Shown here piece after piece: positions 1-64,000 of a stretch of DNA of 64,000 bases (position 1 is its first letter; each line of letters opens with the position of its first letter). Source of the stretch: Haliotis cracherodii. Lineage: Eukaryota. The stretch is taken from assembly GCF_022045235.1 (NCBI RefSeq), contig NW_027266264.1, positions 73,098,001 through 73,162,000 of the forward strand, read 5' to 3'. Both the position numbers and the translations under genes were made by a program. Under the pieces are notes generated by a model that worked only from the letters and a program-made list of their open reading frames with translations, ran no database searches and was not told where the DNA came from.

Positions 1-1478
1 GTATAATCTAGCGACACTCTACTACCCATATGGGGTACAATCTAGCGACACTCTACTACCCATATGTGGTACAATCTAGCGTCACCTTACTACCCATGTG
101 TGGTATAATCTAGCGACACTCTACTACCCATATGTGGTACAGACAATCTAGCGACACCCTACTACCCATATGTGGTACAATCTAGCGACACCTTACTATC
201 CATGTGCTGTATAATCTAGCGACACCCTACTACCCATATGTGGTAAAATCTAGCGTCACCTTACTACCCATGTGTGGTACAATCTAGCGACATCCCACTA
301 CCCATGTGTGGTATAATCTAGCGACACTCTACTACCCATGTGCGGTACAGACAATCTAGCGACACCCTACTACCCATGTGCGGTATAATCTAGCGACACC
401 CTACTACCCATGTGCGGTATAATCTAGCGACACCCTACTGCCCATATGTGGTACAATCTAGCGACACTCTACTACCCATATGGGGTACAACCTAGTGACA
501 CCTTACTACCCATGTGCGGTATAATCTAGCGACACCCTACTACCCATATGGGGTACAATCTAGCGACAACCCACTACCCATGTGCGGTATAATCTAGCGA
601 CACCCTACTGCCCATATGTGGTACAATCTAGCGACACTCTACTACCCATATGGGATACAACCTAGTGACACCTTACTACCCATGTGCGGTATAATCTAGC
701 GACACCCTACTACCCATATGGGGTACAATCTAGCGACAACCCACTACCCATGTGCTGTATAATCTAGCGACACCCTACTACCCATGTGCTGTATAATCTA
801 GCGGCACCCTACTACCCATATGGGGTACAGACAATCTAGCGACACCGTACTACCCATGTGCTGTACAGACAATCTAGCGACACCCTACTACCCATATGTG
901 GTACAATCTAGCGACAACCCACTACCCATGTGCTGTATAATCTAGCGACACTCTACTACCCATGTGCGGTATAGACAATCTAGCGACACCCTACTACCCA
1001 TATGTGGTACAATCTAGCGACACTCTACTACCCATGTCTGGTACAGACAATCTAGCGACACCCCACTACCTATATATGGTAAATCTAGCGACACCCCACT
1101 ACCCATATGTGGTACAATCTAGCTTCACCTTACTACCCATGTGTGGTATAATCTAGCGACACCTTACTACCCATATGCGGTATAATCTAGCGACACTCTA
1201 CTACCCATGTGCGGTATAATCTAGCGACACTCTACTACCCATGTGCGGTACAGACAATCTAGCGACACCCCACTACCTATATATGGTAAATCTAGCGACA
1301 TCCCACTACCCATATGTGGTACAATCTAGCGACACCCTACTACCCATGTGTGGTACAGACAATCTAGCGACACCTGACTACACATATGTTGTACAGACAA
1401 TCTAGCGACACCGTAGTACCCATGTCTGGTACAGACAATCTAGCGACACCCTACTACCATACGAGGTATAAACAACCT
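1..1478. repeat. Minisatellite, 34/38-bp unit (AATCTAGCGACACCCTACTACCCATRTGYGGTAY, +/-AGAC); runs off the window start
   Basis: Directly visible tandem array; ORF 962-1156 is a by-product. Confidence 0.97.
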
Positions 1479-1479
1479 A

Positions 1480-1663
1480 CAGACAATTCAGTCATTGACA
1501 TCATGAGCATCGATCCGCGCAATTTAGATCGATGACATGCATCAACCAAGACAGCGAGCCAGACCACCCGATCCCGATAGTCGCCTTTTACGACAAGCAT
1601 AGTCGCCTTTTACGGCAAGCATGAGTTGCTGAAGACCTATTCTACCCCGGATCTTCACGGGTC
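1480..1663 (-). mobile_element. SINE-like family S2 (GACCCGTGAAGATCC head), 3' end lost
   Basis: Reverse complement of the S2 consensus seen at 20441 and 37256. Confidence 0.85.
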
Positions 1664-1849
1664 GATTGAGCGACTGGAAGCAATTGAGAGACATAATGTA
1701 CCAAAACATGTTTGTATACTAGGCATTACTGAAATACTATTCAAAACGGTGTTAAACAAAGTTGATTCCCAAATTTGTACTTTGTAAGAAACTTTTTTAT
1801 TTGCGGTGCTTTTGGCGTTCAGTACATTTGTGAACGTTGTCTTGTAAAT

Positions 1850-2017
1850 GGGGCTGTCGGGTAGCCTAGTGGTTAAAGCGTTCGCTCGTCACGCCGAAGA
1901 CCCGGGTTCGATTCCCGACATGGGTACAATGCTTGAAGCCCATTTCTGGTGTCCCCCGCCGTGATATTGCTGGAATATTGCTAAAAGCGGCGTAAAACCT
2001 CACTCACTCACTCACTC
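1850..2017 (+). mobile_element. tRNA(Asp-like)-derived SINE family S1
   Basis: A box TAGCCTAGTGG, B box GGTTCGATTCC, GTC in the anticodon-like position, (CACT)n tail, GTAAAT flanking duplication; many near-identical copies in the window. Confidence 0.9.
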
Positions 2018-2945
2018 GTAAATATTTTATGTCCGTTTTGATTGACCCAGGTTCTACTTTGATAAATATGAGGTATCAATACTTCTGGGCGAATCAATAT
2101 TACGTTTGAAGGAATGAAACTTCTAGCGCAGCTAAGAATTGATGCATCGCGCGGAGAGAAGTACAAAGCTCCATCACAGTACATAAGAATTTTTCTATGT
2201 TTTAGGTATAGATGAGCATATCAGGTAATGTGTTGAGGTACGTCACAACTGTGGCACCCATCCTCCCACTCGAGTCCTGTAAACCTGAAGAGCAGGTAGA
2301 ACATAACTGTCGGATCGGTAATAATATGTTTTCCCGGCGGCGTCAGTAAACATCTTGCCCTTATTAACTACCGAACCGTTTTTGGACCAGTGCAGTACTT
2401 GTTCCTAGAAGCAAAAATGACACATGGCCGTCACGGCAGCCATATTGAAAATCCCCTTCTTTCCAAACTGTCATTAAATTGAGTATATGTGTGTTAATGT
2501 AGTGTGTTGTTTAGTGGGGCACAACGCAATTGTTTAGTTAAGTTTTTGTTTGATATTGTGAACTGACCTTGATTTGTGCTTTGCACGAAGACCATGTACT
2601 TCAATTTTGTCAATATGTTGTGTTTTGTGAAAGTCGATCTTTACCCCTGAAACTGCTGAAAAAATGTAACTGACACGGCTGTTTCTTGCATTGATGGTTC
2701 TACTATAATAACATGAACTGATGCGATTGTTTTTTTTTCTGTCTCTAAATAAATTTATCAAAAGTTTAAACCAAACGTTTCAGAGAGCATGCAACTTGGC
2801 AATCACTTAATTACCTCTGGATTCTTTGACAAGAAGGACGATGGACAAGTATCGCAAAACAGGCAATGAAGATATAGGAAGAAGGGTTTTTAAAGGTGTC
2901 TATAGTCACCTTGTGAACCATGTACGAAGGACGTATGTAAGAAAA

Positions 2946-3185
2946 CAGAATAGGTCTTCAGCAACCGATGCTTGCCATAAAAGGCGACAATGCTTGTCGT
3001 AAGAGGCGACTAAAGGGATCGGGTGGTCAAGCTCGCTGACTTGGTTGATGCATGTCATCGTTCCCAATTGCTTGGATCCATGTTCATGATGCCAATCACT
3101 GGATTGTCTTGTCCAGTCTCGATTATTTACGCCGTCATATTGCTGGAATATTGCTGAGTGCGGCGTTAAACAACAAACAAACAAA
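2946..3185 (+). mobile_element. SINE-like family S2 copy
   Basis: Matches S2 body and (CAAA)n tail. Confidence 0.85.
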
Positions 3186-4323
3186 ACGTTTCCAATGATC
3201 TCCGTCTGATACATGATGCATTTAATTTGCCTGATAAGATACTGTTATCTAAATCGTAACCACAGGCTGCAAACTTGTCAAGCGAGAGAGCACGTGCGGC
3301 AGAAGCTGCACGAGCTGCACGAGCTGCACGTGTTGTTTGCCTCTTCAATGCCACGTCAGCTGCTACGAGATGAGAATCGTGTTGTGTCTTGTCGGGCCCT
3401 GAAAACACAATTCGCGATATCGACTTTCACTGTTTGGTTTCCTTTTAAGCGTTAACATTTACAGGAAACATATACTTGGTGAGTATTGTTAAACTTATTG
3501 ATTTGACGAATACACAATTTAGTTTGGAAATGCACAACGACATACTTGTTACACATATATTGTTATACAAATGTGCGAGTGGCGGTGCTACCGGTAGTGC
3601 GTTTCATAGTTACATTGCGTTATGGATATAACATTTACAATATTAGCAATTTGACACGTTGTCTTGCTTTTCTCTTCATGTACGCCTATCCTTTCTATGT
3701 TTGGTCGATGATCTGTCATAATCCGAAGACCCGAGTTCGATTAACGACATGGGTACAATGTGTGAAGCCAAATTCTGGTGTCCCCGTTACATTACTGGAA
3801 GATTGCTAAAAGCGGCGTAAAACCATACTCACTCACTTATTATCCATTTCCGCCGCTCACCCTTCCTTTCAACCATGAAGATGACGCCACGCTTTTGTTG
3901 TTTTCAGAGCCGATAATTCACTGGCTTTTCTGAACTAGCATTTTAACAAGTAAATCTGACACAGCTATAGATCAGCAGAGAAATTATATATAATCCTCAA
4001 CATGGTTTTAGTCAGAGAAATTACTCGAATCTCTTGATTCCGGAAGCAGAGTTTCATGATTTTTCTGCTAGAAGCAAATAATACTGTTCATAGCACGCTT
4101 GAGTTGGGTCGTTAAAAAACCCGACTCAAAGTAACATGTCCCTTTCACACTACAACAGTAAATTGTATCCAGGGGAAATAACTGTCTGTACACACCGGAT
4201 ATTAATAACAACGTAAATCTCCTGGTAAACATGTATTTCCACAATGATACTTCAGGTATTTATGTTTCAAGTTTACAGGTGGCTGTGTTTAAACAGTGTT
4301 GTTACACTATACACGAGTTGAGG

Positions 4324-7300
4324 ATGGTGGCATTCAAGACAAAAGCAGGTGAAGGACTTTCATCGGTGTCGTTGCAATTCACGATGAAGATGTTAATATT
4401 TCATGATTTGCTTTGTCTACTATATTTCAGTTTCACTGCATTCTTGCATGGGCAAGATATGTCCTCTCTCAATGTGTTGTATGTAAACAGTATTTATCGA
4501 TTATCGCATTTCACCTCTGCACAGGGGGCACGGGTGGCCCAGTCGTCTAAGGCGCCGCGATTCGCTGTGCAGAGTTGCGTCCCTTGGGCAAGCCAGAAAC
4601 CTATGATTGTGGGTTCGAATCCCGGTTCGCCCCGATTATGTTTCTAGGTTTGTCAGTACCATACCCGTGCTCGTGGGTTTCACCGAAGTGGTAAACGTCT
4701 GAGACCTGCATCACTTCGGGCTTTCCTCCTACGCCGCGATATAACTGGAATAGCGTTAAAAGCGGCGTTAAACCCAACTCACTCACTCACATCTGCACAA
4801 TACTATATCATCGGATGGTTCCTCGGTATCTGCGCGTTGTGCTATTGTCTTTACACAATAGACCATTCTTAGACTGACAAAGTACGATTTAATGAAATGA
4901 AGACAAACTAAAGTTGAAATAACAGTTATTCGATTGGCATTGTTGCGATCATAAGGCGTGCCGGCGGTTGGGTATCTGTTATCTGTTGTTCGTTTTGGCC
5001 TGGGACCGTTTATCACTTTGCATGTCGCCGCTTCGGCTGATGCCTACTAACTACGGTCTAAAACCTCGTTCACTCACTCAGTCACTCTTTCAGCTTCTGT
5101 CGTCGTGATGATCCTGACGCTTTATATGATCATCCAGGAGCACATCTGGACTCAAATAACTCCATATGTTAGTAAGTATCTGGAACACATCTCCACATGT
5201 CTACCTTGCATCTCCCCGATGACCCGGGTGGCCTAGTCTCATGTGCGCTCCTTGGGCATTCCAGACACCTATAATCGTGGGTTTCGAATCCCAGATTATT
5301 TTTATAGGTTTGTCAGGTTTGTACCGGGCGGTGGAATAGCCTGGTGGTAGCTCGTCATGCGGCTGACATTGGTACAATGTGTGAAGCCCATTTCTGGTGT
5401 CCCCGTTGTAATGATACAGTGATATTGCCAAAAACGGCGTAAATCCATGCTGACTCTTACATTCAGGTTTGTTAGTGGGCTTCATCACACTGCAGGGGCT
5501 GTCGGGTAGCCTTGTGGTTAAAGCGTTCGCTCGTCACGCTGAAGACCCGGGTTCGATTCCCAACATGGGTACAATATGTGAAGCCCATTTCTGGTGCCCC
5601 CCGCCGTGACATTGCTGGAATATTGCTAAAAGCGGCGTAAAACCATACTCACTCACTCATTCATTTATCACACTGCAACACACTGGGCTTTCCTCCCACA
5701 TCATAACTGAAAAATATACCCGTGGTTAGAATTGGTCTTCAGCAACCCATGCTTGTCGTAAGAGATGACTAATGGGATCGGGTGATCGCTGCCTTGGTTA
5801 ATGCATGTTGTCGTACACCAGTTGCGTGGATAGCTGCTCATGATATCAATCACTGGATTATCTCAGACTCCATTATTTACAGACCGCCGTCATATAACTG
5901 GAATATTGCTGAGTGCGGCGTTAAACAACAAACAAACAACTGAAAAGGGCGTTAAACCACACTCATTTCTTCACGCACTAACATATCCACAGTGTCTCTG
6001 GTTGTTTGTAAAGCCGACTGAATTGGGGATTGGATGGCCTCATTGTTTGACCTGATATGGTCGTCGTGCCCCGATGGTTTAGATCATTGCTTGTGATTCT
6101 TCTGGTTTGCCAGACCCTGGCTGCCATTATTTAGCTGGACTGATAACACCAGCGTTAAACAACATTCTGCGACCACTCAATACTTATCGCAATCACAGAC
6201 ATTCTGTAATGAGTTCAGGCCTACATGTACCTTACAGCGTTTTCGGACACCGTGGAATTGTCCAACCGTGAAATACTGTGGGAACCATTAAGACCAGGTA
6301 GGTACATGCGATGTTGATTTTGAATATTATGAAAAAAATTAATATCTTTGCGCAAACAATATATATAACCAATTATATGTGGTTTTGTGAATAGAGCGCC
6401 TGTAGAGGGAGCGGAAGGTTGGTGTTTCGATCCCCGGTCGACTCATTCCTAAAGATGTTAAGAGATGGTACTTGTTGTTGCCCTTGGCATTAAGGGTATG
6501 AAACAAGGACTGGTCGGTTCTGAGTCAGGACACTGTCTGAGTAGGCTATCTATGTTATACTGCTGCATGTTATCTCAGTGGGCTAGCATTATTACCGATC
6601 TTACTAGTACAGCTATCTACATGCAATAATCTTGAACGCGACGTTGACCCCCCATTTCACCTCACCTTAGAAATGCCATGCTTATATGCCATCAGTGTGA
6701 AACGTTATTGTCCCAGCAGCATTGGCTGGTCGTGAGAGCAAACAGACCACGTGATTAGGCTGAAAGTTGGTCCTCACACCAAGACGGCGTGGATTGTTGC
6801 TCATATTACCAGTCATTGGATAGTCTGATCGAGACTCGATTATTTATAGGTCGCCGTCATCTACCTCCAATATTGCTGAGGGCGGTGTTAAACAACGCAC
6901 GTTTGTATTTACCAGTTATAATAGGAGGGTGTGGTTTGATTAAAGGGGCGGCTCTTCGTATTGTTCACCTTTACACACATTTATTTGTCTGATGACATGT
7001 CTTTGTGAAGCATGTCAAAACTCATGATGAAAACAAGGTATTCCACAGTTTTCTTAAACGAGCCAAGGATGTAGGACATAATGTCTATGTTGATTTTGTT
7101 GATGGTTCTGTACTACTGGCTGGTACAGAAATGAGTGTCAACCAAGCGAAGTACCATATCAAATCTGCCCAGACTAAAGGATTTTCAAGGATTTTCGAAA
7201 TTACGTACAGTGTGTTGAGAAGTTGTGTGATTTTGCATCAAAACGTAAATTTGAAATATAGCATATGTCAGAGGATGCCCAGCTTGGCAAAAAACACAGT

Positions 7301-7847
7301 ATATTAAGCGACATGATGGAATGGCTCGATCATTTTATTACCGTCTTCGCCATGCTTGTGGTTTTGACACAGAGGTCGATCCATGGTACGACCCAGAATA
7401 TGTAGAGTGCGTCATGGAAAATGATAAATGCAACAATTCTTTGGAATAGGTCCGTATACAGCCTCAGACCTATCCAGGCCCAAAAATCTGATCTTGTCCT
7501 TATCATTTGTATTATTTGAATGTTACGCTTGTATCCCAAGAGAAGTAGTCCGATTCCCCATTGTTCTCGGTGCCGTAGAGTTTGGTTCCTCCCAATCTGT
7601 TGACTGACATTGGGAGAGTACCTGGGTTTGCTACCAGGAATACAGCCCTTCTGACGATCTGAGTAATGCAGAAAGCTGCAGTGTTGGGGAGTCTTCACAT
7701 TCTCCGAAAGGTTCTGGGTTGGTTTGTCTAGGCAGCGCTTCCTGGGAGAAATCCCATTCGCTGTCTGGGCTGCGTGTAGAAGGGACAAGGGCCCTGGGCT
7801 GATGATGAGTAAACCCTTTTTGCTGCATTTTTTAATTTTAATCTGAA

Positions 7848-7881
<34 letters not shown>

Positions 7882-10800
7882 TAAACAAAAGATGTATTTA
7901 CAATATTATAATGTTTCAGTTGCCCTAGAAACCGTCACTTTTGAAGCTCTGCTAAAAGACTACACAAAGAAATTGAAAGGTAATGCATGAAGCCATAATG
8001 AACTTCAACAACTATCTGAATGAGGCGATCTTAGTCTTAACATTTAACTAAAATAAAGTAAACTAACGACCGTGAAACGACCTAAAAATTCAGTGACACC
8101 TAAACACCAGCTTTTTCGAAGAGTACTTGCAGTTATTTTCCTGTGTTGTTGTTGCAGATATACAAACTTCAGGGCTGTGGAGAAAGAATATAGTGAAACC
8201 ATGCGATGAAGAGATACATCCAGGTACATCACGCAGAACCCCCACAGTATGAAAGAACCCTGCATGTATCACAGAACGAACATTGTTTGACAAAATTCAC
8301 ATGGTACGACTGCACCTCGTGGTAAGACAGATGCATCCATGTACGACAGAACCTCATTGTATGACAGATGCATCCATGTACGACAGAACCTCATTGTATG
8401 ACAGATGCATCCGTGTACGACAGAACCTCATTGTATGACAGATGCATCCATGTACGACAGAACCTCATTGTATGACAGATGCATCCGTGTACGACAGAAC
8501 CTCATTGTATGACAGATGCATCTATGTACGACAGAACCTCATTGTATGACAGATGCATCCGTGTTCGACAGAACCTCATTGTAAGACAGATGCATCCATG
8601 TACGACACAACCTCATTGTATGACAGATGCATCCATGTACGACACAACCTCATTGTAAGACAGATGCATCCGTGTACGACAGAACCTCATTGTATGACAG
8701 ATGCATCCGTGTACGACAGAACATCATTGTATGACAGATGCATCCATGTACGACAGAACCTCATTGTATGACAGATGCATCCGTGTACGACAGCACATCA
8801 TTGTATGACAGATGCATCCATGTACGACAGAACCTCATTGTAAGACAGATGCATCCATGTACGACAGAACCTCATTGTATGACAGATGCATCCGTGTACG
8901 ACAGCACATCATTGTAAGACAGATGCATCCATGTACGACAGAACCTCATTGTAAGACAGATGCATCCATGTACGACAGAACCTCACTGTATGACAGATGC
9001 ATCCATGTACGACACAACCTCATTGTCTGACAGATGCATCCGTGTACGACAGAACCTCATTGTAAGACAGATGCATCCATGTACGACAGAACCTCACTGT
9101 ATGACAGATGCATCCGTGTACGACAGCACATCATTGTATGACAGATGCATCCATGTACGACAGAACCTCATTGTATGACAGATGCATCCATGTACGACAG
9201 AACCTCATTGTATGACAGATGCATCCATGTACGACAGCACATCATTGTATGACAGATGCATCCATGTACGACAGAACCTCATTGTATGACAGATGCATCC
9301 ATGTACGACAGCACATCATTGTATGACAGATGCATCCATGTACGACAGAACCTCATTGTATGACAAATGCATCCATGTACGACAGCACATCATTGTATGA
9401 CAGATGCATCCATGTACGACAAAACCTCATTGTATGACAGATGCATCCATGCACGACACAACCTCATTGTAAGACAGATGCATCCATGTAAGACAAAACC
9501 TCATTGTATGACAGATGCATCCATGTACGACAGAACCTCATTGTATGACAGATGCATCCATGTACGACACAACCTCATTGTATGACAGATGGATCCATGT
9601 ACGACAGAACCTCATTGTAAGACAGATGCATCCATGTACGACAGCACATCATTGTATGACAGATGCATCCATGTACGACACAACCTCATTGTATGACAGA
9701 TGCATTCATGTACGACAGAACCTCATTGTATGACAGATGCATCCATGTACGACACAACCTCATTGTATGACATGCATCCATGTACGACAGCACCTCATTG
9801 TATGACAGATGCATCCATGTACGACAGAACCTCATTGTATGACATGCATCCATGTACGACAGCACCTCATTGTATGGCAGATGCATCCATGTACGACACA
9901 ACCTCATTGTATGACAGATGCATCCATGTACGACAGAACCTCATTGTATGACAGATGCATCCATGTACGACACAACCTCATTGTATGACAGATGCATCCA
10001 TGTACGACACAACCTCATCTTACGACAGCACCGCATGGCCTGTCAGCATCTCATGGCAGGACACATCTCATGGCCTGTCAGCATCTCATGGCAGGACACA
10101 TCTCATGGCAGGACACATCTCATGGCAGGACACATCTCATGGCAGGACACATCTCTAACGGTACGACATAACTCTCATAACAGGACAGAACAATGAAGGT
10201 ATGACAGAACCATCCACATGTGACGGTCTTATGGCATGACAGATCTATCCCTGTACGACTGAACCGGTAAGGTATAACAGCTCTCATAGTATAACAGGAC
10301 ACTTATTGTACGACAGCATATCATGGTTTGAAATTGCTCGGGTATTGTTGATGGCGGTGATGTGACCCTCACATATCACCATAGGCAACGCTCGGGGGAA
10401 TTTGGTACCAATTCAATGATTTAGGGGCATAATCTGTCGCTCGCTCTATGTTCAGTAACGTGTATCCCAATCTGTATTAGTTAAACCGGTGTGTAAGTAC
10501 GTTCATCTCGCTATGTCCCCAGGCTGGGCTTGTGTTGAGTCCTCCTGTCCTCGACCCCAGCCTACAACACCCGAGGACAATCTTAGAAGTGTCTTGTCCA
10601 CCATGTCGGACCTCAACCACCAGCATCTCAGCCTAATTCTGGGGCTATTCCCAGAACCCCCCTCGGGCAAAAGAGTCATGTTCGTCAGTGCAGCGTCCAA
10701 AAACCACTACAATGAGTTACAGGGTCTGATGAGGAATCTCCATCAGAACGTCTTCCCCTACATCAGCAACTACACATTCGTGTATTACGATCTTGGACTG

Positions 10801-13800
10801 TTGCCGGGGCAACGTAAAAAGGTGAAAATATCAATGGATCTTCAAGAAAGGTCTGATTGTAGGGACCATTCAGATGTTTGTATTGTGTTAAGTATTATGG
10901 ACACCGGTGAAAACTATATCTCCAGGACGCCTTGAAATGCACGCTGAAACAATTAACCAATATGTGATCAAATAGTGAATTATTCGTGACACCCGGTGTT
11001 CACGAACACGTGAGCTTATCCTGTGCCATCAGTGGCACCCGTCACAAACACATGGAAAGGCAAGGCAAGGGGCTACCTGAACACACAAGGACACATGGTG
11101 GTACAGGTCAAAATGGGAAATTGCATGTGGCCAGTGATGTGTGAACATAAATATCCCCCACGTGTCTATCACACAAAGTTTTGAAAGTCTTGCAAGGGTC
11201 TTGAATGCTGTTACCCTGATCAAATAACGTATGGTTGAGAGTCGCATGACGCTCATCGCAATCTTCGTGGAGAGAGTTTACGCGATTGTATCTCAAAAGA
11301 CGTGGACATTGGACAATTATTCAACTACATATCATATCGGCCATATATCTAAAGTATAGGGGGCTGTCGGGTACCCTAGTGGTTAAAGCGTTTGCTCGTC
11401 ACGCCGAAGATCCAGGTTCGATTCCCGACATGGGTACAATGTGTGAAGTCCATTTCTGGTGTCCCCCGCCGTGATATTGCTGGAACATTGCTAAAAGCGG
11501 CGTAAAACCATACTCACTCACTCACTCTAAAGCATAAGTTAAACTTCTTGGCCCAATTCCTGTGTTTTCAATTTGCCAAATTGAATCCAAGCAATTATTC
11601 CGATTAACATATGCATACAGAACCACATCAGCATGGAGGGGAACACAATTGACGCGCATTGCGATGCACTGCCATTTCACAGAGATGTTATCTGTGGGAA
11701 GTCCAGCATTTCACGACTGTTTGCTCAGTTATGTTCAGATGGCATCGCTTTTATTTTTGACAACGCCCACGCGCCTCTCATCCGTTTAGTTGTGTGAATT
11801 TATTAATACGAAGGAGACCGCCTCCGTGGTCTAGTGGTAGAGCGTGCGCCCGGAGAGCGGAAGGTCCGGGATTCGATACCCGACCGCGTCATACCAAAAG
11901 ACGTTAAAAAATGGTACTTGTTGTAACCCTGTCTGGCGCTCGGCATTGAGGGGCTAAACAAAGACTGGTCGGCTCGGAGTCAGTATACTGTGTCTGAGTG
12001 GGGTATTCATGTTAAACTGCGGCATAGTATCTCAGTGAGCTAGCACTATAAATCGGCATGAGTCAAGCAGCCAAACACACACACGTGCATGCACGTCGCT
12101 ATATAAGTGGAATAAGCTTAGACGCGCCGTTATATCCAATTTCACCTCACCTCGCCTATTAATACGAAGATGACGAGAAAGGACAGAAAGATGTTTCTAA
12201 ATCACGAGGTTCAACCGAAATATATTGCTGTTTCAGTTGTGTTCCTTAAATCTTTTTCAGATTGAAAAACATTGTCGTTGTGAAGTTCGGAAGTTCCCAC
12301 AGAAGTATATACCGCTCAGACTCCAGAACCTAGGCTGTTTCGCGTGGAAGCCGTTCATTATACAGGTACTATAACTTGTGGTGCCCGATTAATGGGATCG
12401 TAGCTCTGGTTTGCTGGTTTGCCGGTTTGCCAGGATCTTATTCGAACATTTACACCTAACACAGATGAAATATTGCTGACTGCGGCGTTAAACAACATTG
12501 GTCTACTCACTCCGGCCTTCATATAGCTGACAGCAGTCGGCACAATAATGAGTGGATCATTCAAGAGTTGACGGCAATCGGCACAGAAATAATGCGTCTG
12601 TGACAGCAAATGCTGAAATGACAGTTTGTATTGGGAGGCAGTCGATATAACTGAACATGCATTCTCATATTACACTGTAAGATGGATGGCCTATGTTTTT
12701 CAGAGACAAAACACCCCACGATTTTATTATATTCTATACAGCCGGACCAAAGATGATATACACCATTCTTTTATGGAAGCAAAATATGAAAAAGTAAATG
12801 GTTATTCGTTGGTCTTGTATTTGATATGGTTATCATAGGCGATATTACATGCATCACATCAATTAGTATCTCATAACGAGTAAGCCTAGTAACGTTTTGT
12901 AATTATTTTGGTCATCATCATCTGTATGTTTTCTTTTGCCCTGCACTTTAGACTAGATTAATGGTATCAAATACGAGTACAGCATTTTGATAGAGAACCT
13001 TCACAAGAATTCCCCCATTCCATACTGAACGATTCTAATGCAGATTTATCATCCAGGGACATGGGTGACCCAGGTGACCCAGGTGACCCAGGTGACCCAG
13101 TCGTCTACAACGCTGCAATTCACTGTGCAGAGTTGCGTCCCTTAGGCATGCGAAAACACTTTTGTTTATGATTGTGGGTTCGACTCCCTTTTCGCCCCGA
13201 TTATGGTTCTAGGTTGGTCAACGCCACACCCGTTCTTGTGGGTTTCTCCAAAGTTGTACACGCCTAAGGCCTGAATCACTTCAGGCTATCCTCCTACATT
13301 AAGATGACCCTCCCTGATATAACTAGAATATTGTTCAAAGCAGCGTTAAACCAAATTCAGCCATTGGAATATTGCTAAAAACGGCGTAAAACCATACTCA
13401 CTTATTCACTCAATAACAATTCATACCGATATTTTAGGCTAACCTCCCAAAGACAGAAATATTGGTGTGGGTCGACTCGTGCGTCAGGTTCTGGAACAAG
13501 ACCGTTCCCCACCTGCTGAAGGACGTGGAGAGACGAGGCATTGTCACCTTCGGCAGCAACTACTCCGTTGCCCAACACACAATGAAGGAAACGGTCGCCT
13601 ACATGAAGGAAGATACTTGCAGTCTGGCTCCCGTCACAGAGGATCAGGGAGGGTTCCTGCTATTCCACAACGAGCAGTGGATACGAGAGGCAGTTATCAA
13701 ACCCTGGGTAGCATGTGCTATGAGTTCCAAGTGCATGTGCCCTCGACGTTCAGGTCACATGAAAAGATGCAACGTCAAAGTCCGAAAGTACAATAAGTGT

Positions 13801-13992
13801 CATCGTTTTGACCAGTCGGTAATCAACATCATACTACACAAACTGTTTCGCGGGCACGGAAGTAGTTTGTACTCCCCATTCAACGAGCGTCCAAATGTGA
13901 CGCTTGCACGTGGAGGGGATGATGACTATTTTGGGGAACTTGACAGATCTTCACACATCTTTTGTAAAACACTGGGAATCAGTGGATGTTAA
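4324..13992 (+). CDS. DUF1647-family (glycosyltransferase-like) type II membrane protein, paralogue A, 6 coding exons
   Basis: Exons 4324-4348, 5094-5171, 8158-8223, 10523-10821, 12261-12365, 13438-13992, all GT-AG and phase-compatible. Protein MVAFKTKAASVVVMILTLYMII...SAASKNHYNE...YYDLGL...FAWKPFII...VWVDSCVRF...KPWVACA...CHRFDQS; these motifs are typical of DUF1647 (recognised from memory, no search run). Same exon layout as paralogue B. The first three small exons are less certain. Confidence 0.82.
4524..4788 (+). mobile_element. V-SINE-like (RUDI-type) family S3 with tRNA-Leu-like head
   Basis: A box TGGCCCAGTCG, B box GGTTCGAATCC, V-domain-like GTTTGTCAG...GTGGGTTTC...TTTCCTCC, (CACT)n tail, flanking duplication TCAC(C/A)TCTGCACA. 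Confidence 0.8.
5495..5663 (+). mobile_element. SINE family S1 copy
   Basis: Full-length, target-site duplication (TSD) ATCACACTGCA. Confidence 0.9.
5720..5940 (+). mobile_element. SINE-like family S2, diverged copy
   Basis: CCCATGCTTGTCGTAAGAG..GACTAA and shared 3' tail. Confidence 0.75.
6392..6667 (+). mobile_element. MetaSINE-like family S4, diverged copy
   Basis: Similar to 11816-12156. Confidence 0.7.
8324..10030. repeat. Intronic minisatellite, 37-bp unit GACAGATGCATCCATGTACGACAGAACCTCATTGTAT
   Basis: About 45 tandem units; all ORFs here are repeat artefacts. Confidence 0.97.
10033..10155. repeat. Short tandem repeat, 19-bp unit CATCTCATGGCAGGACACA
   Basis: Directly visible. Confidence 0.85.
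10990..11335 (-). mobile_element. Penelope-like retroelement 3' remnant
   Basis: Degenerate translation RHATLNHTLFDQGNSIQDPCKTFKTLCDRH resembles the C-terminal region of mollusc-type PLE reverse transcriptases; similar to 18000-18410. Confidence 0.6.
11359..11527 (+). mobile_element. SINE family S1 copy
   Basis: Full-length, TSD-like TCTAAAG(T/C)ATA. Confidence 0.9.
11816..12156 (+). mobile_element. MetaSINE-like tRNA-derived SINE family S4
   Basis: tRNA head (TGGTCTAGTGG, GATTCGATACC), Meta-like GTCATACCAAAAGACGTTAAAAAATGGTAC, (CACCT)n tail, 13-bp TSD TATTAATACGAAG. Confidence 0.8.
13056..13412 (+). mobile_element. SINE family S3 diverged copy followed by an S1-type tail
   Basis: Similar to 4524-4788; GGTGACCCA x4 expansion in the head. 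Confidence 0.7.
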
Positions 13993-14257
13993 AGTTCAGG
14001 TGCATCAGCCTTACTGCATTGTTTAGTTTAAGGACCAGTATTTTAGGACCAATTTTAATTTGATTTTTTGTTATTGACATTATTGACATTGTATGATTAT
14101 TTTTTATTCGCAGAGATGATGATTTTTCACCGTTATATTAGTTAATTACGTTTGACGGCATGTGTATATTTTTTGCTCTTTGTTATATTGTTGTTATTAA
14201 GCTCTGAGCGGAAAGCAGTACTTGTCCAGGGTTCTGTGACTTGATGTTTCATAGGGG

Positions 14258-14503
14258 CTTGGGTGGCCCTGTCGTGGAAGAGTTGCGTCCCTTGGGCACG
14301 CGAGCAAACACATGATCGTGGGTTCGAATTCCGGGTTCGCCCTGATTATGTGGTTTGTCAGCACCAGACCCGAAGGTTTCAACAAAGTGGTAAACGTCTA
14401 AGAACTGCATTACTTCGGGATTTCCTCCCATATTAAGCTGACACGCAGTGACATGGCTGAAATACTGGTCGAAGCGGCGTAAAACCCAACTCGCTCACTC
14501 ACT
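14258..14503 (+). mobile_element. SINE family S3 copy
   Basis: Similar to 4524-4788. Confidence 0.75.
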
Positions 14504-16623
14504 CTGTTGAAACATCCGTAGGCGGGGCCCGTGGGCTAGTCTAGTGTTAAATAGCTCCCTTGTCACCAAAGGTTTCGATTTCCCCTAACTGGTACAACGC
14601 GTGAAGTTAAACCAACATTAAAATGTTATCGATTTCACCCAAACTTTGTTTAATTGCTAGATGTTGTGGTATAACGCTTGTAGGTTGACCTTAAGAGACA
14701 CTACAGGGGATTGTAACAAAAACATTAGCAGCCACAAGATGAACACACCAAATTCATTCGAAGTGAATTCAATCATTTACTATAAATATCCTTCTAAAAT
14801 TATACACTCATCTCAAGCCGATACATTTTATCACATAATGAGATACAGATGGAACAGCTCTACGCCAAAGGAGTCCCTTTGATCATTGTGCACAAGGGGG
14901 GGGGGGGGGGGGAGGGACAGAACATCGAGTACGACAAGCTTCACAGACTTGTACTACTTCTTCCAGAGTAATGGCGTACCACTTCATCGCCATTACCGCC
15001 GCCCTCCTTGCCAAGAGTCTCTCCAGGAAGTGAAGCTGACCAAGAGACTACTTCAAGGATACCGCCGCTAGACTTCTAGCCACACATGCTCGCCAGCTGA
15101 CGCCGTGCCTTCCAACGCTTGACCCCCCCCCCCCCCCCCCCCCCCACCACCACCACCCATGCCCAAACCCTTCCACATTATTGTATATTCTTTTATCATC
15201 TACTCCCACCCAGCCAAACCCCCACCCCCCTTAGCTTTATTAAATTAGGTCAGTAAAATTTATATTTTTGGGGGTTGCACTTCTTTATTTGTTCATTACG
15301 CTTTTTTTCCCCAATAGTATAAGTGCAACCCCGTGTGCAATACGCTAATAGTCGGAAGGCGCACGTAAAAACTCCAATGTGATGATGATGATGATGATGA
15401 TCGGGTGGACAGGCTGGCTGTCTTGGTTGATGCATGTCATCGTATCCCAATTGCGTGGATCGATGCTCATGATATCAATCATTGGGTTGTGTGGTCCAGG
15501 CTCGATTATGTACAGACCGCCGTCATATGGCTGGAATATTGCTGAGTGCGGCGTTTGTTCTGTTGTCTATTCACAGTCGGCGCCAATTAACTGCACTTTT
15601 CGAGGACATAATGTTCAACGCGATCTATGTCAACATACGCGCAGTGAGGTGCCACCGGGACAAAAAGAATAATACACCTAATGCAGTTCAGGTCGGTCAG
15701 CTTCAGGTATATCACGGTCATCCAGTTCGGCAATGGACGCAGAGACAAGTATAATATGATATCAACATGTACCTCCAACAATAGATGCCAAGGCGGTAGC
15801 GGTGCTTTCAAACAAGGGGACCGCCATACAAAACTGATCCCGCCAACTTTTACAAGAACACAATTGTCACCTAGACAATTCGCCATCTACTTCATGAAAT
15901 ATAGACTGGGAATGTTGAAATTTGTATAAAATACATATTTCACAACTGATATATCACAGCTTGTCATGTTGTGAGTTATTTGTAAACAGGTCAAATGTGC
16001 AAGTTTACACAAGTCGGCGGACCTTGTTGTACAGTGCAGAGGATTCGGAATATTGCTGTGAAGTCTCGTGTCGTACGTTGGGGACATAACCAACTGTTAC
16101 ATCATGACAAACTTCCGTGCAATGGTGCGACGCAAGCATAGACAAGGTGAGACGCAGAATGCCCGTTATCATGGGACCATTAATTTCTTTATTCACGGGT
16201 ACACTCTCAACCATCACATGTTTAACAAAAGTGCAAGTGTCGTCATTGACAACCTGAGGTTTGTCATTAATAACGCCTCTAAAGCATATCTAAATCCACA
16301 TTATCCACCTATGGCATTATTAAAAAACTTACGTCAAAACTGATCACATGAATTATGCCTGGTTTAGGAAAGGATGATATTAACCAGCATTTGTAGTATA
16401 TTTTTTGTTTTTTAGATGTCATTTTGAAGGTTCCGATCAATAAAGCGTTCGTACCGTTACGAGCCTTCTTAACCATGTAGTTACTTAGGCGTAGGACTAT
16501 CCCAGTGCTACAAACACTTTGTTGATCGCGCCCAAGGAGTTCATCAGTGCAAAAAGCAACTCTCTAAATAACCCCCGAGGGTGAGAGTGATAAGCGAATG
16601 GGTGGATAAAACATGCCTACATT

Positions 16624-16889
16624 GACCCCTGAAGATCCGGGGTAAAATAGGTCTTCAGCAACCCATGCTTGAAGTAAAAGGCGACTATGCTTGTCGTAAA
16701 AGGCGACTAACGGGATCGGGTGGTCAGCCTCGCGTACTTGGTTGATGCATGTTATCGATCCCAATTGCGTGGATCTATGCTCATGATATTAATCACTGGG
16801 TTGTCTGGTCCAGACACGATTATTTACAGACAGCCGTCATATAGCTTGAATATTGCTGAGAGAAGCGTTAAACAACCAACCAACCAACC
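16624..16889 (+). mobile_element. SINE-like family S2, full length
   Basis: TSD CAT(G/A)CCTACATT abuts the GACCC 5' end. Confidence 0.9.
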
Positions 16890-17449
16890 ATACCTACATT
16901 AATCGAGATATAACATGGTTTCTTTGCCTAAAAATATAGTCATGGAGAACCCTTTCCGTTTCTATGGGGATTGTTGGGTTTGGGGGTGTTTTTTTCCCAG
17001 CTGAATCCAACAAACTCAACAAACGATCTGTTCATTTTCACTATTTAAACAAAAATGTGACGATTGGGTAATTTCCACAAAACAAACTTTTCATTGTTTT
17101 CACTAGTGCCAACAAACTAAACATTTTGGGCATATTACTGAATATACCATTCATTTAATGAATCTCTCCCCTCCCGTCTTAGATCTTAGAAACAAATGAA
17201 TGCTCCCCATCTGTAACAGAGTTTGTTTTATTTTATAAGAAATTAGTTGTTATATTAAATTAGTTATGTGTTCATTCTCAGGAAGTTGAAAGTTCGTTAG
17301 AAGTTGTGCCTGGTGAATACTTTCTTCATGTACTATGACACTGATGTAAATACATTGTAGTTTATTTTTTTCTAAAACAGCCAGAAACTGGTCGTAGGAC
17401 GCTTGAACACCAACTGTTAAAATGAGAGTCTGAGCCCGCCAAGGCGTCT

Positions 17450-18410
17450 TCCCACGTAGTTGAGAAAAGTGGAATTAATACCACGTCGATTCTCAAAAAC
17501 CCAAAGGATTTGCTTGACTGGACAGTTCAATTCTGTCAAAATATTTGATTTTTCAACTTCGTAAACCACTATCCCAATTGACAAACTTAAGGGAAAACTC
17601 CATTCCTTGAGCCGTGGGGCTTTTGTTACAAAACGTGGTGACCATAGATATGTTACATTTCCATCTAAAAGCTTCAGGTCAATTTGTCTAAAAAGAAAGC
17701 AAATGGCATCTCAAGTTCGCTGAGAAAATAATATGTGAAATGCTGGACTTCCATATTTAGGCATGAAATAGTCATCCCAGCGTGCTCCCATTCCTTCTGA
17801 GCTGTTTCTTTATGCATATGAATCGGAAATTGGCCAAAACGTTTGGCTTAGCTTCAGGTATTTCGATGGTTATGATGTCGTTCAATAACCATTAATTGGC
17901 CAATTCCCTTCCACTGTTTTCTCACCTAAACTAGAAATATAGGAGACCAGTGAGAACGTCTCATATGTTTCATATTTAGATATATGCATAAAGATAAACA
18001 AGACTGTTGACAAGAGGGATGACTTCAACTTTCCAAACGTCAGCTTTACCTTTATGTCGAGCAACATTCCTGCACTTCCAGCCCTTGGTGTTTATATTTC
18101 ACAACTCTCGCGATACATTCGAGCATGCTCTTTAGAGATACGCAGATTTCAAAGAGCTCAGAAGGTGTTTGATCAGGGTTACAACATTCAAGGCCTCGGT
18201 AAAAAAATATTTTTTTATGGTAGACATGTGGAGGAAATTTCCAAATTTGACAGCAGTGACAAAAATGATGTCTGCTGCAGTTCCCTATTTTGAACCAATT
18301 GTTCCGTGTGTGTTTTTCAGGCGAATAATTGACTGCCTCACGTGTGTTTGTGGCTGATGCCACTGGTGGGGCAATATACACTCATCTTTTCGCGAACACC
18401 TGATGTCATC
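17450..18410 (+). mobile_element. Penelope-like element reverse transcriptase remnant (degenerate)
   Basis: KIFDFSTS*TTIPIDKLKGKL near 17537 and DKRDDFNFPNVSFTFMSSNIPALPALGVYISQLSRYIRACS near 18009; stops and deletions. Confidence 0.8.
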
Positions 18411-18453
18411 ACAATTTGAAAATGATTCATAAACACATGCTCATGATATAGTC

Positions 18454-18619
18454 GGGGCGGTCGGGTAGCCTAGTGGTTAAAGCGTTCGCTCGTCACACTG
18501 AAGACCCGGGTTCGATTCCCGACATGGGTACAATGTGTGAAGCCCATTTCTGGTGTCCCCCGCCGTGATATTGCTGGAATATTGCTTAAAGCGGCGTAAA
18601 ACAATACTCAGTCAGTCAG
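18454..18619 (+). mobile_element. SINE family S1 copy
   Basis: TSD TCATG(A/C)TATAGTC. Confidence 0.9.
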
Positions 18620-19394
18620 TCATGCTATAGTCGGAGTCGCACTCTGCCTTTTGCAGAAATGTCTTGTGGCTATGAAAAGCGTATTTTCTCCAGTAAGAAT
18701 TATCTCTTCGTAAACATAGTGCATGTAATTCTTTGTGGCAGACAAGTTTTATTTCAACAGTCTGAAGCATAATAATATTTTTTCAATACTTTTCTGGGAC
18801 ATTTTACTTTTTTTTATAAAATCCCAGACCTCCTTCCCACAACCCTAGTCCCAAAGGTGCTTTAGAGCCTGTTCATTGTATTCCATTTTCTAGGAAAGAC
18901 ACACTTACAACTTAACTTAAACTGCTGGTTAAATTCATTTAATGGTAGGCATTCAGGGGTAATTATTGCATATGACACTTGTCACCGCGACCTCCACATT
19001 GAGTTCACACCTCCAGTTCTCACTGGTACTTACTTTTGTAATGAAATTAGTGTGAGTGTCATCGTCGATTGTCGGTTTTCCAAAACTATATTGTCTTTTA
19101 CACCCAATGGAATCTGTTTCTGTAGATATTGAAGGCTGGTTCAGCGACGTTTACGTTAAATGTATCGGATAAATGTCAGGTCAAACAGGCAATTTCATCG
19201 TCAACAATATACTAATGTAAGTGTCTAATTATGTACCTTTGTTGCCGCCTTGACAAACAACACTTCCAAGTTAAAGAACTGAGTAAAGCCAAACTATACA
19301 AATAACAATTACATTGGACACAATTTACAATGCATAACATAATATACAATACACTTAGGTGAAGCCTAAGTATATGACTTCCACAAGTGCCCTA

Positions 19395-19942
19395 GTCGGC
19401 CTCGCCCTATCCCTGGCCCTCACTCTCACCCTCACTTTCTCCCTCGCCCTAACCCACGCCCTCGCCCACGCCTTCGCCCTCATCCTCACCCTGGCCGGCA
19501 CCTTCACCCTCACCCACGCCCTAACCCTGACCCTGACCCTCACCCTCACCCATGCCATCACCCACGCCCTCGCCCTCACCCACGCCCTCACCCACACCCT
19601 CACCCGCGCCCATACCCTCACCCACGCCCTCACCCTAACCCTCACCCTCGCCCTCGCCGTCGCCCACGCCCTTATCCTCGCCCTCGCCTTCGCCCCAACC
19701 GTCGCCCTTACCGTCACTCTTGCCCTCGTCCTTATCCTCGCCCTCACCCTACTCTCGCCCCCGCCCTCACCTTCGCCCTCACCCTAGCCCTCGTCCTTAT
19801 CCTGGACCTCACCCTGCTCTCGACCTTATCCTGGCCATCGCCCTCACCCTACTCTCGCCCTCGCCCTCGCCCTCGCCCTCATCCTCACTTTTGCCCTCGC
19901 CCTCGCCTTTATCCTCACTCTCACCCTCGCACTCGCCCGCCC
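19395..19942. repeat. Degenerate hexamer microsatellite (CCCTCA/CCCTCG/CCCTAA/CCCACG)
   Basis: Directly visible; ORFs 19355-19980 are artefacts. Confidence 0.9.
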
Positions 19943-20440
19943 ATAATTCCATGAGGAGAGTCTCGTGTGTGAGTATCTAAACCAATATAATTATGTATTT
20001 GACATATTTATGTTGAACATAAGGTACGACTGGAAATATATTATGTATATGCCTATTGGGGACGCCACCATTAGACGATTGGTCCCCTTGGTCCTACTTA
20101 GTCATCGTGCCGAGTGTGATGTGAATGTCTGGCTCTGTTTTGGAGAGCAAACAGGTGTGACTCGTAGCATTGTAAAGTGCACATATTGGGACAGGGGTTG
20201 AATTAAACATATTTTGAAAGCAGTCTGGGTGTTGAGTGGGAATGTGGATATCATGTATTCAGAATTGTTTGTTCAGAATGTGTGGGCTTACCTTAGAGAT
20301 GTTATTATCTCTGCACACGACGACTGTTGTACACACACGCACTCCCATGTTGTTTCTGTTCAGTGGGACGGTACTCACATTGTTCAACACACGAGCGACT
20401 TGTGTTTAACATCGCTTTGACCAGTGTTCCATTTATATTA

Positions 20441-20655
20441 GACCCGTGAAGATTCCGGGGTACAATAGGTCTTCAGCAACCCATGCTTGCCGTTAAAGGT
20501 GACTATGCTTGTCGGAAAAGGCGACTAACGGGATCGGGTGGTCAGGCTCGCTGACTTGGTTGATGCATGTCATCGATCCCAATTGCGTGGATCGATGCTC
20601 ATGATGTCAATCAGTTGGAATATTGCTGAGTGCGGCGTTAAACAACAAACCAACC
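20441..20655 (+). mobile_element. SINE-like family S2 copy with internal deletion
   Basis: Intact GACCCGTGAAGA head and 3' tail. Confidence 0.88.
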
Positions 20656-20754
20656 ATACGATTATATACTAATCTATATGTATACAGGTATTTCCTAATC
20701 TATTTTGACGTGCAACAAGTTATCAAATGATAACTACTCATGTGCATATTGTGA

Positions 20755-21955
20755 TTATTAATGCATTTTTATGTGAAGATAGGTATTAAATGATGCATTG
20801 TTATATGAAGATAGGTATTTAATGATGCATTGTTATATGAAGATCGGTATTAATTGTTATATGAGTATAGGTATTTATTAATGCTTAGTTATATGAAGAT
20901 AGGTATTTAATAATGTATTGTTATATGAAGATAGGTAATTATTAATGCATTGTTATATGAAGATCGGTATTAAATGATGCATTGTTGTATGAAGATAGGT
21001 ATTTAATGATGTATTGTTATATGAGTATAAGTGTTTATTAATGCATTGTTATATGAAGATAGGTATTTAATGATGCATTGTTACATGAAGATCGGTATTA
21101 AATGATGCATTGTTATATGAAGATAGGTATTTAATGATGCATTGTTATATGAAGATCGGTATCAAATGATGCTTTGTTATATGAAGATAGGTATTTAATG
21201 ATGCATTCTTATATGAAGATAGGTATTTAATGATGCATTGTTATATGAAGATCGGTATTAAATAATGCATTGTTATATGAAGATAGGTAATTATTAATGC
21301 ATTGTTATATGAAGATCGGTATTAAATGATGCATTGTTATATGAAGATAGGTAATTATTAATGCATTGTTATATGAAGATCGGTATTAAATGATGCATTG
21401 TTATATGAAGATAGGTATTTAATGATGTATTGTTATATGAGTATAGGTGTTTATTAATGCATTGTTATATGAAGATCGGTATTAAATGATGCATTGTTAT
21501 ATGAAGATAGGTATTTAATGATGCATTGTTATATGAAGATCGGTATCAAATGATGCTTTGTTATATGAAGATAGGTATTTAATGATGCATTGTTATATGA
21601 AGATAGGTATTTAATGATGCATTGTTATATGAAGATAGGTATTAAATGATGCATTGTTATATGAAGATAGGTATTTAATGATGCATTGTTATATGAAGAT
21701 CGGTATTAAATAATGTATTGTTATATGAAGATAGGTATTTAATGATGCATTGTTATATGAAGATCGGTATTAAATAATGTATTGTTATATGAAGATAGGT
21801 ATTTAATGATGCATTGGTATATGAAAATATGTATTTATTGATGCATTGTTTTATGACTATAATCATTTTGTAATGCACAGTTTATATGAAGATAGTTTTT
21901 ATTAATGCATAATTATATGAAGATAAGTATTTATTGATGAATTGTTATATGAACT
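20755..21955. repeat. AT-rich minisatellite, 32-33-bp unit ATGAAGATAGGTATTTAATGATGCATTGTTAT
   Basis: Directly visible. Confidence 0.95.
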
Positions 21956-21992
21956 GATCTTAATTCCACAGATTATCTAGTATTAAGCATGT

Positions 21993-24900
21993 TCACCTGG
22001 CCAATGTGACATTTGGATACTCGTTGAATGGCGAGTAAAAGCTGCTTTTGTGATCCCTAAACAGCTTACTGAGAATGATGTTGATTGCAGATTGATCAAA
22101 GCGATGACATTTATTGTACTTGTGTATGCCAGTGTCACAGATAATGACGTCCATTGGGTTTCGCGGACACATGCACTTAGGGCTCATGGCACAAGCCACC
22201 AATGGTTTAATGACGGCCTCACGTATCCACCGCTCGTTGTGAAGCAACAGGAAGCCACCGTGGTCTTCAGCGACTGGAGCTAGAGCACACACGTCTTCCT
22301 TCATGTAGATCATTGTCTCCATCAGAGTATGTTGTCCCACCGAGTGGACATCAGCGTAGGTGACAATGCCTCGTCTCTCCACGTCATCCAGCAGCTGGGG
22401 CATGGTTTTGTTCCAGAACCTCACAGAGGAGTCCACCCACACCAAGATATCCGTCTTTGGGAGGTTAGCCTGAGAAAAGCATGTGAGTGAGAAAAAACTG
22501 ATTTTTGAAGGTCGGTATACAAACCATCTATAAATGAAATTATGTAGCTGTAAGCCTCTTTAATGAGTTACACTGTTTAGATTATTCATTACATAGGACT
22601 TGGATGTTGTATAAATTAACCCAAAAGATATTTGTCACTAAGATAAGTCTCACCTGGGCTCGTGTGACTTTTGTAATTGCGATGTTTCATAATGATCATA
22701 AATAACGTTTCGCATTTGTAGACAGTGAGACCTTGTGGTCTTAAGTGCAGCAATCCATTGTGCAGATTTAGGCCCTTAGTTATTCGGGAGAGCATAGATT
22801 TGAATCCCAGGTTTACCCCGGTCATAATCCCTGGTCTGACACGTGCTCGGGGTTCCCACCAAAATGATAACGTCACTGGTGGATTTCCACCCACACTAGG
22901 CTGTAACGCCGTGATAGAACGGATACAAACACAGTGTTAATGATGTCTGCGGTTTGTCTTGTCTCTGCGCAAAGTAGATCATCAGGCATTCTTAAGCCAA
23001 CCACGCTGTCTCCACACCTCGAATACACCTCCATGTATTATGGATGATTGCTAGGTACAGAAACTGCCTCAACTGATGGTAGAACGCTCAAGCGTAACAC
23101 GTACCTCCATGTAATATCATTCATCACAGAGCATACCTGTATGATGAAAGATTTCCAGGCGTAGCACTGTAAATCCTGCAGCTTCGGAGGCATCAACTCC
23201 ACCGGGAAGCGCCTCAGTTCACAACGACAATCTCTCATCAGCTGTTGTTGCAAGTACAGTTAAAATAGAGACAGACGTTTGAGGGCTTATTGTTATCAGC
23301 GAAATGTATCCATTATTTAATGCAGATAGTGATTACGTATGTAAGTGTAAGCATAGTTATGTGCAGAAAGTGATTGGTAATGCATTGTTAAGTGCATTTG
23401 GTAATGCATATATGATGTGTTCAATCAGTAATTGGTACTGCACAGTTATTTTAAATGCACATATTGATAAGAAACGCACCGTTAGGTAAAGATGATAATG
23501 ATTATTCGGTATTAAATTATATATACTGAACCGCAAAATAAACGTCATTGCATGAAAATTGTCATTTAGATAGCTGGGTAATTTTTGTCAAAGTTTCTAA
23601 ATTTTAACATTGTCCGGAAAAATGAAAGTTGATGATAAAAAACAAAGCAGATGACAATATAACCAATCGCCCAAACGCATCACGGCAACGGCCATGGTAA
23701 CCCGATGCATGGGAGTTCGGTGCAAATTGAAATGCATATGCGTTTCCCCATTTCTTGCCCTATAAAAATCCACCCAGATCGGATAACATTCATGCGTTAT
23801 TGAATTGCTACCACATGCCCAGATTGACAAGAAATCAGCGACACCAAGCCCTTGGACGATTGCAAGCTTTACTAACCGCCCGGCAAGTAGCCAAAGCATT
23901 TCAAGTCCACGTAAGGACCATATACAGGGTCCAGCAACGGTACCAGACCACCAACACTACAGATGACCGACCACGTAGTGAAAGACCAAGGGTCACCCAC
24001 CGACGTAAGGATCGTCAGATTGTGCGACAGCATCTTCAAGATCGCTTTGTTACTGCTGCGGAAACTGGGGAACATGTATCGTTAGTGTATTGATTAGAAT
24101 GTGCAAAATTATGTTAGCAGTGCATTGTTTTTTGTTTTATGCCCACATTGTAATGCGATAAGTAGTGCATATAGTTATGTATAAATGCAGATTAGAAATG
24201 CACTGGTTCGTGCAGATTGTGATAAATAATATTTAATTGTCTTCACGCGAATCCAATCGAACTCGGGTCTCCGGCGTGACGAGCCAACCTTTTAACCACC
24301 AAGCTACCCCACCGTCCCTAAATAGTGTCATTTAGTTCTTCAATATGTATAGCTGAAATTTCGACTCCCCCATCCCCTGGTATATCACATGGCCGGCACA
24401 AAGTGTATTGCATTTACACCAGTTAACCATCAGGCAAATTCTCATCTTGTAATTGTAAAACGAGGGCGCCCCTACAAGATCGAGACTAGAGTTTTGTGTG
24501 TCCCGACTGACGTCATACAATAAGCTTCGGCGTTCTTCCTTATTTTGGGATAGTCTCAACCTCTCTCTAGTAATGTTGGTTACCATTGTACACTTCTCGG
24601 AGTAGGAGTACATTGCTTAATCTATCTGTTTTATTCACCTTTTTTCGTTGCCATGGTAACAGTCCCAGATCATAGTACACAAACGTGTAGTTACTGATGA
24701 GGGGGAAGACATTCTGATGGAGATTCTGGATGAGCCCCTGAGATTCGTTGAAGTGGTTATCGGAAGCTGCGGTGGCAAACATGACTCTCTTCCCCGAGGG
24801 GGGTTCTGGGAATAGCCCCAGCATGAGGCTGAGATGCTGGTGGTTGAGGTCCGACATGGTGGACAAGACACTTCTCAGGTTGTCCTCTGGTGTTGTAGGC

Positions 24901-27900
24901 CGGGGTCGAGGACAGGAGGACTCAACACAAGCCCAGCCTGGGGACAAAGCGAGACGAATGTACTTACTAACTGGTACACATTTGGAATCACGAATGGCAT
25001 GCATCAGAACACGTGAATGACAACACATGTTAGCCTGGGAACAAGAACATGGAACAAGGAGCGTAACATTTTCCGGTTTACATCTAGAGGTTACAATTAA
25101 TGATTAGTTTAAAACTGAGACATTGTTTGTGTGTAATGAGGATAATTATCAACTACGAGGTTGACACACACTTTGCATGTAATGTTTTGGTTTACAGACA
25201 TGCAAAGTACGTTTCGACTGACTTGAATATATTTGCTGGAACTGCAACTTAGCCCGAACCTAGTCTTCCTTCAGTCATATAGGACACGGGTGGCCCAGTC
25301 GTCTAAGGCGCCGCAATTAGCTGTGCAGAGTTGCGTCTCTTGGGTACGCCAGAAATCTATGATTGTGGGTTCGAATCCCGGTTCCCCCCGATTATGCTTC
25401 TAGGTTTGTCGGCACCATACCCGTGCTCGTGGGTTTCACCGAAGTGGTAAACGTCTAAGACCTGCATCACTTCGGGCTTTCCTCCCACATTAAGCTGACA
25501 CTCCGTGATATGACTGGAATACTGTTAAAAGCGGCGTTACACACACCTCACTCACTCACTCACTTGGTGAGTCATAGATCTGGCTATAGGACATGCTCCT
25601 GGATGGGTTCTTGTCATAAGACACTGACACAAGCGACAGAGCTGAGGAGGAGACACGAACCTGGGTGATCCTCCTCCTCTTCACATAACTTCACGGCAGT
25701 TTTCTTCCACAGGCCATGTGCTTGCAATGCTGTTACAATACAAGAACGTCATCAGCTGCTTATGAACGATTGTGGCGGTTGGGGGAGCCAAAAGACAAAC
25801 TTTTCAAATGCAGTTTTTCTACGCCAGACATTTTGAAAGAAACTTGATATGTTGTATATCATAATCTTTCTTTTTTGTTCAAGGACTCACTCATTAATAT
25901 TCTAGCCAAATGACGGGCTTTTTGCAGCCTAGGTTGTGGAGTAATAGTTTCCTCTTGTAAACGTTTCAAATTAGTTTTAAAAATAAAAAGATGATATACT
26001 GCCTAGCGTTGGCATATTTTAATATACTAAGTAATTCATTAATATTAATGTATGATTCTTTTACTGCCGATGTGACTTTTTCACATCACTCACGCATTCA
26101 TTGATGTTATAACCTAATAATTTTAGCTTTGTGAAATTTCCTTAAAAATCAAGCTGACATGCCGTGATATAACTGACATACGGTTCAAATGGGCGTTAAA
26201 CTTACTCACTCACCCACTCCAATACCAAATATGATTGAATATGCCTTAAAGATGCCAAACTACAGTCATATTGTTTCAAATTTCTTAAATTGCACAGATC
26301 GCTATTGAACAGCCAGAAAATTATTGTGTTTTGAAAGAGAAGATTATCGTTGAAGTACTCTAGTAAAAGATAATGAATACTCAAATAAGTTATGTACACC
26401 ACCTGAGAATAAATTGTTCTTAGCTTTATCCTTGATTCCTCAATTTCATTAGAATCCAAAAAGGGTCCTGCAAATCTACCACCAAATCCTCGTCAAAGCT
26501 TTTAACAACAAATCATTCTTACAACATTCAACATATATAAAACGTCAAGAGAATGACCAGTCTTGGTTATCCACCGAAACATATTGAAAATCAAAGATGA
26601 CACCAGGTGTTTGCGAAAAGCAAGGTCTAATCAAATAGTGTGAGAAAGTATATGAGACAAGTGGAGTTAATCACATTTGGAACTAGAACTTTCAACAGAT
26701 TTATTTGACGTTATTCAATCTCAGACCAGGAACACATTTTCAAGTTTAAACCTTTTGATTTGTCCAACCTTTACACATCTATCACTCGTGATAAACTGAA
26801 AGAGAAATTAATTAATCTAATCAAAAGGACCTTTATTCCAAATATTTTCCATTGCATATTCATTGGATGTAGTAGAGTTGTTAAGAGCTCATATAACTCT
26901 TGCTCAACAGTTCTTTGATTAGGGTTACTACATTCAAGGCCTTAGTAAGCTTTCAAAAAGCGTCATGGTTAGCTGAACAATTGACTTGCCTTTGCATGTG
27001 TTTGTGGCAGGTGTCACCGATGGGGCAGGAAAACATTTTTGCGACCTGATATCATCATTATTTAGTAGTGATTCATAAAAGAAATATGCTTATGATATCA
27101 TCGGAATCGTTCAATGGAACCTTAGCAGAGGTTTCTTATGATTATGGAAAGGTTTTTGTCACATATATTTCCATGTGCCAGTACATCCTTGTGTCACTTA
27201 ATGAGGTCAAGTTTTGCTTCCACGTCTATCTGTTTCTTAAAAGAAACAAGAAAACCTATTTTATTGGAAACTTGTCGAGTATTCCAGACATACCCACAAC
27301 TGTTTTTATTTAAAATATCACTGAACAAGGCCACACATATTACTCTCCCTGGATGTGAAATCGACAATTCCAATTGAGCATTTATATACAGCGTTAACGA
27401 CCCTCGTAGCTGTTCACTATCACAGGCCATTACAGACGTTCAAAAGCAGGAGGAGTAGACATTTTATCTCCTAAGAGCTCCGTAAGCAGTGTGCAGAAAA
27501 CAATGTGCCTCTTTCTGTGTGTGATATTGTTTATTCAAAATCCATATACTAACTTGAAATAGGATAGTAAAATAGGATACATTACATTTCAATATAAACA
27601 CCACCACCCAAAAAAAATAATAATTTTTTTTTAAACAAATTAATAAAAAAATAAATAAATAAATAAATAAAAAACAACAACATAGAAATGGCTAAACCTG
27701 CCAGGGCAATGCTTTAAACCGAAAACATCTAATGAATTATAAGCCTTGATTACGAAGATATAACATTTAGTGTCTGTGCATAGAAATTCCAAATGACCAA
27801 GCTGTAGGTCCAGTTGGATGATTTCGATTTTCCAATCGAAAGCCTCTACATTTTATTTAAATGTCAAAGAAAGACACAGTTTGCTTATTATTAAGCTTCT

Positions 27901-29980
27901 CAATCAACATTCTCCATGAAATGCCTGTTTAAGCCATTCCAGAAATATTATGGCAGATATTCACATGAATTTACTAAATATGACCCGTCGCCCACCAACC
28001 TTTTCATGGCGTTTTCACATCTCCTTTCTCATTTGCACTTACTTTGTTATAAGTTTGTGTGAGTTGTGGCTGCTACCGACAGACTAGGACATGCGTACCC
28101 TTTTCGCGAACACTTGATTTTTTATGATCAATTCCTAACATTTGCATCAGGATTTTGCATTTTTACACCTGGAAACTGTTTCAGCAGATATTCGAGACTA
28201 GTTGTTCTTAGGCGTGGGCCTTGTGAATTAACTGTGTATGTAAACTGGACAGCCTTGTTATGCTAATCATAATTATATATGGTAAAATATGCCGTGAAAT
28301 TTGCCAGATGTGGTAAATAAGATCCTCAATCCCCAGGACACTATTGGGGTCTGTTTTTTACCAAAGCGCAACCATATTCCGTACCTTGTATTTTCCTTGT
28401 GTAATCCTTCAGCAAAACATCAAACCTGACCTTCTGGAGGGGAACTGGAACATAGAGTATTATGTAAGTCGAATCTCAATATCCTAACATTTCATCAGCA
28501 GTGTCAGGTGGGTGCGAGTGCAAGAACGTGTCAGTCTGTCCGTACCTGCCTGCATGAATTTGAAATTTTATATCAGAATGTCTGCAGTTACATGATCTAA
28601 AAATATATTTTACCTGGTTGTATGAGGTCCACTAAATCTTCCAGGTGGGAAAAGTCAAATAGCCCTCTTCCAACTGGAACGAAATAATGTTTGGTCACCC
28701 TGTCACATAGTAATAATACCATCATAACAACATAAGCTTTAAACACAAGTGTTTTTAACTCTTAACTGCATACCTTGAATTTCCATTATAACAGTCCAAT
28801 ATCCAGTCTCGTGCTCATTTACATTCCTACTTTTCCTACTTCAAACTGTATGCGATAGCGGCACAACATGTTAGGAGGCACAGAACCTTAAATGAACCCT
28901 TAAAAAACCTTGCTATCATATCATAATATGACTAATGTATACTAAGCCGTACAAAAATGCATATGTCCCTTTACTCTCTGGAACGAATTAAAATTCCCAG
29001 GCTCAGCCGCCTTCTTCAAAACCGACGATCAAATGGTCGAGTTGAATGTTTTCATAGCTAAGATTGTGCATTTCGACGAAATCGATTCTAAGAAGGTCCG
29101 TGATTCATCGCTACTTACAGACCAGGCCGGATATATAAGCTGGGATCTTCGTCTCGAAGACGCTGACAATGAAGAGCACCACGATGACCAGAGCTGTAAC
29201 AGTTTCATTTGGATTTGTTCACCATAATGTTATGATAACATACTAAGGCCATACTATTTATTTCCATCTTCTTTTCAGGTGTCGTTCAATAACAAGGCTA
29301 TGGCGATATTTTACATTTCAAATTTAAGTAATGCTATTCACAGTTTTATTAAAATTAGAACGTTTACTCCTATACGAAAACTCTTGGAGATTCGCGGACC
29401 TCCATAAGTCACGTCAGGTGAATTTTCTAATCAGGCAATGGGCGTCGAGGCTTCACAATTCTCGATACGAGTGAGCAAAGCATTCACACAAGCATATCTT
29501 ATTTTTGTATCTTGAAACCGAAATAATCGGAGATCTCCGAATGCAAAAATTAAAAGTCGTGCTAGCATATCATGTATGAATATTTTATAAATTCTGTCGT
29601 TTAGGACCGCCATGACATCTTCACCGCAAAAGCTGTACTATCAAGGATATACTCATGTTCTGTGGCGTTTTGTGTGTGTGGATAAAATAGAAATGTCTGC
29701 CTTGGAATCTCTTGAGTGTTCAGCATACGCTATATTATACTCAACATTCTTTAATATACTCTGACCGTTTCATGAAAATAGCGAGTGAACGTGATTCAAA
29801 ATGGATAGCTCGTTTAAGACACTACCAACTTTGCCTACACATCTCTGAAACTCTGTGGTATGGTATGAACCTTACGAGATTTCCTAAACCGTGACATCGC
29901 TGCCATTGTGAGGTTAATAACATCAACGAAATATACTTGCCTGCTTTTTTCCTGTGCCGCGCCGGGCAACGTCCTCCCAT
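21993..29980 (-). CDS. DUF1647-family (glycosyltransferase-like) type II membrane protein, paralogue B, 6 coding exons
   Basis: Exons 29980-29941 (GC donor), 29193-29119, 25729-25661, 24937-24639, 23241-23137, 22469-21993. Phases and the 299- and 105-nt exon sizes match paralogue A. MGGRCPARHRKKAALVIVVLFIVSVF...TAASDNHFNE...YYDLGL...YAWKSFII...VWVDSSVRF...CHRFDQS. Confidence 0.8.
23522..24070 (+). mobile_element. Tc1/mariner transposon 5' fragment in an intron of paralogue B
   Basis: MPRLTRNQRHQALGRLQA...RQVAKAFQVHVRTIYRVQQRYQTTNTTDDRPRSERPRVT from 23815 is a Tc1-type paired HTH domain with a GRPR-like linker; TIR-like TATACTGAACCGCAAAATAAACG at about 23522; no DDE domain. Confidence 0.85.
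25282..25563 (+). mobile_element. SINE family S3 copy
   Basis: Near-identical to 4524-4788. Confidence 0.85.
26480..27055 (+). mobile_element. Penelope-like RT remnant
   Basis: KPFDLSNLYTSITRDKLKEKLINLIKRTF near 26748, followed by a 3' region similar to 18170-18410. Confidence 0.7.
27888..28120 (+). mobile_element. Penelope-like 3' remnant
   Basis: KLLNQ...FQKYYGRY-like translation plus CCCTTTTCGCGAACAC end shared with 18385-18400. Confidence 0.55.
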
Positions 29981-31277
29981 GTTGAAGTATGTGTCGATAA
30001 AGTGTATTCAGATCTCACCTCAGCGAGTTTCCTTATCCGCAGGTGCAAGGTTCAGCTGTTGTAACACCATCCGGTAGTGACTCCTTTGTTTGTGTTGAAG
30101 GTTTAACTGTTCACCGCGCTAACTCGGAGTTCGAATGACATCTCAGTGGTCGTGTCATCCCCGATACTAGCTCGCCCTGGGTCAACTAAAAAAGTCATAT
30201 TCAACTCCTAGTTGAATAACAATTAAAATATGTATATTAGACATTTGTAACACCAGTGTTACGCAGAACATACCATAGTATCTGACAGTAGTTTCAATAA
30301 TTCCTTATTATGCACTTTATTTTAGTTAAACTATTTGATTGGCGTTAAGTGGAGCTAAATGGGATGTCTGAAACCCTAAGTTTTCCCATCAATTTTGTTT
30401 TATGTTGCAAAAAACAAAACAAAAATATTTTGTAAAAAATGTTTAAGAAATATATTGTGCGTTACCGTTCTAGCTTATGAAATACAGTGATTTTTTTAAA
30501 GATACACTTTAACATGAAAAAATGTCTGTCCTGGTACCGAGATGAATCAAAACTGAAAAACGTATGATCCTTCAATATTCCCAGAATGCCAAATAACAGA
30601 AATACTCCTTACTTCCTGAACTATAATGGCAGCAGTGCCCTTCAAGTGAGAGAAGACGTTGGACAATAATACGTTTATTTCCAGTGTCTGTACTGCATTT
30701 AGGACGAAACAAATGTCTTTCCACAACCATTTTATCAGAATATTAGAAAATATAAACTGGTCTCAACAATTCAAGGGAGTACACATTAAACAAAATTGTT
30801 ATTAATGTCAATTTGTCTATAATGTAAGTGTCTGTGCTATTACCTTCAAACATGGACAGACACTGGTGGTAACAGCTCAGACATTCCCTGGTAACAGCAC
30901 AGACTTATCCTCACCTTACATTTTCATTTCAAACTTTACCAATCAGTTGTATAATTACCATAATAACTCAAATAATTCCTCTTGGAATAACACAGACATT
31001 CAAGAGGTTATAAATTGTTTGATAGGCATTACTTACTTAGACGTTGACGGATGACAAGGTAGACACAATGTTATGGATAACAACTTCTTTAATACTGACA
31101 AAGCAAGGTTAAGCATGCAACATTTTGGTCTTTTTCAGATTAAGACGGCTCTTTCAGCAATAGAGAAGCAGAGAAGATACAGGTCCAGGCGAGAAAAAAC
31201 CCCAGTGCTTTGCTTAGCATCGAGGAAATCATCACTACGGAAATCAATGTTATAATTTGTGAGAATAGAAACGAGAG

Positions 31278-32810
31278 CAATGTGGAGACAGGTGGTCATA
31301 TGGAGAAAGGTGAGGGCAGTGTGGAGAAGCAGGTGGTGAAATAGAGAAGGATGAGGCAGTGTGGAGAAGACAGGTGGTGAAATGGAGAAGGAAGGGGCAG
31401 TGTGGAGAGGCAGGTGGTGAAATGGAGAAGGGTGAGGCCAGTGTGGAGAGGCAGGTGGTGAAATGGAGAAGGGTGGGGGCAGTGTGGAGAAGACAGGTGG
31501 TGTACTTGAGAAGGATGGGGCAGTATGGAGGGGGAAGACAGATGGTGAGATGGAGAAAGGTGAGGGCAGTATGGAGGGGGAAGACAGATGGTGAGATGGA
31601 GAAGGGTGAGGGCAGTGTGGAGAAGACAGGTGGGGAGGTTGAGAAGGGTGAGGGCAGTGTGGAGAAGACAGGTGGTGAGATGGAGAAGGGTGTGGGCAGT
31701 GTGGAGAAGACAGATGGTGAGATGGAGAAGGGTGAGGGCAGTGTGGAGAAGACAGGTGGTGAAATGGAGAAGGAAGGGGCAGTGTGGAGAAGACAGGTGG
31801 GGAGGTTGAGAAGGGTGAGGGCAGTGTGGAGAAGACAGATGGTGAGATGGAGAAGGGTGTGGGCAGTGTGGAGAAGACAGATGGTGAGATGGAGAAGGGT
31901 GAGGGCAGTGTGGAGAAGACAGGTGGTGAAATGGAGAAGGAAGGGGCAGTGTGGAGAGGCAGGTGGTGAAATGGAGAAGGGTGAGGCCAGTGTGGAGAGG
32001 CAGGTGGTGAAATGGAGAAGGGTGGGGGCAGTGTGGAGAAGACAGGTGGTGTACTTGAGAAGGATGGGGCAGTATGGAGGGGGAAGACAGATGGTGAGAT
32101 GGAGAAAGGTGAGGGCAGTATGGAGGGGGAAGACAGATGGTGAGATGGAGAAGGGTGAGGGCAGTGTGGAGAAGACAGGTGGGGAGGTTGAGAAGGGTGA
32201 GGGCAGTGTGGAGAAGACAGGTGGTGAGATGGAGAAGGATGTGGCAGTGTGGAGAGGCAGGTTGTGAAATGGAGAAGGGTGAGGGCAGTGTGGAGAAGAC
32301 AGGTGGTGAGATGGAGAAGGGTGAGGGCAGTGTGGAGAAGACAGATGGTGAGATGGAGAAGGGTGGGGCAGTGTGGAGAAGACAGATGGTGAGATGGAGA
32401 AGGGTGAGGGCAGTGTGGAGAAGACAGATGGTGAGATGGAGAAGGGTGGGGCAGTGTGGAGAAGACAGATGGTGAGATGGAGAAGGGTGAGGGCAGTGTG
32501 GAGAAGACAGATGGTGAGATGGAGAAGGGTGGGGCAGTGTGGAGAAGACAGGTGGTGAGATGGAGAAGGGTGAGGGCAGTCTGGAGAAGACAGATGGTGA
32601 GATGGAGAAGGGTGAGGGCAGTGTGGAGAAGACAGATGTGAGATGGAGAAGGGTGGGGCAGTGTGGAGAAGACAGATGGTGAGATGGAGAAGGATGAGGG
32701 TAGTGTGGAGAAGACAGATGGTGAGATGGAGAAGGGTGAGGGCAGTGTGGAGAAGACAGATGGTGTACTTGAGAAGGGTGTGGAGAGACAGGTGGTGTGA
32801 TGGAAAGATG
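31278..32810. repeat. Purine-rich minisatellite, about 42-bp unit GTGTGGAGAAGACAGRTGGTGAGATGGAGAAGGGTGAGGGCA
   Basis: Directly visible; the 566-aa and 302-aa ORFs are repeat artefacts. Confidence 0.96.
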
Positions 32811-33183
32811 AAAATGTCAAACTGTTTGACTGCAAAAACTATCGACTCGATTCGCAGTGACTGTCAGCAACACTCAGCAGTAATAGATGAATTACATCAG
32901 TGTCTATTCCACACATCTTCATAATAAACTCAGAATTATCGGCCAAGTGATCGGTGATGAGTTACACTTAAGCGATACAGCTTCACTGACAAACGCCGAC
33001 ATTCATACAGTTTAGCTCTCACTTTTTGAAGGTTCAAAATTCAATGACGCCACACAAAGTGAAAATCAGTTCTTAATGAAGTATACATAATATTGACCAC
33101 AACAACATCTTGAATATGTAGTGTTACCAAACGTCTACAATACATTGTACGTCGAGTACGGTACTTTCTTGGCTACAATCTGG

Positions 33184-33217
<34 letters not shown>

Positions 33218-33218
<1 letters not shown>

Positions 33219-33445
33219 CCAATGCTTGCTGTAAAAGGCGACTATGCTTGTTGTAAGAGGCGAGTAATGGGATCTGGTGGTCAGGCTCGCTGACTTGGTT
33301 GAAGCATGTCATCGAATGACAATTGCGTGGATCGATGCTCATGGTGTCAATCACTGGATTGTCTGGTCCAGACTCGATTGTTTACAGAGCGCCGTCATTA
33401 AGCTGGAATATTGCTGAGTGTAGCGTTAAACAACAAACAAACAAA
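33218..33445 (+). mobile_element. SINE-like family S2 copy next to a (CA)n microsatellite
   Basis: S2 body and tail. Confidence 0.8.
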
Positions 33446-34164
33446 GGTGAGCTATGGGACCATCACGCCGTCAGTGGGTGGCAGGTCATGGCAATACTCT
33501 CTGAATAGGTCGGGTTAAAATCTCAATATATACTATACAAAAGAAGTTAAAGAGTTTTTCATATGACTATGGTTAATCAGTCATGGCTGATTGTATTGCA
33601 AACCACAGTCTAATAAATGTGGGTGTTCATTAATTTGATTTGAGTAGTATATGATGTGACAGTGTGAATGCTAAATTACTGTCCGTAAATATCATTTTTG
33701 ACATTGATTTCTGATCAACTTGTATTGTATCTCTTGCCTTGTACGAATCCACATGTATATGTACTTGCATATATTAAATGATAAACACCGCTGTTAGTGA
33801 GCCCATAAACAGGCTTCACGCATTTCGGCATAAAACTAGTAACTCTCATGAAAGGGACAATTATGTTTCGCAAAATATCGCAAATTATCCGCGGACTTTG
33901 TGGAGCTTTGGCGAAATAAAGTAAAACTGAAAGACTTTTCCCTTGTGTATGTGAATCTTTCTTACTTGCTAGGATACAAGAAAGTAAACTCATGCATGTA
34001 TTCAAAGGAAACGAGATACCATTCTGTATCTATATCTAACAAATTTATTTACTATAATACGTTGAAAAATTCTTGGTATAAAAGGCAAAATACCGGTGGA
34101 AATTATAGGAATGGATAACTGAATATCAGCAAAAAACTGTTTTAATGTACGGGTTTATGGGAAA

Positions 34165-34340
34165 TATCGCTTTCTCATATCGTTTTATCGCTTTCTCCCC
34201 TCGTTCTATCGCTTTCTCACTTTATTGCTTTCTCGAATGGTGCTATCGCTTTCTCGTCACGTGTTATCGCTTTCTCGTCTCGTGTTATCGCGTTATCGCT
34301 TTCTCGCGGCCGGAATTGATGGCTCCTCTCGGCCACCATA
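34165..34340. repeat. Short array of TATCGCTTTCTC motifs, possibly the end of a non-autonomous DNA transposon
   Basis: About 7 spaced copies visible; transposon origin is inference. Confidence 0.5.
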
Positions 34341-35048
34341 GAATCACCGTAGTGACTGTTTTAATTTCATGTAGATGACATGTTTTGCATGCCTTGGCTT
34401 TGTGACCTTGACCTTCGCTAACGTCAACGAAGAACATGCCCAACTGTTTTGGGAACACCCGATGGAATCATTGCAAATATACAATTATATTTATGAGTGT
34501 CAGCCTCGGTTAATTTGTGGCTCACATTTAGTTGGGACTTAAAATGGCATAGATAAGCGTATAAATATTCATCAGTTTGAAGATATAATATAATACAGCG
34601 TGCGACATGAGGTTGATGTTATGTTTAACTGAAACTAAGCCTGCTTTGAAAACAGGGTCTATATGCACTCCTCTATCGACAAAAAACAGCAGCGTTTTAG
34701 AATTCAGAAATATGTTTTCAGCATGATCCAGCAGGTACTCACATGGCAGTGTACACGGTAAACTTACACGTATCTAATGAAATATCGTGAAGTTCATAAA
34801 ATCAAATAATAATATTTAATTCGAATTTTTTTTACAGGAGTGTCAAACGCTGTGTTACTAATGTTATGCAAATGCTGTCTGATAATTTAAAATCACAGGT
34901 CAAATCAGTTGTTTTATCATGTGTTTGCAAAAATGGCAACTTATGAGTACACATGCCAGCGTTGCCTACCTGTCACTTATCAAGCAATGCGGTGGCGTTC
35001 TCGATAACACTATCTCGCTTTGCAACGCGTGAGTCAACAAAATTCAAA

Positions 35049-38000
35049 ATGGCGGGCGAGCGGACAAATCTCCTGCTCCATGGCCTGGGAACGTTGATCA
35101 TCGCGACGGCTACGATTACCTTAATGGTTGCTGTGTTCACGGACAATTGGATACAGTCCCCTGTGGAGGGGTCCGGATTCCAGAAGGCAGGTTTATGGAA
35201 GATCTGTCTGGTTAACTACGTCATACATAGAAATGTACAGACCCCTAAAGGCTTAGTTGGGTGTTACAGTTTTGCCGACCCAATTTTCTATGATGTTCAG
35301 GATTGGATACACCCCAGTAAGTATAAGACTAAATATTTCATACTGTAATTTATAAACACTTGGCAGTAACACTCTATTGATATTGCTGTGTTTCTAATGT
35401 ATGTCAGATACCTTATATCCTATTTCCGGTAACGTCAACACAGAAATCGTTACAAAAATACCGAACCTCGAAGATCCAGGCTGGAATAGGTCTTCAGCAA
35501 CCCATGCTTGCCGTAAAAGGCGACTGTGCTTGTCGTAAGATGCGACTAACGGGATAGGGTGGTCAGGCTCGCTGACATGGTTGATGAATGTCATCGGATC
35601 CAAATTACGTGGATCGATGCTCATGATGTCAATCACTGGATTGTCTGGTCCAGACCCGATTATTTACAGACCGCCGTCATATAGCTTGAATACAGCTGAG
35701 TGCGGCGTTAAACAACAAACCAACCACAAAATACCATTTATCATGATGATCGTGGTCATAATGTCGTAATAATGAGTTGTTCATTCCAACAAGCTTCTTT
35801 CTAACTTAAATAACCGCGGTAAAATATGTATTTGGTTCCTAATTGTAACCTATGTATGTTACATAGTTACATATAATTCTAAGTTTTAAACCCTTTTTTA
35901 TTTTGAACAAGTTGTTTCGAATCAAATCACTTTGGAACCGCTGCTATGACTCTGCTTGAATGTGAGGACAGTGTTCATAACAGACTTTCACATTGTTTGT
36001 TTACGTTATGGATAATCTTGTCATGAGGTCAAGCTCGTGTGTTGACTGTCATACACCAATTCAGTCTACGCATTGCTGTTATGATGCGGGAGGAATGTTA
36101 GCGTTGTTATCGTCATAGGCCATTTTCAACAATACAACTTGCTTTCGGGGAATGATGCAGCCATACTCGGGAATGGGAGGATAGTACTTGACCTGCCTCG
36201 TCAGTGTGTAATTAACCAGGATGTAGCTTACATTTCTGATAATACTCGATGCACGGAGACGGAAACCCTTATCTCTAAGGATACAAATAAACAATATTCA
36301 AACTTTTTTTTATCCTGACAATTCCTGAATAACAAAACAAAATGGTTATTTCTATTTTATCTTATTACAATTATTTATAATGGTCACCCAATTTAACGCT
36401 TTTTACATCATTTATCTGAAGCTTGCTATATGGCTCCGTTACATTGACCTTCTGTCGCCCAGCTTCAAGTTGCTACCGAAACATTTGTAGCAATGTATTT
36501 GTAGTTTGTATTTCAAAAGCCTCTTGGCCACTCATCTGTAAGTATAACATTATCAATAGTCCATGAATATGTTCAAAGTTGGCATCGCATTTCACTGCAT
36601 TTCCGTGTATTTATTCCGTATCAATATCTGTCAGTTATACTTTGGTAAATATGCCCGTTGTCCATATTTGGATTGACCGCTGTTTTCAAGTCTATATGAT
36701 GTCTCTTTGTTTTAGTGTGGCTGAAGGCAGTCAAGGGCATGTTGGTGATGTCTCTGTTCTTCAACGTCTTCAACCTGTTCTCCTCGGCCTTCTACCTGGT
36801 TCAGGGGAGGGCACATCTCCTCATCCCCATCACTGTCCTAGGCAGCATATCAAGTAAGCTCCATCCTCCTGAGTTTTCACAACTCCTGATCCTACAGCTA
36901 CCAAGCCATGCATTTTTTTTTTTTTAAATATCAAATAGTCTGTCCGTGATGCGTTTGTAATAGTTGCAATGAGTTTACACTAGGATACACGGTCGTCAAT
37001 AAGACTTTTATGTACATGTATATCACTCTCCGATAAGCAAAGTATATACATTTCAGTCAATGCACCCCAATTGTACCACCCAATCCCGCAGTCATAAAAC
37101 CTTTGACACGCCAATTCAGAAGTGTTGGAAAATAATCACTGTGGGGTTGAGACCTAATAATGTCCTTAAGATGTTACGAGTACAAGACAAGACATAATCA
37201 TGTCCTTACAATTGTACGAGTATAAGACAAGACCTAACAATGTCCTTAAAAGTTTGACCCGTGAAGATCCGGGGTAGACTAGGTCTTCAACAACCCATGC
37301 TTGCTGTAAAAGGCGACTATGCTTGTCGTAAGAGGCGACTAACTGGATCGAGTGGTCGATGCATGTCATCGATCCAAATAGCGTGGATCGATGCTCATGA
37401 GGTCAATCACTGGATTGTCTGGTCCAGGCTCGATTATTTACAGACCGCCGTCATACAGCTGGAATATTGCTGAGTGCGGCGTTAAACAACAAACCAGCCA
37501 ACCAACCTTAAAATGTTACGAGTACAAGACAAGACATAATAATGTCCATACAAGTGTACGAGTACCAGACAAGACCTAATAATGTCCTTACAATTGTACG
37601 AGTATAAGACAAGACCTAACAATGTCCTTAAAAGTTTGACCCGTGAAGATCCGGGGTAGACTAGGTCTTCAACAACCCATGCTTGCTGTAAAAGGCGACT
37701 ATGCTTGTCGTAAGAGGCGACTAACTGGATCGAGTGGTCGATGCATGTCATCGATCCAAATAGCGTGGATCGATGCTCATGAGGTCAATCACTGGATTGT
37801 CTGGTCCAGGTTCGATTATTTACAGACCGCCGTCATACAGCTGGAATATTGCTGAGTGCGGCGTTAAACAACAAACCAGCCAACCAACCTTAAAATGTTA
37901 CGAGTACAAGACAAGACATAATAATGTCCATACAAGTGTACGAGTACAAGACAAGACCTAATAATGTCCTTACAATTGTACGAGTATAAGACAAGTCCTT

Positions 38001-38483
38001 AAAATGTTACTAGTACAAGGGAGGGACATAAAGGGAGGGGTCCTATCAAACGCCCTGCGTTCCTCTGTTTACTCTTCATGGTGTCTGTAGGGGCGGTCGG
38101 GTAGCCTAGTGGTTAAAGCGTTCGCTCGTCTCGCCGAAGACCCGGGCTCGATTCCCGACATGGGTACAATGTGTGAAGCCCATTTCTGGTGTCCCCCGCC
38201 GTGATATTGCTTGAATATTGCTAAAAGCGGCTTAAAACCATACTCACTCACTCACTCGCTCATGGTGTCTGTTTCAGCGGTCATGATATCGTGTGGAACG
38301 TCCTTGTACAGGTACAGCTCGAACGACCCCTACTGGCTTCCGCTTCCTGATTCCAACCAGTTAGATTGGTCCTACTACACAAGCGTGGCTACCATATTCA
38401 TCATGATGATTGGTTCCAGCATGCACGGGATACAGGCCTTGCTTCTGTGCTGCAGTAGGGAAAAGTCAATGCGGAAATACTAA
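35049..38483 (+). CDS. Invertebrate claudin-like tetraspan (PMP22/Claudin superfamily), gene C1
   Basis: Exons 35049-35316, 36716-36853, 38278-38483 (phase 1/1, GT-AG). TM1, W...GLW..C...GC first extracellular loop (ECL1) signature, WLP.P....LDWSY second loop, four hydrophobic segments, ends RKY*. Confidence 0.88.
35467..35726 (+). mobile_element. SINE-like family S2 copy (C1 intron 1)
   Basis: S2 consensus. Confidence 0.85.
37150..38017. repeat. 382-bp tandem duplication carrying two S2 SINE copies (37256-37507, 37638-37889) inside a ~38-bp minisatellite
   Basis: Near-identical blocks offset by 382 bp. Confidence 0.92.
38090..38258 (+). mobile_element. SINE family S1 inserted at the exon 3 acceptor of C1
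   Basis: 13-bp TSD TCATGGTGTCTGT at 38076-38088 and 38260-38272. Confidence 0.92.
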
Positions 38484-38964
38484 CCGGGACAAGAGGAAGC
38501 AGTGTTGTCCAGATATTGTCTGGACCTTTGGGGAGACAATTAACACGCATAATTTCCCTATATTTCTTACTTCATGACAGGCGTGATCGTTTTTCTACCG
38601 AATTATTTTGTGGTATTTGAATAGTATTTTTAAGGGAAAATGACCCAGAAAACATCAGGGTGAAGAAACATGCAACAGAACACTGCAGATTCAGAGCATT
38701 GAAGATCGTCGCTGTAGATGCAGAACAGTCAAGACCGTCATTGTAGATGCAGAACAGCAGTGTTAGAAATAAAAAGTGCCAGTCTGCCATCAGGACCCAC
38801 CGACTTTAGAAGATGCAGGCCCACATTACAAAGCTGCAACTTTTTGTGATAAATAAATAGAGAGATAGATTTACTGCGGGCCATAAGGACCCACATAAAT
38901 TTGACACTATGGGCCCGACACGAGATCTACAAATCACAGACCTACGCACAGGCGCTCATTTCGA

Positions 38965-39652
38965 ACACTGTGGAAGATGCAGGACAGAAATGGACATTTC
39001 GTCACTGTAGATGCAGGGCAGTGAAGGTCGTGACTGTAGATGCAGGACAGTGAAGGTCGTCACCGTAGATGCAGGGCAGTGAAGGTCGTCACTGTAGATG
39101 CAGGACAGTGAAGGTCGTCACCGTAGATGCAGGGCAGTGAAGGTCGTCACTGTATATGCAGGACAGTGAAGGTCGTCACTGTATATGCAGGGCAGTGAAG
39201 GTCGTCACTGTATATGCAGGGCAGTGAAGGTCGTCACTGTATATGCAGGGCAGTGAAGGTCGTCACTGTAGATGCAGGGCAGTGAAGGTCGTCACTGTAG
39301 ATGCAGGACAGTGAAGGTCGTCACTGTAGATGCAGGGAAGTGAAGGTCGTCACTGTAGATGCAGGGCAGTGAAGGTCGTCACTGTATATGCAGGACAGTG
39401 AAGGTCGTCACTGTAGATGCAGGGTAGCGAAGGTCGTCACTGTAGATGCAGGACAGTGAAGGTCGTCACTGTAGATGCAGGACAGTGAAGGTCGTCACTG
39501 TAGATGCAGGGTAGCGAAGGTCGTCACTGTAGATGCAGGACAGTGAAGGTCGTCACTGTAGATGCAGAACAGTGAAGGTCGTCACTGTATATGCAGGACA
39601 GTGAAGGTCGTCACTGTAGATGCAGGGCAGTGAAGGTCGTCACTGTAGATGT
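38965..39652. repeat. Minisatellite, 29-bp unit CACTGTAGATGCAGGRCAGTGAAGGTCGT
   Basis: Directly visible. Confidence 0.96.
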
Positions 39653-39964
39653 TCAGCGGGCATTTCCGGGTTGTGTTTATTGTATGTTTTACCGAAATTG
39701 TATGGATTATTTCTGATGCAGTATGATGCGTTTGAACCAGACATCACTGTGTCTGTTCGCTGCAGACAGACAGACTGCCGTAAAAACCCTTGAATCGGAT
39801 GCATCAACACAATTTGTGTCATGTCAGGGTTCCACCGGTGAGGATATATCTTCTGTATGGCGATGGTCCTATTTAGATTATATATAACACGGTTATATGA
39901 TGGACAAACATTCAGTATTGACGTGTAGCAAGGTTAAAGGGTACATCACACAATTACACAGGTG

Positions 39965-40445
39965 CCAGTTGCATTGATACTAATTCATCTGTTAATCCAA
40001 GTCATTCGCCAGGGATCGCTAGTTGCATTGATACCAATACCCTTGTTAATCCAAGGAATTCGTCAGGGATGGCTGAATTGATAACAATACCCTTGTTAAT
40101 CTAAGTAATATGTAAGGCGTCCATGGCTGAATTGATAACAATACCCTTGTTAATCTAAGTAATATGTAAGGGGTTCATGGCTGAATTGATAACAATACCC
40201 TTGTTAATCTAAGTAATATGTAAGGGGTCCATGGCTGAATTGATAACAATACCCTTGTTAATCTAAGTAATATGTAAGGGGTCCATGGCTGAATTGATAA
40301 CAATACCCTTGTTAATCTAAGTAATATGTAAAGGGTCCATGGTTAAATTGATACCAGTGCCACTGATAATACAAGGAATACCCCAAGGGCCGCTAGTTGC
40401 ATTGATACCAATACCGTAACACTTGTTTAACCAAGGAATTCAGGG
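39965..40445. repeat. Minisatellite, 54-bp unit CCATGGCTGAATTGATAACAATACCCTTGTTAATCTAAGTAATATGTAAGGGGT
   Basis: 4-5 conserved units with diverged flanking units. Confidence 0.9.
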
Positions 40446-41320
40446 ATACAAACATTTTTATTATGTATTTCCATTTAATTCATCGTATTAATGAGAACAT
40501 CGAGAACTGTATAAATGCAGCAGTTTCTTAATAACGTGATCTGTGTGGCCACTCTCTGTTCATCAAGGGTAAGGGTGGGGGTGGGTGGGGTCGACTGATT
40601 AAGTCAAGCCAGTGTCTAGTCCAGATGTTGCTCGTCATGTGCTTCGATCATGTATTGTGCCCCGTTTTTAGAGTTGATTATTTGTGACCAACCATGAGAT
40701 AAGGGACCTCATGGGTGAAAAATCACATTGTGACTTTTCATTATATTTTAAAAACAACAGCATCTTCGAAACACAAAAAATACAATTCGCAAGCTTCAAT
40801 TCATATGTATTACATAGATACATGACATCACACGTCTTTATGACGTCATAGCACAATTGTATCCCCGCACCCATAAGGTTCCTTTTATCACGGTGGGTCA
40901 CGTTTGTTATTTGTTTGGTTTCTTGCTACGAATGACATGTTGACATGTTACACTAACAACATTGATTCTTGTTTTTTATTACTTTATGTTATAAAGAGGA
41001 TTGAAACTATCCCTGAAGATCAGTTTGAAGCTTTGTGTATTTTATCACCAATGAATAAATTTTAATAAAATAATACGATTCTGGAACCAAAACGCAACCC
41101 GGCGTTTAAAAAAAAATGATTCACTTCTAGGGCCGGGAAGACACGGAGAACTCAGAAAAATATGAATATACCTGGTTTATCGGTATACGTGCCACGCAAC
41201 CAATTTGTTGTTTAGTCGTATGAAGAGACAATCTATAACCATCTGACTTTGCAGAGTTCCACGACATGGGTCACCGTGTTTGAGTTGTCTGTGCACATAT
41301 GTCAACTTGTCTGCACACAA

Positions 41321-41496
41321 GGGGCGGTCGGGTAGCCTAGTGGTTAAAGCGTTCGCTCGTCACGCCGAAGACCCGGGTTCGATTCCCGACATTGGTACAA
41401 TGTGTGAAGCCCATTTCTGGTGTCACCCGCCGTGATATTGCTGGAATATTGCTAAAAGCGGCGTAAAACCATACTCACTCACTCACTCACTCACTC
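41321..41496 (+). mobile_element. SINE family S1 copy
   Basis: Full-length, TSD-like GTCTGCA(C/A)ACA. Confidence 0.9.
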
Positions 41497-42499
41497 GTCT
41501 GCAAACAGGCGGGTAGCGTCTTGCGAAAATTAAGATTTGGCAATATCAAAATGTTCTTTGATTTTAAGTTTGATTTCTAAAATAGATGAACAAAAGAGTG
41601 TCAGGATAACATGAAGACGAACAAGGGAGAAACTCGACATAATGATCCACTAGTGAAGGTATATACACGATCGTTAACATCAATTGGAAAGTTGATAAAA
41701 AAAACTAATTTCAATATTTCTTTATACGATGTCAGTTTCAGTTTATTCTTCTATATTACTTGTGTTCACGGGTTTTACGCTTTTAGATGTATTTGGTGTC
41801 GTAGCTGTTACAGTTAATCCGTGTTCAAAATCAAAGCCACTGTTTAGTGTAGTCCAGGAGACACTGGAGTGCTACTGTATAGATTGAGTTACAAAATGAC
41901 CTCTCTTCGGGATTTCATATCTGGTGTTGTTCTGTGAAAGTTGATTGATATATTTGCCTTGTCTTGCTAACAATGACTATATATATCTTATTGTTGTATT
42001 TAGAACATTGTTTTTTTATTTAGTTCTGTTTAAAATAGGGTTGAAACTATCTCCAGACCAAATTGGAGAGTGCGTATTGTATCACTTGTGAAATGTTGAG
42101 GACCACTTATGAGAAGTTATTGGAAGTAAGATACAACATGCCAGTTTAAAGACGATCTGCTAACACGTACTTTTGATTGTTAACCATTGTGATCAACTCT
42201 CATTTGTGAATATGACACTATCATCTGTGAATAAATATATTTGTCTAAAATTATCGTCTTGTACTATTACATCGTCAGCCTTGATAGCTGTAGAATATAC
42301 CAAGCTATGTTAAAGATGCCTGGTAAACGTTATTGTCATGTCAACCGAAGTCCGCTCTTGACCAGTAGTAGCTGGTGAGGGAGCTGGTGTCACGCAGGTT
42401 TAAACTGTATTCCAGTTATATCACGGCGTGTCGCGAAGGAATATCCCCAGTGACGAAGGTCGTAGATGTTACCTGTTCAGTCAAGAGCACTGGGATGTT

Positions 42500-42771
42500 G
42501 GTTGGTTGGTTAGGTTTGTTGTTTAACGCCGCACTCAGCAATATTCCAGCTAAATGACGGCGCTCTGTAAATAATCGAGTCTGGGCCAGACAATCCAGTG
42601 ATTAAGATCATGAGCATCGATCCACGCAATTGGGATCGATGACATGCATCAACCAAGTCAGCGAGCCTGACCACCCGATCCCGTTAGTCGCCTTTTACGA
42701 CAAGCATAGTCACCTTTTACGGCAAGCATGGGTTGCTGAAGACCTATTCTACCCCGGAATCTTCACGGGTC
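42500..42771 (-). mobile_element. SINE-like family S2, full length
   Basis: Perfect 13-bp TSD GCACTGGGATGTT at 42487-42499 and 42772-42784. Confidence 0.93.
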
Positions 42772-42999
42772 GCACTGGGATGTTCCAATAAAGGTTTACA
42801 TGTCTGCAATCACACGATGTGGAACACGGAAACAGTGGTAGATAAAGTGAGTATGGATTCACGCTGAGGTTGACAGCACACGAGTATATAGGACACTGAA
42901 TTGACACCCGTCTAAAACATGAGTGAGTGAAGTGGGTTTTACGTTGTATTTCAGTTATATGTGGGACGGGAGCGTACGTTGGTTGCAGGTTGTTGATGT

Positions 43000-43606
43000 T
43001 GAGGTGAGATGAAATGGGGTTTACGCGTCCAAGATTATTGCACTTATATGGAGACGTGCATGTACGTGTGTGTGGCTGTTGGTACTAGTCCGGATTGATG
43101 CAGATTTATAGTGCTATCCCACTGAAATACCATACCACAGTTTAACATGAATACCCCACTCAGACACAGTAAACCGACCAGTCCTTGTTTTAGCCACTTA
43201 ATGTCGAGCGCCAGGCAGGGTAACAACAAGTACCATCTTTCAACATCTTTTGGTATGAGTGAGTGAGTTGGTTTTAACGCCGCTTTTAACAGTATTCCAG
43301 TTATATCACGGCGTGTCAGCTTAATGTGGGAGGAAAGCCCGAAGTGATGCAGGTCTCAGACGTGTACTACTTCGGTGAAACCCACGAGCACGGGTATGGT
43401 GCTGACAAACCTAGAAACATAATCGGGGCGAACCGGGATTCGAACCCACAATCATAGGTTTCTGGTGTGCCCAAGGGACGCAACTCTGCACAGCGAATCG
43501 CGGCGCCTTAGACGACTTGGCCACCCGTGCCCCAAAAGAGGGGCATGACGCAGCCGGGGATGGAACCCCGGACCTTCCGCTCTTCCACAAGACCACGGAG
43601 ACGGTC
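43000..43606 (-). mobile_element. S4 SINE interrupted by a nested S3 SINE (43257-43533)
   Basis: S4 head at 43545-43606, S4 body at 43000-43256, complete S3 between them. Confidence 0.82.
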
Positions 43607-45614
43607 TATTTATGTTGAACACTCGTCACTTGAGCATCAGCGCGGATCCACCAAACAAGAGTCATGGGGAATCTGAGATTCAAACCCAAGTTTGTTGTGG
43701 AGAGGAAAGTGTCGTTTCAGGCCTTGTCAGCTTTTTCAGCTTTTCAGGACGAGTTGCCTCAATACATGCTTGTTTTCCAGCGGGAAGAAAATGATAAAAG
43801 GATTGTGATCCATTTGATATTTTATTGTAAACGATTTTGTCATCTTACAAAAATAGGTATGATTAGGGAAATAAAGAAATGATATATACATCGACTGGGT
43901 ATGGGGAGAAGCACGATAGGATAAACATGCAGACAGGTATATTGAAATGCTCCTTGAAATTTCAGGCTAGAAATGCTCCTCTTAAAATTCAAAGTGGCAT
44001 TATCAAATAGGGCATAATCACCATTTTCAAAAGTAATATAACATACAAAGGACAAAGACTTAACGCTAATACCTCAATCACAATGGTCATGAAGTGATAT
44101 TTACAGGAGTTGGTATTTTCTAGAAAATAGATTTCAGAGATACAATAGTTAATTTGGAAGGAGTTACTTCCCCTTATCGTACAAAGTGGATTTATTTTTA
44201 TTCGAAGTTGTATGGAAAGGTAAAAGTAAAACCATTATTCAGTACATTGATAACCTATTTCAGTGGAAACATTGTTCTTAGTTATGAAAGATGAATATTG
44301 CAACTGCTGTAAATTTGAATTAGAAAATTGAAGCACTGAGGTAAGGGGCAGATCGATTATGCTGATGGACAATAGGAATATCCTCGGCTGATTCCGGCCA
44401 GGCTTCTTCCTCCATTACCAAGTTTCACGGAATCAAACGAGTATCAACGTGATCATCACTATAACTCAGTAGGTAACCAATCAATACGTCATCCACTACG
44501 CAGGTAGTAACGATGACACTACTTTATTAGTCAGATTTCTCAGATTAAATAAATATGTAAAGATTAAAAGTGTTTTTGAACGCCAAAAAATGATAACTAG
44601 AAACAATGCTATAATCAGTGTCAAATTATTGCAGTTAAGCTATTTGTAACTAAAACTAAACTAAAACAAGGACATAATCTTTTGGAATATACAAAACATA
44701 TGGTATGTACAATGATGCATATTCTTCTATTCTGCAGCGAATGATGAGATATTATACAAATGTACAAAACGATCCACATATATATGGAAAAGCGTTATAG
44801 CCATACTATGTTAATGAAACATCATTGAGATTTCCTCCTAAGTATAGTACTCAGAGCCTTATAATTGTTATTCATATTACTGTACTTATTATTTTTCTTA
44901 TAAACATGGCCTGCAGCATTCACACAGTTTGTCAGTGACTGCTACCTTGGCAGGTGTTTTGGAGCTTAACGTACATAACTACAGCGGAAAGGTCCCTGGC
45001 AAGAGTTGCTTCCCTTTATTCATACAATACTATTGGAACTGAAAATACTTTGACTAACCAAAGCAAAATGTATCTCGCGCATCAGCGCGTAATTATATAT
45101 CCTGAGCTTCAGTTGTTTCTATAGAAGCAGACACTGAAAAACATGCTTAGCAAATGACATTGCATAAAATAGCCAGTTCAGTAAGTGCCCATCAAGGACT
45201 ACATCAAGCACAATAAGGTAAAATCTGCAAAACCCAAAAATATATATTCGAACCTACATATTTACCAACCTGTGTTTTGTTGAAAGAGCTGCCTCTATAG
45301 GTGATATGATTTCAAAGGCCCTGATATAAGATCATGATTAGATCACGAATAACCATCAAAATATAGAAAACGATTAATTATTTCATTTCCATGAGCATTT
45401 AAGTCCTGGATGATTTCACTGATTTCTCAAGGTGACAGAAATCTGTAATCTGGTGCCAGAGTGTTGATTGGCTAATTTGTTACACTCTAAACGGCAGACC
45501 ACAATGAGGTGGCGGGAGGGTATTGTCACATATATCTCCATCCACAGTTCTTATTGTCAACGTCTGCTGGTTCAGTTCATGTCGTCTGCTCCTGCAGTTG
45601 TGTCGTCTGCTTCT

Positions 45615-48600
45615 TTAGTATCTTGTAGCGGGCTTGGACGTGAGAGACATGTTCTGTCTTCGGGCCCTGTTGTTGTCTTCCTGGTTCAGTCTCATCCACT
45701 CGACCAGCAGACACATTCCACCAAAGAGGGCGAAAAACGCAGATAGGACGGCAAAACCAAACGACCAGGAGAGGAAGTTTGAATCGGGGTGAGGCAGCCA
45801 TTGGCGGTCAGTATCAGCCTTGATACCGAACGTAATAACACTGACGCCGATAAACGCACCTGAAAAAGATCAAGATTATTATTGCATATTCCGGAAGATT
45901 AAGACAAATATTGACTTCTATTCGTGTACATGTTTTACGGCCATGCTTTGCCTTTGTGATATGTTATTGACATCAAAGAGGTTGAATACTATATTTCGTG
46001 GCTGTCATACAAACCTCGTTCTGTCAATCTACATATTTTTATATTATAAGCATCGTGAGTATACAGGTCATTATGAATTTTAACATAAATAACGGAAATT
46101 TGCTTTGAGTATTTTCATCAAATACCTATTCGGATACCATGACCCTGAAACCAACACCAGAGTCATTGTTGCTTTGTTAAATGTTTATGACAGACAGGGC
46201 ACAGTGACTCTGCAGGTGTGAAGGAGGGGACGTTCCTGGCTGGCTACTAAGCGTGAGGTTGTGAGGTGAAATGGGGTTTAACGTCGCGTCCAAGATTATT
46301 ACACTTATAAAGCGATGTGCATGCACGTGTGTGTGGCTGCTTGTACTAGTCCGGACTGATGCCGATTTGTAGTGCTAGCTCACTGAGACACCATGCCGCA
46401 GTTTAACATGAATACCCCACTCAGACACAGTATACTGACTCCGAGCCGACCAGTCCTTGTTTTAGTCCCTTAATGCCGAGCGCCAGACAGGGTAACCAAA
46501 CAAGTACCATCTTTTAACAATCAGCAGAGTTAAATGTGTAGAATATTCTCTTTCATTCCCACCAACTCCGTGTATCGATGGCCATAGGATGGGTTTGGTT
46601 TCCTTGCAGCAACATCCCGACGGAATTTATGGGTGGGCTTCTCAAATTATCACCATGTGTGAATTCGAACCTGGCTCTTGAGTGACGTGAACTACCCACC
46701 TGCTGTGAAGTTGAGGATGTAGCTGAACATGACGTATCGTTTCTCCTTGTTTGCCGGGCAGCACTTGACGAAGTACATGATGACGAAGACAAGACACACC
46801 ATCATTATTATCAGCGTAAGCACCATCAGCACTTGGATGACAAGGAGCCATGCTGAAACAGAAGAGCCGGTGAATACTCGCGTCCACATACGAGGGAACC
46901 TCGCTTGACTTGAAAACAAACATATTTACACGTAAATACAAATTATATGAATGCAGCAGAATATTAGTTAGGAATTTCTACATACTCGTGTCTCGAACAA
47001 AGGAAATGCATAATGGGTTCGATTCTCAAAGAGAACGTAGGGCGAAGATGCCTGTAACTCAAACATTTAAGCATAGACTTACGACAGTCGTAGCACTAAG
47101 ATAGCTTTGTTTGTAGTTGTTTAAGGCCGCACTCAACAATAGTACAGCTATATGAAGGCGATCTGTAAATGATCGAGTCTGGACCAGACAATCAACTGAT
47201 TGACATCAGGAGCATCGATCAACGCAATTGGGATCGATGACATGCATCAACCAAGTCAGCGAGCCTGACCACCCTATCCCGTTAGTCGCCTTTTACAGCA
47301 AGCATGGGTTGCTGAAGACCCGGTCTTGCGTATCAAACTTTAAGGAGACCAAGCGTCAAGGACTGAATGTTATGCAAACGGTAAGCTCTTCTGTGGAATA
47401 GACGCTTTAAATTAGTATGTTGTGTCAGCTTTGCATATACGAAACACCAAATCCTCATTTTAATTCCATTCTAGCAAAAGGGTTTACGAGTATCCATACC
47501 TAGAGTATAATGCACATTGAAAATACCAACATGGAATCGTGACTATACGAATCTTGCGACCAAAAACCTCTGGTTCGTGTTCAGTGTCACCATGGTCCAA
47601 TGATATCACATTATTCACAGCATACAGCGCCAGCCATGCTTGACTCATACAAAGTCAACATGGTTTCCCATATGTGGGTCACCAGGCGATGTTGTACATG
47701 TTCAGGTTTAATGCTGTGTTCAGTGACACACAATTTGAGAGACCGAAAGCATTTCCACAGTCCGTATAATTGAGATAAAATGGGTTTTTCAAGATTATTG
47801 CACTGATAATCCATCGACGTGCATTCACCTACGTGGCTGCTTGTGCTAGTTCGGACTAATGCCGATTATATAGTGCTCGCCCACTGAGATACTTTCTTGC
47901 AGTTTAACATGAATACCCCACTCAGACAGTATACTAATTTCGAGACGACCGCTCCTTGTTTTAACCCCTTAGTGCCGAGTGCCAGACAGGGTAACAACAA
48001 GTACCATCTAATAACGTCTTTTGGTATGACGCGACCGAACAACCGCTATCCGGGCTGACGCCCTACCGCTAGACCACGGAGGCGGTCCAGTTCGCATAGA
48101 GACAAGTATGGAAACAGAAGTCATCTTGACATGCTCCAAATCTCAATATAAATATCTGAGTATTCCAGTTATATCACGACGTGTCAGCTTAATGTATGGG
48201 GGAGGCTTGAAGTGAAGCAGGACTCAAATGTTTACCACTTCGGTGAAACCCACGACACATAACCAGGGCGAACCGGTATTCGAACCCACAATCATAGGTT
48301 TCTGGCGTGCCCAAGCGATGGGGGAGGGGTTATGTCTCTAACCTTAATTATATTCTAATTCTACACTGAAATTTTTTAACTGGATCCAGTTTGTAACTGA
48401 TGACTGGTAGAGCCAGCCATTGTTTCGGTCGGTTTATGGATTTTCATCCCCAACATTCAGGTGGGTAGGTGGAAAAAAAACCATTCCAATTTCAAATAGA
48501 TACATCATAAATAGTTGCGTTTTGAGGTTTCAAATTTTCAACAGGTTATAATAATAATATTTTAAATAATTTATTTACATGGATAGAGGCAGTAAGTTAG

Positions 48601-50014
48601 ACTTTTTAAACGGTTTAATTACTACTTACTTGAGGTTGGAGGAATATAACAAACACTGCTTTCCAATTTATTTATTCACATTTCAAATATTTGAGTCGGG
48701 GATTCGTAAACAAAGTTTAAAAAAAGTCTTACCATGAGAGAATGTGTATTTATTCAATCTGTACGTGTTACACCCCATAGTTGCAGTCTGGTTCTTTAGT
48801 ATCTACCAAGAATATTCAGATGTAGTTTCTAACTAAATTGTGCTCCTGACGCATCGAAAAAATTAAACTTCGGATCTGTGTAAGTAAAATCTCTGGTGTC
48901 GTAACAGGCTCCACATGGGGCTTTATCACAATCCATCACGAAGCTCTAAAGTTTTAACTTTGAACCTTTTTTGTTTATTTTGAATATAAAAACGTGACAC
49001 GAAAGTGTCCAATGTAATCTACAACACAAATATATAAACAGACGCAGGCATCGCTTCCCATTTGACATTTAACACCCACTTGTAAAATAAACACCTCAGA
49101 GGAAAACAACTGTTTAGCGGTTCCTTGTAACCAGAGCGAGGCTAATTATTTAATACAAGGTGCCGTTATAGCCATATAATACCCGAGCCAGCGTGCTACA
49201 TTTCAGGTGATATTATAGATTGAATATATACAGAACGACATCGATAAAATAAACAATTGAAAAGTTTCAAAGCCTATTTTAAAACAAAATAATTTTGTTT
49301 AACAAAATATCATATGTTAATAATCAAGAGTATAACGCGCTCCTGTTATAACCAAATATATTATGAATTATCATTCCTTTTCGTGGAATTCCTCAAATCT
49401 AAAACCGGAAATGACTTTCACTATGTAGTCGATATTTTCAACATGATTCAGGTGTGGAGTATTTTGGAACAAACACACGTGATACATCTATATACATATG
49501 TGTGTCTAAAACTAACAATTTTAAAACATATCAGCTGGAAACTATCAAAAATTTATTCACAGGTTCCTCTTGACACCAACTGTAAGCATCGCCATTTTGT
49601 TTATATTGTTGTACCTGTGACGTCACGTATCTTACCTGTGCCGTTATGCATCAAAGAAAGACACATCAGGTGTGATCAAAAGGGTGGAGAAAAAACAAAC
49701 TATAAGTGTACTGAGCACACGTATACTGTTGTCAGAATGTAACGCTTACTCGGATTTAGCCATTCGAATATACTCCTGTATTCGAACGACATCAGGCTGT
49801 GGCAACCATTGTATCGCTTCCCGAGACTGTCTTTCTCGTTGACATAGTTGTTAAAACACGCCTCCCATATTCCCAACTTTCCGAAACCTGTCCTTCTTTC
49901 CTGTAAGGCTTCTAACCAGTTCGGTGTACACATGGACACGATCAAAAACAGAAGTGCTAGACTTGTTAGTACTAATCCACATATCGCTATTTTCGTCCGA
50001 CCCCGAGACGCCAT
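45615..50014 (-). CDS. Invertebrate claudin-like tetraspan, gene C2 (proximal first exon 1b)
   Basis: Exons 50014-49750, 46852-46700, 45859-45615 (phase 1/1, GT-AG). PNW...GIWEACF...YNGC ECL1; WLLVIQVLMVL TM2; RQWLPHPDSNFLSWSFGFAVLS second loop/TM4; ends TRY*. Confidence 0.9.
46254..46518 (-). mobile_element. S4 SINE, 5'-truncated
   Basis: Reverse complement of 11900-12156. Confidence 0.8.
47105..47320 (-). mobile_element. SINE-like family S2 copy
   Basis: S2 consensus. Confidence 0.8.
47820..48087 (-). mobile_element. S4 SINE copy
   Basis: Similar to 11816-12156. Confidence 0.78.
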
Positions 50015-51419
50015 CTTGATTAGTTCAAACCTGATGGCGACAACCTACCTGGGCGAATCCACTGCTTTTTAGGGGTGCTCAGGTGTGACTCAGCAGCTAT
50101 GTCGATATATTGCTCATTGCGACTGTGCGGTTGTAAATCTGACTTGGTGAATGTTCTATTATACTTACACATATCGACCTGTGCTTATACTAGAAATAAT
50201 CCTGGTAAACGTTTGTTCGTTAGTCGCCCCTAAACAACCATCAGCTAAACATACAAACACGTGCTATTCCATGATATGCACTTCCACAGCTGCCCATAGA
50301 GCGAAATCGACACGGGAATTTTTTTTCACATTTACTTTGTATTATTTGTAATTAACATACATTGCCTGCATTGGAACGGTGCATATTAACAGTATTTCCA
50401 CTTAAATAACCCCAATTGCGTGGATCGATGCTCATGTTGTCAATCACTGGATTGTCTGGTCCAGACTCGATCATTTACAGACCGCCGTCATATAGCTGTA
50501 ATATTGCTGAGTGCGGCGTTAAACAACAAACAGACAAACGACCTTAAATGACACGCGAACACGCGTACTGCCTCTCATGAGGCTTATTCACAAAAGGATA
50601 TAATCTTTCGAACAGGGCAAATTGAAAATCGGTGATTTTCTTTAAGAGAGTTATATTTTCTCTAAAAGGAGTAGGCGAACACTTTTATTGCTGTTACAAC
50701 ACATTATTGTAGGACATCCTACATCATTTACAACGTTAAGGACTGTCTACTCCTGCTCAATTACTTTAACGCCTTACGAAAAATTTGGCCCATTTTTATT
50801 ATCGCTTCTTAGTCCCCAATGAATGAGTAGAGTTTTACGCCGCTTTTAGCAATATCACGGGCTTCACACATTGTAACCATATTGGAAATCGAACCCAGGC
50901 CTTTCGATTTAACCACTAGGCTACCCTACCTTCCTTGTTAGCTACCAGCTCTACAGAGCATGTCCTAGATATATGGCCTGGGTCTCAGCTTTATGCATAC
51001 AAAATCATTAATCCTGGAAAGCATCGTAAAATATAAGTCTGTATACATCCGCATTCGAACCACAAGTTCCGAAATTTACTTCCAGTTACTAATCCATATA
51101 TAATCCAAACACGTTTACACTCATTTTGTTAACATACGACGAAGGGATAACTGTTTACTTGGAAGAGGCTTGGTGTACAGTATTGCCACCGTTATCAGAT
51201 TGGGTAGAGTATGCACAAGTGGATTTTGAACACCCATTCGAACGCCAACTCAGACGGGATCCCCAACAGGCCAGCCAAAGTTACACGTTCTGCAACTGCT
51301 GTGAGCTTGTCTCGTGATAATCGTTTGTATCAGTATTTACCAAAACACGTGCTCCAATTGGGTTTTTTAAATGAGTACATTTTTTACCTGGTTATCTTTG
51401 TCAGTGATATACGTTTCTT

Positions 51420-51625
51420 GCTTAACGCCATAATGACCAATATTTCAGCTGAACCAGACACTCCAGTGATTGAGATCATGAGCATCGATCCACGCAATTG
51501 GGATTGATGGCATGCTTCAACAAATTCAGCGAGTCTGACCACCCGATCCAGTTTGTCGCCTTTTCAACGCAAAGTATTTCGCATGGGTTGCTGAAGAGCT
51601 ATTCTACCACGGATCTTCACGGGTC
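51420..51625 (-). mobile_element. SINE-like family S2, diverged copy
   Basis: Ends at GATCTTCACGGGTC. Confidence 0.75.
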
Positions 51626-52631
51626 CTATCATGACGTCGACTCAAAAACTATCTGTACATCAAGGGAGCAACCACTGCATGCATTAGATACAAGCAAGGT
51701 AGAGAATTATACAATCAATACTAAAAGAAAATTATGATTGTGATCTTATATTTTTCCAAGACTAAAACAAAGAGAGTATCACGAGTCACAAACAGCCTGG
51801 CTTCCTTAACTGTTGCGGTAAGTTGGTTTGTAACACTTTATGAAGAGCAGCTCTCTGTTGATGCTCACGTAATGCCATAAATACATTTCTGTATACACTG
51901 ATGCAAAGGTTCTTCATTGTAAATAGCGTTTCGCGTCAGGTAGAAGCTGCTGCCCGAGCGCGCCATCACGTCAGGTCTGTTTCTTCAGTCAGCGGGAACA
52001 CCTGGATGTCACCACGGAATACTCCCGGTGTTTGCAGTGGAAAGTTTACATGCAAACAAGTGAATGGCAAAAGGCGAAGATGTCACAGACAATTATACCA
52101 TGCTTCACAAACTGCTCAGGAACGACGGATAGTGTTAGTTATTCTTTGCACTCTATAATGGTGGAGTGTTACTGATGCCGATTGCCCTCAGACTTCACTG
52201 TGTGTAACTTGTCGCCAGTTTCCAGATCGTGAATCATAACCATGTCTGACTATGGCAACGTTTTAATTGTGAATATAAAGATTTCTATGTTAGGTTGGAA
52301 AAATGAGATTCTATCGCCATATAGGCGGCCTAGGAGCATTAGAAGCGTGTCGCGTTGAACATGTCCACATGTCCACGATCAGTGTACAGTGAGTGAGTTT
52401 GGTTTAACACAACTTTGAACAGTATTTCAGTTACATCACGTATCAGGTTAATATGGGGTGGAAGCCCAGGTGATGCAGCTGTTTGACATAAACCCTTACT
52501 TATAAATAACCAACAAACAGTTACACTGTTATCAACGTCAGCAAAACTATCATAGAAGTAATAATTTAAGCGTTTTACAACAGGTTCTAAAGCAATGTAA
52601 GATGCCCCGCAGACCCACAACTTAGATGAGG

Positions 52632-52908
52632 CCTGTGAGGGGTTAAAATTGGTCTTCAGTAACCCATGCTTGTCTTTAAAGGCAATTATGCTTGTGGTAA
52701 GAGGCGACTATTCTTGCCATAAGAATCGACTATAAGGATGGGATCGGGTGGTCAGGCTCAGTAACTTGGTTGATGCTTGTCATCGTATCCCAATTGCGTG
52801 GATCGATGCTCATGATGTCAATCACTGGATTGTCTGGTCCAGACACAATTATTTAGAGACCACAACCATATAGCTGGAATACTGCCGAGTGCCGCATTGA
52901 ACAAACAA
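52632..52908 (+). mobile_element. SINE-like family S2, diverged copy
   Basis: S2 body and tail. Confidence 0.75.
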
Positions 52909-53784
52909 AATTTAGATCTACCTCCATGCCTATTGTGAACCTCACACACCTTTTAATTGTTATAGTCATTTCTCTCAACAAAATTCAAAAGGGTTTGTCA
53001 TGTTTGATTCCACATTTATGGAAGTAGTGATGGGCATTTTAACCACTGGCATGAAATCAAAGGGTTTGACCCCTTAATTGACATGAGGACACACTTCCTC
53101 AACCACTCAAAATTGGTTCAGACATTTAGGGACTTGCAATAAAAAAGTCTAGTTTATATAGTGGAGAATAGTCTACACTAATCTATGTCCCTTAGACATT
53201 AGAGTTCAGGATATGCATAACTGGGACAGCCTCCTTCTTGTGTTATAATTGTTTATTAATATACTACTCAAAAAAGTTAAAGAACCCCAATTCTTTCATG
53301 TTACAATAGTTAATAGGTCATGCCATGACAGATGAACTATGGTAATATGAAGAACAGTGTTAGTATACATTGTATATAGAACTGAGTTGTAGATCCCCTC
53401 TGCATGTTCAGGCAGCCTGGAAACTATACAAAGAACTGTATTTGCATTGAACTCAGTTGTGACTTCTGATGTTCTGGTCTAACCAGGCTTTTGTGAACGT
53501 CTGCAGCGTAAGCTTGCTAATAAACCACAGGAATCCCCAATTATTCTGTTTCTGTTAAAACTGATTATAATTTTGAAAACAAAGGTCCATCATCCCCCTG
53601 GACATTTCTTGTCTGAAAAGGTTCACAGTTTCCCCCTTGGGAATTTTGGAAGACTACCTCTTGTATGGAGAGTCTGGGTGATCATAAGTCCCCCGCATCT
53701 CTTTCCTCTGAGGGACATTCCAGTACATGCTGGGCACCAGCACTCCTCAATCTGAGGATTCTGAGGGATGTTAAGTGTCCAGTA

Positions 53785-54046
53785 GTTGGTTGGTTGGGTT
53801 AACGCTGCACTCCGCAATATTCCAGCTATATGATGGCAGTCTGTCAATAATCGCGTCTGGACCAGACAATCCAGTGATTAATATCATGAGCATCGATCCA
53901 CGCAAGTGGGATCGATGACATGCATCAACCAAGTCAGCGAGTCTGACCACCCGATCCCATTAGTCGCCTCTTACAACAAGCATTGTGGCCTTTTACACCA
54001 AGCATGGGTTGCTGAAGACCTATTCTACCCAGGATCTTCAGGGGTC
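53785..54046 (-). mobile_element. SINE-like family S2 inserted into the terminal unit of the 50/51-bp minisatellite
   Basis: Repeat-unit sequence on both sides. Confidence 0.85.
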
Positions 54047-55281
54047 TAAGTCCCCAGCACATCTTGCTGGTCTCCCTGTAGGGATTCTGAGGGATATTAA
54101 GTGCCCAGTACATCTTGCTGGTCTCCCTGTGGGGATTCTGAGGGATGGTAAGTGCCCAGTACATCTTGCTGGTCTCCCTGTGGGGATTCTGAGGGATGGT
54201 AAGTGCCCAGTACATCTTGCTGGTCTCCCTGTGGGGATTCTGAGGGATATTAAGTGCCCAGTACATCTTGCTGGTCTCCCTGTGGGGATTCTGAGGGATG
54301 GTAAGTGCTCAGTACATCTTGCTGGTCTCCCTGTGGGGATTCTGAGGGATGGTAAGTGCCCAGTACATCTTGCTGGTCTCCCTGTGGGGATTCTGAGGGA
54401 TGGTAAGTGCCCAGTACATCTTGCTGGTCTCCCTGTGGGGATTCTGAGGGATGGTAAGTGCCCAGTACATCTTGCTGGTCTCCCTGTGGGGATTCTGAGG
54501 GATGTAAGTCCCCAGTACATCTTGCTGGTCTCCCTGTGGGGATTCTGAGGGATGGTAAGTGCCCAGTACATCTTGCTGGTCTCCCTGTGGGGATTCTGAG
54601 GGATATTAAGTGCCCAGTACATCTTGCTGGTCTCCCTGTGGGGATTCTGAGGGATGGTAAGTGCCCAGTACATCTTGCTGGTCTCCCTGTGGGGATTCTG
54701 AGGGATGTAAGTCCCCAGTACATCTTGCTGGTCTCCCTGTGGGGATTCTGAGGGATGTAAGTCCCCAGTACATCTTGCTGGTCTCCCTGTGGGGATTCTG
54801 AGGGATGTAAGTCCCCAGTACATCTTGCTAGTCTCCCTGTGGGGATTCTGAGGGATGTAAGTCCCCAGTACATCTTGCTGGTCTCCCTGTGGGGATTCTG
54901 AGGGATGTAAGTCCCCAGTACATCTTGCTGGTCTCCCTGTGGGGATTCTGAGAGATGTAAGTGCCCAGTACATCTTGCTGGTCTCCCTGTGGGGATTCTG
55001 AGGGATGTAAGTCCCCAGTACATCTTGCTGGTCTCCCTGTGGGGATTCTGAGGGATGTAAGTCCCCAGTACATCTTGCTGGTCTCCCTGTGGGGATTCTG
55101 AGGGATGTAAGTCCCCAGTACATCTTGCTGGTCTCCCTGTGGGGATTCTGAGGGATGTAAGTCCCCAGTACATCTTGCTGGTCTCCCTGTGGGGATTCTG
55201 AGGGATGTAAGTGCCCAGTACATCTTGCTGGTCTCCTGTTGGGGATTCTGGGGGATGTCAAGTGCCCAGTACATCTTGCTC
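54047..55281. repeat. Minisatellite, 50/51-bp unit CCCAGTACATCTTGCTGGTCTCCCTGTGGGGATTCTGAGGGAT(G)GTAAGT(G/C)
   Basis: About 24 units; the 443/307/187-aa ORFs are artefacts. Confidence 0.97.
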
Positions 55282-56287
55282 CGTGGCCGACTAGATGAGG
55301 ACTGGAGGTGAATGTGTCACTAGGCTCATTCTGTTCGAACTTACCAAGACCACGGGGGTTGTTGTTCATGCTATCATCCTTTAGTGTGCCTGACAGGCCA
55401 GGCTAGTGTCTCATTCACTCACTCACTCTCTCTCGATCATCATTCAGTTAGTTATGGAAACTGAAGACAAAACAACTAGCATGCATATTTGTAGCAATCT
55501 GCCTTGACTTGTGATGCCTTTTGATTTAAACAATTGTCATGTTGTACAAGCTTCTCATCAATTAGTAAAGGGTACACTATCTCAAGAAGCCATAAGCAAT
55601 TTAAGGTTTATATGTATGTGAAAGAAGCATCCACATATACTTATCATCATATTATCAAACAATCGGACTCAAATCATTCAGCATGGGACTCCTCGCATGC
55701 TTAATTGGCATGCTTGGGGGTCATCATATTACACATGCCAAAAGCATTAAAACTTGGTTGCAAATTACTTGAAATTTGGAAATATTCTTTAGGTATGACA
55801 CTCAATCACAGTCCTAAGACCAATCCTACGGCCAACCTAACTCCCTTTTGTGGTGATTGAGTATAGTTTTATGCCGCTTTAGCAATATTCCAGCAATACC
55901 ACAGCGGGAACACAAGAAATGGCTTCACACGTTGTACCTATGTGGGGAACGACCCTGCATAACCACAATGCTTACCCCACCGAACCACATTTAGCCTACT
56001 GTTAGATGCATGTGTTGTCAAATAGTAACAAGACAATGTCCGAAAGTAAAGGGAGCGCCGCGACATGGTATTCACTTCATGCTACTCATCGATCTGTCAA
56101 ATGGTTTCATCAACGTGAAAATATCTCATGACATTTTTTAAATAGTTTCAAAACACAAGTAAACTTATATACACGGGTGCTAAATTCCCTACTTCCGGTT
56201 CGCCATGTTATTTTTACCTGTGCCTCTCACCTGACATAAACAAACACCTGTAATTACCCCCAGCGTTAGGTAGATAGATATACTTAC

Positions 56288-56585
56288 GTGGGTTCAACCA
56301 GGACCACACTGGGCGATATTCAAACGAGAATATCCACCAGCAACCGTTGTACTTCTTGCCGAGATAGTCCTTGTAATAGCTCCACTGCTTGAAACATACT
56401 TCCCACAGTCCCATCTTCACAAACTGGCGTTCGGTGTACTTGTTAAAATGCTCGATCCAGTTTGGGCTGGAGAAGCCGATCATGAAACAGACAAATGTGA
56501 TGACTGTGAATATCAGCCCGAACAACGACACCAGGGATTTAACCCTGTGTGTCGCTGATTTCTTCGCCTTGTCTTCGTCCGCCAT
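56288..56585 (-). CDS. Claudin-like first coding exon (TM1 + ECL1); probable distal alternative exon 1a of gene C2
   Basis: CAAAATGGCG start; MADEDKAKK...SPNWIEH...MGLWEVCF...KDYLGKKYNGCWWIFSFEYRPVWSWLNP; phase-1 GTAAGT donor at 56287 joins in frame to exon 46852-46700. Confidence 0.85.
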
Positions 56586-56837
56586 TTTGGTTGACGCTTG
56601 GTAGGAATTTCAAAGCGGTGACACTAATCAAGGTGAGGGGAAGAGTCGATTGCCCGCAATAGGGGTGTCAAGGTAAAGGTGTTTCAAGTTTACTGTTCAG
56701 ATCAACAGCGACGGGACAGTTCATGTGTGGTAGGCAAGCGGGTTATCACCTGTTGAATATGAAAATATGAGACCATTTTAACTTTCATGGGTTTTTTTAT
56801 TACTAAATAATATAAGTGTACTTTTTAAGTATCCCGA

Positions 56838-58058
56838 ATGTATATGGGTCCAGTGTTTCAGTAATATCTCTGTATATATGGGTCCAGTGTTTCAGTAATA
56901 TCTCTATGGGTCCAGTGTTTCAGTAATATCTCTATGGGTCCAGTGTTTCAGGAATATCTCTGTATATATGGGTCCAGTGTTTCAGTAATATCTCTATGGG
57001 TCCAGTGTTTCAGTAATATCTCTATGGGTCCAGTGTTTCAGTAATATCTCAATGTGTATAGGTCCAGTGTTTCAGTAATGTATCTATGGGTCCAGTGTTT
57101 CAGGAATATCTCAATGTATATAGGTCCAGTGTTTCAGTAATATCTCAATGTATATAGGTCCAGTGTTTCAGGAATATCTCAATGTATATAGGTCCAGTGT
57201 TTCAGGAATATCTCAATGTATATAGGTCCAGTGTTTCAGTAATATCTCTGTGTATATGGGTCCAGTGTTTCAGTAATATCTCAATGTATGTAGGTCCAGT
57301 GTGTCAGTAATATCTCAATGTATATGGATCCAATGTTTCAGTAATATCTCTATGCGCCAAGTGTGTCAGTAATATCTCAGTGTATAGGGGTCCAGTGTGT
57401 CAGTGATATCTCTATGGGTCCAGTGTGTCAGTAATATCTCTGTGTATAGGGGTCCAGTGTTGGGTCCAGTGCGTCAGTAATATCTCAACGTATATGGATC
57501 TAGTGTATCAGTAATATCTAAACATATATGGATCTAGTTTTTCAGTAATATCTCAATGTATATGGGTCCAGTGTGTCAGTAATATCTCTATGGGTCCAGT
57601 GTTTCAGTAACATCTCTATGTATATGGATCCAATGTTTCAGTAATATCTCAACGTATATGGATCTAGTGTATCAGTAATATCTCAACATATATCTAGTGT
57701 TTCAGTAATATCTCATTGTATATGGGTTCAGTGTGTCAGTGATATCTCTATGGGTCCAATGTTTCAGTTATATCTCGATTGGTCCAGTGTGTGTCAGTGA
57801 TATCTCTGTGGGTCCAGTGTGTCAGTAATATCTCTATGTATATGGATCCAATGTTTCAGTGATATCTCTATGGGTCCAGTGTTTCAGTAATATCTCATTG
57901 TATATGGGTCCAGTGTGTCAGTGATATCTCTATGGGTCCAGTGTGTCAGTAATATCCTTCATTGTATATGGGTCCAGTGTGTCAGTGATATCTCTATGGG
58001 TCCAGTGTATCAGTGATATCTCTGTGTATATGGGTCCAGTGTTTCAGTAATATCTATA
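56838..58058. repeat. Minisatellite, 28-34-bp unit GGGTCCAGTGTTTCAGTAATATCTC(TAT/AATGTATAT), between divergent claudin starts
   Basis: Directly visible. Confidence 0.95.
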
Positions 58059-58506
58059 TCGTGCTGCATGGACCTGTGATTAATTACATTGAGAGACGAT
58101 GACATAATCAAGTCGTCAACTGTAGTATATATGGAACCAAATAATATTATTATTGCAGATGTGGATCGGACAAAGCCTGTTTATGGCCGACATGCGACAA
58201 CGCAACGCGCGGTTGTAAAGATTGTAAATGCTACATATGGACTGAATGAGGTCATCCGCGATTAGCAATGCAAATGGAATGTGTCCTAAAGACAACTATT
58301 AAAAACGGCAACCATTACAACATTTTTACCACCATATGAAATATTACACGAAAACATAATTCACAGTTGAATACACTCCACTGCGACAATCAAGTTTGTA
58401 TCTATTTTACCAGTTCACGAGGATAAGACCTGTCATACAGATTAGAATGTGACACCCCCGCGCACCTGTCGCAGTAGACTCGTCCAGGTGAGACACACTC
58501 GCCAAG

Positions 58507-61500
58507 ATGGCGACTCAAACGCTTTTCAAAGTTGGCTTCTTCTGTGCTATTACAGCCTTCCTGTTGATGTTTCTGGCCTTTGCTACACCATATTGGTACA
58601 AATCATGGACCCGTGTTCACAGTCCGTTCTCCAACATCGGGTTATGGCACGTTTGTCTTGCAGGGTACATCCAGCCCAAGGACCCCAACATGAAGTCCTA
58701 TGTCGGCTGTTGGTGGATCCACTCCTCCGAGTTCAGCCAAGTCGCTAATCAAATTCAACCATGTAAGTATTCTTACAGTTATAACGACATATATGTTTAT
58801 TCGTGTAACACTAATCGGCGATCTTCATGATTACACCTGTAATCAACAGATAAAGGCATTTTCACAATGTTTACCTGTGCAGGTAACTTCCGGTTTTGAA
58901 GTTAGTGACACTGATTATCATGATTATAGTATGTCCGTGAAATACAGCGGGCCCAATGTTGATAATTAAACATCTAAGATATATTGGGGTAGTACTTGTA
59001 CGGCATGCCGTAATTAATATAAATTAGCATGAAAAGCCTGCCAGTCAAAGGGATACTTTTAGGCGATCATGCTGTAGGCTCATGTTATCAACCACTGCTT
59101 GGTTTGTCTAGACAGAACATGTTTTTTATAGCCTACTGGTGATCATGGTGATAGCTTCAATCTTGATTACTGGCATAAACCAACATAAACCAACACACAC
59201 TCACTCAATAACTATAACCTCAATCGACCGTTTCTGTTTAGTTTGTTGTTTAACGCCGCAGTCACCAATATTCCAGCTATATGATGGCGGTCTGTATATA
59301 ATCGAACTTGGGCAAGACAATCCTGTGATTGACATCACGAGCATTGATCAACGCAATTGGGATAAGATGACATTCACCCGATCCCATTAGTTGCCTCTTT
59401 CGGCAAGCATAATCGCCCTTTAAGGCAAGCATGAGTTGCTGAAGACTTATTCCACCCCAGATCTTCACGGGTTTGACCGCCTCCATGGTCTAGTGGTAGA
59501 GTGTCCACCCAGTGAGCAGAATGTCCTGGATTTGATCATACCAAAAGACGTTAAAATCTGGTACTCGTTGTTACCCTGCCTGGCGCACAGCCTTAAGGGG
59601 CAAAAAAAAGGACTGGTCAGTTTTGAGTCAGTGTACTGAGTGGGGTATTCATGTTAAACTGTGGCAAGGTATTTCAGTGGGCTAGGAATAAAAAATTGGC
59701 ATTAGTCAGAACTAACACAAGCAGCCACACAAACACACATATAAGTTCAATACGCAACGCAACATTAAACCCCATTTTACCTCACCTATGTCATGTATGT
59801 CAATCTCTGGATTGTCTGGTCCAGACTCAATTATTTATAGACCACCGTCATATAGCTGGAATATTGCTGAGTGCGGCATTAAACAACAAACATACAAATA
59901 TAACCTTTCTCTTCATAACGGACTGGTAATTCAACTTACATACAGGGGGTGGTGGGGTAGCCCTGTAGTCAAAGCGTTAGCTGGTCACACCGAAGACTCG
60001 GATTTGATTCCCTAAATGGGTAGAATCCCAATTCGGGTGTTCCCCACCATGATATTGCTGTAATATTGCTAAACGAGACGTAAACCTTTTGACCTATACT
60101 CACTCACTCACTCACTCACTCACTCGCTCACCCTCCATGAGCAGTCCCTAAGTAAAAGAAAAGTTTTGTTTTATTAAAATGGATTTGTTCCTGTAGCATA
60201 TTCACACATGTGTAGTTTACAAAGTTGGGACGCTGAACACAACTGGTACTGCATACAGGAATTTGGTGTACTTTTAACAAAGAAGTCTTATGATGGCTTT
60301 CTTCTCCTACCTTGCAGCATGGTTTCGTGGAATCCAAGCTCTGTCCATCTTCACACTGGTAGCAGACCTGGTGGGAGGCCTCCTGCTGTTGTTTTACCTG
60401 CCGGACATCATGTACAAGAAGTTGTACGCCGGACGCAGAGTGAGCATCCTCTTTGCTGGAAGCATCATGGAGTTAATTGCAGGTATACACCACTCTTACT
60501 AACTACCTGTGTTTTCGTATCAGGTCTTTGAAAGGCATTTAGAAGTGATTCACAAAAGGAAGAGAATATATGGATGTCAACTTCTTTATTATGAGGAACA
60601 CAACTTTTCGGAGTATATGCTTACTCCTTTATCATAAAGCCCCCGTTACACTATAAAGAACTTTCATAATAAAGAAGTTGACATCCATATATTCTCTTCC
60701 CTTACTGTGTTTTGTCTAAACAAGGCTCAATAGTCTATAAGCATTTCATTTGCTATGGGTGGCACTGGTGGCCCAATCATCTAAGGTGCTACAATTTGCT
60801 GTGCTGAGTTGTGTCCCTTAGGATTCAAGTAACCTAAGATTATGGGTCCAATCCCAGATTTACCTTAGTAATGATTCTTGGTTTCCAGTTCTATATCAAC
60901 CTAAACGTCTAAGGCTTACTTCACTTTGAGCTTTCGTTCCCCATCAAGCAGATGTCCATGATGGGGAAAGAAAGCTCAAAGTGATGTAAGCCTTGCAGAT
61001 GTCCTTGAGACCTGTGAAGATCCGGGGTAGAATAGGTCTTCAGCAACCCATGCTTGCAATAAAAAGCGACTATGCTTGTTGTAAGAGGCAAGGATTGGGT
61101 AGAATAGGTCTTCAGCAACCCATGCTTGCAATAAAAAGCGACTATGCTTGTTGTAAGAGGCAAGGATTGGGTGGTCAGGTTCGCTGACTTGGTTGATGCA
61201 TGTCATCGTATCCGAATTGTGTGGGCTGATGCTCATTATGTCAATCACTGGATTGTCTGGTCCAGGCTCTGTTATTTACAGACTGCCGTCATGTAGCTGG
61301 AATAATGGTGAGTGCAGTGTTAAACAGCAAACAAAATAAACCAAAAGATGTCCATGATATACTGGTAACTGAAATACTGTTCACAGCAGTGTTAAACATC
61401 TCACTCAGTATGAAAGGTTTCCTCCCTTTGCTGTGTCGCAATCCGCCGATTGCCATCAAACATCAGCATGTAATTAGAACTTTAAAGTCTGATGACAATT

Positions 61501-62655
61501 GCAAAGTTAACTCAACAACTCTCAGAGGTGCCAACCGTTATGATTTGGGTGGAATCATTATGATCAAGTATGTGATATACGTTATGAATTTTGAAACCAT
61601 TGCCAGTAATTTACACCAGTTTTACCACGCTACTGCATTGTCATAATTATATCGTACTGAAAGAGGAATCAGGCCTATTCCCCCTTGTGTCTTTGCAATC
61701 TCTGAACCAAGGAGAAGGTGAACATGCTAGGGCATGACATGTTTTATAATGCCAGAAACTCTACATTGTGGGAATGGTACACTTTACATTATTGCAATAC
61801 TTTTGCATAGTCAAGATGCCACCAATAGACACCCATAGGTCTCATCTAACAATCTCCCATTGCAGCATTTCTGGTGTTCCTCATCGCCCCCAATAGACAC
61901 CCATAGGTCTTATTTAACAATCTCCCATTGCAGCATTTCTGGTGTTCCTCATCGCCCCCAATAGACACCAATAGGTCTTATTTAACAATCTCCCATTGCA
62001 GCATTTCTGGTGTTCCTCATCGCCTCCAATAGACACTCATAGGTCTGATATAACAATCTCCCATTGCAGCATTTCTGGTGTTCCTCATCGCCTCCAATAG
62101 ACACTCATAGGTCTGATTTAACAATCTCCCATTGCAGCATTTCTGATGTTCCTCATCGCATCCAATAGACACCCATAGGTCTGATCTAAGATCTCCCATT
62201 GCAGCATTTCTGATGTTCCTCATCGCGTCCAATAGACACCCATAGGTCTGATCTAAGATCTCCCATTGCAGCATTTCTGATGTTCCTCATCGCGTCCAAT
62301 AGACACCCATAGGTCTGATCTAACAATCTCCCATTGCAGCATTTCTGGTGTTCCTCATCGACTCCAATAGACACCCATAGGTCTGATATAATGATCTCCC
62401 ATTGCAGCATTTCTGGTGTTCCTCATCGCCCTGGTGTTTGCGGAGATGTCCAATGACCCGACCTGGATGCCGAGACCGTGGATGAACTACCTGTCCTGGA
62501 GCTACGGTCTGTGTGTCCTGTCCGGCTTCTTTTCCGCCTTCGCTGGCATGTTCACCTTCATCATGGGCCTCATCTTCAGGGACAAGGAGCGCGGCATCAT
62601 CGGCAGCGACACACTGGACACTCGACTGGAGAAGATGAAGCAGAAGGAGATCGAG
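58507..62655 (+). CDS. Invertebrate claudin-like tetraspan, gene C3 (3' end probably in a further exon)
   Basis: Exons 58507-58762, 60318-60482, 62408-62655 (phase 1/1). TPYW...IGLWHVCL...YVGCWW; WFRGIQAL; WMPRPWMNYLSWSYGLCVLSGFF; probable donor GAG|GTATGG at 62656, otherwise the frame reads on to a stop at 62760. Confidence 0.88.
59232..59473 (-). mobile_element. SINE-like family S2 copy, back-to-back with an S4 copy
   Basis: S2 consensus. Confidence 0.8.
59475..59787 (+). mobile_element. S4 SINE copy
   Basis: GACCGCCTCCATGGTCTAGTGG head and Meta-like domain. Confidence 0.78.
59945..60126 (+). mobile_element. SINE family S1, diverged copy
   Basis: S1 layout with (CACT)n tail. Confidence 0.75.
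60558..60700. repeat. Perfect 37-bp inverted repeat enclosing a degenerate hammerhead-like core; probable Penelope pLTR remnant
   Basis: 60558-60594 is the exact reverse complement of 60664-60700. Confidence 0.8.
61009..61342 (+). mobile_element. SINE-like family S2 with internal ~72-bp duplication of the head
   Basis: TSD AGATGTCC(T/A)TGA. Confidence 0.85.
61820..62430 (+). repeat. 67/68-bp tandem repeat whose unit is the intron 2/exon 3 junction of claudin C3 (9 acceptor copies)
   Basis: TCTCCCATTGCAG|CATTTCTG(G/A)TGTTCCTCATCG with TGCAG at 61861, 61929, 61997, 62065, 62133, 62200, 62267, 62335 and 62403. Confidence 0.95.
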
Positions 62656-64000
62656 GTATGGCCTGAAAACTTTACAGCCTCCTTATTAAGTAGTGCTGTC
62701 TCCCGGGATTCTAGGATGGAATATTCCTTGTATCCTATGCTTGTCGTAAAAGGTGACTAAATGATTAGGGTTATCAGGCTCAATTACTTGATTGCTTTCC
62801 CAACTCTCGGGACGGGACGTTGCTATTATTGTCAACCACTGGTTTATCACTTGCTTATTTACAGACTGCCGTGGCCTGGCTGGAATATTGCTGACTGCAG
62901 TGTTTTAGATCAAATAAACAAACTGGTGACTAAGGGCACCTAAATGAGGTGCTTCATGTGCAGCGTTTATCCCTTAGTCATGCGAAGATCCACTGGCTGG
63001 GGGTGAATCCTGCTGAAATATTGCTGATGTGACTTTATTTAACTTACTTGAATCCTAGATTCAACCTGATTATGATCCTGACATTTGTGCTTGTTTTTTT
63101 GGTCAAAGTTGTAAACAATTGTAATCTGTTATTTTGGGCTTTCCTGTAACATTGATATGACAGAACTTATCCTATCTCACACTATGCATATCTTCCTTCT
63201 TCTTTCAATCCTTATGCAGAAATGGGCTTGAACAAAGTTTCCAACTTCTAAAAACAATTCACCTGAACACATCCCAGCATCACCATGGTCACCACCCAAA
63301 CAAATGGCTCATACAATGTAATACTTCTGCCACATCATTCTCTATCTCATCACCACCCTGTGGAGACGGGTATTGAGTTTTTGAGAATACATTTTTTTTT
63401 GTAGGCCACGTCCTCAATTCTGTCAACTTTTATAACACTAACTTGAAGAGGCAAAGGGTACAGAACATGAAAAACACCCAGCCTGCAGACATAAACTACT
63501 GATCCTCATGATCATTGTTGTGAGTGTTGCGGCCATTGTTATGAAGACAGTGTTCCAACCTCACCAAGGAAGCTTTCAATATGTTCCTACGCAAATGCCA
63601 CAAGCGTGATGTTGACCACTTGTCGAAGTCCAAGGACGTTGAACATACTAAAGACCGATGGTGATGGGATTGCTCTCACACCTCAGACAAGGATTGTCGT
63701 GCTTCCTCAGAGAGTCGCCGTTCCATTAATCCATGCTCTCGGGATCATTTGTCAAATTATCAACATTTCAAGGATTGATGTTCCAGATCTACGAGTTGCC
63801 CCTCTCTACACTCAACACTCACCAGATTAGGAGTGTCGCTCTACTGATCGAACAGGAGCTCCTGCTCGACATGACAATTGCTGTCATTCAAAGGATAATT
63901 CCTATTCAGATTTTGCTGATCGGTTGTTGACTTCTACAATTTATTCAGATCATCGGCATTGGGGGGATAATCCCCGTTCCTACTCCACGAACCCTCCTCA

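What the first reader, a model, noticed from the sequence alone, without database searches (positions are those of the whole stretch)
45615..56585. Claudin with two alternative first exons swapping the selectivity loop (invertebrate parallel to CLDN10a/b and CLDN18.1/18.2)
Seen: two intact paralogous first exons on the - strand, 56585-56288 and 50014-49750. Each has its own ATG context, TM1 and complete ECL1 (shared KD.LGK.YNGC...SFEYR....WLNP) and a phase-1 GTAAG donor, but only one set of exons 2-3 follows (46852-46700, 45859-45615). Reading 50100-56280 I found only SINEs, a minisatellite and no TM2-TM4 exon. Both first exons join exon 2 in frame. By my count the loops differ in net charge (about +3 versus 0) and in the residues after the second Cys (CWWIF versus CHSLM). 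Known: ECL1 sets paracellular ion selectivity and adhesion in vertebrate claudins, and CLDN10 and CLDN18 switch ECL1 through alternative promoters. Inference: a convergent variable-exon/constant-exon system for tissue-specific tuning of septate junction permeability.
Basis: partly seen in the sequence, partly recalled or inferred. Interest (0 to 1): 0.82.

Follow-up and report, generated by a model that had tools for sequence, protein, structure and literature searches.

The report
Abalone claudin-like gene, two first exons
An abalone gene for a claudin-like four-pass membrane protein has two alternative first exons spliced to the same downstream exons, as in human CLDN10 and CLDN18; public annotation already lists both isoforms and their function is untested.

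Summary
On the minus strand, exon 1A (56585-56288) and exon 1B (50014-49750) are intact paralogous first exons with about 40% identity. Each has its own ATG and a phase-1 GT donor. Only one exon 2 (46852-46700) and one exon 3 (45859-45615) follow. A family profile finds no other exon 2 or 3 between the two first exons (best 3 bits, against 50-140 bits for the real exons).

RNA-like public contigs join 49750 to 46852 in two runs. In one run a contig runs from exon 2 straight into the last 30 bases of exon 1A. A DNA-like run shows no such joints.

The two predicted products match, letter for letter, RefSeq isoforms X1 (231 aa) and X2 (220 aa) of "uncharacterized protein LOC124118486" of Haliotis rufescens and H. 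cracherodii. The same isoform pair is annotated in H. rubra and H. asinina, so the arrangement is real but already in public annotation.

The protein belongs to Pfam Claudin_2 and has a confident claudin/TARP fold. It fails the classical-claudin profile. The fold cannot tell a junction claudin from a receptor auxiliary subunit, so a role in septate-junction permeability remains inference.

New here: the snail Gigantopelta carries the two first-exon types as two complete genes, so the split predates abalones.

The parts
56288..56585 (-). Alternative first exon 1A (coding part). It encodes the ATG, a 17-residue cytoplasmic tail, TM1 and the whole first extracellular loop (strands beta1-beta4 and a short helix). 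It ends in phase 1, with GT at 56287-56286.
   Evidence: Translation and sequence. The X3 contig that overlaps exon 2 continues with letters identical to 56288-56317. It equals residues 1-99 of RefSeq isoform X1, P0168. Profile score 139.9 bits.
49750..50014 (-). Alternative first exon 1B (coding part). It has its own ATG, a short tail, TM1 and the first extracellular loop. It ends in phase 1, with GT at 49749-49748.
   Evidence: The joint 46852-49750 (minus-strand GT..AG) appears in runs X2 and X3. It equals residues 1-88 of RefSeq isoform X2, P0170. Profile score 123.2 bits.
46700..46852 (-). Constant exon 2: TM2, the short cytoplasmic loop and the start of TM3.
   Evidence: It is joined to exon 3 in X2 and X3, and to 1B and 1A. 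Profile score 50 bits.
45615..45859 (-). Constant exon 3, coding part: the rest of TM3, the second extracellular loop (beta5), TM4 and the C-terminal tail ending -TRY. The stop codon is at 45617-45615.
   Evidence: The joint 45856/46697 (cut +3) appears in X2 and X3. Profile score 100 bits. It is the only copy in the genome.
43800..45614 (-). Probable 3' untranslated region, about 1.8 kb. The 3' end is inferred.
   Evidence: RNA-like contigs of 2033 and 2121 letters run about 1.4-1.5 kb past 45300 (table 8). An AATAAA lies at 43826-43821.
50015..56287 (-). Intron between 1A and 1B, which also holds the presumed 1B promoter region. It contains repeats and a 50-bp minisatellite (54040-55280) and no family exon.

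Best explanation
This is one gene for a tetraspan protein of the PMP22/EMP/MP20/claudin superfamily (Pfam Claudin_2). It lies in an abalone genome identical at this locus to Haliotis rufescens and H. cracherodii.

Shown: two paralogous first exons, 1A and 1B, each carry a start codon. Each encodes the N-terminal tail, TM1 and the entire first extracellular loop. Each is spliced to the same exon 2 and exon 3. The products are 231 aa and 220 aa and are identical from TM2 onward.

Inferred: each first exon has its own promoter, because 1B carries its own ATG and no contig joins 1A to 1B. Choice of promoter would then decide the isoform, and the ratio appears to differ between samples.

Inferred from the family only (my odds about 0.4-0.5): the protein sits at lateral cell contacts such as septate junctions. 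Exchanging TM1 plus the beta-sheet head (net loop charge +3 versus 0) would change what the extracellular face binds or which ions pass.

Evolution: the A/B split of the first exon is old. The neomphaline snail Gigantopelta has an A-type and a B-type as two complete genes. Abalones either lost one constant-exon set, or Gigantopelta duplicated a two-first-exon gene. The data do not decide which.
For: - **Exon anatomy and frames:**
- **No other exon 2 or 3:**
- **Splicing:** the exon 3/exon 2 joint appears in X2 and X3. The exon 2/1B joint has depth 221 in X2 and 418 in X3. An X3 contig has a loose end of at least 255 letters at 46852, and its first 30 letters equal window 56288-56317. The DNA-like run X19 has even depth of about 25 and no such joints.
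- **Annotation:** RefSeq X1 and X2 proteins of H. rufescens and H. cracherodii hold the window's exon peptides letter for letter. X1/X2 pairs also exist in H. rubra and H. asinina, with identical constant parts.
- **Constraint:** within Haliotis both first exons diverge about as fast as the constant part. 1A differs at 2-7%, 1B at 1-9% and the constant part at 5-8%. Both are intact in all four species.
- **Family and fold:** Pfam Claudin_2 scores 62.8 and 71.5 bits against a cutoff of 29.1. The invariant residues are W, G, W, C, G and C. The AF2 models have pLDDT 89.5, with four helices and a five-strand sheet. Foldseek gives claudin-15, -19, -4, -9 and -3 and TARPs at about 1e-6.
- **Age of the split:** Haliotis 1B groups with the Gigantopelta B-type at 99/97 support. 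1A falls with the gastropod A-type clade.
Against: - The 1A junction was seen in the listed output for one run only; further rows were cut off.
- The runs are labelled 'RNA?' by guess, although exon-only depth and the GT..AG joints argue for RNA.
- Contigs cannot show transcription starts, so two promoters are inferred.
- Contig depths are a poor measure of isoform ratio.
- Nothing here locates the protein at a junction or measures permeability.
- The fold matches AMPA-receptor auxiliary subunits as well as it matches claudins.
- The classical claudin profile PF00822 is not met.
Confidence: 0.88

Rival explanations
1. The structure is the same (two alternative first exons), but the protein is not a junction or barrier claudin. 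It would be a claudin-fold auxiliary subunit or adhesion-unrelated tetraspan, like TARP gamma, GSG1L, LHFPL/GARLH or TMEM47. The exon swap would then change which receptor or partner the extracellular head and TM1 engage.
For: The Foldseek top hits are TARP gamma-8 and gamma-2, GARLH4 and GSG1L, at the same E-values as claudins. The only weak PDB sequence hits are TARP gamma-2, at E about 0.8. PF00822 is not met, and there is a weak L_HMGIC_fpl hit. TM1 is the most divergent segment between 1A and 1B. The Atlas neighbours include LHFPL and TMEM47 clusters.
Against: The nearest Atlas clusters are arthropod Claudin_2 proteins (0.96) and the 'pickel' (megatrachea) cluster (0.94). The W-GLW-C-C loop signature is invariant. 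The protein lacks the long cytoplasmic tail of TARPs.
Confidence: 0.3
2. Exon 1A is not part of this gene. It would be the relic of, or the first exon of, a separate upstream tandem paralogue whose exons 2-3 are lost, unassembled or unrecognised. The X1 isoform would then be a gene-prediction artefact.
For: The family lies in tandem arrays, and the window has two more paralogues. Public gene models elsewhere do merge neighbours, for example the Liolophura and Owenia models. Gigantopelta has two complete genes.
Against: An RNA-like contig joins the last base of 1A directly to the first base of exon 2. No exon 2 or 3 lies between 1A and 1B, and none lies elsewhere in the genome. 1A is intact and conserved (2-7% change) in four species.
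Confidence: 0.03
3. Only one isoform is functional. The other junction would be splicing or promoter noise from a decaying duplicate exon.
For: In run X1 the 1B exon is seen only in an unspliced contig at depth 19, against 505 for exon 2.
Against: 1B-joined contigs reach about 29-48% of the exon 2-3 contig depth in X3 and X2. Both exons keep open frames, the W-GLW-C-C residues and the donor site. They change no faster than the constant exons across Haliotis. The B type has been kept since before the split from Gigantopelta.
Confidence: 0.05

Closest known systems
Vertebrate CLDN10 (claudin-10a/10b) and CLDN18 (18.1/18.2)
   Same: One gene carries two alternative first exons encoding the N-terminus, TM1 and the first extracellular loop, joined to common downstream exons. 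In CLDN10 the two isoforms have opposite charge selectivity and different tissue distribution (PMC7642450). CLDN18.1 and 18.2 arise from alternative promoters (PMC13650739). Here the two loops likewise differ in net charge (+3 versus 0).
   Different: This is not a classical claudin. PF00822 is not met, 17 residues separate the two loop Cys, and the C-terminus ends -RY. The first exon here covers all of ECL1 up to the start of TM2. No selectivity, tissue or promoter data exist. The relation to the vertebrate cases (convergent, or a shared old intron position) is untested.
Arthropod septate-junction claudins (Megatrachea/pickel, Sinuous, Kune-kune)
   Same: They are invertebrate members of the same superfamily. 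The 'pickel' cluster is among the nearest language-model neighbours (0.94). Sinuous is required for septate junction organisation (PMC2172325).
   Different: Orthology was not tested and no localisation is known. I found no description of alternative TM1-ECL1 first exons for these genes.
RefSeq LOC124118486 (H. rufescens) / LOC124291041 (H. rubra), isoforms X1 and X2, 'uncharacterized protein'
   Same: These are the same gene. P0168 and P0170 equal the window's products letter for letter.
   Different: They are automatic models with no name, function or comment on the exon swap.
Gigantopelta aegis LOC121376944 (A-type) and LOC121377047 (B-type)
   Same: Their N-terminal halves are the orthologues of 1A and 1B. 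Support for the B pair is 99/97.
   Different: They are two separate genes, each with its own TM2-TM4, which are 40% identical to each other. Both are on one 47.5-Mb contig.
TARP gamma subunits / GSG1L / LHFPL (claudin-fold auxiliary subunits)
   Same: They share the fold, at Foldseek E about 2e-6 and TM-score 0.7 on the target.
   Different: Sequence identity is 14-19%. The abalone protein has no long C-terminal tail, and no receptor partner is known.

Membership tests
PMP-22/EMP/MP20/claudin superfamily (Pfam Claudin_2, PF13903) | Profile score above the curated cutoff over the full domain | tested here: met
   P0168 (window product with 1A) scores 62.8 bits. P0170 (with 1B) scores 71.5 bits. 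The cutoff is 29.1, and profile positions 2-192 of 192 are covered. The single exon pieces score 26-28 bits each.
PMP-22/EMP/MP20/claudin superfamily (Pfam Claudin_2, PF13903) | Four transmembrane helices with an extracellular five-strand sheet (four strands from loop 1, one from loop 2) | tested here: met
   The AF2 models have pLDDT 89.5 and pTM 0.83-0.84, with helices and strands in that order. Foldseek hits claudin-15, -19, -4, -9 and -3 and TARPs at probability 1.00.
PMP-22/EMP/MP20/claudin superfamily (Pfam Claudin_2, PF13903) | W...GLW..C...C signature in the first extracellular loop | tested here: met
   W43, G59, W61, C64, G81 and C82 are invariant in 48 family sequences and present in both 1A and 1B.
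Classical claudins (Pfam PMP22_Claudin, PF00822; tight-junction strand formers) | PF00822 profile above its cutoff | tested here: not met
   P0168 and P0170 give no PF00822 hit at E <= 0.01. The H. asinina orthologues score 18.8 bits (below) and 28.1 bits (just above) the 26.7 cutoff.
Classical claudins (Pfam PMP22_Claudin, PF00822; tight-junction strand formers) | Short spacing between the two loop cysteines (about 8-10 residues) and a C-terminal -YV PDZ-binding motif. Both features are from my own knowledge of the family. | tested here: not met
   17 residues lie between the Cys in both exons. The C-terminus is -ATRY.
Classical claudins (Pfam PMP22_Claudin, PF00822; tight-junction strand formers) | Forms junctional strands or a paracellular barrier or pore | not testable with these tools
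   This needs expression in claudin-free cells, or localisation and knock-down in the animal.
CLDN10/CLDN18-type alternative-first-exon system | Two first exons, each with its own ATG and TM1 plus ECL1, mutually exclusively joined to one exon 2 | tested here: met
   The joint 46852-49750 appears in X2 and X3. The X3 loose end at 46852 equals 56288-56317. RefSeq X1 and X2 exist in four species. No contig joining 1A to 1B was listed.
CLDN10/CLDN18-type alternative-first-exon system | Separate promoters or transcription start sites | tested here: inconclusive
   The 1B contigs start 11 bases upstream of the ATG or inside the exon, with no listed loose end (table 8). Contigs cannot show starts.
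CLDN10/CLDN18-type alternative-first-exon system | Tissue- or condition-specific isoform use | tested here: inconclusive
   The 1B-joined contig depth relative to the exon 2-3 contig is 221/458 in X2 and 418/1449 in X3. No spliced 1B contig was listed in X1, where an unspliced contig has depth 19 against 505 for exon 2. Depths of contigs are unreliable, and tissues are coded or unknown.
CLDN10/CLDN18-type alternative-first-exon system | Isoforms differ in ion selectivity | not testable with these tools
   Only a charge count is available: +3 versus 0, with the difference lying between and after the two Cys.
Invertebrate septate-junction claudins (Mega/Sinu/Kune) | Orthology to, or co-localisation with, known septate-junction claudins | not tested
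   The only evidence is a language-model neighbour score of 0.94 to the 'pickel' cluster, which is a lead and not a test.

The most novel reading that the evidence does not exclude
Two ancient paralogues, A-type and B-type, still separate genes in Gigantopelta, were merged in the abalone lineage into a single transcription unit. This would have happened by loss of one set of constant exons, so that the upstream gene's first exon now splices across 9.4 kb onto its neighbour's exons 2-3. That is a gene-fusion route to a CLDN10/18-like switch. In this reading the two isoforms also give septate junctions different charge selectivity in different tissues.
Probability: 0.15. Interest if true: 0.55.

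Novelty: new member of a known kind. Interest (0 to 1): 0.3.

Why it matters
Alternative first exons that exchange TM1 and the first extracellular loop are how vertebrates make claudin-10a/10b and claudin-18.1/18.2, which have different paracellular properties. I found no published description of the same device in an invertebrate claudin-superfamily gene.

Here it is backed by spliced RNA-like contigs and by conservation across four abalone species. A sister-group snail keeps the two versions as separate genes. That gives a tractable pair of natural isoforms for two questions: whether septate-junction barriers are tuned the way tight junctions are, and how a variable-exon/constant-exon arrangement arises.

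The weight of the finding is limited. RefSeq already lists both isoforms, and no function is known.

Tried and rejected
- **Second exon 2-3 set between 1A and 1B, or elsewhere in the genome:** searched by tblastn, by the family profile on all six frames and across the whole genome. None was found, so that reading is rejected.
- **Origin of the constant exons (A-type or B-type ancestor):** the tree of the TM2-TM4 part is unresolved. AU tests reject none of the three groupings (p 0.25, 0.43, 0.12).
- **PDB search by sequence:** no significant hit, best E 0.24.
- **Rfam on 45000-58600:** nothing.
- **Literature:** no paper on this gene, or on alternative first exons in invertebrate claudin-like genes.
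- **Other double-first-exon cases among this genome's family members:** none among the 16 scored hits.
- **Joined model:** The exons were searched one by one by reference. Full-length work used the database proteins P0168 and P0170, which contain the window's pieces letter for letter.
- **dN/dS:** not computed, because no nucleotide sequence of the first exons from other species was available. Of six differences listed for run X1 in exons 2-3, four are synonymous.


Full report
**Observation**

- Exon 1A (56585-56288) reads as 99 codons plus one base, from an ATG to a GTAAGT donor.
- Exon 1B (50014-49750) reads as 88 codons plus one base, from an ATG to a GTAAGC donor.
- Exon 2 (46852-46700) and exon 3 (45859-45615, TAA at 45617-45615) have AG acceptors, and exon 2 has a GT donor.
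- With the phase-1 junction, 1A+exon 2 gives a CCA (Pro) codon and 1B+exon 2 gives ACA (Thr). Both continue in the same frame.

The two first exons are clear paralogues: tblastn E 1e-21 at 38% identity, or 43% in a global alignment. The difference lies between and after the two cysteines.

**Only one constant set**

tblastn with the exon 2 and exon 3 peptides finds nothing on the minus strand between 50100 and 56280. The exon-3 peptide does detect the much more distant exon 3 of two other paralogues in the window (E 3e-10 and 7e-6), so it had power.

A profile built from 48 family members scores 140, 123, 50 and 100 bits on exons 1A, 1B, 2 and 3. It scores at most 3.2 bits on any open stretch of 50015-56287 in six frames.

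In the whole 1.18-Gb assembly the exon-3 peptide has one 100% copy, and the next best copies are 42-44% identical. The interval holds a 50-bp minisatellite (54040-55280, 24.6 copies) and repeated elements. Rfam finds nothing there.

**Splicing evidence**

Public runs that hold the exons were found. Four of them were laid on 45300-51200.

Three runs (X1-X3, from three studies) behave like RNA. Exons stand at depth 400-1450 and unique intron stretches at 0-20. X19 behaves like DNA, with even depth of about 25 through introns and exons and no splice joints.
- In X2 and X3 one contig joins exon 3 to exon 2 (45856/46697, cut +3; CT..AC on the plus strand, which is GT..AG on the gene strand).
- In X2 and X3 another contig joins exon 2 to exon 1B (46852 to 49750, CT..AC), at depths 221 and 418.
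- In X3 a further contig overlaps exon 2 and runs on for at least 255 letters that do not fit the laid stretch. Its first 30 loose letters equal window 56288-56317, the last 30 bases of exon 1A next to its donor.

The exon 2-3 contigs break exactly at 46852 in all three runs, as expected at a branch point of an assembly graph. The 1B-joined contigs have 48% (X2) and 29% (X3) of the depth of the exon 2-3 contig. In X1 the 1B exon appears only inside an unspliced 1297-letter contig at depth 19, against 505 for exon 2. This hints at variable isoform use. However, the tool warns that contig depths cannot rank parts of a gene, and the tissues are unknown.

**It is already annotated**

A whole-library search with the 1A peptide and a word search with a full-length relative led to named RefSeq proteins.
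- P0168 is XP_046336560.1, LOC124118486 isoform X1 of Haliotis rufescens. The same sequence is XP_071109018.1 of H. cracherodii.
- P0170 is XP_046336561.1 / XP_071109042.1, isoform X2.
- P0168 contains the window's 1A, exon 2 and exon 3 peptides letter for letter at positions 0, 100 and 151. P0170 contains 1B, exon 2 and exon 3 at 0, 89 and 140.

H. rubra (LOC124291041 X1/X2) and H. asinina (X1/X2) have the same pair, with constant parts identical between isoforms. All are named 'uncharacterized protein'. From these identities I infer that the window is abalone DNA.

Within the genus, 1A differs at 2-7% of residues, 1B at 1-9% and the constant part at 5-8%. Both first exons are therefore conserved about as well as the rest of the protein. 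Of six differences listed for the more distant run X1 in exons 2-3, four are synonymous.

**What the protein is**

The full products reach 62.8 and 71.5 bits on Pfam Claudin_2 (PF13903, cutoff 29.1). They do not match the classical PMP22_Claudin profile at E <= 0.01.

W43, G59, W61, C64, G81 and C82 (the W...GLW..C...C signature) are invariant in 48 relatives. AlphaFold models of both isoforms are confident (pLDDT 89.5). They show TM1, four strands and a short helix in loop 1, then TM2, TM3, a fifth strand and TM4.

The exon 1/exon 2 boundary falls exactly at the start of TM2. The alternative exon therefore supplies the tail, TM1 and the whole loop-1 head.

Foldseek against the PDB returns claudin-15, -19, -4, -9 and -3 at the same E-values (about 2e-6 to 1e-5) as TARP gamma-2, -5, -7 and -8, GARLH4 and GSG1L. 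The fold is thus claudin-like but does not say 'junction'. The language-model Atlas puts arthropod Claudin_2 clusters (0.96) and the 'pickel' cluster (0.94) nearest, followed by LHFPL and TMEM47. These are leads only.

Between 1A and 1B, TM1 is the least conserved segment (3 of 21 residues identical), while loop 1 is about 55% identical. The swap is therefore more than a loop swap.

**Evolution**

Other gastropods (patellogastropods, caenogastropods, heterobranchs) returned only A-type proteins, with CWWIF after the second Cys. The B type (CHSL/CHAL) was found only in Haliotis and in Gigantopelta aegis.

Gigantopelta has an A-type protein (LOC121376944) and a B-type protein (LOC121377047). Their TM2-TM4 parts are distinct (40% identical), and both are on one 47.5-Mb contig.

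In a tree of the exon-1 part, Haliotis 1B groups with Gigantopelta B at 99/97. 1A falls in the gastropod A clade at 81/90. The A/B split therefore predates the divergence of the two lineages.

The tree of the constant part is unresolved, and AU tests reject no grouping. I cannot say whether abalones lost one constant set or Gigantopelta duplicated a two-first-exon gene.

**Comparison and verdict**

The arrangement works like CLDN10 and CLDN18. In CLDN10, isoforms differing in the first exon form anion- versus cation-selective pores and have different tissue distributions (PMC7642450). CLDN18.1 and 18.2 come from alternative promoters (PMC13650739).

Membership in the claudin superfamily is met. 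Membership among classical claudins is not. A septate-junction role, as for Drosophila Sinuous (PMC2172325), is an inference from family only.

The functional reading is open. I rate it a new, undescribed member of a known kind, of modest interest.

Noticed in passing
window 58510-62592 (+): A paralogous Claudin_2 gene (call it Y) lies head-to-head with exon 1A. Its exon 1 is about 58510-58761, a possible exon 2 is about 60320-60397, and exon 3 is about 62395-62592.
   Followed up: no
window 35049-38468 (+): A third, more distant paralogue (call it X) has an exon-1-like stretch at 35049-35348 and an exon-3-like stretch at 38244-38468. The window thus holds a small tandem cluster of the family.
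   Followed up: no
window 56839-58055: A tandem array of a 34/62-bp unit (about 38 or 19 copies, 76-78% matches) fills most of the 1.9 kb between the ATG of exon 1A and the divergent paralogue Y. It therefore sits in the presumed shared promoter region.
   Followed up: no
window 54040-55280: A very regular 50-bp minisatellite (24.6 copies, 97% matches) lies in the 1A-1B intron. It creates long spurious ORFs on both strands, up to 443 aa.
   Followed up: partly
window 46088-46678, 47073-47466, 47861-48451, 50225-50618, 50816-51012: These intron stretches have summed contig depths of 10^4-10^6 in all runs, so they are highly repeated elements (SINE-like). Many chimeric joints between them are assembly noise.
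   Followed up: no
G000:C1:32032045-32034947 (-): The closest paralogue outside the window lies on the same chromosome-scale contig, 41 Mb away. Its exon 1 scores E 3e-30 and its exon 3 scores E 4e-12 against the family profile. It has a single first exon.
   Followed up: no
P0009 (Owenia fusiformis CAH1776236.1): This annelid gene model has two loop-1 modules in series (the second lacks TM1) before a single TM2-TM4. It looks like two alternative or tandem first exons merged by the predictor. It hints that the arrangement may recur in Lophotrochozoa.
   Followed up: partly
P0177 / P0021 (Gordionus sp. LOC135924557 X1/X2): A nematomorph family member has isoforms identical through residue 150. 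They then differ by a paralogous alternative last exon covering the end of TM3, loop 2 and TM4. This is the mirror image of the abalone swap.
   Followed up: partly
P0005 (Liolophura sinensis XP_064596691.1): This chiton model of 431 aa consists of two complete family proteins in series. It is probably two tandem genes fused by prediction.
   Followed up: no

Follow-up and report, generated by a model that had tools for sequence, protein, structure and literature searches.

Nine tandem 3' splice sites where intron 2 meets exon 3 in an abalone claudin-like gene

Splice-site repeats and the abalone array

Minisatellite-like duplications of intron-exon boundaries are described from amphioxus under the name 'mirages', in which AG/GT borders are kept and splicing is reported as normal (PMC3087553). 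The BflGb6 mirage combines an intron's 3' end with the 5' portion of the exon downstream, and further amphioxus examples are given for BflGb9 and Adh3 (PMC3087553) and for PGBD5 and troponin C (PMC3902484). Their reported unit size is 10–160 bp; length polymorphism and somatic instability, the latter for Adh3, are reported features of these lancelet arrays. In the human F7 gene, a 37-bp VNTR of intron 7 (IVS7) carries the real splice site in its boundary unit, as one of 5–9 identical sites in competition, and only the exon-adjacent site is used, the pseudo-sites being described as functional but out-competed (PMC1557585). The 25-bp VNTR in intron 18 of human ABCA7 also includes a splice site, and retention of one unit is reported to produce a frameshift and premature stop (PMC5954066).

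The window analysed here is the whole 64,000-nt stretch of contig NW_027266264.1 of Haliotis cracherodii. A mirage-type tandem array of 9 x 67/68 bp (nt 61818–62430, + strand) lies across the boundary of intron 2 and exon 3 of a claudin-like gene (C3), as delimited by TRF, unit alignment and DNA contigs from sequencing runs X1 and X5. TRF reports a period of 68, 9.0 copies, 95% matches and a score of 1037 over this span. Each unit joins 44–45 nt of intron end to 23 nt of exon 3 start, and the AGs of the nine acceptors end at nt 61865, 61933, 62001, 62069, 62137, 62204, 62271, 62339 and 62407, at successive spacings of 68, 68, 68, 68, 67, 67, 68 and 68. With the TRF result and all nine AGs located, the tandem 3' splice sites proposed in a sequence-only reading of this DNA are borne out. 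Eight of them are decoys (nt 61821–62362, + strand; splice joins and alignment), in which 23 nt of exon start and then an in-frame TAG come after the AG. The ninth is the authentic intron end (nt 62363–62407, + strand), with a CTGAT branch-like motif, a pyrimidine tract and the AG ending at nt 62407, in agreement with the RefSeq model and RNA contigs.

The units show 0–8 pairwise differences (copies 6 and 7 are identical), and adjacent units are more similar than distant ones (Mantel p 0.04). Ten of 68 alignment columns vary among the nine copies, none of them within the 13-nt acceptor block, which is kept in 9/9 copies; exon 3 continues only from the ninth. The same earlier reading held that some decoys possess a better branch motif than the true site. 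This stands as far as the motifs themselves are concerned, as CTAAC is found in copies 1 and 8 and TTAAC in copies 2, 3 and 5, with the A at -17, but the decoys are not clearly better, because the CTGAT of the true site (also present in copies 4–8) lies at -22, within the branch-point distance range of 19–37 nt given in PMC10078293.

The host gene encodes XP_071109160.1 of H. cracherodii (361 aa), which maps onto five exons by tblastn, and the RefSeq model takes the ninth acceptor. Coding exon 1 (nt 58507–58762, + strand; tblastn with aa 1–85, Pfam) runs from the ATG to a GTAAGT donor. Exon 2 (nt 60318–60482, + strand; 165 nt) has a phase-1 donor, CAG/GTATAC, and exon 3 (nt 62408–62655, + strand; 248 nt) is internal with the donor GAG/GTATGG, both being placed by tblastn and RNA contigs. 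Exons 4 and 5 (+ strand; tblastn) fall outside the window, at approximately 66938–67210 and 68565–68708 in extended coordinates. Exon 3 matches the H. cracherodii protein at 100% and is single-copy, and in three other Haliotis species the protein has 91–99% identity, with no interruption where exon 2 meets exon 3. The Pfam family Claudin_2 (PF13903) matches exon 1 alone with E 9.7e-07 and 29.2 bits against a cut-off of 29.1, and exon 3 with E 0.0022; the profile search gave no Claudin_2 match to exon 2. The PF13903 match places the gene in the PMP-22/EMP/MP20/claudin superfamily, and the precomputed PF13903 annotation is present on 28/28 homologs.

The structure is not new, and belongs to a described class of repeat. 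The abalone array shares three structural and splicing features of an acceptor-type mirage: its units stand head to tail and straddle the boundary between an intron and an exon in a real gene; every copy has an AG, the copies are intronic and the authentic exon stands at the array edge; and mRNA is regularly spliced at the authentic copy in 5/5 RNA runs, as judged from contigs, in which rare forms can be lost. Like the amphioxus mirages as described, it has unit variants in runs of neighbours and a distinct boundary unit; its layout is that of BflGb6, with the unit inside the 10–160 bp range. It differs from them in its setting, a gastropod claudin-like gene with 9 copies of 67/68 bp, found under two species labels. 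Both human VNTRs likewise include a splice site, and F7, like the abalone gene, uses the one next to the exon; the F7 repeat, however, is on the donor side and was analysed by mutagenesis, whereas the abalone array is on the acceptor side and known from sequence and RNA contigs. ABCA7 is also a donor-side case, reported with 12–427 units, a measured length effect and a disease link. No molluscan mirage was found in the literature searched, which excluded most subscription journals. The array extends to a mollusc, under two species labels, a class of repeat known from lancelets and humans, and as it stands is of little consequence.

The array in DNA reads and acceptor use in RNA

Eight of 21 listed sequencing runs were examined over nt 62300–62700, which takes in the last 1.6 units and exon 3. 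Organism A is the presumed own species of the window and organism B is a second species label. Words of the segment 61800–62700 were present at 62–68% in four DNA runs of organism A, at 35–39% in seven DNA runs of organism B, and at 23–33% in the RNA-type runs (28–33% in X12–X16). In X1, a DNA run of organism A from an animal other than the one assembled, a contig spans the unit junction at nt 62331–62422 with 0 differences and with 32 and 60 letters on its two sides, and the contigs bear the reference unit variants. In X5, a DNA run of organism B, exon 3 has a single difference in 248 bases, and three listed unit types pass from exon-start letters into intron-end letters, with 20–30 letters on the short side, slightly below the 31-letter bridging rule; a loose end also leaves the exon start and re-enters the unit. 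X1 and X5 carry different unit variants. Relative to the exon, the contigs of the unit add up to about 6.6x the depth in X1 and about 4.8x in X5, figures that are no measure of copy number. The array is therefore found in short-read contigs of both runs, the copy number of nine being the figure of the assembly.

The array is real and is common to two species labels with different variants. That it arose as an assembly artefact is scarcely conceivable: its units differ among themselves, their variants and a unit junction recur in X1 and three unit types in X5, and the four organism A DNA runs hold 62–68% of the words against 28–33% in X12–X16. A dispersed mobile element was considered and is ruled out, as the unit matches nothing but this array in the genome, with 8/8 matches in the 1.18-Gb assembly falling inside it. 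A scan of metagenome DNA for the acceptor pattern, made to find the orthologous locus in more distant abalones, returned 0 stretches.

Six RNA-type runs were examined, of which five, from four studies, gave contigs; in the small-RNA run X18, 0 reads matched. X12 and X13 are from one study of organism A, X14 and X15 from two studies of organism B, and X17 from a fourth study. Four of the five are RNA by guess, although their spliced joins behave like RNA, and as far as can be told none comes from the assembled animal itself. In all five runs with exon 3 contigs, exon 2 is joined to nt 62408, and the letters of exon 2 form the loose end preceding nt 62401; exon 4 follows nt 62656 in 5/5. X12, X13 and X15 each have one unbranched contig passing from exon 2 through 62408 to exon 4, at depths of 280, 245 and 35, while X17 has the exon 2 join and the exon 4 join on separate contigs of depth 2 and 6. 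No unit-bearing contigs were recovered from X12, X13, X15 or X17. In X14 the main path from exon 2 through 62408 to exon 4 has a depth of 295 on entry and 265 on exit, via a shared 31-mer. Splicing at the last copy is the dominant form of the RNA. The alternative put forward in the sequence-only reading, that splicing passes over eight near-identical decoys, fits all RNA examined, and the spliceosome can evidently bypass eight such upstream acceptors for the one attached to a full exon.

X14 is the single run with RNA from the units. Four small contigs of depth 2.3–5.9, about 2% of the main path and unphased, cover one unit, and by count of differences they match one of the three listed unit types of X5, the type that resembles the terminal unit. 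The other two X5 types and intron 3 are absent from the X14 contigs (Poisson 0.016, 0.033 and 0.15), and intron 3 is not covered by any RNA contig in the five runs. Because these other sequences are missing, the unit contigs would be unlikely to derive from unspliced RNA or DNA if the animal of X14 has the array of X5. They hint weakly at a small leak to the penultimate (n-1) acceptor in X14, with the limits that the depth is error-prone, that X14 and X5 are different animals, and that contig cleaning can drop parallel paths. A further constraint is that the 7 nt at the end of exon 2 (nt 60476–60482) recur as the final 7 nt of the intron (nt 62401–62407). For this reason the spliced junction and every acceptor copy share a 30–31-mer, and phase between exon 2 and the decoys cannot be established from short reads or k=31 graphs. 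Since contigs lose rare forms and NMD would lower the level of decoy products, the figure of about 2% is a rough steady-state ceiling in the samples examined and not a splicing rate; true decoy use may lie above the level seen. Annotators and read-mappers should also note the nine mapping positions of the 23 nt with which exon 3 begins.

Joining the donor at nt 60482 to any of the eight upstream AGs gives A-F-L-(V/M)-F-L-I-(A/D)-(P/S)-N-R-H-(P/Q/S)-stop. The TAG ends 41 nt past the AG in 8/8 decoys, and the frame is open only from the ninth acceptor, so that the in-frame stops predicted for all eight decoys are confirmed in every computed join. To judge by where the Pfam match lies and by the hydrophobic stretch, truncation would fall in the third membrane helix. 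Under the usual junction rule, a stop well upstream of an exon junction leads to NMD. The decoy stops precede the exon 3 donor by 275–749 nt and exon 3 is followed by two more introns, and for these reasons decoy products would be NMD substrates, which agrees with the expectation drawn earlier from the sequence. At the other end of exon 3, the frame stays open for 34 codons beyond the donor (nt 62656–62760), and an mRNA that kept intron 3 would encode a shorter protein whose tail is different.

Possible origins and roles of the array

We consider it probable (roughly 0.8) that this is a tolerated minisatellite, with mRNA spliced at the last copy, probably since no other copy leads into the whole exon. 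A 68-bp piece of the intron 2/exon 3 boundary was probably first duplicated by slippage at a GCC microhomology, which is shared between the left flank (nt 61818–61820, + strand) and the exon end of the unit (nt 62428–62430) and is of a type from which slippage can set off a duplication. Subsequent expansion would have been that of an ordinary minisatellite, whose turnover leaves neighbouring units alike, and the window is rich in such repeats, with long tandem arrays occupying 11.6 kb (18%) of it and TRF giving 54 rows. The selector of the ninth site would be cross-exon definition, in which the last copy is the one best placed to pair with the donor of exon 3, since the exon is 248 nt long from that copy and 316–790 nt from the decoys, between long introns of 1925 and 4283 nt. 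A small leak to the decoys would be removed by NMD, and the array itself is probably neutral.

Cross-exon proximity is supported for long introns (PMC9225289), but the human data reported there also indicate that the upstream 3' site is generally preferred, an effect that exon definition only lessens. On that account exon definition alone is not an obvious reason for near-exclusive use of the ninth site, and exon content probably contributes to the choice as well. By a crude motif count, purine-rich enhancers number 0 in the 100 nt after each of the eight decoys and 1 after the true site, and exon 3 has 5 matches, too few for use. Selection maintaining the decoy acceptors was also considered and is not significant, the chance of ten variable columns missing the 13-nt block being 0.10 and the longest invariant run having p 0.21; the alignment gives no sign of excess conservation of the decoy signals. 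Persistence of the array under two species labels with different variants is allowed, but not predicted, by neutrality.

Set against the tolerated minisatellite is the idea, raised in the sequence-only reading, that array length is a heritable dial. Splicing to penultimate or earlier decoys would then lead to the TAG and to NMD, as in a leaky poison isoform of the ABCA7 kind, and longer or different alleles would lower claudin. The sequence would permit this, as the AG is intact in all eight decoys, their in-frame stops precede the next junction by 275–749 nt, and they are predicted to be more single-stranded than the true site. The X14 unit contigs are also better accounted for by splicing to the n-1 acceptor than by unspliced RNA, if that animal has the array of X5. 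By analogy, ABCA7, for which single-unit retention and length-dependent isoforms are reported (PMC5954066), could serve as a precedent both for the weak one-unit leak of X14 and for the dial. Unit RNA was, however, seen in one of five runs, unphased and at error-prone depths of 2.3–5.9; it was absent at depths of 245–280 in the presumed own species of the window, and a leak of 2% would be noise rather than regulation. The dial thus finds no support in these RNA data, with unit-bearing RNA absent from four of the five runs and at about 2% in the other, and we regard it as unlikely. Still less probable is its fuller form, in which an acceptor minisatellite shared by two abalone species yields a penultimate-acceptor poison isoform, its length or unit make-up tuning claudin dosage by NMD. 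If the extent of decoy use followed copy number, the array would act as a heritable dial on the expression of a junction-type membrane protein, and a length-tuned poison isoform would be an invertebrate, acceptor-side counterpart of the ABCA7 VNTR. It would also offer a natural allelic series with which to weigh exon definition against an upstream-first choice of 3' splice site in invertebrates.

Two further readings are poorer fits. The unit has an internal AG|GT, TAG|GTCT(G/T)A, 41 nt past the AG in every decoy, and pairing of a decoy AG with it would create a 41-nt mini-exon, a poison exon or an intermediate of intron gain along a route proposed in the amphioxus paper (PMC3087553). Such an exon would be out of frame and end in TAG, the pseudo-donor has 4–5 of 9 matches to the U1 consensus against 6–8 for the three real donors of the gene examined, and no such joint occurs in the eight runs examined over the last 1.6 units, all of which makes this route very doubtful. 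Marginally less credible again is the suggestion that RNA structure hides the decoys and leaves the true site open. Local folding at three window sizes, expressed as the unpaired value of each acceptor block, predicts the reverse, the true block (-13 to -1) being the least unpaired of the nine, at 0.43/0.37/0.40 against 0.44–0.79 for the decoys.

Neighbouring genes and repeats

At least four claudin-like (PF13903-type) genes are clustered in the window, at nt 35076–38516 (+), 45576–50026 (-), 56289–56582 (-) and 58507–62655 (+), and the end of exon 1 falls at a common position in them (..W-x-x-P|S). The last two stand head to head, their starts separated by a 1.2-kb minisatellite of 34-bp units (nt 56839–58055). 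In the host gene, exon 4 (approximately 66938–67210, extended coordinates) codes for short repeats, GYPSS/GYPST; GYRDHSVGGPPSVG. The number of these coding repeats varies among Haliotis species, whose proteins are 361–375 aa in length.

Thirteen long arrays were inspected in the window, and overlap with a claudin exon was found in the acceptor array alone, claudin genes being the only ones mapped. Seven more minisatellites of 0.65–1.7 kb are present (nt 1–1458, 8304–10018, 20761–21953, 31286–32780, 38999–39651, 54040–55280 and 56839–58055), none of which overlaps a claudin exon match. An element marked by a 22-bp doubled motif is dispersed over more than ten places, for example at nt 1577, 16665, 37297, 61025–61172 and 62735, and is itself tandemly duplicated at nt 37150–38007 (382 bp x 2.2) and at nt 61025–61172 (72 bp x 2, 100%).
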